From: Nemertoderma westbladi | Lineage: Eukaryota > Animalia > Xenacoelomorpha | Length of the DNA stretch: 64,000 bases | Reading direction: 5' to 3' | Assembly (NCBI GenBank): GCA_032718475.1 | Contig: JAUCBJ010008732.1 | Coordinates: 1-64,000 of the forward strand | Shown here: piece by piece, positions 1 to 64,000 of the stretch | Numbering within the stretch: position 1 is the first letter of the stretch | How the letters are laid out: each line of letters starts with the position of its first letter | Translations under genes and position numbers: made by a program | Notes under the pieces: generated by a model | Seen by the model: the letters and a program-made list of their open reading frames with translations, nothing else | Told to the model about the DNA's origin: nothing | Database searches by the model: none

Positions 1-3000
1 GTTTAGGAACGTAATGGTGAGTTAAGTAATACGTTCTTTCAGTCACAGGTGTTTCTTCCGGTACTCTCTCCGCGTATCCCTTACTAATAAATTTTTCCAG
101 CTGTGTTTGATACATTGCTTTAGCTGAAGAATTAGCCGTAAGGCGTCGATGGAGTTGCGCGATTCTTTTTTCCGCCAAAGGTCTGTTATTGATGAACTTC
201 GGTTCTCTCTTGCGAAAAGGTAAACCGACTTCATACCTACCTTGATCTTTGATGAAACGTGTAGTCGTCTCTTGGATCTGCTTGGCCCTTTCCTCTTCCA
301 CTGATAAAGCCTTATCGTAGGAATTGGGCTCTACCGCCTCTTGCGTAAAGAATCGTACAGCATGTTCATCTCGAGTCTTGGCATTACAACGCTCAATGAC
401 GTCATTTAACTCGTCGTTATAAGCTTCTCGTTCAGATGGATAGAGAAGTTGACATAAGTTCACTTGGTTTTGCCAAGCCTCGTTTTCCTTAAGGAGATCG
501 ATGGTATTCTCCTCATCAAAAAGCTGGTGAACGTCGTCATTATCTGAGGAGTATGGAATTCCCTCAGTTGAGTTGTCTCCCTCACTGGTATCATCTTCCC
601 ATTCACTCACCTGGCATACGCTCTCTGGCGGTAGTCTTTCTCTGAGTGTTCTACGGGAAGGGCCAGTAAAGTACCAACCTACTCTAGTTCTTACCGCATA
701 GGTCTGTAGGGGCTGCGGTTGAGCAGGCCGTTTCTCTAACGTCTCCAGCGCCTCATGCGCGTTTTGGCCGATGAGTATTTGCACTCCAGGATAATCAGTC
801 TGGAATCGAGGTATGTTAAGATGTTGGATGCTCTCATCCTCGTCCCAATTATAAAGGTCTGCTTGAGTAGTAGCGAAGTTCTTTATAGCCACCATTTTCA
901 CTGACCTTATGCTGTGTTCTCCTAGTTTGTCCTGGGGGGTGGACAACGCTCCTACATAATAATCAGCTGTTATTGTAGATTTCCAAACTTGCATAATGCC
1001 TGACATGTTGAGCTTAGTTTGGAACTTGGGTTGTCCAGCAAATATATCTTCGGCTAGCTCTTTGTCGATGAATGTTCCTGTACTACCGGAGTCAAGGAGG
1101 GCGTTCACTACATAACTCCTCTCAGGTCCGTGAACCCTTACTTGCACCACAGGAAACTCTCGGATCCCTACATTGGAAGATGGCTCTTTCCAAGATGGTT
1201 GTCGCTCAGAAGTAGTTAGAGTAAAGTCGTTGTCTGTATCTTTTTCATAGGTGAGTGCTCGATACACTGCGGTATTTATCATATAACAGGATTCGTTTTC
1301 GTCGGAGAACTCGTCTGTATAGAATCCTTCCATCTCAGATTGATCAGTGTCGTTCACATCACTGAATTGGACATGTAGCTCGGAATCACTTACCTGATTC
1401 GGACTATTTCGATCGAATTCAGCGTGCAACAAGATATGATGTTTCGCACCACACTTTGAACATCTTATGTCAGAGAAACAGGTTCGCCGTTGGTGTCCTT
1501 GTCTGAGGCAATTGTAACATAACCGCTTATCCCACATGACTTCGCGTCTCTCTGTTAATGATTTCTTTAGAAATTCATCACACCTATTCAAATGGTGGGT
1601 CCCGTCGCACAGCGCACATTTCGGTTTGATGTTACTTACCTTATTTTGAGTCACATTGTGTACACTTGCCTTTTCTTCGGGTTTTCTCACCTGAATTCTC
1701 TTGGGAGACGTGGGAGGAGTTTTTCTTACCTGTTCCCTCCTGTCATTTGTTCGAGACTTGAATTTACTTACCTGATCTTTAGGCATTTTATTCACGTAAT
1801 AAGATCTATCCGTGTCCTTCCCGCTATCTTCTCCTTGAGAAGTCTGGCTTTTGCCGTCATCGGTATAACATACTGGTGTTACCTTTCTCCTAGAGACGGG
1901 TTTTTCACTTACCTTGTTTTCCGGTGTCTTCTCTCTGGACAGTTTCAGGAGCTGTAATTTCACTTCTCCATCTAGGAATGACATGAGATCAGCCATGGTA
2001 GGGTCTCGTCGTTGTTGTTCCATCATATATAACACTTTCTTATCCCAGCGTGTACCTACTCCACCTTTCGGTAAAGTAGAAGCCACTGCTCTAATAACCA
2101 TAGTGTTCTGATACTCATGAGACTTACCTAGCCAATCTAATTGTCTGCAGATCTCCTGGATCTCATCGGAAAACTCGATAATTCCACTACTAATAAACTT
2201 TCGGGGCGCTACTAACTTTGCATATAAGTACCCAGCGATATTATTCCTATTACCATACCTGATGTTTAGTGTATCCCAAACTTGTCTTAATCCGTCTGGA
2301 TGTCCAATAAACTTTAACGCCATTAACTTGGGAGATCCTTCCAAGCACTCGATGAGGTATCTAAGTTTGTCTCCATTAGATAGTACAGAGTTCTGTATGT
2401 TATCTTTGTAATATTCATTAAAAGGTAACCATTTCATCTCATCTCCATTGAACTTGACGATCTCTCCCACCTTTACCGCTTGCCGGGCTTCGGTTCTAGC
2501 CATTTGGCGCGTAAAACTTTCTTGGGCCATCGTGTTATTTAATATCGAATTATCGGTATATAAATTTCTCGGATTATGATCAGTTCTATAGGGAATGTCA
2601 TTATCAACAGGTCTATAATTACCCTTAATAGGGTTCACTATAGGAGTTTCTACTTCGCTAGCAGTATATATGCGTGTAGGTTCCACACCTTGCGCATGCG
2701 ATACTTCAGACCTAACAGGTTGACACATTGTTACAGAGGGTGGTGGTATACCTCTTTGAGTATTTACTAATTTATCGCGCTCTAGCGCGATACTTTGCTG
2801 CACTTCTTGCAACTCTAGCCTACTTTCCCTTACTGTGCCCTTGAACTGCTGGACAGTCTCCTGCATCTGTCCGAGCAGGATATCCATCCCCCGCCGTCTC
2901 TCGTCCACCCATTCGACCGCCGAAGCGGGAGTCGCCAACGTTGTAGCGGGCGGACGAGGGACAACGGGCGACAAATTATGAATATTTCGCTCGGGGTCCA

Positions 3001-4874
3001 GGACCTGAACTGTCCCCTGGGCAGTTCTACGGGGCACAGGTAGCTTAGTGCTATGCAGAGGGAATTTAGAGGTAACTTCAGGGAGCACAGGGGTGTCTAT
3101 CACCGAAGGGGTGATTTCGAGAACAGGCCTAATTATTTCAGGCTCATCTACTATAGTAGGGAGTCTTTCTATTTTAATTATTTGGTCTGTGGGTTCTGTA
3201 CTGCCTAAGTTGGTGCTATTTAGTTGCCTTCTAACAGCTGGAGGCAAATCAGGCAATTTCTGACGGTGGAATGTTCTTTTACGTCTGCTTAGACGAGATC
3301 TATTTCCTTTGCCTTCAGTATCGGTGGTATCGCCTTCCTCAGATGATGTATATCCCTGCCTTTTGGGAGTAGATCGATTCATCATCTGCATATTACTAGC
3401 TGTTAACTGTTTATTTATGCAGTCTTGATTCTCCTGAATGTTTTCTAATTCTAATTGGGTGGTTTCTTCAGTCGCTCTCCGTTCTGCTTCTGCCACTGCC
3501 TCTGCCGCCTTTCTTTCAGCTTCGGCCGCTTTTGCTTCTGCCGCTGCCTCTGCCGCCTTTGCCTCTGCCGCTGCCTCTGCCGCCTTTGCCTCTGCCGCTG
3601 CCGCTTTTGCCTCTGCCGCTGCCTCTGCCGCCTTTGCCTCTGCCGCTGCCTCTGCCGCTGCCGCTTTTCTTTCTGCTTCTGCAGCTACCACTGCTGCTTT
3701 CTTTCTGTCTTCTATACGTTTTTTCTTTACTTGTTCTTCTTGGACTCGTGTCAGGCGGAGTTGTTCATCAAATTTAGCCTGATTCGCAGCCCTCATTTCC
3801 ACATCGATGGCATCCAACACAAGCTTGGTTCCTTCGCTATTAGGGCTAAGTCCATCTAACCTTCTCCTCAGTTCGTCATCACCTAAAAAACGTTGATAGT
3901 CCGACAGATAGATGTCAATGGCATCCCTCTTATGTGGTTTCTCTGCCGTCGCTTCACTTTCCACTTGGGAATAAGTAGCGTCTGTTGATTCTCCATGGGT
4001 TGATCGCTCCTCCAGCTGAGCTTTCCACTGAGCTGTTCCTTGAACCTGGAGATTCACCCGTTGAAACCAAGCCTTTACAGCAACTTGCAACGACGTGTCT
4101 TGTCTTCGTTTAGAAGCCTCCTCAAAGGCCGATAATATTAGCCTGATTCGTAGAATTCTTTCTCTAACTTGATAAAGCAGCAATCCCTGCTCTTGAGGTC
4201 CTTGAGGTTGTTGAAACAGGTTGTTTTAATCGCTCTATAGAGCTGAAGAATCCCTGTGCGTATCCGGCTGCGGACCTCTTCCACACAGCTGGATCGATGG
4301 TTTCCTTGGCTACTCCCATCCGGTGTATGTCTTCCCAGGCAGCTTCTGATAAATCAAATGGGAGTCCGGGTCCGGGGAAGTTCCATTGCGACTCGACAAT
4401 AGACTTCAGTTCTTCACTCGTGTATCCCGCGTAACTATCTCTAGTTGACCGTTGACTTCTCGCCCAATCGATCTGGTGTTCTTCCACCGCGATCAATAAC
4501 CTAGTGAGTACGGCTGCAGGAAGGATGAGAAGGGGATCCGTATAAACCGCATCCGTCATCTCTGCTCCGCGCTCGGGTGTCAGCTCTACAGTATCCTCAC
4601 TACTGGAGCTGCTGGGCCGCTGAGGAATAAGTCCTTGACTCGCGGGTTGTTGCTGTTCCGCTGCTTCTTGGTCCCGCTTGACTTGAGCTCGGGTGCCTAT
4701 GATAGACCTACGATGTTGGACTAGCCTAGGTTCTGTTATTACTACTGGAGGGATGACCTTCCTCACAGTGGGAGGTGAACTGAACTTACGACTAGGTGGT
4801 TCTACGCCTCTATCTGAGTCGCAGATAGTTACATCTAATATACTGTCTGACAGGTTCTGCTTAGTATCAGACAT
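1..4874 (-). pseudogene. BEL-1 gag-pol with a frameshift at ~4225
   Basis: ORF 4164-4874 matches the BEL-2 Gag N-terminus up to ERL. A 2-nt deletion relative to BEL-2 (gagcgattaaaacaacctgttt vs gagcgattggaagaacaactgttt) shifts the frame. The downstream frame continues through gag, protease and a BEL RT N-terminus (RYEVGLPF...KGYAERV...YYLTHH) to the window edge. Confidence 0.88.
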
Positions 4875-4984
4875 GTTTATGTATACAGTTGAATGTCTAC
4901 TGCTGTATCACAGTCTGAGCAAGTCTAGTAACTCAGTATTAACTGCTAGCCTAGTAATTAATTACCGGTACTGCTACTCAGTGT

Positions 4985-7085
4985 AGCGTGATATATAATA
5001 TATTAGAATACCGGTATGCTTATAGTATATAACTATTATTACAGACTAGGTTTATCACCGAATACCGGTATAATTTTAGCACAAATATATATAAATATAT
5101 AATAGGCCTATCGTGGATACCGGTATGCAGTTTACACTTATAGTGTATATATATAAGTATAATTACAGACTAGAATTAATTACAGAATACCGGTATGATT
5201 TCAACCTAAAATTTATAGAAATAAATATAATAAGCCTATTGTAAATACCGGTATGTCAATTATTTTAGAATAATTGAATTTCTGAACTTTAGGGTTACTT
5301 GGTTACTTTAACTTACTTTATTACCGTTATTTAAGCAGTAGTCCAACTGATATTGAGACCTAATTGTTATATGGTAGGCCTACTATTTATAAATCGTTAG
5401 ATTTGATTTATAATATATATATACCCGTTTTAATGGGTTTAGTCAATGTTTGAAATAAATGTTATTATTTCTGGGGGTAATCACTACACAAAGCGGTGCG
5501 CTTTCAGTGAAGTGTTACTTATAGGACACTAAAACAAATGATTCTAATTTACCTAAGTTACTTAATACTACAAATTACGTACAATTCGGGTGAGATTACA
5601 ATCTCTAAATAAACACAAAAATTTACAAAAACGCAAATACGAATTTCAGGGTAATTTTACAAGAAGTCTACAAACCAGCCTAACAAAGGGTTAGAATTCT
5701 GGTTATTACAACGGACAGGGTACTACGGTATTTGAAATAATAAGTAGTAGTAAATACACTGCGTTGTCCAGATAGAAAAATACCACCGCCTGACGACCTA
5801 TAGCCGTATCGCTATAGGTTCTACGTTATGTATCACGGAGTGTTCCTACCTAGAAGTTAATAGAGCTAATCGAACGTGCCTATCAACCACTTTATAACAC
5901 AAATATAATGTCTACACTAATTACTTCGGAAAGTACTGTACACTAAACCCTAAATTAGGTACGAGTACTTGTACAACAGATAATCAGTAGTTAAATATAC
6001 TTGAACAGCTAAAAGAACCACGGCATCTGCTGGAGTGACCGATGCACAAAATCACCAGTCTTTACCTACGCCAAGCAGCCCGTGTAGTACCGGGGTTAAT
6101 TTAACTATAGCGGTATGTATAACAAACACAATTACTGTAGGAACAAACTTGGGGAATGAATGTTGCGAATAATCGCATAAACTCTGAATAATAAATATTA
6201 CGCTACGCGTACAAACTACTCAAACAAAATGCAGACCGAACACTGACAGACTACTATCAAGCCTAAACAAACTACGGTATATGCAGACTCCGAAATAATT
6301 AGGTAGTATGCGTTCTAACCCAGTAGTACGACTTATTCTTTAATTGGGGGTTTACCTTACAGCATTCGCTGCCCCTACTTCCTAACCGTTCTTTATCGGA
6401 CAAATGATCTACACACGCTGCAATCCGTTCAGACCTAATAACAGCCAGACAACTATCCAGCCTACAAATTATCTAAATAAAATTATACGCTACCCGTACA
6501 GACTTACACAAACAAAGTACAGACTAAACGATGGCAGACTACTCTCAAGCCTAAATAAACTACAGGACATGCAGACTCCGAAATGATTAGGGAGTATGCG
6601 TTCTAACTCAGTAGTACGACTTATTCTTTAGTTGGGGGTTTACCTTACAGCATTCGCTGCCCCTACTTCCTAACCGTACTTAATCGGACAGGTGATCTAC
6701 ACACACTGCAATTCGTTCGGACTTAACAGCAATCAGACAACAGCTCAGCCTACAAATTGTCTGTACAATCTGATCAGGCTTACACGCCTTCTGTTCAATA
6801 CTGGCCTACAAATAAATAAAACTTGACAGAAATAAGTAAACCATATAAAGGAATAAGGGGTGATCAATCCCTAATCCCTTAACAGCCTACCGGTATGCAA
6901 CAATCAAATCGAATAATACTAGTGTACTTATACGGAAGTACCGGTTAGGACAGCTAGGCCTACGGACCTACAGAAGTACCGGTTCTGGCAGTTGGACCTA
7001 CGGACCTACGGCAGTACCGGTTCTGGCAGTTGGGCCTACTGACCTACAGATGTACCGGTTCAGGTTTACCGGTTGACCGGTACTT
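4985..7085. repeat. Repeat-rich 5' leader of BEL-1
   Basis: Recurrent gaataccggtatg units (~5000-5260), a ~290-bp direct duplication (~6190-6770) and ~40-bp gacctacagaagtaccggttctggcagttgg units (~6935-7085). The same architecture occurs in BEL-2 (25200-28930). Confidence 0.75.
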
Positions 7086-7116
7086 TCAACTTTATTGCTT
7101 ACTGCAACAAAGAAGC

Positions 7117-7128
7117 TATATCCTTTAA
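7117..7128 (-). promoter_or_regulatory. Non-tRNA primer-binding site of BEL-1 (sense TTAAAGGATATA)
   Basis: Abuts the LTR end (...GCGCGAACA), has no TGG, and is the perfect reverse complement of LTR segment 7910-7921. Confidence 0.7.
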
Positions 7129-8364
7129 TGTTCGCGCTTTCAGACCTTTGGCAGTTTAACCCGCCAAATTAAGATGTCTTCTAGATATTAAATCGCTTTT
7201 TAGCCTATGACAAGTATTTGATTCACTACACTAGTCGAAACCAATCTGTGCGCGATCATTCACCCGCTGGATATTCCCGGGAGATTGGGTTCGACGGTTT
7301 AATTTTATTGCTATGTAAGCCTAATGTATTATTCGACTGACAGTATTATATTATCTCTGACAATATTATTCACCTTCGGGAATATTAACAGTTCCTTTAG
7401 GACGTGGCGCTTTATCTATATAAACAGAGTTATGACTTAAACTACTCACAACGATATGGCTTAATTATAATTCACATATATGGCGCATTCTTTAGGAATT
7501 GCTTCTTTAACAGACTCACTCATACACAATGCTGCACAATACTGCACACTAATCTGCCAATCTTCACTGATTTTAGTCACATATAAAAGGAACACAGACT
7601 GACTCATGTAGGGTCTATCAAATAACATTAGATTCACTTCAAACCACTTTAACATAAGTCACAATCGTTATTGGTAACTTTTCTCTCTTACCTTCGGTAT
7701 ATCAAGAATATTGGGTTTTCGGGGTTATTTCTCGTTATTCCAATATAATAATTCATCAACAAATATAATGAATAACCGACAACAAATAGCAGTATACAGT
7801 ATCGATTGAGCAGGTAAATTTTAGCAGTTTCAGCAGTTATTAAAAGCCGTGTGTCAGCAGGTATTATGCAGCAGTGACTACTGCAGTTATTCAAGTGATT
7901 AAAAGCCAGTTAAAGGATATATGTCCTTATAATTAAACCTACTAGTGTTGGACTAAAAAGCAGAAAAACACAAAACACTACAAAGCCGTTCTTTCGTGGC
8001 TTTGAAAAACTCGTGACTACTGCACTATACGAGGATACCAACTACCCTTATTCCACGAAGCTCCCGTTCAACACAGAGAAAGAGCAGTGAGATAGGAAAA
8101 TTTCAGTTCAGTAGCTCTGTGATAGGTCAAAATCAAGGCTAACTCAAATTCTATTGGGAGATACAAAAACAAGGCTATGACGCAACCTTCCTAGGCTAGT
8201 TGGCCGATTAAACAGAGCCCAGATGCCTGCGTACAGCAAATCAGCCAATAAGCTGGTAGCTTGCACTATTTTAGCTATAAATCCCCTTGAGAGTATTCTA
8301 GCGACCGGGGGGGGGAACTGGCTAACAAGGCAAACGAATCAGTTATCCCACAAAAGCTTTTACA
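7129..8364 (-). repeat. 5' LTR of BEL-1 (1236 bp)
   Basis: Sense termini TGTAAAAGC...GCGCGAACA are identical to those of the BEL-2 LTRs, and similarity to the BEL-2 LTR pair has the same boundaries. Confidence 0.9.
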
Positions 8365-10889
8365 CACTGTATTATTGTAAAATATTAATGAAATTGCCTG
8401 TAATGGATGAAACTTGTCATTTTTCGTACCATTTTTGACAATTGCAAAATTTTATAAACCTTGCCAATGAAATCAGCACATTCTAAAACCTCAGTAGCCT
8501 AACTATGCGACCAATTTACCACTTTTGGCTATTTTACAATTTTGAGCTACTTGCACTTTTGGTGCTGTTTTAGTGTCTATTAAAAATAAAAGATTCAATT
8601 TTGCTTCTAATCTCACTTTCGATTACTAATAATGAATTTAACAAACCAAAAAGGCATAGTATGGCTGTACCAAAGTCTTTGAAGGGTGGTGTACAGTATT
8701 TTGAGAATTTTTTCAATTCCGAAAGGTGCTGATATGGCATGGGTGCCAGGAACTCCTCATATCTCGAAAACTACTGGAGCTATTAAATTTTTATTTGACT
8801 CACCTGAAAGAGGACATAATTTTAGTTAGGGACAAGTACTTTCGACGAGCTAGACCTACTATTTCAGGGATTATAACTAAGAGAAATAACTGGCCCACTA
8901 AATTTAGGGGCTTTGCAGCAGCTTAGCGGGTCGTATCTATAGTAGGTCATGCCTTCACCATGGTTTGGGAGGTCTCTTGTGAAGAACTCAGAATTCACAA
9001 AGGGAAGCCTGGTCTGCCAGTGCTATCCACAAGCTAGCAGGATCTGGAAGAGTTGTGATCTAGATTACGATCATTGAAGGTACACCTTTTTCCGTACAGC
9101 AGTAGAGCCTACAGTACTGTATACTGATCTATGCATCCCACGCGGGACTCTAACTGCTGAAAACAACAGTTCTCTATTATACCAGGATGCTACGCAGGGT
9201 GCACAACCTTGCCTGCTTTGACGCACACATAAGCAATTGGGTGTTATACAACTATTGCAACATTTCATTGCAAAAACCAAGTATCTATCACCCTTCAGAG
9301 ACGACGCCTGAAGCTTGATAGACACTGTTTCCGGCGGCAGGATCAACCTGTACACAACCTTGTGCTGTGGCAGCCCGCTGGTTTAGATTATAATTATTAC
9401 CATAACTATAAGTAGGCCTAGCATTTCAAGCAAACGTAGTTCTCCAGATATCAAGTAAAGGTTCATATTATTACACTAAAATATGGCTAAAAATGTTTAC
9501 AAAATTAAGTTGATAGGTCGGGTAAAAATTGTACTGTCAAATAAAATACTGTCAATGTCGAATTAAGATATTGGGTGAAAATTGTACTGTCAAATAGAAA
9601 TACATAAAATTTAAATTGAATTAAAAGAAAATTGAATTGATACAATTATTAGATCCAATAATAGAAAATACTAATATCAGTTCACAAAATAATAATAATA
9701 ATAATAATTTTATAATTTGTTATTATACAGTATATATATACTGTATATATCAACTTGTCAGTCTAGGCCTACTGACTTTACAACCATTGACTTATTCAGT
9801 ACTGCAGTAGGTGTTAAGCACCAAATCTTAAAAACTAAAAAAGACATTATCTTTACCGGCATCAAACTGGTCAGTCCAAGTGCTAAATCAAATGCCTTTT
9901 TATGCGATTAGACCCGTAATAGTGGACAGTATTCTTAGGTAGGCCTATAGATGAGCATTGTTTGTTTTGCAAAGATGGTATTACTAATCCAGGCCACATT
10001 GGATATCCATCTTCTTTAGCCATTACAACGAGAGAAAGCCGCCCCAATATTAGATTATTACAACAACATATCCATTGGGTAAGAAAGTGGAGGAGAGCCA
10101 GCCCGTCTCTTAATTTTTTACTTTATATTACGCGATCAATTTTCACTCATCTCGTCATGAACCCAACATGTATGTAACCTTTTGTTAAATTTGTTGGCTA
10201 TGCGTTTGCGGTTGTTTGGGCGGAGTGTGGTAGGCCTACACTTTTCACACTTAAATATTTTGGTTGTGAAATGTTACAGGGCATAGCGATCTGAGATATT
10301 TCATTTATATTTTATTATGAGAGGAAGAAGAACATACAACGTTATTTACTATGTAACAAAATAATTGTTTTCGGGTATAACTTGGAAGCCTCCCCAAATA
10401 GTTGATATACAATTATATTTAAAATTATTTCCATGGTCATGGTCATTCACCCGTCTTTAGTTAGAAATTTGTTTGCATGAAAGACAGTTTAGTTTAGTTT
10501 TTACTGATTTATTATCTCTTATCTGACTGGGGTAATAATAAAGGATAGGATAAATGGAAGCAAAGTGTGACAGTAACAAATATTTCCCCGTCACTCTAGC
10601 ATGTCTTAAGTATATGATATATCAAAGGGGGAAGTTTGGATTCACTGCATAAATGCAGTTCACCAAACTTCCCCCGAATGCACACTGTAACTTCCCCCTT
10701 CCCACAAATATCCACTGTTGAATTAATTTGAAGTGATATAATAAGTACAAAATTGTGCGAGTTTTTTATTGTGTGGTCCAATTGTTATTTGATTTCTATT
10801 TATTATTTAAAGTGCATTTAATATCACACTGGTTTTTAGAATATTATACTATACAACCTTATGTTTTATTAATTTACCCAATCGAAGCC

Positions 10890-12950
10890 TCATAAGGGCC
10901 GGTTATTTGTACGCATATCCCCTAATGCGCTCAGTAAGGTTCAAACAACATATTAATATGAAAATAAAGTATCTGCAAAGAAAAGAACCCAATACTATAT
11001 AATTTGACCTTATTAAAAAATTTGCACTTTTGCACACTTATTTGTACAAATGCACTTTAGCAGATCGTAGTGGTGGCTCTTATTTAACAAACTTATGTTT
11101 ATCCTCTACCGATCTACGATTGTGTATGATCAAGTGTCAGTCGCTAAAAGTGTCAAAAATCCAATTTAATAAATCTGGATTTGCGATTTTGGACCACATT
11201 TATGGACATTTTAAGTCACTTTATAGACATAAAAAGTTAAACAAATGTTACGATTATAGTTAGAAATCATTCCAAACTACATTTTAATCCAAAAAATAAC
11301 ATTCTACGATGAATAGAACTGGAAATAATAGTGTTTGAAATATCGAAAAAATGTTCACTATTTAAGTGCATTTTGCACTAAGTGCACATAAGTCTTTTCC
11401 CAAGTTTTATCCTATTTCACACACTACAATCTATCCTCTATCCAATGAAAAAAGTTTCAGATTAAACGGCCCTGTAGAACCGAAGTTATTTATGTTTAAA
11501 AATAGTCACTCGAAAATTTCAAATTCTCTTGGTCACATAGTCTAGTGGTTATCAATCACGTTAATGAAACCTAAGTTCGCGGGTTCGAAATCCAATATTG
11601 ACCTGACCATTCTTAATTTTTTTGCAAAAAAAATTATTTTTATTTTTTCACTAAAATCGCTCTAACTTCGGTTCTGGTGGTCCAAATTCAATAAAATTGG
11701 TATATTCTTTGCCGTAATTTTTTTCTTAATCTTTTGAGAAGGGGTTATTTTTGGCCCCAAAAAAATTAAAAAAAAGGGCCAAAATAACGCGATATTTTTC
11801 GACCCTTAAAATTCGTAATTTTAATTATATATGTTAAGATAAAAGATAGCGGAGTTAATTTGATACTTTTTACAGGTACTTTTGGCGCAATACGCTAAAT
11901 TATAATGGAATAGCGATTTGTTAAAAAAAAAAAATTTTCGTCCCTTTTTATAAATAATATATTTCACACGATCGCCTGCCGCTCCAGTTTTATAATACCT
12001 CCGGCGCTGTGATTAACGCTGTTAGATAGATAATTTAACGCACTATAAGTCTGTGTAAACAAATATCCCGTAAGTTAAGTAGTTTTCGAGCTAGACGATT
12101 TCCCGCGAAGCAGGTTTGAAGCGCGAAATTATAATTTTGGCCCTCATTTTTTTAATATCATCCTTGGAGCAAAACCGAATGCATATTTGAATTCCCCGTA
12201 TAGATATTGACTGTATAGAATGTACCTTAACCAACTAAAGTTAAAAATAAAAAATTATTCGATAAAAACTACTTTACAAATTCTGGCCCTTTTTGGCCCC
12301 TATTGCCGACATATTTTTTGTACCCCCATTCGATAGGAACGTAGCCCCAATGGTCTTCTACGAGTTTCATAAAAGAATTAGTGGATTCCTACCCGCGTTG
12401 TCGAATTAAACATTTCGGAAATAAGTTTTCCAAAAAAGACGGACAAAAACGTACAAATTTACAGCCCCTTTTTCCACCCGAAATTTTAATAAATATCTTA
12501 CCCCCATTCGATACGAAGGTAGTACCACTCTTCCCCTTTCCAACCGCGTTACTTTCGTCCCCGTACGATTAATATTAGCCGAGTTATAGCGGATCCCGCA
12601 AAGTCATTTTGTCCGTTTTTTCAACTTTGACGGACATTTTCGGAAAAAAGGCGTGGTAATCTTTTTTGAAAAAAAAACGAATTCACTAATTAATGCCTTC
12701 TATCGTATCCCGGCGTCGGCTAAGCAATAACCTAGGGTTTTTTCGAGCCACTGTAGAGCGCCTTTCAAAAAATTTTTAAAATTGTCGAAAAAATGACGGT
12801 TTTTTGTCCGCCGTGTCCGTCGAAGGGTTAGACTTAATAATGTTAGAGTTGCTAATATCTTAGAATTCCGAGCCGCTCCCCTGGTAAGAAAATAAAAAAA
12901 TTTGGTCAGTTCCTTCATCGAAAAGTCCCCCAGAATCCCAAGTTAACCTA
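10890..12950. mobile_element. Probable non-autonomous DNA-transposon remnant(s), family unassigned
   Basis: Non-coding, with A/T runs and internal inverted repeats (agaaccgaagtta ~11476 / taacttcggttct ~11663) typical of MITE-like elements. Termini and TSD not resolved. Confidence 0.35.
11531..11593 (+). repeat. tRNA-derived (SINE-head-like) sequence
   Basis: A-box-like tagtctagtgg and B-box ggttcgaaatcc at tRNA-like spacing; no complete cloverleaf. Confidence 0.45.
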
Positions 12951-13139
12951 TATAGTTAGCGATGGCCTGCGGCTTTAGGAGCGGCCGCGGTATTCACCTC
13001 CCTCATAGCGGCCGCGGCGGTGTTGCGTCAAATGGAGAAATATTTATCCCACCAAGTCCTGGTTTGAACGGATTTTCGCGTGAGCTTGTCATTACAGGTT
13101 CTATGTTGTATTTCATAGGTTTGATTTGTAAATGTGAGT

Positions 13140-13300
13140 TATTTGTAGTTGATTTTGAAAGGGAAAGATTGATGAAAGCTGGATTGGTTCGGTCTATCGA
13201 AATCTTTTGAGTCCTTCCTTTTATTTCAACTGTTACAGTTTTTTTTTCATCGCGTTCTAGAACAGCATATGGACCAGTATATCGATCACTGAGTGAAGAT
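13140..13300 (-). pseudogene. Ty3/Gypsy integrase C-terminal (GPY/F module) fragment
   Basis: ORF 13003-13356 contains DRYTGPYAVLERDEKKTVTVEIKGRTQKISIDRTNPAF. Confidence 0.7.
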
Positions 13301-14400
13301 TTAAGGGGGATAAGGGGGAAATTATTATAAATGTTAGTAGATTCTGGTTCAGCCACCAGCTTTTTAGTGCCACCAGGATGGTGTGAACTTCAGAGGTAGG
13401 TCTTTATAGTAATTATTAATTATCGAGTGATGACTTTGACTTGAAGGCGTTCACAGTGTTCTGAGGTGACGACATTGTTCGGCAAGTTATTCCATGGGTT
13501 GGGTCCAATACCCTGAAATGAAATGTTAACACTGTTTATATCAGTTTACGCTAACTGCTAACCCTCTGCTCTGCCGAGACAGGAGGGGGGGGGGGGACTG
13601 GACGCAAAACCCGCCTTGGCGAATTAATATCCAGCCTCAATGTTAAATTCTCAATTTAGGGAAAGGAGCAGGTTACAGTGGCACGTTATTTTAACCAAAA
13701 CAATAAACTAAGCACAATAACAGGTTACAGTTTTATTTTCGAGAATAATCAGCTGATATTTGGAGAGAGATTAATTTTATTGCGTCCAGTTTCCCTCCCT
13801 ATCTGGCTCTGCCAGTAAATCTATATTTTTTATATATATGTTAGCGGCTTTCTGTGGAATTAGGCTTCTGCTGAAAGCCTAGGCTTTGTGTGAACATGAA
13901 CATGGGCTGGGCAAGTTGCAAGATATTTCCTAAACACCGAAACAGGCAATGTAGTAGGCCTAAGTATAGGTTCCGCATCATTAACAGCATTTAGTTCCTT
14001 CGGTGTTCGGTCGTTCATCGCTGTTCATCGTTACGACGACATACCGTACGTCACTTGGTTCTATCAACAATAAGTAGTTTACCCAATCCTAATGAGTAGT
14101 AGTAGGCCAGATGCCAGAGGCGTAAGCTGTCACTGCTGCTGTGTGTCAGTCTGTCAGTATATCAGTTTGTTATTGTTTATATCTGTATATCAGCTAATCA
14201 GACATTCAGAAAACTACTGATTGACTTACCTATCAGCCTATACTGTACAGCTGTACTGCTGTGATGGATTATTTCACTGTTAGGTAGCAATTTGTAGTAT
14301 AACGTAAAAACTTTCTAAAATCCGACGTATTTTGACTTAATTGTAGTAATGTAATATGCTTATTCCTATTAGTACATGTTAGTTCATTGGTGACTCTATT

Positions 14401-14460
14401 GGCGCAGTGGTCAGATGGTTAAGGCGTTGGTTGCATTTACGGGTTCGAATCCCAGTCGGG
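14401..14460 (+). repeat. tRNA-derived SINE head
   Basis: A box tggtcagatgg and B box ggttcgaatccc. Confidence 0.5.
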
Positions 14461-14642
14461 TATTTGTATTTCTGGGCTATTAATTTTCTATTTATTAAAA
14501 TAGATAGGCCAATGATGTGCGTACAACACGTGGAATGATGAGTTGGGCCAATCATAGGGCATCGAACATCTTATTGCTCCAATGTGAGGCCATGGAATGT
14601 CCTGGAATGTTCTAGTGGATTCTATGTCCCAGATTTGCTATA

Positions 14643-15700
14643 GGGTAAACTGGGGTGAAGTGAGCTACTTTTGTAGTTTTTCGTGTTTTAAAAATAGTTA
14701 CTTTCTCATTAAGGAAATACCAATGTATTCCTTTGTGCACTACATTATTGCTCTAAACAATCTCACAAAAATTATAACATAATTTGCCTATTAAAAAGTC
14801 AAATTATACCTTTCGTACAGGACCTTTTGTACCTTTTGTACATGACAAAAATTGCACGGGATATCTCAAGTATCACGTATTTACCATTATTTGCGGTGAT
14901 GACAACTCTCTACCTTAATTCGTTGTTTATTATTTTGTATTTTAAAATCAATAACCAAAAAGTTTGTATGCATGAATTTTCAATATCTTTTTTTTCTTCA
15001 ATTTTTTTTTCTCAATTTTTTCTTTCAATTTCTTTTTAATATTTTTTCATATTTTGTAAAAAATTTAATTGCTTCGAAATGTCAAACTGTCGTAAGTTAT
15101 TTTGTACATTAGATCAAAGCTAGGATATTTGTAGACATTATAATGATTTTAAAGAATGGAAATAATAAAAATTTCTATATTTAAAAAAATAAATTAAAAA
15201 ATAGCTCACTTTACCCCTAGCTCACTAAAGCCTAGCTCACCGGCAAATCTAGTGGTTAGACAGACACCGATGGCGCCCTAGGAATGAAGACACATATTCG
15301 TGGCTTGGAAGGTTATCTTTAAACGCTCGAATGACAACACCTTTTTGGTCCAGGATATTTTTTACTAAGATTCGAAGATCAAATCCGTCAATAGGAAAAC
15401 CCCAATCACACATCAACTGAATTCTGTCTACGAGCGTATCCTCTTGGTCCTTTGTAAGAATTGGGGGTTTTCCTGGTGAATTTGGAAGAGGATCTTTCAG
15501 ACGGCGGTTCAATGTCGCCCTCGAAATACTAAATGTCCGCGCCGCCTCCCTCTGGCTCATTCCTTTCTGTATAGCGGATAGTGCATTATCCAGATTTTCC
15601 TTTGTAAAATCTAGATACCTCCTTGCACCTAAACGTCGTTTGTGCGTCCTCGGCATGACTTAGTCAACGTCTGCATGTTTCATATACCATACTGTTCAGT
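14643..15700 (-). mobile_element. pogo/Tigger-like DNA transposon, deleted or rearranged
   Basis: TA followed by GGGTAAACTGGGGTGAAGTGAGCTA at 14641, an inverted copy tagctcactttacccc at ~15202-15217, and an adjacent transposase N-terminus. Confidence 0.65.
15249..15656 (-). pseudogene. Truncated pogo-family transposase (HTH_psq plus CENP-B-type HTH; DDD domain missing)
   Basis: MSQREAARTFSISRATLNRRLK (psq HTH) followed by GKPPILTKDQEDTL..WGFP..FKDNLPSHEYVSSFLGRH. The ORF ends at a junction with the subterminal repeats. Confidence 0.82.
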
Positions 15701-16085
15701 AGTTAACGTTTATAATAGAATATAATTAAAAATTCAAACAGATCAGAAACACAGTAGGGCCTACCGTATCCGTATGTCAGTGCTACAGTAGATCTATATG
15801 CAGTAGATTGTGGATCTGAATGGAGAGTATACATCAGTACATGTATGCCAGGTAATAATAATACGTACGAATTATGTACCCGGTGTCCCAGTCCCATTGT
15901 CCGGTACACAATGTAGATAAAGTAAGTAGGCCTAGTGATATGATATACCTCACAATTACAATTACAATTATCAAATTCAAACAATTATCAAATTACAATT
16001 AAGATTATACAATACTTACTGACTTATGGTACTTACTGTACTATCTGTACTGTACTTACTGTACTTACTTACTATACTTACTGAC

Positions 16086-17259
16086 TGTTCGCGCTTTTGA
16101 AGACCTTTAGCAGTTTAACCTGCCAAAATTTATATGTCTTTAGTTAATTAAAACACCTTTAGCATACGACAATATTTTATGCTAATAAACAAAACATTAG
16201 CCGAAGTCAGCCCATGCGCGATCATTCACCCGATGGATCTACACCCGGGAGGCTGAATTCGGATGCTTAAATTTTATTATTGCAGTGTAAGGTTGCAGTG
16301 TAAACCTACTGTATTATTCGATAGATCGTTAATAATTAATTTCTGACAGATATTATTGGCTTTCGGGAAATATTAACAGTTCCTTTACGCTCTATCTATT
16401 TAAACAAAACTAGGACTTATACTAAACGCAACGATACCGCTTATGATTAAAGTATAAGGCGCATTCTTTAGGAAATGCTTTGTTACCAATCACAATCATG
16501 CACACTATTCTGCCGACCGTCAGTAAATTTGATCACACATAAAGAGAGCAGCAATTGACTCATGTAGGGTCTGCTAAATAACATTAGATTCAATACACAC
16601 CACATTGATATAAATCGCAATTGTTATGTATAGCCTGTCTCTCTAACCTGTAGTGTATCAAGAAAATTGGGAATTTTGGGTGATTTATCCGTATTCTCCA
16701 AAGGGCAATAATTCATCAACAAATAGATACAATTAATAACTGACGGTAAATAACAGTACAAACAATATGATTAGTGCAGTTAAATTAAGTGAGTTAGGTA
16801 AGGTAACAGTTATACTTTCGATAATTTAAGCAGTTTTACTGGAGTTCTTCCCAAAAGCCGGTGTTATGGCGAAAAATGGGAACATAACAACAGAATCATA
16901 TGAAGAATCATATGACTACATGACTATACGAGGATACCAACTACCCTTACTCCCCGAAGCTCCCGTCCAACACAGAGGATGAGCATACAGATAGGAAATT
17001 CAGTTCAGTAGCTCTGGGATAGGTCAAAATCAACGCCCACTCAAATTCTATTGGCCGATACGGACAGCAGGGCTGAGGCAACCTCCCTAAGCTGGTTGGC
17101 CGATTAAACGGAGCCCAGATACCTCCGTACAGCACATCAGCCAATAAGCTGGTAGCTTGCACTATTTTAGCTATAGATCCCTTTTAGAGTATTCTAGCGA
17201 CCGGGGGGGAACTGGCCAGCAAAGGCAAACGAATCAGTTATCCCACAAAAGCTTTTACA
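16086..17259 (-). repeat. 3' LTR of BEL-2 (1174 bp)
   Basis: Direct repeat of 28979-30157 (by eye about 2 substitutions and 3 indels); TG...CA termini. Confidence 0.95.
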
Positions 17260-17268
17260 CCGCTCCCA
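17260..17268 (-). promoter_or_regulatory. Polypurine tract of BEL-2
   Basis: Sense TGGGAGCGG immediately precedes the TGT of the 3' LTR. Confidence 0.65.
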
Positions 17269-17337
17269 GAAAATGGGATTTAAGTCTATAAAATATACAA
17301 AATCACAGTTTCTAAAATATAAAAATACTCTAAACAG

Positions 17338-18787
17338 TTAGTCTTTCTTGCGCGGACGGCGTTTACGCAGTTTTTTAAAGCTAGCAAGAGTCCTTTTCTC
17401 TTTGGGGCGAGCCACTTTACAAGGAGGGCTATAACTCCTGGGTGAAGGGTGCAATATGATTGCATCAGAAGGTATGGGATTATGATCGGTATATCCGCCG
17501 GTCGAAGTACCGGGTTGATTGACATCAACGTCCGGGGAGAGGGGTCTAACGGCTTTGAGAGCTCGTTTCAAGACAGCCGCTCTTACGGGTCCTTTACGAG
17601 CGGTCTGAACGAGGGCCGTGGGTGGACCATAGGCAGTTAGAAACTTCCTTGGTTTAATGGTTCTTTCCAACTCGCGTTCGCGGGCTCGGTACTCGTAAGG
17701 CCGTCGATATACTTCCTGTAACTCGGGGTGTGAGTTGACAAATAAGTCTCCATAGGCAGGGTCTTGACGGATAAAGTTTATTAAGTTGTAAGAATAGATG
17801 TCACTCGGATTAATGCTCCTGAGAAATTCGCGTACATATTTGGTTGAAATACATTCTCCAACGCGCTTCAGTAGTTCGTAACTCGATATGCGTGATTTCT
17901 GTTCGACAGAAGCGAATAGATAAGGATGGAACGCATAAACTCCTTCGTAAGCGCGTCCAGGATAATAACGATGGCGCGAATCACAATGTAAATCAGCGTT
18001 CGCTTCCCAAGCTCTGATGTAACGTAGTGTGATCATTTCATCTACGCTTTCCAAATCGTGACTAAAAAGGGCAATCGAAACTGACACGTCCCTTTAGTTG
18101 ACAATGGTGACATTGAGTCATAAATTGAGGGCAAACCGCAAAAATGTGCAAGTTATTGAGTCTGTAATACGCGCAATAAATTTCCATCGTCGGTTGTTCG
18201 TGGAAATAGGAACAGCGGACGTTTGTGTCCATGGGCGTAACATGGTCTCTCGATGCGCATAACCGACAACGTTGCCGAGAAACATAGTTGGCATGGCGAT
18301 AATCGTACGCAGTGAGACACTGTGGACCTTGATACCATTCTAGGAGGTAATCGTTGTCGTTGTTCCGGGCGCGATAGGCTGAATCTCCTCAGATTCTAGG
18401 CATATTGGTTCGTCTTCCCAGTCTGTTACGAATATAATTTTCGTGATCTATTCTCGGTTTATCGTTACGACTCCGCTGGGTATGATATTTAAATAGAACC
18501 ATTTCCCTTTCGGTGTATACATCATCCGTATCATGTAAATCGATAGGATGGCCGGTAGTTAGGAAGTCCATATACGTACCATTACGATGCGTATAGCGAG
18601 CGGTTAATTTTCGATAGTCCAATTCACGCGTAAGTTGCTCTTGGGACATCGGCGGTTCGATATAACGACCATCGTCCTCCGTAATGGTTGGATCGGCTTC
18701 ACCGCGTATCAAGCTATCCACAAATGCTTGTAAAGGTAGAGTATATCGTTCCCTGATACCAAGATCATCTTCTATTAATTCCGTCAT
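17338..18787 (-). pseudogene. BEL-2 extra ORF (~480 aa reconstructed): triple zinc-knuckle protein
   Basis: Reading through the TGA at 18389-18391 gives CRLCASRDH..C, CAYYRLNNLHIFAVCPQ and CHHCQLKGRVSFDCPF. One extra T at ~18065 joins this to ORF 17338-18087 (SHDLES...RAWEANADLHCDSRHR...basic tail). Confidence 0.8.
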
Positions 18788-20408
18788 ATCTGCTATCTGA
18801 GTTTATTAATATTAGTATGAGTCAATATTTAGGCAAGTGGGCGTCGCTGCCTACTAGGCTTTGCCCCCGGACAGTGGGTTTCTCAGCGCCGATGTACCGT
18901 TGTCGCGGTGTTTACGCCAACATGTAGCAACAGCACGACAACGATAACCGGCACAAGTCCCACCACTGTCCGTCCCAAAGGCTTGAATCCACTTGAGGTT
19001 ATCTCGGTAGAGTTAGGGCTACTTTACAATTGCGATTAGCTACTGTAAACACACTTTAGTAGTAACATTCACCTATAAACGCACAAATTCCATACAATCA
19101 TTACTTACTGCACACATGCATGCCATTCGTTCGTTAGTCAGTGTCTTCCAGAATGTCACGTTATTACTATGTATCCTTGGATACTAATAGTGCGCTATGT
19201 ATACTCTTATGCTACGCAATGGGGCAAGCTTTTTATTGTTCCTTTAACTTGCTTCTAATTCTAGCGTGGGTGTTGCCATGGTGACATTATGGAAAACTAG
19301 CGGTAGAATTAGGGTAATTCTCATGCATACAGATCTGGGATGTTATTTAATAGTAATTCTTTAATTGTCAATATCCTCTTTATGCATGATTTTATAAATT
19401 TTATCGGCTATTGACTATATATGTTGGAGATTCTCGCACTTTAATACACTCAACATGAATCTCCGCTCCCATGATCTATTAATTACTGGAATTTTGGGAA
19501 GGTTATAAATTGCAAAAAATGACAATTTATGAAATTCATTTGAATATGAATTTAAATTTATTCCCGTGAATTTTATTATTTGATGTTAAATTGACACAAA
19601 TTTTATTCCAGAGCATGTCTGGGGACTCAGGATCCTTAATTCTATAAAATCGTCCTTTTAAGAATATCGGTAAATACTGCGATATTTTAATTGACTAGAA
19701 ATTTTAAAGGATCGGAATTTTACAGATTTTAATAAATATTAAATTAATATTTAGGATGGGCACCGATTTATTCCAGAACTTGTCTGGGGACGTTAACCAC
19801 TGATTCTAGAATTTGTCTTTCAAGTATATCGGTGGGTGCCACGATATCTTAATCGACTAGAATTACAGATGGTCAAAAAGTTTAACAGATTTATTTGCGA
19901 TTTACGCTACTGTTAGAGGGACATCACGCTACTATATGTATTATTTGTTATAAGGAAGAAGAGCAATATCGCACGAAGCAATGTCAGTGTGAAGAGGCAA
20001 GTCGTTTCCAAGGTCTACCCAGAGCTTGGTTTAGCCGAGACACGAGGATCTGAACTTTGCATTCCTAATACTCTGCCTACCAATAATACTTAAATATAGT
20101 AGTGGCTTTATTGTACTTTAAGAAGTACTGACATGTCATCTTACTATAGTCTCGCATTTATAATATAATACGGACAGTAAGGAAAGATAAAATAATTATT
20201 TCTTGCCGTCGCACTAAATATATTACAAGTAATTAAATACGTAATAAACACTAATATATTGCACTAATTTACTAAATATTCTAAAATAACATTCTACTAA
20301 ATAAAATTAAAGAAAACGATTATAATAAAATTACATAATAATACATACATAAATATAAAATAAAAACAAATATAAAATGATATAGTCACACGCCCACTCC
20401 ATATGTTA

Positions 20409-23400
20409 TTACGTTATGGAGTCCCTAGATATTTGTCGGATTAGGGAAGTGGTCGTAGGAAGAGTATCTTGCCTTCCATAGTTTCCGGACAGTTTTCGGT
20501 CTCTTTCCAGTAAACATAAACGACTAGCTGGGCGATTGAGTTGTTGTGTTACTTTCTCCGCTCCCTTGGCCTGTCTAATTTCTGCCGTGGTAAGATGAGG
20601 AGGCCATTCTTCTTCTTCTTTACTTAAGGAGTCGGATCCACCTAACCAGCCTGGAGTATCTATCAGTTCTTGAGGAGTTGCTCCTCTGGAAGCGATGTCG
20701 GCTGGATTAATCGTCCCAAGGCAATGTCTCCATTGATCTACATTGGAGTTAATATCGTCATTATCTGAGGAGTATGGTGTTCCCTCAGTTGGATCGTCCA
20801 CATCACTGCTCTCCACTTCCCCCTTTACTTGGTATACCTGTTGTTGAGGTAATCTCTCTTTGAGAGTTCTACGGGAAGGGCCAGTGAAGTACCAACCTAC
20901 TCTAGTTCTTACCGCATAGGTTTGTAGTGGCTGCGGTTGAGCAGGCCGTTTCTCCAATGTCTCGAGCGCCTCATGCGCGTTTTGGCCGATGAGTATTTGC
21001 ACTCCAGGATAATCTGTCTGGAATCGAGGTATCTTAAGATGTTGGATGCTCTCATCCTCGTCCCAATTATAAAGGTCTGCTTGGGTAGTAGCGAAGTTCT
21101 TTATAGCCACCATTTTTACCGACCTTATACCTTGTGCTCCTAATTTATCCTGGGGGGTGGATAACACACCTACATAGTAATCTGCCGTTAGGGTAGATTT
21201 CCAAACCTGCATAATTCCTGACATATTCAATTTAGTCCGGAATTTGGGTTGTCCAGCAAAGATATCTTCGGCTAGTTCTTGATCGATGAATGTTCCTGTG
21301 CTGCCGGAGTCAAGGAGGGCGTTCACTATGTAACTTTTGTTAGGACCGTGAACTCTTACCTGCACTACAGGAAATTCTCTGATTCCTACGTTGGAAGTTG
21401 GAGCTTTCCAAGATGGTTGTCTATCAAAGGTTGTTGGGGGAAACTCATTGTTGGTGTCCTTTTCATAAGTAAGTGCTCGATACACTGAGGTATTTATTAG
21501 GTAACAGGATTCGTTGGCGTCGGAGAATTCGTCAGTATAGAATCCTTCCATCTCAGACTCTTGATCAGTGTCATTTATATCACTGAATTGGACATGTAGT
21601 TCGGGCTCACTTACCTGACTCGGGTTGTCTCGTTCGAACTCACTGTGTAACAAGATGTGATGTTTCGCGCCACACTTTGCACACTTTACGTCGGAGTAAC
21701 AGGTTCGCCGTTGGTGTCCTGATCTGAGGCAATTATAGCATAACCGCTTATTCCACAGGACTGTACGTCTGTCTACAAGGGATTTCTTTAGAAATTCAGC
21801 ACACGCACTCAAACGGTGGGGCCCGTCGCACAGCGCACATTTTGGTTTGATGTTACTCACCTTAACTTGGTTAACGTTATGCACTCTCGTTCTTTCTTCG
21901 GGCTTTCTTCCGTGAATTCTCTTAGGAGACTGAGGAGGGGTCTTGGCAACCTGTTCTCTCCTATCGTTGTTTCGAGCCTTGTATTTACTTACGTCCTTTG
22001 AGGTTTTGTCAACATAATAAGATCGGTCTGTATCTTTCCCGCTGTCCTCTTCTTGGGAAGCTTGGCTTTCGCCGTCGTCAGTGTAACACACCGGTGTTAC
22101 TCTTCTCCTAGAAGTGGGTTTCTCACTTACCTTATTTTCCAATGTTTTCTCTCTGGACTGCTTGATGAGTTGTAGTTTTACTTCACCATCTAAGAAAGAC
22201 ATGAGATCAGCCATGGTAGGACTTCGTCGTTGTTGTTCATTCATGTACAACACTTTCTTGTCCCAGCGTGTACATACTCCACCCTTTGGTAAAGTAGAGA
22301 CTACGGCTCCAATAACCATGGAACTCTGATATTCATGCGACTTACCTAACCAGTCCAGTTGTCTACAGATCTCTTGAATTTCATCGGAAAACTCTATAAT
22401 CCCGCTACTAAGGAAGTGTCGGGGGGCTACTAATTTTGCATACAAATACTTAGCTATGTTATCCTTGTTACCATACCTGATGTTTAATGTATCCCAAACT
22501 TGTCTTAATCCGTCTGGATGTCCAATAAACTTTAACGCCATTAACTTGGGAGGTCCTTCCAAGCACTTGATGAGGAATCTAAGTTTCTCTCCGTTAGATA
22601 GTACAGAATTCTGTATGCTATCTTTGTAATATTCGTTGAAAGGTAACCATTTCATCTCATCTCCATTGAATTTGACGATCTCTCCCACTTTGACCGCTTG
22701 GCGGGCTTCTGTTCTAGCCATCTGACGCGTAAAACTTTCTTGGGCCATCGTGTTATTTAATATCGAATTATCGGTATATAAATTTCTCGGATCATTATCA
22801 GGTCTATAGGGAATATCATTAATAACAGGTCTATAATCACCCTTAATAGGGTTTGCTATAGGAGTTTCTACTTCACTAGCAGTATAGATGCGTGTAGGCT
22901 CCACACCTTGCGCATGTAATACTTCAGACCTAACAGGTTGACACAATGTTACAGGGGGTATTGGTATGCCCTTTTGTATATTGACTAATTTGTCGCGTTC
23001 TAGCGCGATACTTTGCTGCACTTCTTGCAACTCTGCTCTACCTTCCCTCACTGTTCCCTTAAGTTGGTGGACAGTCTCCTGCATCTGTCCCAGCAGGAGA
23101 TTCATCCCACGCCGTCCCTCTTCCACCCACTCAACCGCCGAAGCGGGAGTCGCCAACATAGTAGCGGGCTGACGCGGGACGACGGGAGACAAATTTTTAA
23201 TTTCTCTCTCTGCTATCTGGACAGGGATATTCTCTTGGACTGTTCCACCGGGTACAGGCAGTGTAGTACTATGTAAAGGGAATTTAGAGTTAAGCTCTGG
23301 AAGTACAGGGGTCTCTAACACAGAAGTGACTTTGGGAACGACAGGCCTAATTATCTCAGGCTCATCAACTATTGTAGAGAGTCTTTGGACCTTAATACTT

Positions 23401-25136
23401 TGGGCTGTAGGTTCTATACTACTCAAGTCTGTGCTAGCTAGCTGTCTTCTAACAGCTGGGGGCAAATCAGGCAATTTGCGACGGTAAGATGTTTTTCTAC
23501 GCCTACTTAGATGAGATCTATTTCCTCCGCCTTCAGGATCGGTAGTCTCGCCTTCCTCCGAGGATGTGTATCCCTGGCGCTTGGGAGTAGATTTTCTCAT
23601 CATCTGCATTTGATTAGCAGTAAACTGTTTATTTATACTGTCTTGCGTCTCTTGCAGATTTTCCAACTCCAATTGGATAGTCTCCTCAGAAGCTCTCCGT
23701 TCTGCTTCTGCCACTGCTGCTTTTCTTTCTGCTTCTGCTTCTGCCGCCTTTCTTTCGGCTTCTGCTTCTGCTTCTGCCGCCTTTCTTTCGGCTTCTGCTT
23801 TTGCCGACTTTCTTTCGGCTTCTGCTTCTGCCGCCTTTCTTTCGGCTTCTGCTTCTGCTTCTGCCGCCTTTCTTTCGGCTTCTGCTTTTGCCGACTTTCT
23901 TTCGGCTTCTGCTTCTGCCGCCTTTCTTTCGGCTTCTGCTTCTGCCGCCGCTGCTGCTGCCACCTTTCTTTTCTCTATCCATTCTTTCTTTACTTGTTCT
24001 TCTCGGACTCTAGTGAGGCGGAGTTTTTCATCACATTCAGCTTGGTTTGCAGCTAACATTTCGGCATCGATTGAGTCCAACACGAGCTTGGTTCCTTCAC
24101 TATTAGGGGAAAGTCCAGACAGCCGTCTCCTCAACTCTTCGTCTCCTAGGAAACGCTGATAGTCGGACAAATAAATGTCGATAGCGTCTCTAGTTTGCGG
24201 TTTCTCGGCGGTCTCTTCGCTTTCCGCTTGAGAAAGGTTGACATCAGTTTGTTCTTCATAGGGTGATCTCTCAGCCAGCTGGGATTTCCACTGGGCCGTT
24301 TCCTGTACTTTGAGACCTACCCGATGTAACCAAGTTTTGACAGCAACCTGCAGCGACGTGTCCTGTCTTCTTTTGGAAGTTTCCTCAAAGGCTGAGAGGA
24401 TTAGTCGAATGCGTAGGGTTCTTTCGCGTACTTGGTATAGCAGCTCTTCCTGCTCTTGAGGTCCTTGAGGTTGTCGAAACAGTTGTTCTTCCAATCGCTC
24501 CAAGGAGCCGAAGAATCCCTGCACATATCCTGCTGCCGACCTCTTCCAAACAGCTGGATCCATTGTATCTTTAGCCACTCCCATCCTGTGTATATCTTCC
24601 CAAGTAGCCTCGGACAGATCCAACGGGAGTCCGAGTCCGGGAAAGTTCCATTGTGACTCGACAATAGACATCAATTCTTCCCTGGCGTATCCCGCATAAT
24701 TATCTTGGGTCGCTCGCTTATTTCTCGCCCAGTCGGCTTGATGTTCCTCCACTGCAATGAATATAGTAGTTAGCACTGCAGCAGGAAGGGTAAGAAGGGG
24801 GTCCGAGTAGACTGTAGCAGCTATCTGCACTCCGCTTTCGGGGGTCAGCTCTACAGTATCCGAACTACTGGAGCTATCGGGTCGCTGGGATGTAGGTTCT
24901 TGACCAAGATGTTGCTGCGATGGGACAACTGCCTCTTGGTTCCGTTTGACCTGTGCCCGAGTGCCTATGATGGACCTATGGTGGATTAGCCTAGGGTCTG
25001 ATACTACTGGAGGGATGACCTTTCTTGCAGTAGGAGGTGAGCTGAACTCCTTTCTTAATCGCTCCACACTCCTATCTGTGTCACAGATGGTTGTATCGAT
25101 CAGACTGTCTGACAGGTTTTGCTGAGTGTCAGACAT
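20409..25136 (-). CDS. BEL-2 Gag-protease polyprotein, 1575 aa, with internal pol deletions
   Basis: AEAERK coiled-coil repeats, a DUF1759-like KFNGDEMKWLPF region, the BEL triple knuckle CALCDGPH..C..CYNCLRSGH..C..CAKCGAKHHILLH, protease LLDSGS, then QWRHCLGTINPADIASRG (end of RH) and RPASRLCLLE (end of IN). Confidence 0.92.
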   Translation of the reverse strand: MSDTQQNLSDSLIDTTICDTDRSVERLRKEFSSPPTARKVIPPVVSDPRLIHHRSIIGTRAQVKRNQEAVVPSQQHLGQEPTSQRPDSSSSSDTVELTPESGVQIAATVYSDPLLTLPAAVLTTIFIAVEEHQADWARNKRATQDNYAGYAREELMSIVESQWNFPGLGLPLDLSEATWEDIHRMGVAKDTMDPAVWKRSAAGYVQGFFGSLERLEEQLFRQPQGPQEQEELLYQVRERTLRIRLILSAFEETSKRRQDTSLQVAVKTWLHRVGLKVQETAQWKSQLAERSPYEEQTDVNLSQAESEETAEKPQTRDAIDIYLSDYQRFLGDEELRRRLSGLSPNSEGTKLVLDSIDAEMLAANQAECDEKLRLTRVREEQVKKEWIEKRKVAAAAAAEAEAERKAAEAEAERKSAKAEAERKAAEAEAEAERKAAEAEAERKSAKAEAERKAAEAEAEAERKAAEAEAERKAAVAEAERRASEETIQLELENLQETQDSINKQFTANQMQMMRKSTPKRQGYTSSEEGETTDPEGGGNRSHLSRRRKTSYRRKLPDLPPAVRRQLASTDLSSIEPTAQSIKVQRLSTIVDEPEIIRPVVPKVTSVLETPVLPELNSKFPLHSTTLPVPGGTVQENIPVQIAEREIKNLSPVVPRQPATMLATPASAVEWVEEGRRGMNLLLGQMQETVHQLKGTVREGRAELQEVQQSIALERDKLVNIQKGIPIPPVTLCQPVRSEVLHAQGVEPTRIYTASEVETPIANPIKGDYRPVINDIPYRPDNDPRNLYTDNSILNNTMAQESFTRQMARTEARQAVKVGEIVKFNGDEMKWLPFNEYYKDSIQNSVLSNGEKLRFLIKCLEGPPKLMALKFIGHPDGLRQVWDTLNIRYGNKDNIAKYLYAKLVAPRHFLSSGIIEFSDEIQEICRQLDWLGKSHEYQSSMVIGAVVSTLPKGGVCTRWDKKVLYMNEQQRRSPTMADLMSFLDGEVKLQLIKQSREKTLENKVSEKPTSRRRVTPVCYTDDGESQASQEEDSGKDTDRSYYVDKTSKDVSKYKARNNDRREQVAKTPPQSPKRIHGRKPEERTRVHNVNQVKVSNIKPKCALCDGPHRLSACAEFLKKSLVDRRTVLWNKRLCYNCLRSGHQRRTCYSDVKCAKCGAKHHILLHSEFERDNPSQVSEPELHVQFSDINDTDQESEMEGFYTDEFSDANESCYLINTSVYRALTYEKDTNNEFPPTTFDRQPSWKAPTSNVGIREFPVVQVRVHGPNKSYIVNALLDSGSTGTFIDQELAEDIFAGQPKFRTKLNMSGIMQVWKSTLTADYYVGVLSTPQDKLGAQGIRSVKMVAIKNFATTQADLYNWDEDESIQHLKIPRFQTDYPGVQILIGQNAHEALETLEKRPAQPQPLQTYAVRTRVGWYFTGPSRRTLKERLPQQQVYQVKGEVESSDVDDPTEGTPYSSDNDDINSNVDQWRHCLGTINPADIASRGATPQELIDTPGWLGGSDSLSKEEEEWPPHLTTAEIRQAKGAEKVTQQLNRPASRLCLLERDRKLSGNYGRQDTLPTTTSLIRQISRDSIT

Positions 25137-26612
25137 GTTTAGCTATACAGTTGAATGTCTACTACTATAGTTTCAGTTAAAGCAAGTCTGGTAATTCAGT
25201 ATGACCGCAAGCCTAGCGATTTATTACCGGTACCGTTACTCGGTGTAACGTGATATATATACAATATATTAGAATACCGGTATGCTTATAGTATATATAA
25301 GTATTATTACAGACTAGATTTGTCACAGAGTACCGGTATATAATTTTAGCACAAATATATATAATATATAATAGGCCTATGGTGAATACCGGTATACAGC
25401 TGACACTTATAGTATATATAAGTATAATTATGAACTAGAATTAATTACAGAATACCGGTATGATTTCAGCTCAAATTTATAGAAATAAATATAATAAGCC
25501 TATGGTAAGTACCGGTATGTCAATTATTTTTTAGAATAATTGAATTTCTGAATATTTTAGGGTTACTTGGTTACTTTAACTTACTTTATTACCGTTATTT
25601 AAGCAGTAGTCCAACTGATATTGAGACCTAGTTGTTGTAAGGCAGGCCTACTATTTATAAATCGTTTGAGTTGATTTATAATAGATATATACCCGTTTAA
25701 AAAGGGGTTTTGTCAATATTTGAAATAAATGTTATTATTTCTGGGGGAGTCACTACACAGAAGCTGTGCGCTCTCAGTGAAGTGTTACTTATTGAGACAC
25801 TAAAACAGATAATTCTAATTTACCTAAGTTACTTAATACTACAAATTACTTACGATACGGGTGAGATTAATTCTCTAATTAAAAACACAACAAAATATTA
25901 CGTACGAAATTTTAGGGTAATTTTACAGGGAAACTACAAACCAGCCTAACAAAGGGTTAGATTTCTGGTTATTACAACGGACAGGGTACTACGGTATTTG
26001 AAATAATAAGTAGTAGTAAATATATTGCACTGTCCAGATAGGAAAATACCACCGCCTGACGACCTATAACCGTTTCGCTATAGGTACTACGTTATGTATC
26101 ACGGAGTGTTCCTACCTAGAAGTTAATAGAGCTAACGAATGTGCCTATCAACCACTTTACAACACAAATATACTGCCTACACACTAATTACTCTCGGAAG
26201 CACTGTACACTAAACCCTAAATTAGGTACAAGTACTGGTACAACAAATAATCAGTAGTTAAATATACTTGAACAGTTAAAAGAACCACGGCATCTGCTGG
26301 AGTGACCAGAGCACAAAGTCACCAGTCTTGTCCTACGCCAAGCAGCCCGTGTAGTACCGGGGTTAATTTAACTATAACGGTATGTATAACAAGCACAATT
26401 ACTGTAGGGATAAACTTGGGGACATGAATGTTGCGAATAATCGCATAAACTCTGAATAATAAATATTACGCTACCCGTACAGAATACTCAAACAAAAATA
26501 CAAACCAAACGCTGGCAGACTACTATCAAGCCTAAACAAACTACAGTATGTGCAGATTCTGAAACTGTTAGTTAGTATGCGTTCTAACACGGTAGTACGA
26601 CTTATTCTTTAA

Positions 26613-28189
26613 CCCTATTAAACCCGGGGGGGGGGGGGGGGGGTCAATATGACCCCTCCCGTGGTTTTTTTATTATAATTCTGAAACAAACGCAGTTGGG
26701 AATCTGAAATTTTATGACTTTTCCTAAAAATCTATTGTCTTCATGGTAGTGAAAACCGTTTTCAAAATATTGGGTACTTTTCGAGTTATAGCACCATATT
26801 TTAACCCTACCTTTGGCACTTTTTTTGAGACGTTTTTTGAAAATTACATTTCATTAAATATGAATTGTAACATCTCTATTTTTGATTTACACCGGTTTTT
26901 TGGTGTTAGAAATTGGATGGAATTCATATAAATTGATTTAGAAATTTCAAACTTGTTTTTTTCGATGGGTGCCAAATTTTGGTGCCAGCACCAAATTTTG
27001 AAATAAGTCAATTTTGTAAATTGATTGTTTGAAACTTGTTTTTTTACGTAATTGGGGTTTTTTGAGGTTCTGGATTCGATGAAATATATACGAGTTGAAC
27101 CAAGCGTATCAAACTTGTATTTTTCGGTGCTGTGTGCTAATTTTGGTGCTAGCACGAAATTTTGAAAATCCATTCAATATATAAAATTGCTTGTGACAAT
27201 TTATTTCTTGCGTTTTAGAGGTTTATGGCTGTTCTGAATTCAATGGAAAATATAATTATCGAACTAGACATCTCAAACTTGTATTTTTCGGATGTGGGTG
27301 CAAAATGTGGTGCTAGCACCAAATTTTGAAAACCATCAAATATATCAATTGATTGTGTCACCTTGTTTCTTGCGTTATACGGGTTTGTGATGGTTCTGAA
27401 TTCAATGGAATCAGTAAAAATTTCATAAGAGTTCTCAAACTTGTATTTTTCGCCGGTGGGTGAAAATTGTTGTGCCAGCACCAAATTTTGGAAAATATGC
27501 AAATTGATAAGTAGATAGTATCACCTTGTTTCTTGCGTTATACGGGTTTATGAGGGTCCTGAATCCGATGGAATCAATAAAAACAGCACTGGACATCGCA
27601 AACTTGTACTTTTTGGTGATGGGTGCGAAATTTGGTGCTTGCACCAAAATTTGCTAAATTACGCGAAAAATACAAGTAGCAATGATCTGGCATATTAGAA
27701 ATGTATTCCATTAGAATCAGCGCCCTCGAAAACCTGAAAATGTGAATTTATAGCATTGTATAAGTGAATTAAAAATTTTGTGTTCTATCTGAAAAGTGCT
27801 GGTTACTTGTTTTTTTCATTTTTTTCCTACGCAGAGAGGACTAAACAGCCATTTATAGTAATTATATCATTTTCAAATATTTTCCAATGTATTTTGCACC
27901 CCAAAAAACCTGTATTGAAAAATAATTAGCCGAAAATGTAACTTTCAAATTTTGTGAAAATTGTGCACTACTTGTAATTTTGGTGCTGCAATATAACCAC
28001 CCCAGTACATTTTTTCGAAAATTTCTTTTTTCGGTCGAATCCAGACAAGTGATACCTACGTACAAACAAAAAATCAGAAAAATCACAAAAAATCAAACAA
28101 ATAAATATTTGTAGATTTTAGAGGGGGGGGGGTCAATATGACCCCCTCCCGGTATTTGTACAACATTTTATAGCCCGGTACTAATAGGG
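26613..28189. mobile_element. Non-autonomous piggyBac-like element (1577 bp) in the BEL-2 leader
   Basis: TTAA TSD at 26609-26612 and 28190-28193. TIRs CCCTATTAAACCCGGG / CCCTATTAGTACCGGG, subterminal ggggtcaatatgacccc repeats and internal degenerate tandem units. The empty site cttattctttaagagggg is visible in the duplicated leader unit at ~28470. Confidence 0.9.
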
Positions 28190-28968
28190 TTAAGAGGGGA
28201 TTGACCTTACAGCATATGGCTGCCCCAACTTACTAACGGCACTTTATCAGACAAACTCTACACACGCAGCAATCCCTTCAGGCCTAAGAATAGCTAGACA
28301 TCAATCTAGCCTACAAAATATTTGAGTAATAACTATTACGGTACCTGAACAGACTACACAAACAAACACAGGCCAAAATGCTGGTAGACCACGATCAAGC
28401 CTAAATAAACTACAGTATATGCAGATTCTGAAACTGTTAGTTAGTATGCGTTCTAACACGGTAGTACGACTTATTCTTTAAGAGGGGATTGACCTTACAG
28501 CATATGGCTGCCCCAACTTACTAACGGCACTTTATCAGACAAACTCTACACACGCCGCAGTCTCTCCAGACTCAACAACAGTCAGACAACAGTCAAGCCT
28601 ACAATTATTTGTACAATTTGAGCAGGGTCACACGCCTTCTGCTCAATATTAGCTTACATGTAAATAAAACCGACAGAAATAAGTAGAATCTCAAATAAAA
28701 ATCAGGGCGGCCGTTCCCTGATTGAGTACCAAGACCTACCGGTATACAATAATCAAAATCGAATAATACTAATGTACTTATACAGCAGTACCGGTTAGGA
28801 CAGTCGGGCCTACAGACCTACAGAAGTACCGGTTCTGGCAGTTGGACCTACGGACCTACAGCAGTACCGGTTCTGACAGTTGGGCCTACTGACCTACAGA
28901 AGTACCGGTTCAGGTTTACCGGTCACTACGGTATTTTTCAACCTTATTGCTTACTGCAATAAGATCGT

Positions 28969-28978
28969 TAACTGTTAC
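28969..28978 (-). promoter_or_regulatory. Non-tRNA primer-binding site of BEL-2 (sense GTAACAGTTA)
   Basis: Abuts the 5' LTR, has no TGG, and is the perfect reverse complement of LTR segment 29701-29710 (16803-16812 in the 3' LTR). Confidence 0.7.
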
Positions 28979-30157
28979 TGTTCGCGCTTTTGAAGACCTT
29001 TAGCAGTTTAACCTGCCAAAATTTATATGTCTTTTAGTTAATTAAAACACCTTTAGCATACGACAATATTTTATGCTAATAAACAAAACATTAGCCGAAG
29101 TCAGCCCATGCGCGATCATTCACCCGATGGATCTACACCCGGGAGGCTGAATTCGGATGCTTAAATTTTATTATTGCAGTGTAAGGTTGCAGTGTAAACC
29201 TACTGTATTATTCGATAGATCGTTAATAATTAATTTCTGACAGATATTATTGGCTTTCGGGAAATATTAACAGTTCCTTTAGGACGTGGTGCTCTATCTA
29301 TTTAAACAGAACTAGGACTTATACTAAACGCAACGATACCGCTTATGATTAAAGTATAAGGCGCATTCTTTAGGAAATCATGCATTATCACAATCATGCA
29401 CACTATTCTGCCGACCGTCAGTAAATTTGATCACACATAAAGAGAGCAGCAATTGACTCATGTAGGGTCTGCTAAATAACATTAGATTCAATACACACCA
29501 CATTGATATAAATCGCAATTGTTATGTATAGCCTGTCTCTCTAACCTGTAGTGTATCAAGAAAATTGGGAATTTTGGGTGATTTATCCGTATTCTCCAAA
29601 GGGCAATAATTCATCAACAAATAGATACAATTAATAACTGACGGTAAATAACAGTACAAACAATATGATTAGTGCAGTTAAATTAAGTGAGTTAGGTAAG
29701 GTAACAGTTATACTTTCGATAATTTAAGCAGTTTTACTGGAGTTCTTCCCAAAAGCCGGTGTTATGGCGAAAAATGGGAACATAACAACAGAATCATATG
29801 AAGAATCATATGACTACATGACTATACGAGGATACCAACTACCCTTATTCCCCGAAGCTCCCGTCCAACACAGAGGATGAGCATACAGATAGGAAATTCA
29901 GTTCAGTAGCTCTGGGATAGGTCAAAATCAACGCCCACTCAAATTCTATTGGCCGATACGGACAGCAGGGCTGAGGCAACCTCCCTAAGCTGGTTGGCCG
30001 ATTAAACGGAGCCCAGATACCTCCGTACAGCACATCAGCCAATAAGCTGGTAGCTTGCACTATTTTAGCTATAGATCCCTTTTAGAGTATTCTAGCGACC
30101 GGGGGGGAACTGGCCAGCAAAGGCAAACGAATCAGTTATCCCACAAAAGCTTTTACA
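28979..30157 (-). repeat. 5' LTR of BEL-2 (1179 bp)
   Basis: Direct repeat of 16086-17259. Confidence 0.95.
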
Positions 30158-32371
30158 ACCGCAAATATTCCACTTTAGTACACTTATATGTAAAATTGTA
30201 ATCTATGAAGTCATTCCTTCCCGAAGTGGCACAAGTATACCCTTTGGTTCAAGTAACCCCGGATGACGGTACCTAGGAAGATTTTTCGTAGAGTAGAAGT
30301 AAAACTCTCACCTTCGACTTTTCAGTACTCAATGACTCATTTCTGGACCGCTTCGAGGGATTAGACCGCTTTTCGCAAAGTTTTGGAGACACAAAATTCG
30401 TCCGCGACGCCGAAAACGGAACAACCCACATCCGGTTTGTATCTGGGACTTTGTACGACTGGAAGATCAAAGGAGCGTAAGTTTTACGACTCGTGTCGTT
30501 CAAACTTAAGAGCACAGTAGTACTCAAAATTTGTGGGTTCCACTGTCTAATTAGTAGTGTTGTTGGTACTTATTTTCCCATTAGACGTTGCTGTTTTGCC
30601 TATTATTTGCACTTGTTGATCTACATTTTGGTAGTGTATACCGTTATCTCACTTATTTGTACAAATTTAGCCAGTAGGCTAGATTATTATATTTTATTAT
30701 ATACTTTGATTTTATTTGTACCGGTTAGGGTATATATATAGTCTGTATATATACCAAGGTAAGTTTGACATTTCGACATTCTGACACTTTGAAATTTTAT
30801 TACCCGTACTTGACGTATATAATAGACATGAGTGATACACCACATTCGACTCGATACCCACCTACCGACTATGACTCGTGTGACCCAGACAGATTGACAG
30901 TAGACAAACCGAGAAGGAGGACCCGAGATTCTACCGATGTCACACCGTGTGCGTCGCCAGTACCCCGAATGGAAATACCAGTATTTGACGGTAGAACCGA
31001 AGACTTCCTTACCGTCTGCAATCCAGATCGATGGAACCGGACACGGTAAGTTCGACTGGAAGCCAAGAGAATATTATTAGGAGTATAGGAGGATACATTA
31101 CTCGAAATTTCGGAGAAGGTTTTCGCGTTTTGCGGCGAGTTAACCGCCCCGATGTCGAGATACGAGTTCTACACCTTACAGGTAAGGATAGCTTGTGGCG
31201 ACAACTTTACCCAGGTAAAGATAATCGATAAGTTGGTAAGTGTGAGGGAAAGCCTCATCCAGTAAGTCGGTTGTAGAATTAACTCAACGAGAGCAACTCG
31301 ATCAACTGATGGGTGAGTCTGTTTCCGACGCGTTGTTGCAACCCAAAGAGGATGAAGAACTATACTGCCTGGACGGGAGGTTAGAAACACTCACCAATTT
31401 TCTTCGTAGATGTGGCGTACCGATCGAAGAACCGGAAGTCAAACCGTGAGGGACGACGGAAGTTTTCGCTACAGAAGGCTCGCGAGCCTACCAAATCCAC
31501 CAATGGATAGATCGTTCGTTAGTGTACAAAGCGACGTTGGCGATGTTAGTAGGACAGCATCTGTAATTACTCGACAACAACAGGAGGTTGCACGCCGACA
31601 ACAAGTCGCCGAGGAAGAAGCGCAATGGCAGATGGCACAGATTGCTATCAAGGGAGAGAAACAATGCAGATAAGCGAGAATTGCGAAACTCCAGGTTCAA
31701 GCCGAATTTGAAGCCTTGGAAATGCGGAGACTGGAGGAGGACTTGGCGCAAGAAGCGGCCGCAGCGGCAGCAGCACGACAGGCAGAAGCTGATGAGTTAG
31801 TGCGGAAGAAAGTGGCATCTGACGCTCGTGCTCAGTTGGAAGCATGGCAAATAAAATCACGTTTAGCCATTCAGGAAGCGGAATTAGCGGCACAACAACA
31901 GGAGGCAGACCGACGCGAGAGAGAGATGCAGTTCCAGTTCGAACTAAATCGCAGATCGAGCGAGGCGGTGAACGCGCAAGAGGACCTCGAACTCGACGCG
32001 AGAGATAGATCTATAAGGTCTCGAGCTGGACATAAACTTGTCTGCCCTGGATCGCATGGAGACTCGATATCGCGGAATTCAGAAGCAAATCGAGGAAGGA
32101 AGTGTGGGAGCGATAGATCGAGGGGAGGAGTTCGTCGAGGATTACTGTCAACTTTTTCCCCAAGTTATTCCTATGCTCAAACCCACGACTCCAGTAAAAC
32201 CGGTCATAGTTGCAAAACTGAAGGAAATATCACCTGTGCAAGGTAATAGGTTTTTTTATGTCGGAATCAATTCTGCAGCCAAGAGCGACTTCATCGCCGA
32301 TTCTCGCAGGTAAGATAAGTAGTCCGCCTACTGTAAGCCGTAGTTTACTTGTAGAGAGAGAATCACCAGCC

Positions 32372-34116
32372 GATCGCCTCAATGGTTGGAAAGCCCACTT
32401 TGAAAAGCTCCTCAATAATGACAGGGTATTGCCAGTTAATTTACTTAATTAACTTAATGACAGTTAAATGATAACTTTATAGAAGTAAAAGTGTCTGAGT
32501 CTGTACTCCCAGATATTCCCATTGGCGATATCTCCTTTGCAGAAGTGAAGACTGCTGCAAAGAGCATTAAGACCAATCGTGCCAGTGGAGTAGATGGTGT
32601 TCCCCCTGAGGTCTTTAAAATACCTGAGTGTTTAAAACTCATCTATCCCATCATAGTAGACATGTACCGAACAACAAGAGTCCCACAAGAAATGAAAACA
32701 AATAAGTTGGTGTCTGTTCCCAAGAACGGCAACCTAACACTCTATGGTTCTTTTCGGGGAATCTCATTGATCTCGATTGCTGCAAAGCTATACAATAGGA
32801 TTCTATTAAATCGCATCAGGGATCCCATTGAGAGACTGCTCCATGGAAATCAGAATGGGTTCCGTAAAGGTCGTGGGACCATGGAGCCCATTTTGGCACT
32901 TAGAAGGATAATTGAAGAGTTATCAAAAAAGAAAGACAGGCATCTGGCTGTTATCTTTGTTGACTTCTTCAAGGCCTTTGATTCAGTCTCTCGCTCACGT
33001 ATGTTCAGCATACTTTCATTATATGGGATTCCTGATGAAATTATTGCAGCAATCAGATCAGTATACGATGGATCGACAACATTTGTGTCTACTGTTGATG
33101 GTGACACAGAACCATTTGAAGTGTTATGGGGCGTCCTCCAAGGAGACACACTTGCACCATTCTTGTTCATGATTGTGGTTGACTATGTTCTACGCATGTC
33201 CTTAGATCATTATAATGATGATGGGGTGATGATAACTCCACCTACTGGCTCCAGAAGTCGAGGAAATCCTGCCAAGTACCTAACTGATCTAGACTTTGCT
33301 GATGACTTAGGAGTACTCTCAGAATCATTAGAGGGAGCCCAACGGCTCCTCAGCTCATTAGAACATGCTGCTTCTAGTGTTGGTCTTTTTATTAACTCCA
33401 GAAAGACCAAAATTCTGACAGTTAACTTTGAAAGTCCTTAGCAAGTCTCTGATCGGATGAGCATAAGCTCAAAGGATGGTATGCTTGAGCATGTGGACGA
33501 CTTCTGTCACCTGGGATCATGGATCCGTAAGTCAGGTGAGGACCTTCGAATACGTAAGGGAAAGGCATGGGCAGCCTTAAATAGGCTTTCCAGGATTTGG
33601 AAGTCACCGAGAATTAATCGGAAACTTAAGGTCCGATTATTTAGAGCAGCAGTAGTTCCAGTACTCCTCTACGGGAGTCCATGCTGGGCTCTAACTGCTG
33701 AGGACACCAAATCTCTGGATGGCACATTCACAAGAATGCTACGCCGGGTTCATTGTGTCAAGTATAATGCACACATCTCCAACCAGACACTATATAACAT
33801 TGGAGGTGTCTCATTGGTTCCCCCAAGCTTGACACTAGAACAAAATCGCCTCCGCTTTGCAGGACATTGCTTTCGCCATGAGGACCAGCCAGTGCATAAT
33901 CTTGTACTTTGGCATCCTCGTGGAGTGAATAAGCATGGTGGACAGCCCATGACTTTCTTGAGACGCATCTTAAAGGACACTGGCCTTAAAGATGCGGATG
34001 ATCTAGCAAATGTCATGGGTGATAGGGAGTTGTGGCGGTGCAATTTTGTTGACAAGCCGGCACAGCATTCTTAAAAATGCAGCTGCAATGCAGCATGCCG
34101 ATCCTAGTAGTAGTAG
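32372..34116 (+). mobile_element. 5'-truncated RTE-clade LINE inserted in BEL-3 gag
   Basis: 12-bp TSD tgtagagagaga (32360-32371 and 34117-34128) and a (TAG)n tail. Removing it restores gag LLVER|DEPAF. Confidence 0.92.
32491..34074 (+). pseudogene. RTE reverse transcriptase with one in-frame stop (33439-33441)
   Basis: QNGFRKGR, FVDFFKAFDSV, GVLQGDTLAPFLF, DLDFADD, then FCHLGS, VLLYGS and RLRFAGHCFR. Confidence 0.92.
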
Positions 34117-35641
34117 TGTAGAGAGAGATGAACCTGCGTTTATGACTGTCAAACAGGTGAGTAAACCATTACAAGTTAAACCTGAGACATGCTGCGCAAA
34201 CCCAGTCATTTATAAACCTACAGTAGCGCTTAACTCTGATGTTTTTACTAGACCCCTCACCCTATGTTTATCGAGACCTACGACTACGTGGAAGGCTTGC
34301 GAGACTACCGAACAACGAAGGACGATGGATGTGGGTAGTACCCACAGGATCGAACCGAGTTTAACCCGACCTATGACTTCGTGGAAGGCTTGCGAGCCTA
34401 CCGAACAATGGAGAGCCGTAGATCCCAGACCACAACGAACTCGACCAAGAGTAATATGCCGTACTGATTACAAACGAGAGGAGAGATCGATGAATCCTTA
34501 CATTGACAATCCTCCACGAGAAACACCCCTGCAGAAACCTACATCGCAACCGGCCGAGGAGATTATCACTAGACAGCTTACCGAGATATTCCGACCTGTA
34601 GCGGACCGACTGGCTCAGATCGAAGAGCGGCTCCAAGCCCCACCATCGGATCGATCACGGACCAGCGTGGAGTTGGAACAACCTCGACCACATCGACCAC
34701 CATTCAGAGAACCGGAGGCTAGACAAACTCTGAACCATCGAGAAGACGATCCCGTTAACCTTTCCTACCGACGAACAACGTGCGGACGGGAACGACTGGA
34801 CGCCGTAACCGAACAGGGACGCGGACAGTTGGACTTAGTTAACGAGATTGCTAAGTTTGCAGCCAGACACGGATTGCCGGCACAACAACCGCCAAAGTTC
34901 TCTGGCAACGCGAAGCACTGGCGTACACTGGTAGACTATGTGGAGTCCCAGATCGCTAAGTGTGCCTTCACCTCGACGGAGAAGTTTAATTACTTGCTCC
35001 AGGTTCTGTCTGGCGAGCCGAAACGACTAGCGGAGACCTTTATTGGTGTTCCGAATGCCTTCGAGTTGGCGTACGACCGCTTGTTTTCTATTTACGGCGG
35101 TAACGTAGCCATGGCTAAATCTATTATAGAAGACCTCTGTAGAGGAGGAAGCATTTTGAAACCGATCAATCTCCTACGACTCGCGGACAAAATCAAAAAC
35201 GCTATAGGGACTTTATGGTCAATCGGACAACTCGAATACGCCAATGCACCAACGGTTCTAATCAGGATAATCGGTAGACTCCATCATTGGTTACGCCGAG
35301 AATGGCGACGGATTGAGTATCAGCGTGAAGAGGCCGGCGGGCTATTAAAGCTTACCGATGTTTATCAACTGATTTCGCGAGAGGCCGTGGTCGAGACCAG
35401 ATCAAATTATACTGACCACCATATAGCGGCAGAAGGAATAGTGTTATTTAAAACGTGTCATGTAACTAAATGAATTGAAGGAACTGAAATAACCCACTGA
35501 TTTAAGGTTTTATGTTCAAATTGAATTTCTAGTTACAATAGGATATACGACAATCAATTGATAAATGTTACGTTATTAACCAACAGTATCCATTACAATC
35601 GTAAGGATTGCTCGGATACTTATTAACTAAGTTAGACATTT

Positions 35642-35986
35642 TCAGTGTAGTTTCAATGTCATTTTAGTAGACATAAACTCATTTCCGACATTACCCCAAA
35701 AGACTCCCTTCGTACTATCAGTAGACTGATAATCCCCGTTGAGGTTCGTCGTAGAATCCACGGTATGCCACCAACCGCCGGACCGAACTTTAGCCAACGA
35801 GGTGTCGGCGGAATCATCATGATCTGCGTCTTTAGTAGAGAACTTAATCCCTTGAGCTGCCTTCATTCCATCACTCAGGGTAGAAGATTCACTAAATTCT
35901 CCGTAACTAAACTTGTAATACGTATCTTCTGAACCGATCGTTACATTATTATAAGTGGCTTTATAGGTCTCTGTCTGATCCGTATC
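35642..35986 (-). CDS. Terminal exon of a fibrinogen-domain (FReD) gene; acceptor uncertain (35974, 35986 or 36062)
   Basis: YKATYNNVTIGSEDTYYKF..GIKFSTKDADHD..GGWW..NLNG.Y..GVFW..STKMTL is the C-terminal half of a fibrinogen C domain. Confidence 0.8.
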   Translation of the reverse strand, partial: DTDQTETYKATYNNVTIGSEDTYYKFSYGEFSESSTLSDGMKAAQGIKFSTKDADHDDSADTSLAKVRSGGWWHTVDSTTNLNGDYQSTDSTKGVFWGNVGNEFMSTKMTLKLH

Positions 35987-37911
35987 CTTAATTATTAATT
36001 CGGTATTACTTGGCCAGCCTGCGCCCTCCCCCTTAATTGAGAGTTTCAACTTTTCGGCACACCTGTGATTAGGGCACACCCCCAAAAAAATTTTATACTC
36101 CCAAAATTTTGTTTGAAAGATCCCTACTTTCGTTTTGAGAATGTTTTTAAAAAAATATAAATCTTAATTTTGTTAAAGAATAGCGCCCTACAATAAAAAA
36201 GTATTGTTCAAGAACATTATATTCTCTAAATTATTATATTATAATATAACTATTATATTATAAAATATTAAATATAAGTTTTCTTTATATATAGAACTAT
36301 ATATAAACTATAAACTAATAAAAATATAAATATTTTTAATTGATTATTGTTTAAAACCATGCATTACTACATATTAAAGTATTAGGTTGCACACCCAAAC
36401 TGGAACCTTGCATTTTGGTGTCTCTGAACCCTAAAATTGGGTGTAAATTATTTTTTGTGATAAACATCGTCGGTGCAGTTTAAGAATAGCCAAACCAAAT
36501 ATTTAAAAAAGTGGCCCCAAAAATGGCAGTAGCGCCAAAGGCTATTTCTCCACCAATATTTGTTTAAATTTGTCGAAATTTAGCATATTTTTCAGTCCAA
36601 TTCATCTGAACGCTTTCAATCAATTAATCAATAGAGCTCATAGACATGATGAGCGTATGACATGATGCCAACATTATAGTTATAGCATTACAATTTTTCA
36701 ATGTTACAAATTAACGTTTATTTAGCTAAAATTTGTAATGTTTGTGATAGTAATGTAATAGTATAGTAGATATAAATTTTAAATGACAAAAAAGAACAGT
36801 ACTGTAGCATAGCTAGTGTTGTTCTATTTTGCCGTTGTGGCGCGTAAACAATTGGATATATAAAGAGAAGAGTTCATGCCATCATAATATTCGTTATTTA
36901 TAATTTCGGGTTAAATTGAGTTTTGTTCAAGAGATTCATTGACAAATGTATTCTGAATAAGTATAACAAATTTCAACACAATTCAGAAACAGATATCCTT
37001 TTTCATGAAAAAAACGTCATTCTGAGATATAGGTATTTAAAGCTTAAGGCACAATTCAAAATTCCCGCTATTTTATTTTAGATAAGTATACCATTTTTTT
37101 TGTTCAACAATAACTTTTTCAAAAATGAATGAAATTCAACGAAATTTTTCATCATTGCTAAAAATATATCGAATAAAACAACCATTTAGCAAATTTATTC
37201 ATAACATTTTAATTTGTTCTATAACATTAAACATAAATTACCGGCTTTCAAATTTTTTTTTTATTTCATCTAGAGCAGATTTTTATCAAGATTCCAAATA
37301 CGTAAACCGGTTAGCAAGATCTATTTTACATCTTGAGATATGGCTGTCTGTCGGTTTTACTGTCGGTCTGCCATTCAGTATGTCTCCAAAACAATAGAAA
37401 ATATACTATCTGTCTAAAAAATTTCCTTTAAAAATGGGTTTTTTACCTTGAAAAGTACGAAGCAAATTTTCTACTCGAATCTTTCCACGTAATCAGCCAT
37501 GCTGATTCCAAAAAAAAACAGGTAACAACTTCTGAAAATAAACCATAACAAAGGAGTAGCATTTTAAGTCAAAGGTGTAAATTTTGGCTCTGGTCGAGAA
37601 GGGCGTCAAAAATAAATTTTTTTAATATTACAATTCAATATAGTAAACCCAAAATGTATCTTACACTTTTTTCCTACTTATTAGCCTTTTGGTGCAGTAT
37701 GCATTTCAAAATGTTGACTTCCAAGACAGTTTTTATTCCAAGGTTGATATTTTTATGTTATTAATTGAAATTGGTCTATATTATATGTAGTACACTGTGT
37801 TACCATCCTATGTTTAGTCACAACTTTTATCAACAAATCATTGTATTCTAGAACATTTAGCTAATTTGCTAGCTATTATTTTAAAACTAAATGAATTCGG
37901 TGCTAGTAAAA

Positions 37912-40900
37912 TTCTCCTCCCCACTAGTTCCGTACTCCTCCCCACTAGTTCCGTACTCCTCCCCACTAGTTCCGTTCTCCTCCCCACTAGTTCCGTACTC
38001 CTCCCCACTAGTTCCGTACTCCTCCCCACTAGTTCCGTACTCCTCCCCACTAGTTCCGTACTCCTCCCCACTAGTTCCGTACTCCTCCCCACTAGTTTCG
38101 TGCTCCTCTCCACTGGAAGCGGCTCCTCCCCACTAGTTCCGTACTCCTCCCCTCTAGTTCCGTACTCCTCCCCACTAGTTCCGTACTCCTCCCCACTGGT
38201 TCCGTACTCCTCCCCACTGGTTCCGTACTCCTCCCCACTAGTTCCGTACTCCTCCCCTCTAGTTCCGTACTCATCCCCACTAGTTCCGTACTCCTCCCCA
38301 CTAGTTCCGTACTCTCCACCCCACTAGTTCCGTACTCTTCCCCACTAGTTCCGTACTCCTCCCCACTAGTTCCGTACTCCTCCCCTCTAGTTCCGTACTC
38401 CTCCCCACTAGTTCCGTTCTCCTCCCCACTAGTTCCGTACTCCTCCCCACTAGTTCCATTCTCCTCCCCACCAGTTCCGTACTCCTCCCCACCAGTTCCG
38501 TACTCCTCCCCACTAGTTCCGTACTCCTCCCCACTAGTTCCGTACTCCTCCCCACTAGTTCCGTACTCCTCCCCACTAGTTCCGTGCTCCTCTCCACTGG
38601 AAGCGGCTCCTCCCCACTAGTTCCGTACTCCTCCCCTCTAGTTCCGTACTCCTCCCCACTAGTTCCGTACTCCTCCCCACTATGTTCCGTACTCCTCCCC
38701 ACTAGTTCCGTACTCCTCCCCACTAGTTCCGTACTCCTCCCTTCTAGTTCCGTACTCCTCCCCACTAGTTCCGTACTCCTCCCCACTAGTTCCGTACTCC
38801 TCCCCACTAGTTCCGTACTCCTCCCCACTAGTTTCGTGCTCCTCTCCACTGGAAGCGGCTCCTCCCCACTAGTTCCGTACTCCTCCCCTCTAGTTCCGTA
38901 CTCCTCCCCACTAGTTCCGTACTCCTCCCCACTTGTTCCGTACTCCTCCCCACTGGTTCCGTACTCCTCCCCACTAGATTCGTGCTCCTCTCCACTGGAA
39001 GCGGCTCCTCCCCACTAGTTCCGTACTCCTCCCCACTAGTTCCGTACTCCTCCCCACTTGTTCCGTACTCCTCCCCACTAGTTCCGTACTCCTCCCCTCT
39101 AGTTCCGTACTCCTCCCCACTAGTTCCGTACTCCTCCCCACTAGTTCCGTACTCCTCCCACTAGTTCCGGACTCCTCCCCACTAGTTCCGTACTCCTCCC
39201 CACTAGTTCCGTACTCCTCCCCTACTAGTTCCGTACTCCTCCCCACTAGTTCCGTACTCCTCCCCACTAGTTCCGTACTCCTCCCCACTAGTTCCGTACT
39301 CCCTCCCCACTAGTTCCGTACTCCTCCCCACTAGTTCCGTACTCCTCCCCACTAGTTCCGTACTCCTCCCCACTAGTTCCGTACTCCTCCCCACTAGTTC
39401 CGTACTCCTCCCACTAGTTCCGTACTCCTCCCCACTAGTTCCGTACTCCTCCCCACTAGTTCCGTACTCCTCCCCACTAGTTCCGTACTCCTCCCCACTA
39501 GTTCCGTACTCTCTCCCCACTAGTTCCGTACTCCTCCCTCACTAGTTCCGTACTCCTCCCCACTAGTTCCGTACTCCTCCCCACTAGTTCCGTACTCCTC
39601 CCCACTAGTTCCGTACTCCTCCCCACTAGTTCCGTACTCCTCCCCACTAGTTCCGTACTCCTCCCCACTAGTTCCGTACTCCTCCCCACTAGTTCCGTAC
39701 TCCTCCCCTCTAGTTCCGTACTCCTCCCCACTAGTTCCGTACTCCTCCCCACTAGTTCCGTACTCCTCCCCACTAGTTCCGTACTCCTCCCCACTAGTTC
39801 CGTACTCCTCCCCACTAGTTCCGTACTCCTCCCTTCTAGTTCCGTACTCCTCCCCACTAGTTCCGTACTCCTCCCCACTATTTCCGTACTCCTCCCTACT
39901 AGTTCCGTACTCCTCCCCGCTAGTTTCGTACTCCTCCCCACTAGTTCCGTACTCCTCCCCACTAGTTCCGTACTCCTCCCCACTAGTTCCGTACTCCTCC
40001 CCACTATTTCCGTACTCCTCCCCACTATTTCTGTACTCCTCCCCACTAGTTCCGTTCTCCTCCCCACTAGTTCCGTACTCCTCCCCTACTAGTTCCGTAC
40101 TCCTCCCCACTAGTTCCGTACTCCTCCCCACTAGTTCCGTACTCCTCCCCACTAGTTCCGTACTCCTCCCCACTAGTTCCGTACTCCTCCCCTCTAGTTC
40201 CGTACTCCTCCCTCACTAGTTCCGTACTCCTCCCCACTAGTTCCGTACTCCTCCCCACTAGTTCCGTACTCCTCCCCACTAGTTCCGTACTCCTCCCCAC
40301 TAGTTCCGTACTCCTCCCCACTAGTTCCGTACTCCTCCCCTCTAGTTCCGTACTCCTCCCCACTAGTTCCGTACTCCTCCCCACTAGTTCCGTACTCCTC
40401 CCCACTAGTTCCGTACTCCTCCCCACTAGTTCCGTACTCCTCCCCTCTAGTTCCGTACTCCTCCCCACTAGTTCCGTACTCCTCCCCACTAGTTTCGTGC
40501 TCCTCTCCACTGGAAGTTCCGTGCTCCTCCCCACTAGTTCCGTACTCCTCCCCTCTAGTTCCGTACTCCTCCCCACTAGTTCCGTACTCCTCCCCACTAG
40601 TTCCGTACTCCTCCCCACTAGTTCCGTACTCCCTCCCACTAGTTTCGTACTCCTCCCCACTAGTTCCGTACTCCTCCCCACTAGTTCCGTACTCCTCCCC
40701 ACTAGTTCCGTACTCCTCCCCACTAGTTCCGTACTCCTCCCCACTAGTTCCGTACTCCTCCCCACTAGTTCCGTACTCCTCCCCACTAGTTCCGTACTCC
40801 TCCCCACTAGTTCCGTACTCCTCCCCACTAGTTCCGTACTCCCCCCCACTAGTTCCGTACTCCTCCCCACTAGTTCCGTACTCCTCCCCACTAGTTCCGT

Positions 40901-43900
40901 ACTCCTCCCCTCTAGTTCCGTACTCCTCCCCACTAGTTCCGTTCTCCTCCCCACTAGTTCCGTACTCCTCCCCACTAGTTCCGTTCTCCTCCCCACTAGT
41001 TCCGTACTCCTCCCCACTAGTTCCGTACTCCTCCCCACTAGTTCCGTACTCCTCCCCACTAGTTCCGTACTCCTCCCACTAGTTCCGTACTCCTCCCCAC
41101 TAGTTCCGTACTCCTCCCCACTAGTTCCGTACTCCTCCCCACTAGTTCCGTACTCCTCCCCACTAGTTCCGTACTCCTCCCCTCTAGTTCCGTACTCCTC
41201 CCCACTAGTTCCGTACTCCTCCCCACTAGTTCCGTACTCCTCCCCACTAGTTCCGTACTCCTCCCCACTAGTTCCGTACTCCTCCCCTCTAGTTCCGTAC
41301 TCCTCCCCACTAGTTCCGTACTCCTCCCCACTAGTTCCGTACTCCTCCCCACTAGTTCCGTACTCCCTCCCACTAGTTCCGTACTCCTCCCCACTAGTTC
41401 CGTACTCCTCCCCACTAGTTTCGTGCTCCTCTCCACTGGAAGCGGCTCCTCCCCACTAGTTCCGTACTCCTCCCCACTAGTTCCGTACTCCTCCCCACTA
41501 GTTCCGTACTCCTCCCCACTAGTTCCGTACTCCTCCCCACTAGTTCCGTACTCCTCCCCACTAGTTCCGTACTCCTCCCCTCTAGTTCCGTACTCCTCCC
41601 CACTAGTTCCGTTCTCCTCCCCACTAGTTCCGTACTCCTCCCCACTAGTTCCGTACTCCTCCCCACTAGTTTCGTGCTCCTCCCCACTAGTTCCGTACTC
41701 CTCCCCACTAGTTCCGTACTCCTCCCCTCTAGTTCCGTACTCCTCCCCACTAGTTCCGTACTCCTCCCCACTAGTTCCATTCTCCTCCCCACTAGTTCCG
41801 TACTCCTCCCCACTAGTTCCGTACTCCTCCCCACTAGTTCCGTTCTCCTCCCCACTAGTTCCGTACTCCTCCCCACTAGTTCCGTACTCCTCCCCACTAG
41901 TTTCGTGCTCCTCTCCACTGGAGCGGCTCCTCCCCACTAGTTCCGTACTCCTCCCCTCTAGTTCCGTACTCCTCCCCACTAGTTCCGTACTCCTCCCCAC
42001 TAGTTCCGTACTCCTCCCCACTAGTTCCGTACTCCTCCCCACTAGTTCCGTACTCCTCCCCACTAGTTCCGTACTCCTCCCCACTAGTTCCGTACTCCTC
42101 CCCACTAGTTCCGTACTCCTCCCCACTAGTTCCGTACTCCTCCCCACTAGTTTCCGTACTCCTCTCCACTAGTTCCGTACTCCTCCCCACTAGTTCCGTA
42201 CTCCTCCCCTCTAGTTCCGTACTCCTCCCCACTAGTTCCGTACTCCTCCCCACTATGTTCCGTACTCCTCCCCACTAGTTCCGTACTCCTCCCCACTAGT
42301 TCCGTACTCCTCCCCACTAGTTCCGTACTCCTCCCCACTAGTTCCGTACTCCTCCCCACTAGTTCCGTACTCCTCCCCACTAGTTCCGTACTCCTCCCCA
42401 CTAGTTCCGTACTCCTCCCCTCTAGTTCCGTACTCCTCCCCACTAGTTCCGTACTCCTCCCCACTAGTTCCGTGCTCCTCTCCACTGAGCGGCTCCTCCC
42501 CACTAGTTCCGTACTCCTCTCCACTAGTTCCGTACTCCTCCCCTCTAGTTCCGTACTCCTCCCCACTAGTTCCGTACTCCTCCCCACTAGTTCCGTACTC
42601 CTCCCCACTTGTTCCGTACTCCTCCCCACTAGTTCCGTACTCCTCCCCACTAGTTCCGTACTCCTCCCCACTAGTTCCGTACTCCTCCCCACTAGTTCCG
42701 TACTCCTCCCCACTAGTTCCGTACTCCTCCCCACTAGTTCCGTACTCCTCCCCACTAGTTCCGTACTCCTCCCCACTAGTTCCGTACTCCTCCCCACTAG
42801 TTCCGTACTCCTCCCCACTAGTTCCGTACTCTCCACCCCACTAGTTCCGTACTCTTCCCCACTAGTTCCGTACTCCTCCCCACTAGTTCCGTACTCCTCC
42901 CCTCTAGTTCCGTACTCCTCCCCACTAGTTCCGTTCTCCTCCCCTCTAGTTCCGTACTCCTCCCCACTAGTTCCGTTCTCCTCCCCACTAGTTCCGTACT
43001 CCTCCCCACTAGTTCCGTTCTCCTCCCCTCTAGTTCCGTACTCCTCCCCACTAGTTCCGTACTCCCTCCCACTAGTTCCGTACTCCTCCCCACTAGTTCC
43101 GTACTCCTCCCCACTAGTTTCGTGCTCCTCTCCACTGGAAGCGGCTCCTCCCCACTAGTTCCGTACTCCTCCCCTCTAGTTCCGTACTCCTCCCCACTAG
43201 TTCCGTACTCCTCCCCACTGGTTCCGTACTCCTCCCCACTGGTTCCGTACTCCTCCCCACTAGTTCCGTTCTCCTCCCCTCTAGTTCCGTACTCCTCCCC
43301 ACTAGTTCCGTTCTCCTCCCCACTAGTTCCGTACTCCTCCCCACTAGTTCCGTACTCCTCCCCACTAGTTCCGTTCTCCTCCCCACTAGTTCCGTTCTCC
43401 TCCCCACTAGTTCCGTACTCCTCCCCTCTAGTTCCGTACTCCTCCCCACTAGTTCCGTACTCCTCCCCACTTGTTCCGTACTCCTCCCCACTGGTTCCGT
43501 ACTCCTCCCCACTAGTTCCGTACTCCTCCCCTCTAGTTCCGTACTCATCCCCACTAGTTCCGTACTCCTCCCCACTAGTTCCGTACTCCTCCCCACTAGT
43601 TCCGTACTCCTCCCCACTAGTTTCGTGCTCCTCTCCACTGGAAGCGGCTCCTCCCCACTAGTTCCGTACTCCTCCCCTCTAGTTCCGTACTCCTCCCCAC
43701 TAGTTCCGTACTCCTCCCCACTTGTTCCGTACTCCTCCCCACTGGTTCCGTACTCCTCCCCACTAGTTCCGTACTCCTCCCCTCTAGTTCCGTACTCATC
43801 CCCACTAGTTCCGTACTCCTCCCCACTAGTTTCGTGCTCCTCTCCACTGGAAGCGGCTCCTCCCCACTAGTTCCGTACTCCTCCCCTCTAGTTCCGTACT

Positions 43901-45398
43901 CCTCCCCACTAGTTCCGTACTCCTCCCCACTAGTTCCGTACTCCTCCCCACTTGTTCCGTACTCCCTCCCACTAGTTTCGTACTCCTCCCCACTAGTTCC
44001 GTACTCCTCCCCACTAGTTCCGTACTCCTCCCCACTAGTTCCGTACTCCTCCCCACTAGTTCCGTACTCCTCCCCACTAGTTCCGTACTCCTCCCCACCA
44101 GTTCCGTACTCCTCCCCACTAGTTCCGTACTCCTCCCCACTAGTTCCGTACTCTCCACCCCACTAGTTCCGTACTCTCCACCCCACTAGTTCCGTACTCT
44201 TCCCCACTAGTTCCGTACTCCTCCCCACTAGTTCCGTACTCCTCCCCTCTAGTTCCGTACTCCTCCCCACTAGTTCCGTTCTCCTCCCCTCTAGTTCCGT
44301 ACTCCTCCCCACTAGTTCCGTTCTCCTCCCCACTAGTTCCGTACTCCTCCCCACTAGTTCCGTTCTCCTCCCCTCTAGTTCCGTACTCCTCCCCACTAGT
44401 TCCGTACTCCCTCCCACTAGTTCCGTACTCCTCCCCACTAGTTCCGTACCCCTCCCCACTAGTTTCGTGCTCCTCTCCACTGGAAGCGGCTCCTCCCCAC
44501 TAGTTCCGTACTCCTCCCCTCTAGTTCCGTACTCCTCCCCACTAGTTCCGTACTCCTCCCCACTGGTTCCGTACTCCTCCCCACTGGTTCCGTACTCCTC
44601 CCCACTAGTTCCGTACTCCTCCCCTCTAGTTCCGTACTCATCCCCACTAGTTCCGTTCTCCTCCCCTCTAGTTCCGTACTCCTCCCCACTAGTTCCGTAC
44701 TCCCTCCCACTAGTTCCGTACTCCTCCCCACTAGTTCCGTACTCCTCCCCACTAGTTTCGTGCTCCTCTCCACTGGAAGCGGCTCCTCCCCACTAGTTCC
44801 GTACTCTTCCCCACTAGTTCCGTACTCCTCCCCACTAGTTCCGTACTCCTCCCCACTAATTCCGTACTCCTCCCCACTAGTTCCGTACTCCTCCCCACTA
44901 GTTCCGTTCTCCTCCCCTCTAGTAACGTACTCCTCCCCACTAGTTCCGTTCTCCTCCCCACTAGTTCCGTACTCCTCCCCACTAGTTCCGTACTCCTCCC
45001 CACTAGTTTCGTGCTCCTCTCCACTGGAAGCGGACTCCTCCCCACTAGTTCCGTACTCCTCCCCTCTAGTTCCGTACTCCTCCCCACTAGTTCCGTACTC
45101 CTCCCCACTAGTTCCGTACTCCCCCCCACTAGTTCCGTACTCCTCCCCACTAGTTCCGTACTCCTCCCCACTAGTTACGTTCTCCTCCCCACTAGTTCCG
45201 TTCTCCTCCCCACTAGTTCCGTACTCTCCCCACTAGTTCCGTACTCCCCCCCTCTAGTTCAGTACTCCTCCACACTAGTTCCGTACCCCTCCCCACTAGT
45301 TCCGGACTCCTCCCCACTAGTTCCGTACTCTTCCCCACGAGTTCCGTACTCCTCTCCACTAGAACCGGACTCCTCCCCACCAGTTCCATACTCTTCCC
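37912..45398. repeat. 21-bp satellite (gttccgtactcctccccacta)n, ~7.5 kb, roughly 350 units
   Basis: Continuous array with recurrent variants (gtttcgtgctcctctccactg followed by the 20-bp gaagcggctcctccccacta) and a degenerate right edge. Confidence 0.97.
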
Positions 45399-45524
45399 TG
45401 CAGTTTTCCCCTGTAATTTAATAGGTTTTGTATGTTTTAAAATTGATTATATAGTACAGGCCACCAGAAAAAGCAGATTTCTTCCAATGTGATCACATGT
45501 GAACACATTTATTCAAGTCATCTG

Positions 45525-45760
45525 ATTGGCAGGTTATGGCGAGTTATCTTCTAGATCACACAGCAGGAGGCTAACTTGCTGGGACCGACAAAGGCGTTGT
45601 GTGCGGTGCGCCTGTATGTATGATATCAGGTAGATGAGAAAGCCCCCAGGGCGTAACATTGCGGACATGGGCTGTATTGGTAGAGAGAGAACTACATACA
45701 AGACCACATGGAGGTTCATGGAGTGTATGGGAGTGGATGGGTATGTGGATGGAGGAGCCT
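45525..45760 (+). mobile_element. Possible degraded 3' end of an RTE-like LINE
   Basis: A GC-richer island whose fragmentary translation resembles the RRL..GH / GR.RTTY C-terminal RTE motifs. Confidence 0.3.
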
Positions 45761-46369
45761 AGACCATTGAATAATTAATTTAGTGCAGGGAGATGTCGCA
45801 CCATTAGTTTGACACCGTGAGGGAACAGAGAAACACCAGAAGATGCCTTAACATCACTAACTATAGGCCTGCCAACTAGACACTATTAACCGCACACTAT
45901 AAAGGTAAACAAAATCCTTATCGCATTTCCAGCTGCAGTGAGTGACAGTTCGCGGCAAACTACAGAGAGTTTCCAGATTACTAAGCGTTTCAAAAGTATG
46001 CAATTGTATCCTTTGGCGAAAAAATTTTGGTTATTGCCAATTCAATTATGTTCAATTGTCCCGTTCAACAACATTACATTACACTGGTACACATTTGATA
46101 AAATGTGTTCACAATTGTACAAATCTGCGTTTTCTGGTGGTCAGTACTGTAGTTCTGAAACATTACTAGCTATTAATTTTTAAGGTAACTAGTGGTTTAT
46201 GTAGCCAGTATTTTTTTATAATAATTGTGTGAAAAAGGCGACACTAATTGAATTAAGCTAACATAAAAAGCAATATCTACTAATGCTGGTTAAGAATAAT
46301 CAATAAGAAAATAAATGAAAATCATGATCTGTAAATAAATGAGGGGGGGGGGGGGGGGTCTAGTAATAC

Positions 46370-47089
46370 CTTATGCTTTAATTCAATCTCTAGATCACAT
46401 TCCCATTGTGCTGTTATGAAATGTAGGGACTTCAATCCAACCCAGTAGTTTCCTAGTCCATTGCCGCCCCAAAACAAACCAGCTTCATATTTCTTCCAAC
46501 CTTTATTGAAATTAAAATACATATATGGATGTTGGGTTCGTTCTTGTATCAAAATAGAATCATCTTCGCATATCACTGGTTCGTCTAAAGATTCAAAAAC
46601 TCGTTCCTCGCGATCCGTAATACCGGCACATGGGAATGCTACCTTGGCAATTGTGGTGGGTGGGGGTGTTGAAGATATTCCGTTCTTATCAGTGATTTCT
46701 TCTATAGAGACAGTGGTGGTAATGGTAGGGTCGGGCGGTTCGGGTGGTTCGGTGGTAGATGTTATAGAACGATTACCAATATTTGAGTTGATCGGAGTTC
46801 CAGAATTCTTAACCTTATTTCCACCGGATTTATCGCTGTGGTACAAAACGAAGCCCGTTATTACTAGAGACAATAAAATAAACCCGACGACCACATTTAG
46901 AACCATACGTATGTTTTCACGTCGTTCGTATTCTTCTGTTTTCGTTTCCCCGGTCATAGAATTTATACTTCTTCTTCTTTCGCGTCTCATCTCTTCAATA
47001 GGAATTCTCCCCACTGATGTTGTTTCCGAGAATTGCGACCGCGCTGACAAGTATTCAGACACTCCAGAACGTCGTGTTGAATTGGCCAT
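46370..47089 (-). CDS. First coding exon of a type II transmembrane fibrinogen-domain protein (FIBCD1-like topology)
   Basis: Cytoplasmic N-terminus, TM segment VLNVVVGFILLSLVITGFVLY, Thr/Pro-rich stalk, then the FReD N-half (PVICEDD..LIQER..FNKGWKKYEAG..NYWVGLKSLHFIT..LEIEL). Donor AAG|GTATTA at 46370/46369. Confidence 0.85.
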
Positions 47090-47432
47090 AACTGCGGCTG
47101 TGTATTACTTTGTATGATTTGGGAGTCGATTTTAAAAGATTTGTTTACTACTTGTTTTTTTATGGTTACTATTTGTTTACTACTTAGCTACTTAAACTAA
47201 TGGAGGCAAATAGAGATAAACTGTGGCGAAAGGCGATTGGCTGTGAATTTTCAATTTATTCGGTTTTTCTACAATATTCCTAATTCACGTCTCATGTTTA
47301 GGTCCCCTCTACCTCTCTCAGTAACCCGTTATTTTAACGTCCAACCAAAATAATTTTTTAACAAAATCCAAGCGAAAAACAGTAGAAAACAATAACAGGA
47401 AAATATTGCGTCGTGTGCCATTCGCAGCGCAT

Positions 47433-47720
47433 AGTTAATGAGCAAACAGAAGTTAATGAGCAAACAGAAGTAAATGAGCAATCATAAGTTAATGAGCAAA
47501 CAGAAGTTAATGAGCAAATATAAGTTAATTAATGAGCAAACAGAAGTTAATGAGCAAACAGAAGTTAATGAGCAAACAGAAGTAAATGAGCAATCATAAG
47601 TTAATGAGCAAACAGAAGTTAATGAGCAAATATAAGTTAATTAATGAGCAAACATAAGTTAATGAGCAAACAGAAGTTAATGAGCAAACAGAAGTTAATG
47701 AACAAACATAAGTTAATGAG
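47433..47720. repeat. 18-bp minisatellite (agttaatgagcaaacaga)n, block 1
   Basis: Direct tandem repeat. Confidence 0.95.
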
Positions 47721-48085
47721 AAAACGGGTGATATTACTTGGCCTTGGATATAATTGGCCAATAATATCCACATACAAGCAGACAGACATTACACAGCAAT
47801 GTAGTTATGCTGCGGCAATAGAGCATGCCTATTATAGTTGTATTAATATATACATTGTATACCGAAATTGACTACACGTATATACCGAAATTATTCCAGG
47901 GAGGTTTAATTTATAGTCCAGACAATCTAGGCAAAAAGAGGTAACCAAAACTAATTCGCAATTCTTATTCCGTATCAATTTATATTATATTTTATATTAT
48001 CTTGCGACAATCCCAAGAACTAGAATAATGTAGAATATTTAAATTATAAATTTTAATTTTAATTTTTTTTCCCTCGCAATGTCTT

Positions 48086-48326
48086 AATCATAGTTCAATA
48101 ATGGAGTTCATAGCTCGTTCAATAATGGAGTTCATAGCTCGTTCAATAATGGAGTTCATAGCTCGTTCAATAATGGAGTTCATAGCTCGTTCAATAATGG
48201 AGTTCATAGCTCGTTCAATAATGGAGTTCATAGCTCGTTCAATAATGGAGTTCATAGCTCGTTCAATAATGGAGTTCATAGCTCGTTCAATAATGGAGTT
48301 CACAGCTAGTTCAATAATGGAGTTCA
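48086..48326. repeat. 24-bp minisatellite (ttcaataatggagttcatagctcg), about 10 units
   Basis: Near-perfect tandem repeat. Confidence 0.95.
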
Positions 48327-48727
48327 AGAATTTATTCTTTGAAGCTTATATGACAGAACGCTACAATCACTAAATTAGTAAAAATAAATTTCCAGAACAC
48401 CTCTTAAGTACTTTCCATTATTATTATTAAAGTGGATTTACACGATAACGTGACGGGTTTTTTTTATTTTTTTTATTGCATTTATACAATAGGCATAGGC
48501 CCTACATAATAAATACTACATCACAACACAATTATTTAAAATCACTTACAATATTTATGTACATTATTTACTTGTATTTAGCCATTGTAGGTTTAGTGTA
48601 AGACAATTTACTGTGCAGCTGTTGTTATAGTAACTGTAATGGATTGCATAGAAATGATATGAATTTTATTATTATTTATAAACATTAAAGTATTGAAGTT
48701 AATCATTAAGCATTCAATCATGAATCA

Positions 48728-49997
48728 AGTTAATGAGCAAACAGAAGTTAATGAACAAACAGAAGTTAATGAACAAACAGAAGTTAATTAGCAAACAGAA
48801 GTTAATGAGCAAACAGAAGTTAATGAGCAAACAGAAGTTAATGAGCAAACAGAAGTTAATGAGCAAACAGAAGTTAATGAGCAAACAGAAGTTAATGAGC
48901 AAACAGAAGTTAATGAGCAAATATAAGTTAATGAGCAAACAGAAGTTAATGAGCAAACATAAGTTAATGAGCAAACAGAAGTTAATGAGCAAACAGAAGT
49001 TAACGAACAAACAGAAGTTAATGAGCAAACAGAAGTTAGTGAGCAAACATAGAAGTTAATGAGCAAACAAAAGTTAATGAGCAAACAGAAGTTAATGAAC
49101 AAACAGAAGTTAATGAGCATACAGAAGTTAATGAGCAAACAGAAGTTAATGAGCAAACAAAAGTTAATGAGCAAACAGAAGTTAATGAGCAAACAGAAGT
49201 TAACGAACAAACAGAAGTTAATGAGCAAACAGAAGTTAGTGAGCAAACATAGAAGTTAATGAGCAAACAGAAGTTAGTGAGCAAACATAGAAGTTAATGA
49301 GCAAACAAAAGTTAATTAGCAAACAGAAGTTAATGAGCAAACATAAGTTAATGAGCAAACAGAAGTTAATGAGCAAACAGAAGTTAATGAGCAAACAGAA
49401 GTTAACGAACAAACAGAAGTTAATGAGCAAACAGAAGTTAGTGAGCAAACATAGAAGTTAATGAGCAAACAAAAGTTAATTAGCAAACAGAAGTTAATGA
49501 GCAAACAGAAGTTAGTGAGCAAACATAGAAGTTAATGAGCAAACAAAAGTTAATGAGCAAACAGAAGTTAATGAACAAACAGAAGTTAATGAGCATACAG
49601 AAGTTAATGAGCAAACAGAAGTTAATGAGCAAACAAAAGTTAATGAGCAAACAGAAGTTAATGAGCAAACAGAAGTTAATGAGCAAACAGAAGTTAGTGA
49701 GCAAACATAGAAGTTAATGAGCAAACAGAAGTTAGTGAGCAAACATAGAAGTTAATGAGCAAACAAAAGTTAATGAGCAAACAGAAGTTAATGAACAAAC
49801 AGAAGTTAATGAGCAAACAGAAGTTAATGAGCAAACAGAAGTTAATGAGCAAACAGAAGTTAATGAGCAAACAGAAGTAAATGAGCAATCATAAGTTAAT
49901 GAGCAAACAGAAGTTAATGAGCAAATATAAGTTAATTAATGAGCAAACAGAAGTTAATGAGCAAACAGAAGTTAATGAACAAACATAAGTTAATGAG
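48728..49997. repeat. 18-bp minisatellite, block 2 (about 70 units)
   Basis: Same unit as block 1, with a recurring 20-bp variant agttagtgagcaaacataga. Confidence 0.95.
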
Positions 49998-50826
49998 AAA
50001 ACGGGTGATATTAATTGGCTTTGGATATAATTGGCCAATAATATCCACATACAACCAGACAGACACTACACAGCAATGGAGTTATGCTGCGGCAATAGAG
50101 CATGCCTATTATAGTTGTATTAATATATACATTGTATACCGAAATTGACTACACGTATATACCGAAATTATTCCAGGGAGGTTTAATTTATAGTCCAGAC
50201 AATCTAGGCAAAAAGAGGTAACCAAAACTAATTCGCAATTCTTATTCCGTATCAATTTACATTATATTTTATATTATCTTGCGACAATCCCAAGAACAAG
50301 AATAAATATTATGTAGAATATTTAAATTATGCGGATCACTTCTATTTTACTTTTTTTTCCTCGCAATGTCTTTATCAGAGTTCAATAATGGAGTAAGCTA
50401 GTACAATAATGGAATCTTTGCAGCCTATATTACAGAAAGCTACAATCACTAAATTAGTAAAAATAAATTTCTAGAACACTTTTTAAGTATTTTCCATTAT
50501 TATTATTATTATTAAAATGGATTTACACGATAACGTGACGGGGTATTTTATTTTATTTTTTTTTATTGCAGTTATACAGTACTGTAGGTATAGCCCCACA
50601 TAATACGATAACACTATAACACAACACAATTATCTAAAATCATTAACAATATTCATGTACATATTTACTTGTATTTAGCCATTGTAGGTTTAGTGTAACA
50701 CTATTTATTTACTGTGCAGCTGTTGTTATAGTAACTGTAATCGATTGCATAAAAATGATATGAATTTCATTATTATTTATAAACATTCAAGTATTGAAGC
50801 TAATCATTAAAAGCATTCAATCATGC
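49989..50826. repeat. Diverged duplicate of 47711-48726
   Basis: Colinear similarity from gagaaaacgggtgatatta to gcattcaatcatg. Confidence 0.9.
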
Positions 50827-50860
50827 AAACAGATGGAAGGGAAGGGCGCTACTCCTCTAT

Positions 50861-50894
50861 TGTAAGCTCGGCGCTCAACCAACTGAGCTAGCCC
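50861..50894 (-). repeat. tRNA 5'-half-like fragment (SINE remnant)
   Basis: Sense gggctagctcagttggttgagcgccgagcttaca contains an A box / D-arm only. Confidence 0.4.
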
Positions 50895-52149
50895 CTCCCT
50901 CATTAGGAATAAAAAAGACAGTAAACATTCAGATCGCGAATAATTTGACATAATATAACAAAATTAACTACAAAATTGTGTGACAGGACACTATTCACTT
51001 TTCAGCGAATATGATTCTTGTTTATTTATGTAAACCTCCCTCGCTGCGCTCGCTCTGTAAATAAATACACTCGGGCCATAACGCTATAAAGATAACGATA
51101 TAAATAGGAGTCATTTTTTCTATTTTATTACCGTTTCATAAATAAATATATGGCTTTATTACCACATATACATGGATACATTAAACAAAACAACGGCAAC
51201 TTATTTTACTAACTAAAAATCGCGGACCTTCATCTATCATGCAATCTCACACATTTTTTAATTCCATCAATTAATAGCTAATAAAAAAACCCTTCTGTAC
51301 TGTTACTAGCGATGAGAGTGTGGAATAATTCCAGCACCACTGGAATTAGAAATATCATAATTGTAAATACAGTCATTGAGAAAAGTACAGTACAGTAGGT
51401 TCATGGAGTACATATTAAAATGGCTCAATAATGGCTTCCAATGGGAATTTAAATTAAAGAATCTTTCTTGATTTGCAATATATACACCATAACTACAAAC
51501 CAACCCTAACCAAACTGACCCAAATAGAAACCTAAGCCAAAACTAAACCAAACCACGTCTGGTACGATATGTTACAGTATTATATAAAATAATGTTACCT
51601 TCTCTTTTAATTTAACATATTTAGCTATTGGACTTTGAGAAGAACCATTCAGGCATTTAATTTGTTCTCCATGTACCCGTTGCCTTCATAAACAGTATTG
51701 ACTGATTACTGTAATAATGTATAATAAATACATTAATTTAAATACAATTAGATATAACCAAAACATTAATTATGAATTCCAGAGTTTGGTTTTAGTTCAG
51801 TTACATAGCAACTTAATGTTTTATATTTAATTAAATGATGCGGCATTTAGTATGACCAAAGCGCCAAACAACGGGCCACTATTTCCCTATTGTTTAACAG
51901 CCGCGTTGGGGATCTTTCTGATCGCGAGTGGCCAACACAGTTTAGATATATGAAACCTAAAGACGAGACAATTAACTCGAATGGCGGATGGTAGTTGAAG
52001 TGGTGAAAGGTACAGTAGTTCCTAACATACCGCAATGGGCTTCTGAGCTTGATCTCTGTTTGGTTTAAACAGGTTTAGTAGGATCGATCTCAGAAGGGGT
52101 CTGACCACGAACTAGTGTCTGTTGAACTGTCGGACTTCTTTGAAGACAT

Positions 52150-52770
52150 AAACTGTAGCTGTGAACAACTGTCAGCACGGGAGAATCAGAATGATACATC
52201 TATTAAATCTATTTGAATATTATTCTATGAAACCCACAGATGGAATCCGAGATGAAGAGAGTGATATATTCAGTAGAGTTTAGGTCCAGATGATGTAACA
52301 GAAACGGAATTAGCAGCGGCTATGAGTAATCTTAAATCAGAAAATCCTATATAGTTATGTCGCCCAGCATGAGCTGTTCTTACCGCTTCCTGGAAACTCG
52401 TAACTAAAAGAAGCTTCGTAACTAAGAAGGAAGTAGACCTATTGAGACAGCCTGAAGGACTCTAGCAAAATTCCGATGCTCATCGCACGACCTGTACACA
52501 GGGCGATATGGTGTCAGATTACGAGATCCGAAAGAATTTGCGTTTTAATGTGCGCGAAATTAAAGACGAGTTGCACTTCGCCCTCGTTTGTCCCAAATAC
52601 TCTGAACTCCGCACCAATATATATTGACCCATGGTTTTACCTCCGTCCTTATTCTTACAAATTCAATCTTCTGTTGTCTAACAATTTCACAGGCCACCAC
52701 CTAAATAAATTGGCTCTATTTATATTCTATGCATTCAAATATCGTTCAGAATCTTTAGAAGGATAGGATA
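52150..52770 (+). pseudogene. Degraded non-LTR retrotransposon ORF2 remnants
   Basis: VTETELAAAMSNLK (pre-RT region) and a C-terminal knuckle region ERIC...DELHFALVCPKYSELR...KFNLLL..LNKLALFIFYAFKYR, spread across frames. Confidence 0.6.
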
Positions 52771-53427
52771 TTTACGTAAACGAAACATAAACATATTAAG
52801 GAGTGAGCATTTACTCAATAATGGTTCTGTGTAATAAACCGCGTAAACTCCCGGTGGCTTTAGCTTTGGTTATTGTCGCCGCCCCGTAAATTGTATTACA
52901 TTATATTTTTTTATACTAATTTACTCGAAACTAAAATGCACCATATTGTGTGTCAATAAATATACGTGACGGTTTAATCATCCGGTATAATTTACCATAA
53001 TTCTGTTATTGTGTTTGCGTTGAAATGAAAATAAACATTAAGGGTCAGTACCCTTACAGTAAGGTCATTAAGGGTTTGTACCAGTGAAATGGTTAGAGTA
53101 AAAGTGGTAAGACGTTTCAAATCTGGGAATATAATTTTATGTGGAAATTTGTGAAAATATCATGCATACTTATGATTTTCGTCTAAATTATCGTTTGATT
53201 CTCTGAGGAAGGAAGGAATTCGCGGAACATATATACTTTTATATATATACTTTATATATACTTTATATGCTTTATGTATTACGATTATTAATTGATTATG
53301 CAATATTTAAAAGCAGTGTTATGTTCTATACGATGTATAATCTTTATGTGCTATCCAATATAATACGTTATTATATGACGATACCTCGATGTTGAAATAG
53401 TAACTGAATATGCGACATACTAACTAA

Positions 53428-53655
53428 GGCCGCGTTCACACTACTGAGTCTAAGTCAAAAGAAAGAAAAAAAATTTAGCTAGCAATAATGAATAATAATC
53501 ATATAGGCCCAAGGCGTTCTAGAACTAGTTCTAGAACGCTTTGTATAGGTCTAATATAATACGTAAGGGCATTCTAGAATCAATTTAATTTCATGTTTTG
53601 TGTTTTACATTTTGTCTTTTGACTTTGACTTTGTCTCGGTAGTGTGAACGCGGCC
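53428..53655. mobile_element. PIF/Harbinger-like MITE (228 bp)
   Basis: TIRs GGCCGCGTTCACACTAC / GTAGTGTGAACGCGGCC flanked by ctaa and ttag, with an internal palindrome gcgttctagaactagttctagaacgc. Confidence 0.8.
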
Positions 53656-53921
53656 TTAGGTGCCTTAAGGTAAACATTAGCGCCACCCCAACAAACTACA
53701 AAAAAAACGCACAATCAGGACATTGAGCCCAAAAATTACGCGGATTCAGGACATTAAGCCCAAAAATAACGTTGAGCCAATACGGCTATCGAAAAAACAA
53801 AACGAACAACATGATCAACCCACTTGTATCGCAACCCCAAACCTAAAACCTAACTGCCAAATACCAAAGTTTATCAGTAAAACTGTACTAATGCTATTAT
53901 TTCACCTAACTAACGTTATTT

Positions 53922-54398
53922 CAGCAGTTACTCCGCAATTGTTTTTCAACCTTATAATGAATGATTTGTTGGTACTGTTAGAAAGCTGGTCGTGCAAGGA
54001 TACAAAATATGTAACAAAATCCAAATTGCGTGAAAAATTGCTGCTGAGATATGAGCGTTCAAAAGTGGCATGGTTATGCACCTCTGGGGGCTATTTTATT
54101 AGATTAATAAATTAAAACACCATATTCTAGAACATTTTGTTTTTGTATGAATAGCTACGCAATAGTATGATTAAAGAGGCATTGCATTGTTGCCCAACTT
54201 CGTATTTGGATAAACAAAATGTTCCAGAATATGGTGTATCTATTAAATATAATAAATTGCTTGCATAGGAAGCAACTTTCGAATGCCAATATATCAGCTA
54301 TTTTCAAACTCAACAATGTTTTTACACATTTGGAATCCTTGCACAGTCAGCTTTCATTGCTGCAAACAGATCACCATAAGATTGAATAATAACTGCAG
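53922..54398. mobile_element. Old foldback/palindromic MITE
   Basis: The arms are imperfect inverted repeats, e.g. caccatattctagaacattttgttt / aaacaaaatgttccagaatatggtg and gaaagctggtcgtgcaaggat / atccttgcacagtcagctttc. Confidence 0.6.
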
Positions 54399-54424
54399 TA
54401 CGAGTGTACGACACACTATCTGTT

Positions 54425-55821
54425 GTTAAGGACCCATATACTTGGCTGCAGGGGTATATGGCCTGACCAGGCAGATGATGATCTACCAATGGCTGGTCAG
54501 GAGTAGAGTGTTCTCATGTCCACTCTGAGAGCACTTCACTGCGACCTGCACCTGGCAGCAGGGATACAGGGCATGGCCCAGCAGATTAGCTGCACAGCCA
54601 ATGGTGGGTCATGTGCGTCAGAGTAGGTATGGGTGATGGGCCTCATATCTGACTCCACTGCGACACCCACCCTGTGGAATGGCAAACCCGGGTGTGGTAT
54701 TTGCCCCGAGAGCTGAATCGGCAAAAAAGCACCCCCAACCCCCACTATGGATTGCATTAGTAATGCGGAGGTCTGGCCACTAGAGGCCAGTGGAATTACC
54801 GGACACAATCGGCCTCACAGGCGTCAGTTAACTGCTGACCGGCTGCCTGTCTCACCCCCTACTGGAGAGAGAGCGGCCAACAATTCTTTGAGACCCTTTC
54901 CTGATGACCTTTCTGGCCCAAACCCTGTGTCACCAGGGAGGCCAGATTGTGATGGGGAGAGGGACTCTGGAGTTGGGGGCTACTCATTTTCCACCCCGAA
55001 CAACAAAGCCATTGGTGAATCTGAGGCAAGTCACTAGACTAGCCTCAGTAAACACCCTAACACTCGGGTCCCCAATGCGACAAGGTGAGCTGACTGCCTT
55101 GGCAGGTAAGCTTTCTCTTAGCGCAGGGTATTCAAGAGCACCGAATGCAGACTGGACAGACTGATGATGGGGGGCGGTTGGCGACTCACCCCTGCATCAG
55201 CAGATGATGGTGGCAATGGTGGAATTGGACTATTAATGAATGCAACTGCACATACAGCATTGGACAAAATAGAACAAATCTCTAACCGCATCATCCTTTG
55301 CCACTTCTCATGTTCTGGAAGACTGGCTAAGAAGTTTCCTTGGTTCTGATTGTGTGCTACTCTCCAACTTGTGTTGCCCCTGTAGAGGAGGTAGAAAATT
55401 TATACCACAATCTACAAGCAGCTACTGATGAAGTAGATCAGCATGCATTCTTAACATTCCTGAGTGACTTCAATGCAAGTCTGGATCAATCACCTACATC
55501 GCCTTAGGTCTATAGCTATAGTGTTAACCGAAATTCCGTCCATCTTCAGGATTTTATCTCTGAAAATGGATTGTTTTCAGCTGGGACCCAGTACAAGAAG
55601 CGAACTGGAAAGCTATGGACTCATAGTGGACCCAGTGGTCGGTCACAAGTCCCAGATAGACCATATTCTGTTTCCTAGGAAATACAGGAGTTGTTTACAA
55701 GACTGTAATGCATTTACACTTCGACCTTTCTCCAGTGATCACCGCCTTATTGTGGCCAAGGTAAGACTTAGTCTGCGTGCTAGCAGAACAAAGAAATCTG
55801 CCTTGCCGCGGCATAACTGGT
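54425..55821 (+). mobile_element. 5' part of an RTE-clade LINE (structured 5' UTR plus frameshifted AP endonuclease), cut by the BEL-4 insertion
   Basis: APE motifs RLASVNTLTL, GGIGLLM, VCYSPT, SDFNA, SQIDHIL and SSDHRL. The UTR motif ggaatggcaaacc..gtatttgcc resembles RTE/BovB 5' UTRs. Confidence 0.82.
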
Positions 55822-56374
55822 TGTGACGGGATCCAAGAAGGATCCCGGTTTATCCGGTTTGTCAATTCACGCGTCCCCGCCTTGTGTGGAAGATAAAAGA
55901 GTTTACGATGTTCGTTGTATATAATGTTCGGGATATGTATAGTATAGATATAGATAATGGATAAGATAAATATTGTTGTACGCGGAAGGCGGGAAACTGT
56001 AATTGAAATCCCGGTACTTCCCTAGCTAAACTATTGCTACTGTAACACCAATAACACTGAGATAACTGAATGAGATGATTACTGCCAACTGGTTATATTG
56101 CACGGGTTGGCCTTGTTACTGTACCTAACCGATGCCTTTCCCCCTGATTGGCTAATATCCCTGTTGGCACCCTTTGCCCCCCTCTGAAGTGCTTCCCTTC
56201 GCCCTTGCTATTCTCTCTCTGTCAGGGGTATGGCCCCTGACCCCTATTGTGTGTTTCTCCTTCCCACTTTGTTGGGGTGACACGAGGTTGATATTGGTAA
56301 TCAACCTCGTGCTCCCAATATCGCTTAACGGTTGACTTTATGGGTTTGTGTTAGCGGAATTGGATAAGCTAACA
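55822..56374 (-). repeat. Putative 3' LTR of BEL-4 (553 bp)
   Basis: Sense TGTTAG...GTCACA, preceded by the PPT GGGGGGGAG (56375-56383) and ending exactly where the RTE coding sequence breaks. The second LTR is not in the window. Confidence 0.75.
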
Positions 56375-57075
56375 CTCCCCCCCATGCTATCTTCCCGGTG
56401 AGAAGATAGCATCCACCTCAAGTGCGCTACAATTCCGCTGGATCCCGATCTATTATCGGGTGTGGGGTGGATCTATTTTCTTTCGGAGCCGGCTTTCCAG
56501 GCCGCTCCCTATGGGTATGATATCGCTACCCGTTTTGCCTGGCGTCCCATGTCGGGCCGATCGTGCGCTCCTCACACGACTTTTGTTTCCCCAACACTTC
56601 GCCACTTTAACTCTACTCTGTTCTCACCCTGACTCTCCTCTACTTCTCCTCACTACCGCTCTAACTCTCGGACTTCCCTGTCCCTCACTCAGCCTCTTAT
56701 TCCTCCCACACACTTGAATTGCATTCGCACTCTCTCTGCACTCTGCACTATCACCTCTACTCGACCTCCCTTTGACTACCCCATCCCTTCTGACGAATCT
56801 CACTCCCCCTTTGTGCCGTCGCACTCAAGAAATGTGAAGTCGTCTGGTGTCTCGTCCATAGTACCATAGTCAGTTAGCCCCCCAGTCCCAGTAGCTAATT
56901 GAGAAAGGTTGAATGACTATAGTACTTACTTCGAACGTATATTTCATTGCTAAACTACTGATTACTACGTACGTACATATAATTGCACTTATTTAATTAT
57001 TTGCATCAGTTTGAATTTGTACTTAATAGTTCGTACGTCCCACGTGGCGCCTTCCAGGCGTACCACATTGAAGTC

Positions 57076-59641
57076 TCAGTTCATCCCCCCTGACTTTGGG
57101 AACCACCTCAAGTCTTTCCCTTTGCCGTCCTCCTCCCTGGGTCGTTTCCTGGTCACTACCGCTCCTCTGGGATCCGCTTTCTGTCTTCGGACCCTCGCCG
57201 CCACCTCCTTACTGATCCCGGTCGTTGGCTCCCTGGGTGCTGGTGTTATCAGCTCCCGATATCGCTTCGCGGGTGGCCCCTCCAAGTGGCCCTGTTGTCT
57301 CCCCCTGGTGGCGTCCCATATGATCATCTTCATTGCCCGCGGCACGTGCTCCGCCAGGAAATCCCTAAACTCCCCTCGGTTCTGTGGCGTCCACCTGTCC
57401 AAATACCTTTGTGTATTCATCACCCCGAGCATACGACGCCGCCGTTGCTACCTCTTGATAGGTAAACGGTAGCCTCCGCTTTATGATTTCCATGTGAGCC
57501 TCCTGATTGATGAGGAAGAAACCCCACTTGAACTCCTGGGCCTTCATGCGCTGGCGCGTCATGGCCCCGACGTCGGCCCACTCCTCGAATCTTCTGAACT
57601 TCTCTTCGTCGTCCATCCAGTCGCACTGGCGTCCGTAGTGTCCCCGAAAGTTGCACTTCGGACATCGGTTATGCAACCGTGGACACGCCCCCATCCTGTG
57701 GCTCGACTCGCGGCAGTAGAGACAAAAGGTTCCCTTTTGGAACCGGTACAAACAGCTCCTTTCCTGGTGGGTCTGTCTCCCACAGTAGTCGCAACCGAGT
57801 ACCAATGTCTCCCGCCCCACGTCGTCTTTCGTCCCAAGCGATCTCCGCGGTCTGTGGAGTCGCTGGTAGGCGAACTTCTGCACGTTAGTGTCCCTGTCTA
57901 CGTCGATCTCTCCGCCCCTCTCGGGCATCGTCTCCCCGAATACTACCCGTGGTGCCGTCCCCGGTTGCTCGCCCAACCTGATAGTGCTCCCCGCGAAATC
58001 CATCGCCGGCTCCTCGTGCACCCAGGCCCGCTTGCCGGGTCTATCCCAGAAGGCCCTCGCCCCACTGGCCGTCACCACCCTCCCGCCAACCCAGTCCGTG
58101 TCCGAGTGGCCAATCCTCTCGATGGGCGGCACCCCTCCGAACTCGTCGTCGTCTTCCTCCTCCTCTGGCAGTGGCTCCAACCCCGGTATCCCGATGGATC
58201 CACTATGTCCCTTCCCGCCTTGGCTCTCGCCCGTAGCTCTCCATCCCTCTAGCTCCCTTAACTTCCTTGGCGGTTGGTCGCCTTCGGCGCCCGCTGGTAT
58301 GGGCATCGCTTGCAACCCCGACGTCGACTGTTTCGGCGATCCCACCGTCCATCCCAATTCTCGCCCTAGAGACTCCCCCGAACTCCCTGATGAAGTCCAA
58401 CGAAGTTCGTCTAAGCCTGCCTGTTCCTCGAAGCCGTAACTCTGCGTCCTGGCCTCCTCCTCCCTCTCCTCTGCTTCTATCCTCTCCCGTCTAGCGACTT
58501 CCTCCAGTCGCTTTGCCTCTCGTCTATCCGCCTCTAGCTGCTCCCATCTCTGATACGGCGTATCTGTCTCCCCGTCTATCAGATGTCGGCTGTTGTAGTA
58601 CACCGACTCGCCCTTCAGCCCCGGGTGGTCTACCAGACCGTCGAAGGCCGTCTTAAAGGCTCTCCTGTAGCTTAGGGGTGATCCCGATAACAGAAATGCC
58701 GCTGGTTCCCTCTCGATAACCACGGTCATGAATAAGTTAAGCAAACTTATCATCATCCAATCTTCCTGCAGGATATATCGCTTCTGATATACCTTTATCG
58801 CTCCTCTGCGGAATTGATATACCTCTTGCCTTCCCGGTCTCGCTCCCCACTTTAGCGAGTTCGCTAGTTCTGCTCCGTATTCCTCCCTGAACTTCCCCCA
58901 GTCCATCGGTTTGTGGCATACGAGCCCCAATAGCTGGCCCATTGCCACCGCCCCGCATTGGCCTGTGTTCCCGACTACCCCCAACCCATCTGGTGCCGTC
59001 ATAGCCATGAAGACCTTCTGCATATCCAGGAGGTTGGTGGCGTCCGGACCGATGATTCTCTCCGCGTCCTCGCGAATCGCCGATCCCTCCTTCGTCGTCG
59101 ACTTCTCTCTTACCAAGACTTGCACCGCTTTCGGCAACCGGTTTAATTTCGGCCCGTCCTTCTTCCCATACGTTCCTAGATCGAATAAGAAAATGTCCCC
59201 ATTTGGCGCGGCCAAATGTAGGAGTATGGTCCTGGCCGACCCCGCTGATCCTCGTCTCGAACCCTCATCGTCTTCCACGGTTCCCTCGTCGTCTAGGATC
59301 ATATATCCTCCCCTGTTGACGGACTCTATGAATCTCTTCACATCCTTCTTCGGCGACTCCCTCGGGTACTTCGGAATCCCGAACTTCGCCTAGTCCCCTT
59401 TCACCACGTAGTGGAAGTGTTGGAAGATCGCGTTGTCCAGCGACGGCGTCCCGTAGGTCCCGACCAGCCGCTGTTCGTGCATCTCCCGGAAGTGGTCCTG
59501 CAGCACTCGTGCCGCGTGACCCTTTTCCAACCTCTCGTAGTACCCTCTCGTCTTCTCTTCCGGATGCCTCTTGGTGAAATCCACCAGTATCTCCTTTCCT
59601 CCTGACTCCGCCTTTCTCTTTCTGATCAGTTTTCCCGCCAT
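57076..59641 (-). pseudogene. BEL-4 extra ORF (~850 aa reconstructed): DEDDy 3'-5' exonuclease-like domain, acidic linker and triple zinc knuckle
   Basis: ORFs 59390-59686 and 57365-59341 are in frame, separated by one TAG. ORF 57076-57432 continues after a probable frameshift at ~57435. Motifs: YMILDDEG, LLHLAAPNGDIFLFDL, KEGSAIREDAERI, QKRYILQED; CDYC..H..C, CLYC..H..CP, CPKCNFRGH..C. Confidence 0.8.
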
Positions 59642-60117
59642 TTCGAACTCCTCCGATCGCTCACCTATAAGGTGGTGCCTTACCAAGGCGCAATATAAAT
59701 GAGTGATGCAGTTAGGATGGTCTGTACGGTCCGATAATGGCCTATTTTCTATCTAACTACGCCCTTTTTAGCCTAATTTCTGTTACTTAATTTTGTAGCT
59801 AACAAATGTACCTTATTTGCAATTTCTGTCCGTTGCTTTAATTATGTTCCAGAATAATTTCCCTCCTGTTACCATAATTTGTAATTTTCTTAGCCCTATT
59901 TTATTCTATTTTTTATTTCTAATCTATTTCTACTATTTACTGTTTATGGATTATTCTATTTCATAATCCACATTCTGACCTACACTGTGGGCCTGTGCAG
60001 TACAGCAGTATATGTCGCGTGGCCTACACGATCTATCCAACTGTACTCATATGCCCCCCTCTCGCTACTAACTACTAACTAATATCTATACTATGTATAC
60101 CCTTCTACCTCTCTCTC

Positions 60118-60460
60118 TTACTAATCGGTACTACGTACCCTCTTACTACTCTCTAACTAACTAACAGTACTACGTACCCTCTAACTCTTACTCTAACTAT
60201 ACTAACGGTACTACGTACCCTCTTACTACTCTCTAACTCCACTAACTATCGGTACTACGTACCCTCTAACTCTCTAACTCCACTAACTATCAGTACTACG
60301 TACCTTCTAGCTGACTAACTAACTAACTAACTAACTCTAGGTACTACGTGCCTTCTAACTGACTAACTAACTAACTAACTAACTCTAGGTACTACGTACC
60401 TTCTAACCGACTAACTCTAGGTACTACGTACCTTCTAACTAACTCCTAACTAACTAACTC
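60118..60460. repeat. Tandem gtactacgtacc + (ctaa)n units (8 copies) in the spacer between pol and the extra ORF
   Basis: Units of about 30-50 bp seen directly. Confidence 0.85.
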
Positions 60461-60571
60461 TAATTTTTATTTATTTTATTTTTTATTTTTATGTGTGGGA
60501 AGGGCGCCTCGCCCTCAATCCCACCCCCCTCAGTCCAAACTTGGACGACTAAACTACAATCTAACACCACC

Positions 60572-63195
60572 CTAAGGTGCCCCTTCTAATAGACAGCATT
60601 TCCCTACAGCTCTCCTGTAGGTTTTTCTGTCTTTCGCACCGATCTTTCCACCTATCCGCACTTCTACCGATCGGACTCTTCCGTCCTCATCGGAGTAAGT
60701 GCCTACGACTCTCGCCAACCGCCACTGGTTGTTGATGATAGTATCATCCGTGACGATTACGAGATCTCCCTCTCTTAACTCCCTATTTGACTTCCTCCAC
60801 TTGCTTCTTTTGTGAAGCGTGGGTAGGTATTCCTCAACCCACCTCCTCCAATACTCTGCGCTTATTGCTTTAGCGACCTTCCAACTCTGGCGGGAATGTA
60901 TGTCATCTGGGTCTACACCCCGCATATCGATGGTCGCTGGCCTTTCCATTAGAAAATGGCTGGGTGTCAGCACATCTAATGACTCAGGGTCATCATTCTC
61001 CGGATATAGCGGTCTGCTATTAATGATCCCCTCGCACTTCGCAAGCACTGTCCTTAAGACGTCCTCAGTGACCATGTGGGTGTTCATTAGCTTCGTCATT
61101 AGACGCTTTGAACTGCCCACCAGTCTCTCGACGCATCCTAGTGTATGTGGTGCATACGGCGTCCTTCTCTCCCACTTTACTTGTCGTCGTCTCATGGCCG
61201 CCCTGACTTCCTCCCCTTCCAAGATGTCCAAGGCCTCTGCCATCTCGTTCTCTGCTCCCACAAAGTTGGTTCCGCTGTCGGAATACATTACTGCGATCGT
61301 CCCACCTTTGCAGTCTCTGAATCTTTCTAATGCATTAATAAATGCTGATGCGGTTGCATCTTGGGCGAGTTCTATCCCTACCGCCCGCGTGTTGTTACAT
61401 ACGAAGATAATACCGTAGCGTTTCTCCGTGTGCCGCATCACCTTGATCTTTATCGGCCCGAACATGTCCACACCGCAATGTGTAAATGGCGGGTCGTGCT
61501 GTCTTACTCTACTCGCCGGTAGTGGCGCCATCTCTTGTATGGCTCGCTCCTTCTTCGCTCGTCGGCAGGTCTGGCACTGCCCCACTACCGCTTTTACCTT
61601 CTTCCTCAACTGCTTGACCCAAAAGGTCCTCCTTATCTCCGTGAGAGTTCGGTTTGTGCCCCCGTGCAATATCGACTTGTGGGAGTCCCAGATAATCTGG
61701 TGGACTATTGGTAATCCTGTGGCAATGATGATGGGTTTCGGTGGTACGACTATGCTGTTGTTGTATCCCACCCTAGAATTCATTACTAGAATCCCGTCGT
61801 CATTAAGTTGTGGCGACAGCGCGATCAGCTCGCTGTCCCGTCGAAGGTGCTGTTGGTTACCGACGCGTTCCACCTCGTCGCCATAGTTCTTCCGTTGTTC
61901 ATAGCGGATGACTGCCTTGGCCGCTCCTTCCAGATCTATGGTTGTCCTGATCTTCTTGTCTTTGCCAACTCCCGCGAGGAAATTCCCGAAGGCTCTCCAG
62001 TACGCCACTAATTTCTTGGTCTTATACCAACTAGAGCTGTAGCTGAGGAGTTTATCTGTCGGGTTATCGCACAGTTCTTCTGTCTTAGGTTGCACGTCCC
62101 TTATCTCCCTCACCATCTGGGAGTATATCTCTTCTCCCTCTGAATCTCCCTCTTCTCCTTCTGACACTACCTCTCCTGAGTCCGGGTCCACCTTTCTCAT
62201 CGGCGGCCAGGCCTCCTTGTCGCTCAGAAACTGCGGCCCGTGTTGCCACAATCCTTCCTTTTTTAAGAAAGTGTGGCGTGCCACGCCCCGTGATAACAAG
62301 TCCGCTGGATTCTCGTCCGTTGGGCAGTAGTGCCACCTTTCCAATTCTGTGGTCGCCCTTATCTCGTCCACCCTGTTAGCGACGAATATAGGGTATCTCG
62401 TCCTTTCGTTATGTAGCCAACCAAGCACTACCATGGAGTCCGTCCAGTAGTGTGTCTCCACTATGTTGGGAATAGTATCCACTAGGTAGGCTGTGGCTCT
62501 AACTCCTAGTCTCGCAGCTGTCAATTCTAATTTGGGAACTGATGCTGAATCTGGCGGCGTTGACTTTGCTTTGCTAAAGGCCAGTCTGGGCTTGTGAGCC
62601 CCCTCTCGTTGTACTAAATAGAGTGCCGCTCCGTACGCCTCCAACGACACATCGGAGAACATGTGTAGGTCCAGATTCGTCATGTTCCCATCCGGGAAAT
62701 ACACTCGTGGCATGTTGTATGTTCCCATCTTCTCCAAGTCTCCTGTCCACTTACTCCACTGTCTCTTGATTTCCTCTGGTACCTCTACGTCCCACTCATC
62801 CTTCAATTTGTATACTCTCTTGAGTATCTGTTTCCCGGTGACTAATAATGGGGATGCTAGACCTAGGGGATCGTATATCCTTGCTATATACGATACATAG
62901 CCCCTCTTCGTGTGGATGTCTGCGCCCTCCTGGCTCAGCTGATACTTCAGCTCATCTGTCTCTCTGTTCCACACGATTCCCAATGCCTTCTGTTGAGATT
63001 CTGTTCTCTTGTTCGCCATGTCCTGCCCTTTGGCTGTTGTGGGATTATCCATGGTCGATTCTGGTCTCTTGTCCTCTATCGCCTTGATAAATTCCTCCGA
63101 ACTGGATTGGAATTTGGTCAGGTTAAAGCCGGATCCTTTTAGGATGTCGCGAACCTCGCGCCCTGTGTCCAGTATCTCCTTAACCGTAACTGACG
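60572..63195 (-). CDS. BEL-4 pol C-terminal part: end of RT, RNase H, integrase
   Basis: GFNLTKFQSS, KALGIVW, IYDPLG, HMFSDVSLEAYGA, PKLELTAA, WTDS, NPADLLSRG, HHCC zinc finger, GVDMFGP, SDSGTNFVG, VERLVG, INSRPL and a DUF5641-like end. Confidence 0.92.
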
Positions 63196-64000
63196 GTAAC
63201 CGATCTGACCGACCGATCGTCGACCGGTAACTCCACGGCCCATCCTTTCTCGACGTACTTCTTAATCGTTCTGTGGATGTACTCATTCTTCTCGCGGCTC
63301 CGTTTTAGTGTTTGTTTCAGCTTGCGGAGTCTCGTGAGTACCATCCCTCTATTATCGGGCAGTGGTAACTTCGGTAGTTTCCATACCATTCCTATGGTGT
63401 ACCGCCCCTCGTCGCACTTCATAGACTCCTCTACGCTCTGCTGAGCCTGTTTGTCTTCCACCGAGGTCCCGACCCCGGTTTCCTTTAATCCTTCAAAATC
63501 CTGTCTGAGCAGTCTTTTAAGTTGCTCCTCTGCTCTCTCATCACTCATTTCCTGCATAGTTCCCGCGAACATGCATCCTGATGTCTCCGACATCCTAAAT
63601 GGTATCTTGCTCTTGATTGGGCCACTTAGCGTCCACCCGAATGGTGTCAGTATTGCCACCGGGTCAGACTGCTTGTCTTCGCCGAAGACCGTTTGCATTC
63701 TTTCGTGGGCCGTTGGGCAGTCCATTCCTACTATGATGGATACCTTCCTAACGTCCACATCTGGGATTGAGAAGTCAATATCGTCCAGAAATTTATATTG
63801 TTCGACCTCGATGTTGGTTGGCCGTCTGGCATTGATGTTTATTGACTCTATCACTTGGATGGGGTCGATGCTCGCCCCATAGTCGCATCCTGGTGCTATT
63901 GCTGCAATGGTGCACCGTCCGGTTCTCATCTCCAGGACCTCATCTTTGCTGGAGATGGTTGTTACCGCCATTCTACTTGGCCTCGTTCTCAATCCTATTT
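63180..64000 (-). CDS. BEL-4 pol: protease C-terminal part and RT N-terminus, broken by the RT-core deletion
   Basis: VSIIVGMD, PVAILTPFGWTLSGP, SVEDKQA, GRYTIGMVWK, LPDNR and YVEKGWAVEL. Confidence 0.88.
   Translation of the reverse strand, partial: IGLRTRPSRMAVTTISSKDEVLEMRTGRCTIAAIAPGCDYGASIDPIQVIESININARRPTNIEVEQYKFLDDIDFSIPDVDVRKVSIIVGMDCPTAHERMQTVFGEDKQSDPVAILTPFGWTLSGPIKSKIPFRMSETSGCMFAGTMQEMSDERAEEQLKRLLRQDFEGLKETGVGTSVEDKQAQQSVEESMKCDEGRYTIGMVWKLPKLPLPDNRGMVLTRLRKLKQTLKRSREKNEYIHRTIKKYVEKGWAVELPVDDRSVRSVTVSYG

Follow-up and report, generated by a model that had tools for sequence, protein, structure and literature searches.

LTR retrotransposons of the Belpaoviridae are described as using host tRNA to start reverse transcription. 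The ICTV profile of the family gives a primer site of 18 nt, for tRNA-Arg or tRNA-Gly, and presents replication as host-tRNA-primed and poorly understood (PMC8742986), in agreement with how a sequence-only reading of the DNA studied here had summarized BEL/Pao priming. Priming from the element's own RNA is known from the Tf1/sushi group. According to published reports, the 11 bases that open the Tf1 RNA pair with the site and RNase H cuts between bases 11 and 12 (PMC7175516), the Tf1 "pretzel" consists of three duplexes (PMC10085805), self-priming has been reported for Tj1 (PMC4600332), and Tf2 is regulated via start-site choice (PMC5341516). The sequence-only reading tied this mode of priming to the Tf1/sushi lineage, which is too narrow: PMC6317226 predicts it also for the Tcn1 clade and for copia TAR elements (Houba, Osr-1) from similar sequence evidence, with a criterion of at least 10 nt of complementarity starting 0–5 nt from the LTR. 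The TAR and Tcn1 cases would show that self-priming originated repeatedly; they are plant and fungal copia or gypsy elements, whereas the elements described below are BEL/Pao. Tf1 reportedly retains its primer, and elements of the Osser, Bryco and Bianca type are half-tRNA-primed.

We found no earlier report of BEL/Pao self-priming in the full-text literature, in line with the sequence-only reading; supplements, Repbase, GyDB and subscription journals may hold one. The words primer, PBS, tRNA and intron never occur in the main text of the main BEL/Pao survey (PMC3118150), and the accessible parts of PMC6934838, PMC13524379, PMC3601003, PMC8220671, PMC5443660 and PMC5445492 contain no BEL/Pao self-priming.

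Two BEL/Pao elements in the window

The window, the whole 64-kb stretch of DNA that we analysed, appears from its content to be animal repeat DNA. It holds several BEL/Pao elements, among them BEL-1 and BEL-2, both on the minus strand:

30157 to 16086, minus strand: BEL-2, whole element, bounded by its two LTRs
28979..30157, minus strand: BEL-2 5' LTR, 1179 nt, TG...CA, 98% identical to its own 3' LTR
16086..17260, minus strand: BEL-2 3' LTR, with the primer segment repeated at 16803-16812 and a purine-rich tract directly upstream
20409..25142, minus strand: BEL-2 coding frame, 1577 aa, with gag (DUF1759, zinc knuckles), protease and a remnant of ~50 aa of RNase H
7129..8364, minus strand: BEL-1 5' LTR, 1236 nt, TG...CA, aligned end to end with the BEL-2 LTRs
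2..4907, minus strand: BEL-1 gag-protease, in overlapping frames 4164-4907 and 2-4225, leaving the window before RT

The LTR end is set in BEL-2 by its own 3' LTR (16086-17260) and in BEL-1 by alignment to BEL-2. BEL-type gag and protease are encoded between the LTRs, the arrangement that characterizes the Belpaoviridae: DUF1759 is found in both elements (E 9e-12 each), the protease motif is present, and all 11 matches to the BEL-1 C-terminal region carry Peptidase_A17. The DUF1759 gag, zinc knuckles, protease, RNase H remnant and ~1.2 kb LTRs match Belpaoviridae/Semotivirus (BEL, Pao, Tas, Sinbad, Suzu); unlike those elements, BEL-1 and BEL-2 have no 18-nt site for tRNA-Arg or tRNA-Gly. They are thus BEL/Pao elements that depart from the stated tRNA feature of their family. 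Membership of Tf1/sushi, which has a Ty3/gypsy chromovirus pol with a chromodomain, was considered and rejected because the proteins are BEL-type.

The two elements are 83% identical over the internal region and 87% in gag-protease. Of the family's pol order, PR-RT-RH-IN, RT and integrase are missing from BEL-2, whose RNase H remnant matches other BEL loci; BEL-2 is therefore non-autonomous and cannot make its own RT. BEL-1 may be autonomous, as its frame continues past the window edge into a stretch that in relatives lies before RT. No target-site duplication is present at BEL-2, the comparison covering this element only since the other end of BEL-1 lies beyond the window; the flanks of BEL-2 differ and fall in different repeats, which suggests recombination between copies.

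Several further features were seen. The BEL-2 leader includes ~1.6 kb (26612-28190) with no BEL-1 counterpart, holding a 163-bp tandem repeat, and the 3-kb region before the BEL-2 3' LTR has a 251-aa frame (17338-18093, minus strand) with no Pfam match and a basic C-terminal tail. A third BEL element occupies 55820-64000 (minus strand), with its 5' end beyond the window, an RNase H-integrase frame at 60572-63304 and an extra 674-aa frame (57365-59389, no Pfam match) before its 3' LTR. A fourth, distant and broken BEL gag (DUF1759) lies at 30158-35473 (plus strand), with a LINE-like RT inserted at ~32340-34110. BEL-2 cuts its LTR; what may be the LTR end, at 30423, is similar to the LTR ends of BEL-1 and BEL-2, and non-TGG sequence follows it. 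The window also contains a 7.5-kb array of a 21-bp unit (37914-45398) and arrays of 18- and 24-bp units (47400-50000).

Complementarity and covariation of primer site and LTR

Next to each 5' LTR lies a putative primer binding site showing complementarity to the LTR itself:

7117..7128, minus strand: BEL-1 putative primer binding site, directly abutting the LTR end and free of TGG
7910..7921, minus strand: BEL-1 candidate self-primer (12 nt), located where the LTR is most divergent
28969..28978, minus strand: BEL-2 putative primer binding site, directly abutting the LTR end and free of TGG
29701..29710, minus strand: BEL-2 candidate self-primer, 10 nt, homologous to the BEL-1 candidate in an ungapped alignment

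Sequence comparison bears out the geometry proposed in the sequence-only reading. Positions 7117-7128 are the exact reverse complement of 7910-7921, and 28969-28978 (taactgttac) that of 29701-29710 (gtaacagtta). The segments start 443 (BEL-1) and 447 nt (BEL-2) from the LTR start, as had been given, their 3' ends lie at 455 and 457, and 781 and 722 nt, respectively, separate them from the LTR end. Pairing does stop at the LTR border: the first base after the LTR opens it, and starts shifted into the LTR yield only 4–7 nt. The polarity fits priming, with the primer 3' end abutting the first base after the LTR. The Tf1-type measure asks for complementarity of at least 10 nt to the 5' LTR of the same element, starting 0–5 nt from the LTR; the two elements have 12 and 10 nt at offset 0. 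Among 5000 dinucleotide-shuffled LTRs, a match of equal length arose 3 times for the 12 nt of BEL-1 and 7 times for the 10 nt of BEL-2, and of the background words from the rest of the window 15/57584 matched in the BEL-1 test and 110/57588 in the BEL-2 test. Matches of either site to the LTR of the other element reach only 6 and 5 nt.

The two sites had been called very different. They are in fact homologous and share 6 of 10 positions in an ungapped alignment. Each of the four differences is offset by a Watson-Crick change in the LTR segment (4/4), a four-fold compensation with a chance probability of roughly 1e-5, the covariation in the window being that of two elements. Swapped site/primer pairs do not pair (+0.9 and -0.5 kcal/mol, versus -11.6 and -11.4 kcal/mol for the elements' own pairs). 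Between a U5 end whose last 12 nt are identical in the two elements and a conserved leader hairpin, the site is 40% diverged. Around the primer segment (8016-7820) the sliding identity between BEL-1 and BEL-2 is 30–54%, making this the least conserved part of the LTR.

Six sequencing runs from four studies, none recorded as RNA, contain the LTR or part of it, and the DNA runs hold it in very many variant copies (10898 and 2421 contigs aligned). Among the best 40 of 189 differences, some lie next to the primer (29692-29699) and next to the site (28967), and none inside either. A narrower contig alignment has variants at ≥15% at 18 of 801 positions and none in site or primer. This says little, since only ~0.5 such variants would be expected in the two and the site fell close to one end of the aligned stretch. 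The contigs show that the BEL-2 site/primer pair is the common form but give too sparse a picture for a test of covariation. In one contig a BEL-1-like leader stretch is joined to a BEL-2-type site (28921-28969), hinting at further subfamilies or recombinants. Chance or an assembly artefact could draw on the words being short and AT-rich and on the lack of a target-site duplication at BEL-2. We regard it as extremely improbable in view of the shuffle tests, the same homologous position in both elements, the four compensations, the presence of the LTR in independent DNA runs and the lack of a major variant at either site among the differences listed. Judged by its sequence, the complementarity is a real and functional feature.

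The sequence-only reading also holds as regards tRNA: TGG is absent from the first 200 nt of both leaders, so that a mature tRNA 3' end is excluded as primer, and neither a tRNA gene nor an Rfam match occurs anywhere in the window. Priming by a host tRNA half or other small RNA, with the LTR segment as a regulatory mask over the site until packaging, would accord with the description of BEL/Pao elements as tRNA-Arg or tRNA-Gly primed (PMC8742986), and TGG-less half-tRNA primers exist in copia lineages (PMC6317226). Such a primer is nevertheless unlikely: one tRNA could not follow a site that differs at 4/10 positions between sisters 87% identical in gag, TGG-type BEL elements are without such a mask (0/11), and the sites are AT-rich.

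The complementarity, its flush register, the four compensatory pairs and the lack of TGG are directly seen. On this evidence we think it probable that the LTR segment of BEL-1 and BEL-2 primes the element's own reverse transcription instead of a tRNA, a Tf1-like arrangement within the Belpaoviridae. If a variant with the primer acting in trans is counted too, self-priming becomes very likely. We infer a start site, a cleavage, a priming step and a templated rewriting of the site, as follows. Transcription would start at the segment or some tens of bases upstream, and the LTR segment would anneal to the site 720–780 nt downstream. The element's RNase H, which for the pol-deleted BEL-2 would be supplied in trans, would cut the RNA directly 3' of the segment, and the new 3'-OH, placed precisely at the LTR border, would serve as the start of minus-strand synthesis across U5 and R. 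The retained primer would next be copied into a new binding site during plus-strand synthesis, and each cycle would rewrite the site from a template. Copying of the primer into the site would account for a site that diverges in parallel with a hypervariable stretch of the LTR while the flanks of the site are conserved.

If true, tRNA-free priming arose in all three LTR superfamilies, and the site is a sequence marker for a BEL sub-lineage that is missed by annotation tools demanding a tRNA site. Self-priming would also predict that RNA ends uncapped at 7909/29700 and that strong-stop cDNA bears LTR RNA at its 5' end.

LTR signals, start site and predicted folding

Further signals in and next to the LTR bear on where the RNA may start and how the site may be presented:

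8014..8364, minus strand: U3-like block, 88% identical to 29811-30157, containing CCAAT boxes (8249, 8157) and, at 8029, a weak TATA-like word
7304..7309, minus strand (29167-29172 in BEL-2): the only poly(A) signal common to both LTRs, from motif comparison
7615..7691, minus strand (29469-29545 in BEL-2): intron-like segment of 77 nt with donor, branch and YAG, downstream of the primer
7250..7258, minus strand (29110-29118 in BEL-2): segment with which the final 10 nt of U5 pair best, a candidate for a flanking duplex of the Tf1 "pretzel"
7147..7168, minus strand (28998-29021 in BEL-2): predicted U5 hairpin, from local folds and alignment
7090..7112, minus strand (28940-28966 in BEL-2): predicted hairpin directly after the primer binding site, with a donor-like word in its loop

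The conserved block at 8014-8364 is likely the promoter. Right before the primer, identity between the sisters falls sharply, from ~88% (8014-8364) to 30–54% (7820-8014); the drop could correspond to the U3/R border or reflect an exchanged U3. A start near 7921/29710 had been predicted in the sequence-only reading. Judging by the CCAAT boxes, the TATA-like word and the point near 8016 where the block ends, transcription may begin up to ~80 nt upstream of the primer. The primer may sit within the RNA instead of forming its first bases. A second TATA-like word common to both LTRs (7420/29304) could instead place the start ~500 nt downstream of the segment, leaving the segment outside the RNA 5' region.

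Folding predictions depend strongly on this start. If the RNA starts at the primer, the predicted pair probabilities of primer and site are 0.78–1.0; with a start 100 nt earlier the predicted pairing goes to 0 in both elements, and in BEL-1 it does so with a start 30 nt earlier as well. This loss of cis pairing with a longer 5' end, over the 720–780 nt between primer and site, is one reason to consider an element-RNA primer that acts in trans, either from short capped transcripts terminating at the LTR poly(A) signal (of abundant solo LTRs or of the partner genome in a dimer) or, if the start is late, from the 3' LTR copy. The late TATA-like word, the very many variant LTR copies in the DNA runs (10898 and 2421 contigs) and the primers of the junction-type relatives described below, which end shortly before a poly(A) signal, speak for it as well. 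Against it stand the CCAAT boxes and conserved block upstream of the segment, the cis route demonstrated in Tf1 (PMC7175516), and the fact that a cut in the 3' LTR copy would sever the template. We rate a trans primer as rather unlikely, if slightly less so than a tRNA half.

Resemblance of the predicted structure to Tf1 is partial. Like Tf1 and Tf2 of Schizosaccharomyces pombe, Tj1, Tosmo and other Tf1/sushi elements, BEL-1 and BEL-2 have no tRNA site and match their own LTR over 10–12 nt, with the primer 3' end at the LTR border and with a candidate U5 hairpin and one candidate flanking duplex. That duplex, formed by the U5 end, is equalled in 11/300 and 21/300 shuffles, and it is identical in BEL-1 and BEL-2 and hence offers no covariation. 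The second (leader) flanking duplex is at chance level (45–218 of 300 shuffles), and a duplex of the leader with the poly(A) signal was rejected, being no better than shuffles and in competition with a local hairpin. The window elements differ from Tf1/sushi in superfamily (DUF1759 gag), in the distance of 720–780 nt between primer and site, in a start possibly upstream of the primer and in the unsupported second duplex.

The other candidate helices around the site also allow the pairing to be read as a structural long-range helix, serving packaging, translation or poly(A) control, with priming by another route; long-range helices covary too. Such a helix would have no need to open exactly with the base that follows the LTR, where the pairing opens in both window elements (and within 0–1 nt of the LTR in four of five paired-LTR relatives), and the reading leaves the elements with no primer site at all. 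We consider it improbable.

Several features count against self-priming itself: the late TATA-like word, the loss of predicted pairing with a longer 5' end, the weak support for one flanking duplex only, and the 77-nt intron-like segment. This segment lies downstream of the primer and, if spliced, should be lost on replication. No joint at this segment was found in the contigs of a run guessed as RNA, contigs that are uninformative on this point.

Primer sites in other BEL/Pao elements

We compared the window elements with 18 BEL loci taken from prokaryote genome records by a BEL pol alignment scan and 11 further stretches from the same records, 29 in all. These loci are presumably animal DNA binned into the records, that is, host contamination. 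Paired LTRs are present in 16 of the 29, and LTR ends were inferred in six; seven lie outside the test (L004, L015, L020, L021, L057, L058, L065).

The sequence-only reading had proposed a search for LTR complementarity in related elements. Among loci with paired LTRs, self-matches are present in 5/5 non-TGG elements and in 0/11 of the TGG type. In the latter (L010, L013, L016-L019, L059-L063), which represent about 5 families and come in 9 cases from one genome record, the best contiguous self-match is 4–6 nt and the best junction match 0–7 nt. The non-TGG loci (L007, L012, L005, L055, L011) have self-matches of 11–14 nt. That of L007 is contiguous, 11 nt at offset 4 (2/1000 shuffles). In L012 a match of 14 nt exists only across a GT-AG junction inside the LTR (0/200 shuffles), and the same is true of the 11 nt each in L005, L055 and L011, which are individually modest (2/200, 8/200 and 7/200 shuffles). 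Between the sisters L005 and L055, two bases at the exon end are changed, and so are the two site bases opposite them, which makes two compensatory changes across the junction. The six loci with inferred LTR ends (L006, L008, L009, L014, L056, L064) fit junction matches of 11–13 nt; these are weaker, as 93–153 candidate ends were scanned in five of the six, and in L056 the top end-scan scores are internal hairpins and the junction match was set by eye.

The junction-type elements (L005, L011, L012, L055 and the six with inferred ends) resemble BEL-1 and BEL-2 in the lack of TGG, the self-match of 11–14 nt at or near the LTR border and the covariation between sisters. In them the primer is formed only once a predicted LTR intron (251 to 1022 nt) has been taken out, whereas that of BEL-1 and BEL-2 is contiguous and far upstream. 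A splice-built primer in the window elements was tried and rejected, since none of the GT/GC-AG junctions in their LTRs reaches the length of the contiguous match. The junction-type primer ends 44–129 nt from the LTR end in the paired-LTR cases. A TATA box lies 103–243 nt before the donor in four of the five junction-type LTRs scanned, so these primers are probably internal, and the TATA positions favour the fallback of the sequence-only reading, an internal primer. With an internal or splice-built primer, mobility would be tied to splicing and to where transcription starts.

A quick pol tree puts the nine elements labelled as self-matching on one side (SH-aLRT 94), opposite all ten TGG-labelled rows; L061 was dropped for its short match, and L020, L021 and L065 were left out. 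L006 and L008, on the self-matching side, were unlabelled when the tree was built and were later found to fit junction matches. A gag tree of 14 rows places BEL-1 and BEL-2 outside the junction-type group on a long branch. In a protease-to-pre-RT tree, from which L007 dropped out and in which the L004, L010 and L012 rows are unreliable (18–19 bits), the five rows nearest to BEL-1 and BEL-2 are junction-type, and a single clade is not rejected (p-AU 0.49).

The proposal that BEL/Pao evolved self-priming is thus supported, by the four compensatory pairs and by 5/5 against 0/11; its restriction to the lineage of BEL-1 and BEL-2 probably does not hold. A wider BEL group probably shows the self-priming signature, mostly with the primer split by an LTR intron. 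More tentatively, and with somewhat more doubt than confidence, we suggest a broad unrecognised BEL/Pao branch without tRNA priming, whose primer would come from the interior of its own RNA and would mostly be assembled by the spliceosome. The window elements would be the unsplit form, and rewriting of the site in each cycle would yield family-specific pairs.

Searches beyond these records added no relatives: a BEL relative is encoded in 0/5 and 0/40 candidate viral contigs, and an LTR-end pattern search in metagenome contigs was discarded, as 3/3 matches were chance bacterial ones with no similarity to the window. The bacterial genome records carry intact animal BEL elements (L004-L021, L055-L065), with up to 15 profile matches per record. 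The L012 LTR (6017-6721) has the form TA...AA with a 5-bp duplication and the L059-L063 LTRs have the form TG...TA, none ending in CA.

Follow-up and report, generated by a model that had tools for sequence, protein, structure and literature searches.

Does the broken reading frame at the 3' end of a dead BEL retrotransposon represent a gene family, and what might such a gene do for the elements that carry it? The question arises in a window of 64,000 nucleotides from the xenacoelomorph Nemertoderma westbladi (GenBank assembly GCA_032718475.1, contig JAUCBJ010008732.1, positions 1 to 64,000). A first-pass annotation of this window proposed that two divergent BEL elements, BEL-2 and BEL-4, both carry an extra ORF with three zinc knuckles just before the polypurine tract (PPT), and that this ORF belongs to an old, modular accessory gene family, with or without an exonuclease, which defines a BEL clade.

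Results

The BEL-2 element and its split reading frame

BEL-2 is an LTR element on the minus strand, with TG...CA ends, a PPT and an LTR pair 98.15% identical (Table 1). The flanks (16081-16085 and 30158-30162) show no matching target-site duplication, and recombination or assembly may be the cause of 98% LTR identity without one. Its gag-protease ORF has 1577 codons, with DUF1759 (E 9e-12), an LLDxG protease and a triple Cys-His box in the translation. RT and integrase are missing, and the PR-RT-RH-IN series is reduced to the protease and, at about 20580-20750, an RNase H remnant of 56 aa: BEL-2 is an internally deleted copy. BEL-1, a sister family at the left window edge, matches it at 83% over 5.9 kb; comparison of the protease region gave both elements low, mixed scores and no placement among BEL lineages. 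Neither has a TGG primer site; instead, each has a hairpin that begins some 10 nt past the LTR. Apart from a 10-mer around the AATAAA of the LTR, the hairpins were not found to pair with it. Elsewhere the window contains large tandem arrays of 21-nt and 18-nt units (37767-45400 and 47400-50100), an RT ORF of non-LTR type interrupted by a stop, part of a BEL gag (DUF1759) and a piece of a fibrinogen C-terminal domain (32461-34074 (+), 34007-35473 (+) and 35642-36163 (-)).

Table 1. Features of the BEL elements in the window.
Feature	Position	Strand	Remarks
5' LTR of BEL-2	28979..30157	-	hairpin behind, no TGG primer site
3' LTR of BEL-2	16086..17259	-	TG...CA; 98.15% identity to 5' LTR
PPT of BEL-2	17260..17269	-	
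Hairpins behind LTR	28941-28969 (BEL-2), about 7090-7115 (BEL-1)	-	same loop; stem changes preserve pairing
BEL-2 gag-protease ORF	20409..25142	-	DUF1759, triple Cys-His box, aspartyl protease; RNase H remnant at end
BEL-2 extra ORF (ORF3)	17338..18787	-	482 aa with X at two breaks; family member without exonuclease
N-terminal region of BEL-2 ORF	18392..18787	-	in knuckle frame; constrained; no relative detected
Break 1, in-frame stop	18389..18391	-	
Three zinc knuckles	18071..18268	-	starts 18268, 18175, 18112
Break 2, frame change in T-run	18062..18068	-	indel there in part of the depth of other copies
Post-knuckle helical block (WEANAD..SRHR..GVY..SYELL)	17815..18027	-	family-specific; collinear with profile
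Lys/Arg-rich tail of BEL-2 ORF	17341..17418	-	9/12 residues
BEL-4 extra ORF	57076..59641	-	854 aa with X at two breaks
DEDDy exonuclease of BEL-4 ORF (predicted)	about 59350-58590	-	
Knuckle core of BEL-4 ORF	57814-57437	-	
Putative PPT of BEL-4	56369-56386	-	
BEL-4 pol, RNase H-integrase part	60572..63304	-	Peptidase_A17, Integrase_H2C2, DUF5641

The extra ORF of BEL-2 had been described as hidden by one stop and one frame change, and positions 18787-17341 of the minus strand do read as 482 aa across these breaks, with all the quoted motifs in place. Two zinc ligands are missing from this copy: the second Cys of knuckle 2 and the His of knuckle 3. No relative was detected for the N- and C-terminal parts of the ORF. 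Between 18370 and 18460, several runs have loose ends and clustered indels, which suggests that subfamilies differ in sequence between the N-terminal region and the knuckles.

Contigs of four runs (X1, X3, X4, X5) placed on 17200-19100 reveal a very high-copy, diverse BEL-2 family. Among the best 40 of 261 variant rows, 35 of which fall inside the ORF and clear of the frame break, and with the comparison serving as a biased proxy of dN/dS, 18 of 29 shared variants are at synonymous third positions (P 0.0014); upstream of the stop at 18391-18389, which itself falls outside these best 40 rows, the count is 6 of 7 (P 0.007). None of the six changes private to the window copy, meaning that it differs from at least 93% of the depth in both X1 and X3, is synonymous, and two of them hit the missing knuckle ligands. 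Because family variants are mostly synonymous and the private changes are not, the BEL-2 ORF appears to be a decayed copy of a selected gene.

Both breaks could instead be programmed recoding, by stop readthrough and a shifty stop, yielding short and long products. Such an origin would suit the position of the frame change in a T-run beside a stop, and the indel found there in only 16% (X1), 33% (X3) and 0% (X5) of the depth, figures made uncertain by the under-calling of gaps in short contigs. However, the single X4 contig that spans the frame break has the indel, the reading frame continues at least 45 aa beyond knuckle 3 in 106 of 118 loci of the family described below, the breaks of the BEL-4 ORF fall at other positions, and the BEL-2 copy has other private damage. 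Damage is the more likely origin of the breaks, and we consider recoding highly improbable.

Comparison of the BEL-2 and BEL-4 ORFs

The BEL-4 ORF, in which the motifs quoted by the first-pass annotation are found, is also broken: it has a stop at 59392, and its frame changes near 57448. A candidate acceptor-like AG precedes the start codons of both ORFs. As had been stated, the elements share no obvious DNA similarity: blastn of BEL-2 (16084-30162) against 54001-64000 gave no match at E<0.1. At the protein level the two ORFs reach a Smith-Waterman score of 71, which is equalled by 0 of 300 plain and 0 of 300 Cys/His-fixed shuffles (the latter peak at 70), and a BLASTP E of 2e-4. The pre-knuckle regions are unrelated by the same kind of comparison, 108 of 300 shuffles scoring as high. 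The register of the original by-eye alignment reappears in the profile alignment, but the best local alignment behind the knuckles takes another one. By itself, this pairwise resemblance is only suggestive of homology.

Two further traits that had been ascribed to both ORFs hold for BEL-2 but are not general. Its stop (17338) lies 69 nt from the PPT, whereas the BEL-4 ORF ends about 700 nt before the putative PPT of that element; and BEL-2 does have a Lys/Arg-rich tail, whereas in the family at large only 15 of 62 closed ORFs contain at least six K/R in 12 aa after the core. Within 56340-56420 (minus strand) of BEL-4, a strong hairpin directly precedes the putative PPT and another lies at the putative LTR start.

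A family defined by the knuckle core

A HMMER scan of 1.84 billion proteins with the natural BEL-4 frame gave 78 matches at E<=0.001, from which we removed three with generic knuckles or low complexity (P0027, P0045, P0072). The remaining 75 outside proteins, with no window sequences, were used to build a core profile of 186 positions. On this profile the BEL-2 protein scores 34.9-36.2 bits over positions 25-165, and 300 shuffles of it with Cys and His held fixed reach 17.8 bits at most, so that the match is significant beyond the spacing of the cysteines. The knuckle frame alone scores 30.4 bits, and the frame after the break alone, which aligns to the profile positions that follow, scores 2.4 bits (E 0.008). 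Given these scores against the shuffles, the BEL-2 ORF is a divergent but genuine member, collinear with the family across its frame break: three knuckles, two ligands of which are missing, precede an F/W-E-x-x-A-D..R..G..Y block. The knuckles had also been held to differ from those of Gag, and the Gag boxes in the window score 2.0 and -3.3 bits on the core profile, against 34.9. Across the family the zinc ligands are invariant or nearly so, an outcome that in one of two comparisons follows partly from how the search motif was built.

The core resembles little in existing collections. Word-index homolog searches returned no relative for either ORF, and Pfam gave no match above its cut-off for the two ORFs or for the family domains of the 78 matches, the nearest approach being DNA_pol_A_exo1 in P0018 (23.3 against a cut-off of 23.6). 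Eighty cores run against Pfam gave scattered weak knuckle matches only, and an Atlas search with the BEL-4 core found only generic knuckle clusters, under 0.9. Modelled alone (pLDDT 83, pTM 0.78), the core is predicted to pack its knuckles on helices, and Foldseek matched the model to nothing in PDB or BFVD at E<=0.001 (best Z 2.6). On this model the core is possibly an RNA-binding triple-knuckle-plus-helix domain of new fold. One protein (P0002) has two knuckle cores in tandem after a single exonuclease domain.

Genomic setting

We scanned metagenomes with a motif that matches 59 of the 75 proteins, obtained at least 120 stretches and examined the flanks of 80. Most of these loci belong to a few series of related assemblies and do not count as independent host samples. 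Of the 120 matches listed, 117 score as members on the core profile. The motif matches in L014 and L071 are due to chance, and L079 scores below the core threshold, yet has both exonuclease and pol. A BEL pol precedes the motif on its strand in 34 of the 42 loci with at least 3 kb of upstream sequence and in 29 of the 31 with 5 kb or more; no pol was found on the other strand, and in 37 loci the pol end is 1.55-4.75 kb from the motif. The gene is widespread and has a slot between pol and the 3' LTR, on their strand, and the BEL-2 ORF fits it. In three loci (L051, at 5002-9657 on the minus strand, L005 and L052), the extra ORF measures 1550-1590 aa, and the N-terminal half of it is overlapped by a second open frame of 710-780 codons; the long ORF that comes next in L051 begins 235 nt past the extra-ORF stop.

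The linkage to BEL pol bears on whether the matches are mainly host genes unlinked to BEL elements, or generic knuckles aligned by cysteine spacing. Two loci (L012, L022) have no BEL pol within 10 kb, and five (L008, L032, L072, L075, L061) have no close pol-bearing relative, with core identities of 36-39%. Against this, L022 is flanked by LTR-like direct repeats, the five unplaced loci have less than 3.4 kb upstream, the ORFs are long and uninterrupted, and the core shares its descent with the integrase (see below). The nearest pol-bearing loci of L012 and L022 are L058 and L003 (45-56%). Since the flanks were queried for BEL pol and one non-LTR RT, other element types may stand beside the unplaced loci. 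A host or generic origin is largely refuted by these data, and we give it almost no weight.

The same motif found 0 matches in viral contigs and 12 in prokaryote genomes, six of which belong to the family (L123, L124, L127, L128, L130, L132). These six come from two GTDB pond MAGs, where they sit on short contigs, and one has a BEL pol next to it. They are probably animal DNA in bacterial bins.

An RNase D-like domain that is intact, degenerate or absent

An N-terminal exonuclease domain is found in 31 of the 75 proteins, many of the others being short and maybe fragments. BEL-2 had been said to have none, and indeed its ORF scores -2.5 bits on the exonuclease profile, against 89.8 for BEL-4; over all six frames of 16001-30200 the profile found nothing. 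In an AlphaFold model of the natural BEL-4 frame, the N-terminal domain resembles Nibbler, RNase D and WRN (Z 13.2-13.8, rmsd 3.1-3.8, 167-196 residues aligned), with Nibbler at Z 13.8 (rmsd 3.6, 196 aligned) and E. coli RNase D at 13.4. Exd1 and Egalitarian are also among the closest folds, and the matches to Nibbler, RNase D, WRN and Trypanosoma brucei RNase D (TbRND) span Z 12.6-13.8. From this model the domain is predicted to be of DnaQ-like fold and of the RNase D/Nibbler-like DEDDy type.

The DEDDy signature (D-x-E in ExoI, D in ExoII, Y-x3-D in ExoIII) varies. BEL-4 itself has D, E, D and Y, and then E in place of the last D. All four acidic residues are present in 31 of 59 aligned relatives, as read from profile columns in which divergent rows may be misregistered. 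Ten loci (L002, L007, L031, L033, L037, L038, L060, L062, L069, L080) have the exonuclease fold without the ExoI acidic pair and form one well-supported subclade, and two (L047, L059) have open ORFs of 1063 and 923 codons beside BEL pol and no exonuclease domain. Judged from these sequences, the knuckle core appears to be the constant part of the protein, and the nuclease an option that can be intact, degenerate or absent.

Co-descent with pol

Distances between cores and distances between integrases are strongly correlated across 33 loci and BEL-4 (Mantel rho 0.87, 0 of 2000 permutations), and remain so for pairs under 60% identity (rho 0.85); the core and integrase trees share groups of 11, 5 and 6 rows. 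Kinship alone predicts such a correlation, which therefore argues for co-inheritance and not for co-evolution. There is no sign of frequent swapping of the core between elements. The integrases of carrier elements are only about 22-36% identical. Together with the profile and the linkage to pol, this co-descent supports the proposal of an old accessory gene family in which a knuckle core occurs with or without an exonuclease.

The gene may also define one BEL clade, as had further been proposed. In a pol tree of 148 rows, made of carriers and 120 pol relatives of BEL-4, so that the outgroups are BEL-4's best matches, 25 of 27 carrier pols group together (SH-like support 99), and the carrier state requires 3 changes against 16 in shuffles. 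Outside this group fall L010 and L079, which are near it, and BEL-4, a long branch elsewhere. A single clade of all carriers is not rejected (p-AU 0.14), on 47 of the 148 rows and with BEL-4 as a long branch. BEL-2, which has no RT or integrase, offers no sequence to place in the pol tree.

Discussion

Our analysis places the broken BEL-2 ORF in a gene family linked to BEL pol. Many BEL elements have it as a third gene, located between pol and the 3' LTR, and we propose, with somewhat less than an even chance, that its core binds the element's own single-stranded RNA. The present data would fit host small RNA as the ligand as well as element RNA. TbRND has the same two-part architecture with knuckles that bind RNA, and it is from this likeness that we infer an RNA-binding accessory protein. 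The triple-knuckle core would be its essential part, since the zinc ligands are nearly invariant whereas the acidic tetrad is complete in about half of the aligned relatives and two loci lack the domain altogether. The core would grip element RNA in the particle or RNP; an active nuclease would trim RNA 3' ends, and a dead one could serve as a second RNA-binding surface. ORF3 would be made from a separate, probably spliced, subgenomic RNA.

The main alternative, though doubtful, is counter-defence against small-RNA silencing: piRNAs would be bound or trimmed too far by the protein, or the protein would mimic host factors of the Nibbler/Exd1 type as a decoy. Nibbler, Exd1 and Egalitarian are indeed among the nearest folds, but every RNase D-like enzyme has this fold, and the leading matches tie in Z. 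An entire subclade keeps the fold without catalytic residues, like Exd1 and Maelstrom as described in the accessible part of one study (PMC5408684), and long variable linkers with repeated catalytic loss would fit an arms race; the core, however, evolves in step with the integrase, without frequent swapping. It is similarly doubtful that a large aquatic-invertebrate BEL lineage has its own small-RNA counter-defence, in which a core whose fold may be new is joined to a Nibbler/Exd1-like domain, and this domain has more than once turned into a pseudo-nuclease or been lost.

A role as a second nucleocapsid-like chaperone for reverse transcription, for example in tRNA-independent priming at a hairpin, is improbable. 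The triple CCHC array would suit such a role, as would the hairpins of BEL-2 and BEL-1 in elements with no TGG primer site. The hairpin primer site, which the first-pass annotation would have scored alongside the gene, is not a general trait, because a TGG-type PBS is present in all three carrier loci whose 5' LTR end can be resolved; moreover, Gag retains its own triple box, and the core profile fails to recognise it.

The window copy of BEL-2 is dead and deleted, and the value of the finding rests with the family. Reported third genes of BEL/Pao elements are captured envelopes in the available portions of the sources (PMC13524379, PMC554778), to which we add an accessory gene of non-envelope type; third genes with a nuclease had been described from other, rotifer LTR lineages (PMC5408684, available text). 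In the literature we searched, which lay outside Repbase, subscription journals and supplements, we found no report of such a gene in BEL elements. The core domain is unannotated, and the natural series of intact, degenerate and absent nucleases lets its function be probed, separating the handling of element RNA from the countering of small-RNA silencing.

The env-like ORFs of BEL/Pao elements occupy the slot after pol and before the 3' LTR, as does the BEL ORF3. Examples in the consulted text are Roo, Tas, Cer7 and chuvirus-like glycoproteins (PMC13524379, PMC554778). Unlike these, ORF3 is predicted to encode a nucleic-acid-binding protein with a nuclease fold, and not a fusogen. The triple Cys-His box of BEL/Pao Gag, in the available description (PMC554778), also comprises three knuckles, the last two of them separated by a short linker. 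However, the third knuckle of the family ends in Cys (C-x2-C-x2-RG-H-x4/5-C), that of Gag being given as CX2-4CX3HX4H in the same text (PMC554778), and the family has a conserved LH in the knuckle linker, while Gag attains at most 2 bits on the core profile. An old common origin of the Gag box and the ORF3 core may nevertheless underlie the resemblance.

The closest precedent is a set of third ORFs encoding DEDDy enzymes, known from the bdelloid rotifer LTR retrotransposons Juno and Vesta and from Athena/Terminons (PMC5408684), and those of rotifer LTR lineages and Terminons are also treated in PMC6431247; the accessible parts of the former propose roles in 3'-end processing or silencing. Like the BEL gene, the rotifer ORF3 follows pol and encodes an RNase D-like DEDDy exonuclease (PMC5408684). 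Unlike it, the rotifer ORF belongs to non-BEL/Pao lineages (Juno, Vesta, TelKA and Mag are named), and the available text, our comparison being by description, mentions a Cys-His-Cys motif in two ORFs and no knuckle array (PMC5408684). The same text (PMC5408684) describes swapping of the rotifer ORF between element classes, whereas the constant knuckle core of the BEL family tracks pol.

The best PDB match is TbRND (7c42/7c45; profile E 3e-7, Foldseek E 4e-4), which like the BEL-4-type ORF joins a DEDDy exonuclease through a linker to tandem CCHC knuckles (PMC7797062, available text). According to the same text, its knuckles supply RNA binding, feed the nuclease and boost trimming (PMC7797062). 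In contrast to the BEL family, TbRND is a cellular enzyme; it has four knuckles, which no helical block follows, and the core alone matches it only at E 0.36. The architecture that TbRND and the BEL ORF have in common may be convergent.

Follow-up and report, generated by a model that had tools for sequence, protein, structure and literature searches.

The window analysed here, a stretch of 64,000 nucleotides from Nemertoderma westbladi (contig JAUCBJ010008732.1, assembly GCA_032718475.1), has a long open reading frame (ORF2) between a BEL/Pao-type pol gene and a candidate polypurine tract, where an envelope gene might be expected. BEL/Pao elements are described from animals. An earlier note on this DNA, made from the sequence alone, read ORF2 as an element-borne gene for a DEDDy 3'-5' exonuclease with zinc knuckles. 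The locus raises the question of whether ORF2 has this fold, whether it belongs to the element, and what its protein may do.

A decayed BEL/Pao element and its second open reading frame

The upstream open reading frame is a BEL/Pao pol with Pfam matches to Peptidase_A17 (E 7e-39), DUF5641 and Integrase_H2C2, in agreement with the assignment in the earlier note. On the minus strand, the protease-RT linker and the start of RT lie at 63180..64000 (identified as an ORF and by tblastn to residues 1156-1330 of an intact relative, L046), and the end of RT, RNase H, integrase and DUF5641 lie at 60572..63304 (Pfam). The element extends beyond the edge of the window, with gag and the 5' LTR outside. The Pao-type order protease-RT-RNase H-integrase is complete in the relatives, whereas about 180 residues of the RT core are absent from the window copy near 63300-63200 (a tblastn gap corresponding to L046 residues 1330-1512), where contigs of sister copies diverge; without this part of RT the window copy is dead. 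Between pol and ORF2 is a non-coding spacer of 930 nt (59642..60571, minus strand) with in-frame stops and a tandem-repeat block (about 60057-60462). On the other side of ORF2, sequence inspection revealed a candidate polypurine tract followed by TG (56803..56812, minus strand) and a probable 3' LTR (55822..56802, minus strand, its start approximate with an alternative at 56576) ending in CA at 55822. Beyond the junction 55821/55822, copies of the flanking repeat elsewhere have a different sequence, and the element was probably inserted into an unrelated high-copy repeat, with its 3' end at 55822. What remains in the window is a BEL/Pao retrotransposon in a state of decay.

ORF2 is on the minus strand (59641-57076, about 850 residues in total) and, as the earlier note stated, is interrupted by one stop and one frame break. 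From the ATG at 59641, 83 codons (59390..59641) run to an in-frame TAG (59392-59390) that is not common to the sister copies. The main frame extends to 57365 and overlaps a second, basic frame of 123 residues (57076..57447, minus strand), the probable C-terminal tail after the frame break. Between these ends lie a domain with a DEDDy/EXD2-like 3'-5' exonuclease fold (58640..59389, assigned from profiles and a predicted model), a long helix that leads into an acidic/Gly-rich linker (57800..58639, residues 323-530 being predicted as disordered with pLDDT <50), and three CCHC knuckles with a helical module (57440..57799), all on the minus strand. The translation contains every motif that had been reported, in the order YMILDDEG, LLHLAAPNGDIFLFDL...LPKAVQVLVREKSTTKEG, SAIREDAERI and QKRYILQED, together with the acidic/Gly-rich linker and the three knuckles. 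The highest mean hydropathy over 19 residues was 1.35, indicating no TM-like segment, and this value and the DEDDy fold described below exclude an env identity, as had been argued.

ORF2 is covered by sister-copy contigs in the same way as pol in four DNA runs (at most three samples), depth here not being equivalent to copy number. At the ORF2 stop, more than 99% of the sister-contig depth reads otherwise (three runs), and an indel in the two-frame overlap was found in part of the sister contigs. The 38 variants inside ORF2 among those listed (the best 40 of 114) consist of 27 polymorphic among sister copies, 22 of them at third codon positions, and 11 private to the window copy, 8 of them at codon positions 1 or 2. 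The third-position bias in the sisters and its absence from the private changes indicate that the family is under selection while the window copy is decaying.

The window contains several other features. Two related BEL gag-pro copies with Ala/Glu-rich repeats (1-4907 and 20409-25142, minus strand) are 82-92% similar over the stretches compared, and a further fragment of BEL gag lies at 34007-35473 (plus strand). We also observed a non-LTR-like RT (RVT_1; 32461-34074, plus strand), a fibrinogen-C-like ORF (E 4e-5; 46322-47104, minus strand) and a tandem array (37767-45400) that repeats a 21-bp unit more than 330 times over about 7.5 kb, with a strong strand skew.

Exonuclease fold and catalytic-site states

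Single-sequence methods gave little: Pfam found no exonuclease in the window ORF2 and weak exonuclease matches in only 2 of 29 family members, a PDB search with the single sequence returned nothing useful, and AlphaFold from the single sequence gave a pLDDT of 32. The window N-terminal domain matched a profile of 82 relatives, from which the window sequence was excluded, at E 3e-23 (Z=1e6), and family profiles in turn matched human EXD2 (6k17; E 7.9e-13 and 1.8e-13), with WRN, Egalitarian (E 0.0025) and trypanosome RNase D as weaker matches. An alignment-based AlphaFold model reached a mean pLDDT of 64 and was high in both domains (mostly 70-95 in the exonuclease domain). With this model, Foldseek retrieved RNase D, Egalitarian, Nibbler and EXD2, with Trypanosoma brucei RNase D at the top, and Exd1 and Egalitarian were also among the structural matches. 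In VIA, where rows within 1 Z unit count as tied, Nibbler (Z 12.3, rmsd 3.1, 179 residues aligned) was tied with bacterial NrnC/diDNase, and trypanosome RNase D (Z 11.2, rmsd 4.1, 185 aligned) and WRN (Z 11.1, rmsd 3.1, 163 aligned) also matched. In the Atlas, eukaryotic clusters ranked first, and a WRN-like cluster with PF01612 on 38% of its members was matched at 0.94. The model and profiles indicate that the ORF2 N-terminal domain has the RNase H-like DnaQ/DEDDy fold, so that the proposal first drawn from the motifs is borne out by profiles, Foldseek and VIA alike.

In the window domain (P0002 numbering), D33 and E35 of ExoI and D108 of ExoII align with the corresponding columns of EXD2 and WRN. 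In ExoIII, Y205 is present, with E at position 209 and D after it. ExoIII had been described as non-canonical, and the E is indeed there, but it is not a private oddity of this copy, since it recurs in 6 of 83 domains. At the four acidic columns of these 83 domains (<90% identity), in which some ExoII columns may be shifted, we counted DEDD in 35, DEDE in 6 (window included), DEED in 3, truncated --DD in 4 and other patterns in 35. The acidic set DEDD, DEDE or DEED is thus kept by 44 of the 83 over deep divergence, suggesting that catalysis matters in many lineages; judged from the residues, a DEDE site may or may not be active. Six loci (L010, L077, L079, L123, L124 and L127) keep DEDD with H in the ExoIII tyrosine column.

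The seven tree elements without the ExoI D and E form one pol clade with 100/100 support. The profile of these putative pseudo-nucleases matched nothing relevant in the PDB when used alone; it matched the intact-site profile at 99.6% probability. Pseudo-nuclease pairs gave dN/dS values of 0.04-0.25. Judged from the alignments, one pol clade has lost the catalytic residues and keeps the domain under selection.

Knuckles and C-terminal module

After the long linker, the window ORF2 has three canonical CX2CX4HX4C knuckles beside a conserved helical module ('FE..A..G..T..R...WGF'). The knuckle profile of ORF2 matched no Gag, and a duplicated Gag knuckle was rejected as the source of the module. 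A search of representative proteins returned 78, nearly all through the knuckles, and the N-terminal domain was common to 31 of the 35 that have at least 300 residues before the knuckles, many of these being included in the profile. In one protein (P0003), the knuckle module is present twice. The window itself has a second BEL element with a broken knuckle ORF (17338-18802, minus strand; E 2e-8), downstream of the BEL gag-pro ORF at 20409-25142; the exonuclease domain was undetectable in this ORF. Within the family, the knuckles seem to be what stays constant, although all loci were found by their knuckles.

Linkage to pol and selection in the relatives

A search of related loci with the window protein found no relative, and word-based protein searches returned at most 4 proteins, none with a Pfam label. 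A degenerate knuckle pattern identified at least 120 metagenome loci (with flanks for 80) and 12 loci in genome_contigs, and had 0 matches in viral_contigs. Since all loci were found via the knuckle motif, carriers with the exonuclease only, or non-BEL carriers, could not appear in this set. Among the matches listed, the knuckle profile matched 83 of the 92 loci with flanks, and a BEL pol was located upstream on the same strand in 31 of the 34 among these 83 with at least 5 kb of upstream sequence. The three exceptions are a degenerate locus (L012), a repeat-bounded locus with no pol (L022) and a probable chance match (L122). A BEL/Pao polyprotein was confirmed by Pfam in all eight loci tested. 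In L023, two 797-nt LTR-like repeats flank pol and ORF2, and paired LTR-like repeats with a PBS-like sequence were seen in both L023 and L013. The gene is spread more widely than the earlier note had reported and is kept by dozens of distant BEL/Pao elements.

Some loci depart from the common layout. In L022 (5187-10931), LTR-like repeats some 5.3 kb from each other enclose the exonuclease-knuckle ORF but no pol; this is possibly a non-autonomous element retaining ORF2. L051 (1-4767, minus strand) has a further ORF of 1589 residues directly after ORF2 on the same strand, with no Pfam match. In L124 (3542-9538, minus strand), which carries the exonuclease-knuckle gene, a dNK (deoxynucleoside kinase) domain (E 6e-46) precedes RT in the BEL/Pao polyprotein. 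L123, L124, L127, L128, L130 and L132 are BEL-type/ORF2 contigs inside bins labelled as bacterial MAGs, labels which probably reflect eukaryotic contamination.

For the 21 elements with a long pol and a single-ORF ORF2, patristic distances of pol were correlated with those of the exonuclease domain (Mantel rho 0.89) and of the knuckles (rho 0.79), and in each case 0 of 2000 permutations was as high. The exonuclease tree recovered 8 of the 18 pol splits and the knuckle tree 14 of the 18. The window element was a long branch in all trees, with pol identity of at most 32%. The dN/dS of the exonuclease domain, the check that the earlier note had called for, lay between 0.04 and 0.28 in every one of the 25 pairs with identity above 60% that 56 domains provided, the pairs being non-independent and dS mostly near 1. 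As far as these sequences can tell, the gene and pol co-diverge with no sign of swapping, and the exonuclease gene is under purifying selection in the BEL/Pao relatives. ORF2 was neither absent from the sister contigs nor seen with termini of its own, and a separate insertion is excluded by the fixed place after BEL pol and the congruence of the trees. These results sustain the view that ORF2 belongs to the element.

A readthrough-like junction in the relatives

Among the matches listed, the pol stop was UGA-C in 14 of the 38 loci with both the end of pol and an exonuclease match. The frame was continuous and open for 150 codons past the pol stop in 10 of these 14 and in 2 of the 24 others (Fisher p 1e-4, kinship not corrected and the loci being phylogenetically non-independent), and 3 of the 14 were out of frame. 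A perfect stem of 7-11 bp, starting 8-11 nt past the stop, was found in 13 of the 14; the stems differ in sequence and yet still pair, and the elements without UGA-C mostly have 2-6 bp. UGA-C was present in 12 of 15 pseudo-nuclease elements (a list drawn up by hand), and two relatives have CAATTA directly after the pol stop. The signal at the pol stop was seen in L007, L021, L029, L031, L034, L065, L066, L068, L069, L076, L080 and others; many of these junctions also share a conserved TCGG bulge, with ORF2 in frame, and belong mostly to the pseudo-nuclease clade.

The readthrough-like combination of UGA-C and a covarying stem is a candidate signal for programmed stop-codon readthrough, in the relatives only. 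We found no readthrough path from pol in the window element, which has TAG-G at the end of pol, stops in the spacer and an ATG of its own for ORF2. In its accessible text, PMC2194720 summarises the readthrough signals of Sindbis virus (UGA-C), TMV (CAR-YYA), MuLV and SIRE1 (pol/env); according to the same text, such stop contexts need not be leaky, and a similar-looking UGA context in Tca2 gave no readthrough in yeast.

Possible function of the ORF2 protein

We propose, with a probability of roughly one half, that the ORF2 protein is an accessory RNP factor that binds the RNA of the element and holds or trims the 3' ends of nucleic acids. In this proposal, the knuckles would hold on to the RNA of the element, and a 3' end would be captured in the DEDDy pocket, the holding or trimming likely occurring during particle assembly or reverse transcription. 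Catalysis would be optional: trimming would take place in DEDD and DEDE lineages, and the pseudo-nuclease clade would be limited to binding. Translation of the window ORF2 would begin at its own ATG, with a spliced or sub-genomic RNA as the probable template, whereas in the pseudo-nuclease clade a Gag-Pol-ORF2 readthrough product might carry the protein into the particle; such packaging finds no support for the window element, which has no readthrough signal. Binding is favoured over catalysis by the pseudo-nuclease clade and by the knuckle-only remnant in the second BEL element of the window, and binding in cis is favoured by the loss of catalytic residues under selection and the readthrough-like coupling to Gag-Pol. 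Against a role purely in cis, the target of the active lineages could be host RNA.

The same fold would also suit a protein that acts in trans against silencing, over-trimming or tying up host small RNAs (piRNAs or piRNA precursors) in imitation of Nibbler, Mut-7 or EXD1, a reading that we regard as possible but unlikely. Exd1 and Egalitarian are matched structurally, as is Nibbler EXO, which is one of those that tie for the best score; the family appears to have a very high copy number in DNA runs of the host, and inactive DEDD derivatives (EXD1 and Maelstrom) take part in piRNA biogenesis according to the portion of PMC5408684 available to us. However, bacterial NrnC is among the tied structural rows, the sequence profile nearest to the family is that of EXD2 rather than Nibbler, co-divergence with pol without swapping and the low dN/dS speak against it, and the readthrough-like in-frame coupling to Gag-Pol suits a role in cis better. 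An Egalitarian-like adaptor, in which a non-catalytic fold and the knuckles would tie element RNA to motors or germ-line granules, would explain why a whole clade with a degenerate catalytic domain is still under selection, and Egalitarian was matched by both profile and structure; the full acidic set, which an adaptor would not need, is intact in about half of the domains, and no Egalitarian-specific domains were found, making this reading improbable.

More improbable still is proofreading or polishing of cDNA ends for the RT by clipping mismatched or non-templated 3' bases. The DnaQ fold is common to the Pol I and WRN exonucleases, and EXD2 is reported as active on DNA and RNA (PMC6648332, in the part accessible), but the readthrough-like fusion to Pol occurs mostly in the clade without catalytic residues, the opposite of what proofreading predicts; the existence of that clade under selection weakens proofreading and favours RNA binding. 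Finally, a host gene captured by the element, or an insertion of separate origin, that is carried along as a neutral passenger might account for the broken window copy and the codon positions of its private changes, but this is scarcely credible given the fixed place after BEL pol, the tree congruence, the dN/dS far below 1 and the lack of visible termini of its own.

We give a little better than even odds to a wider reading, in which these elements would form an old, undescribed BEL/Pao branch whose own DEDDy-knuckle RNP factor has persisted across deep divergence; some lineages would have it as an active 3'-end nuclease, and another as a pseudo-nuclease joined to Gag-Pol by programmed UGA readthrough. 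On this reading, the gene would provide a conserved, non-envelope third function in a group of LTR retrotransposons, either on the RNA of the element or against piRNA trimming.

Comparison with known systems

The ICTV profile (PMC8742986) lists only gag, pol and env-like genes for BEL/Pao, and in the available text of the BEL/Pao survey PMC3118150 env-like genes are the sole extra genes, with 'exonuclease' occurring 0 times in the main text. Our literature search, in which the slash spelling weakens term matching and whose scope excludes Repbase, supplements and subscription journals, found no report of a BEL/Pao exonuclease. A large set of BEL/Pao elements thus has a conserved non-envelope gene beyond the ICTV gene list, and the candidate pol-to-last-gene readthrough signal with covarying stems is also new.

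Among host proteins, human EXD2 (6k17) is the best profile match, and its ExoI, ExoII and ExoIII columns align; from the accessible descriptions it differs as a membrane-anchored host dimer without a knuckle module, with an identity of about 13-15%. Trypanosoma brucei RNase D (7c42-7c4c), listed as CCHC-type, likewise has a DEDDy domain followed by CCHC knuckles, but it is a host enzyme of about 350 residues with no long linker, and the common layout may be convergent. Nibbler/Mut-7, EXD1 and Egalitarian share the fold and, as in the BEL ORF2 family, include active and inactive members, whereas in the host they act in small-RNA pathways or in transport and have different domains at their flanks. 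SIRE1, Sindbis virus and TMV, as far as the source excerpts describe them, resemble the BEL relatives (not the window element) in that one in-frame stop separates pol from the last ORF, and differ in that the downstream ORF of the BEL relatives encodes an exonuclease-fold protein.

The closest parallel, which the earlier note does not mention, is the DEDDy ORF3 of the bdelloid Juno/Vesta and Athena/Terminon elements, described in the accessible part of Rodriguez et al. 2017 (PMC5408684) and mentioned in sections of the reviews PMC6431247 and PMC6338049. In that description, the ORF3 of Juno/Vesta is also a DEDDy exonuclease ORF located after pol, in the env position and without TM segments. 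Juno, Vesta and Athena differ in not being BEL/Pao and in having the motif DEED, with no triple-knuckle module in the part of the paper that describes ORF3. Compared by description only, the bdelloid ORF3s are presented there as recent acquisitions, whereas the BEL gene co-diverges with pol to about 30% identity. The putatively active, inactive and knuckle-only states of the BEL family, deduced from their residues, provide a natural comparative series on retroelement DEDDy ORFs, which bears on the question left by the 2017 rotifer paper in the portion available.
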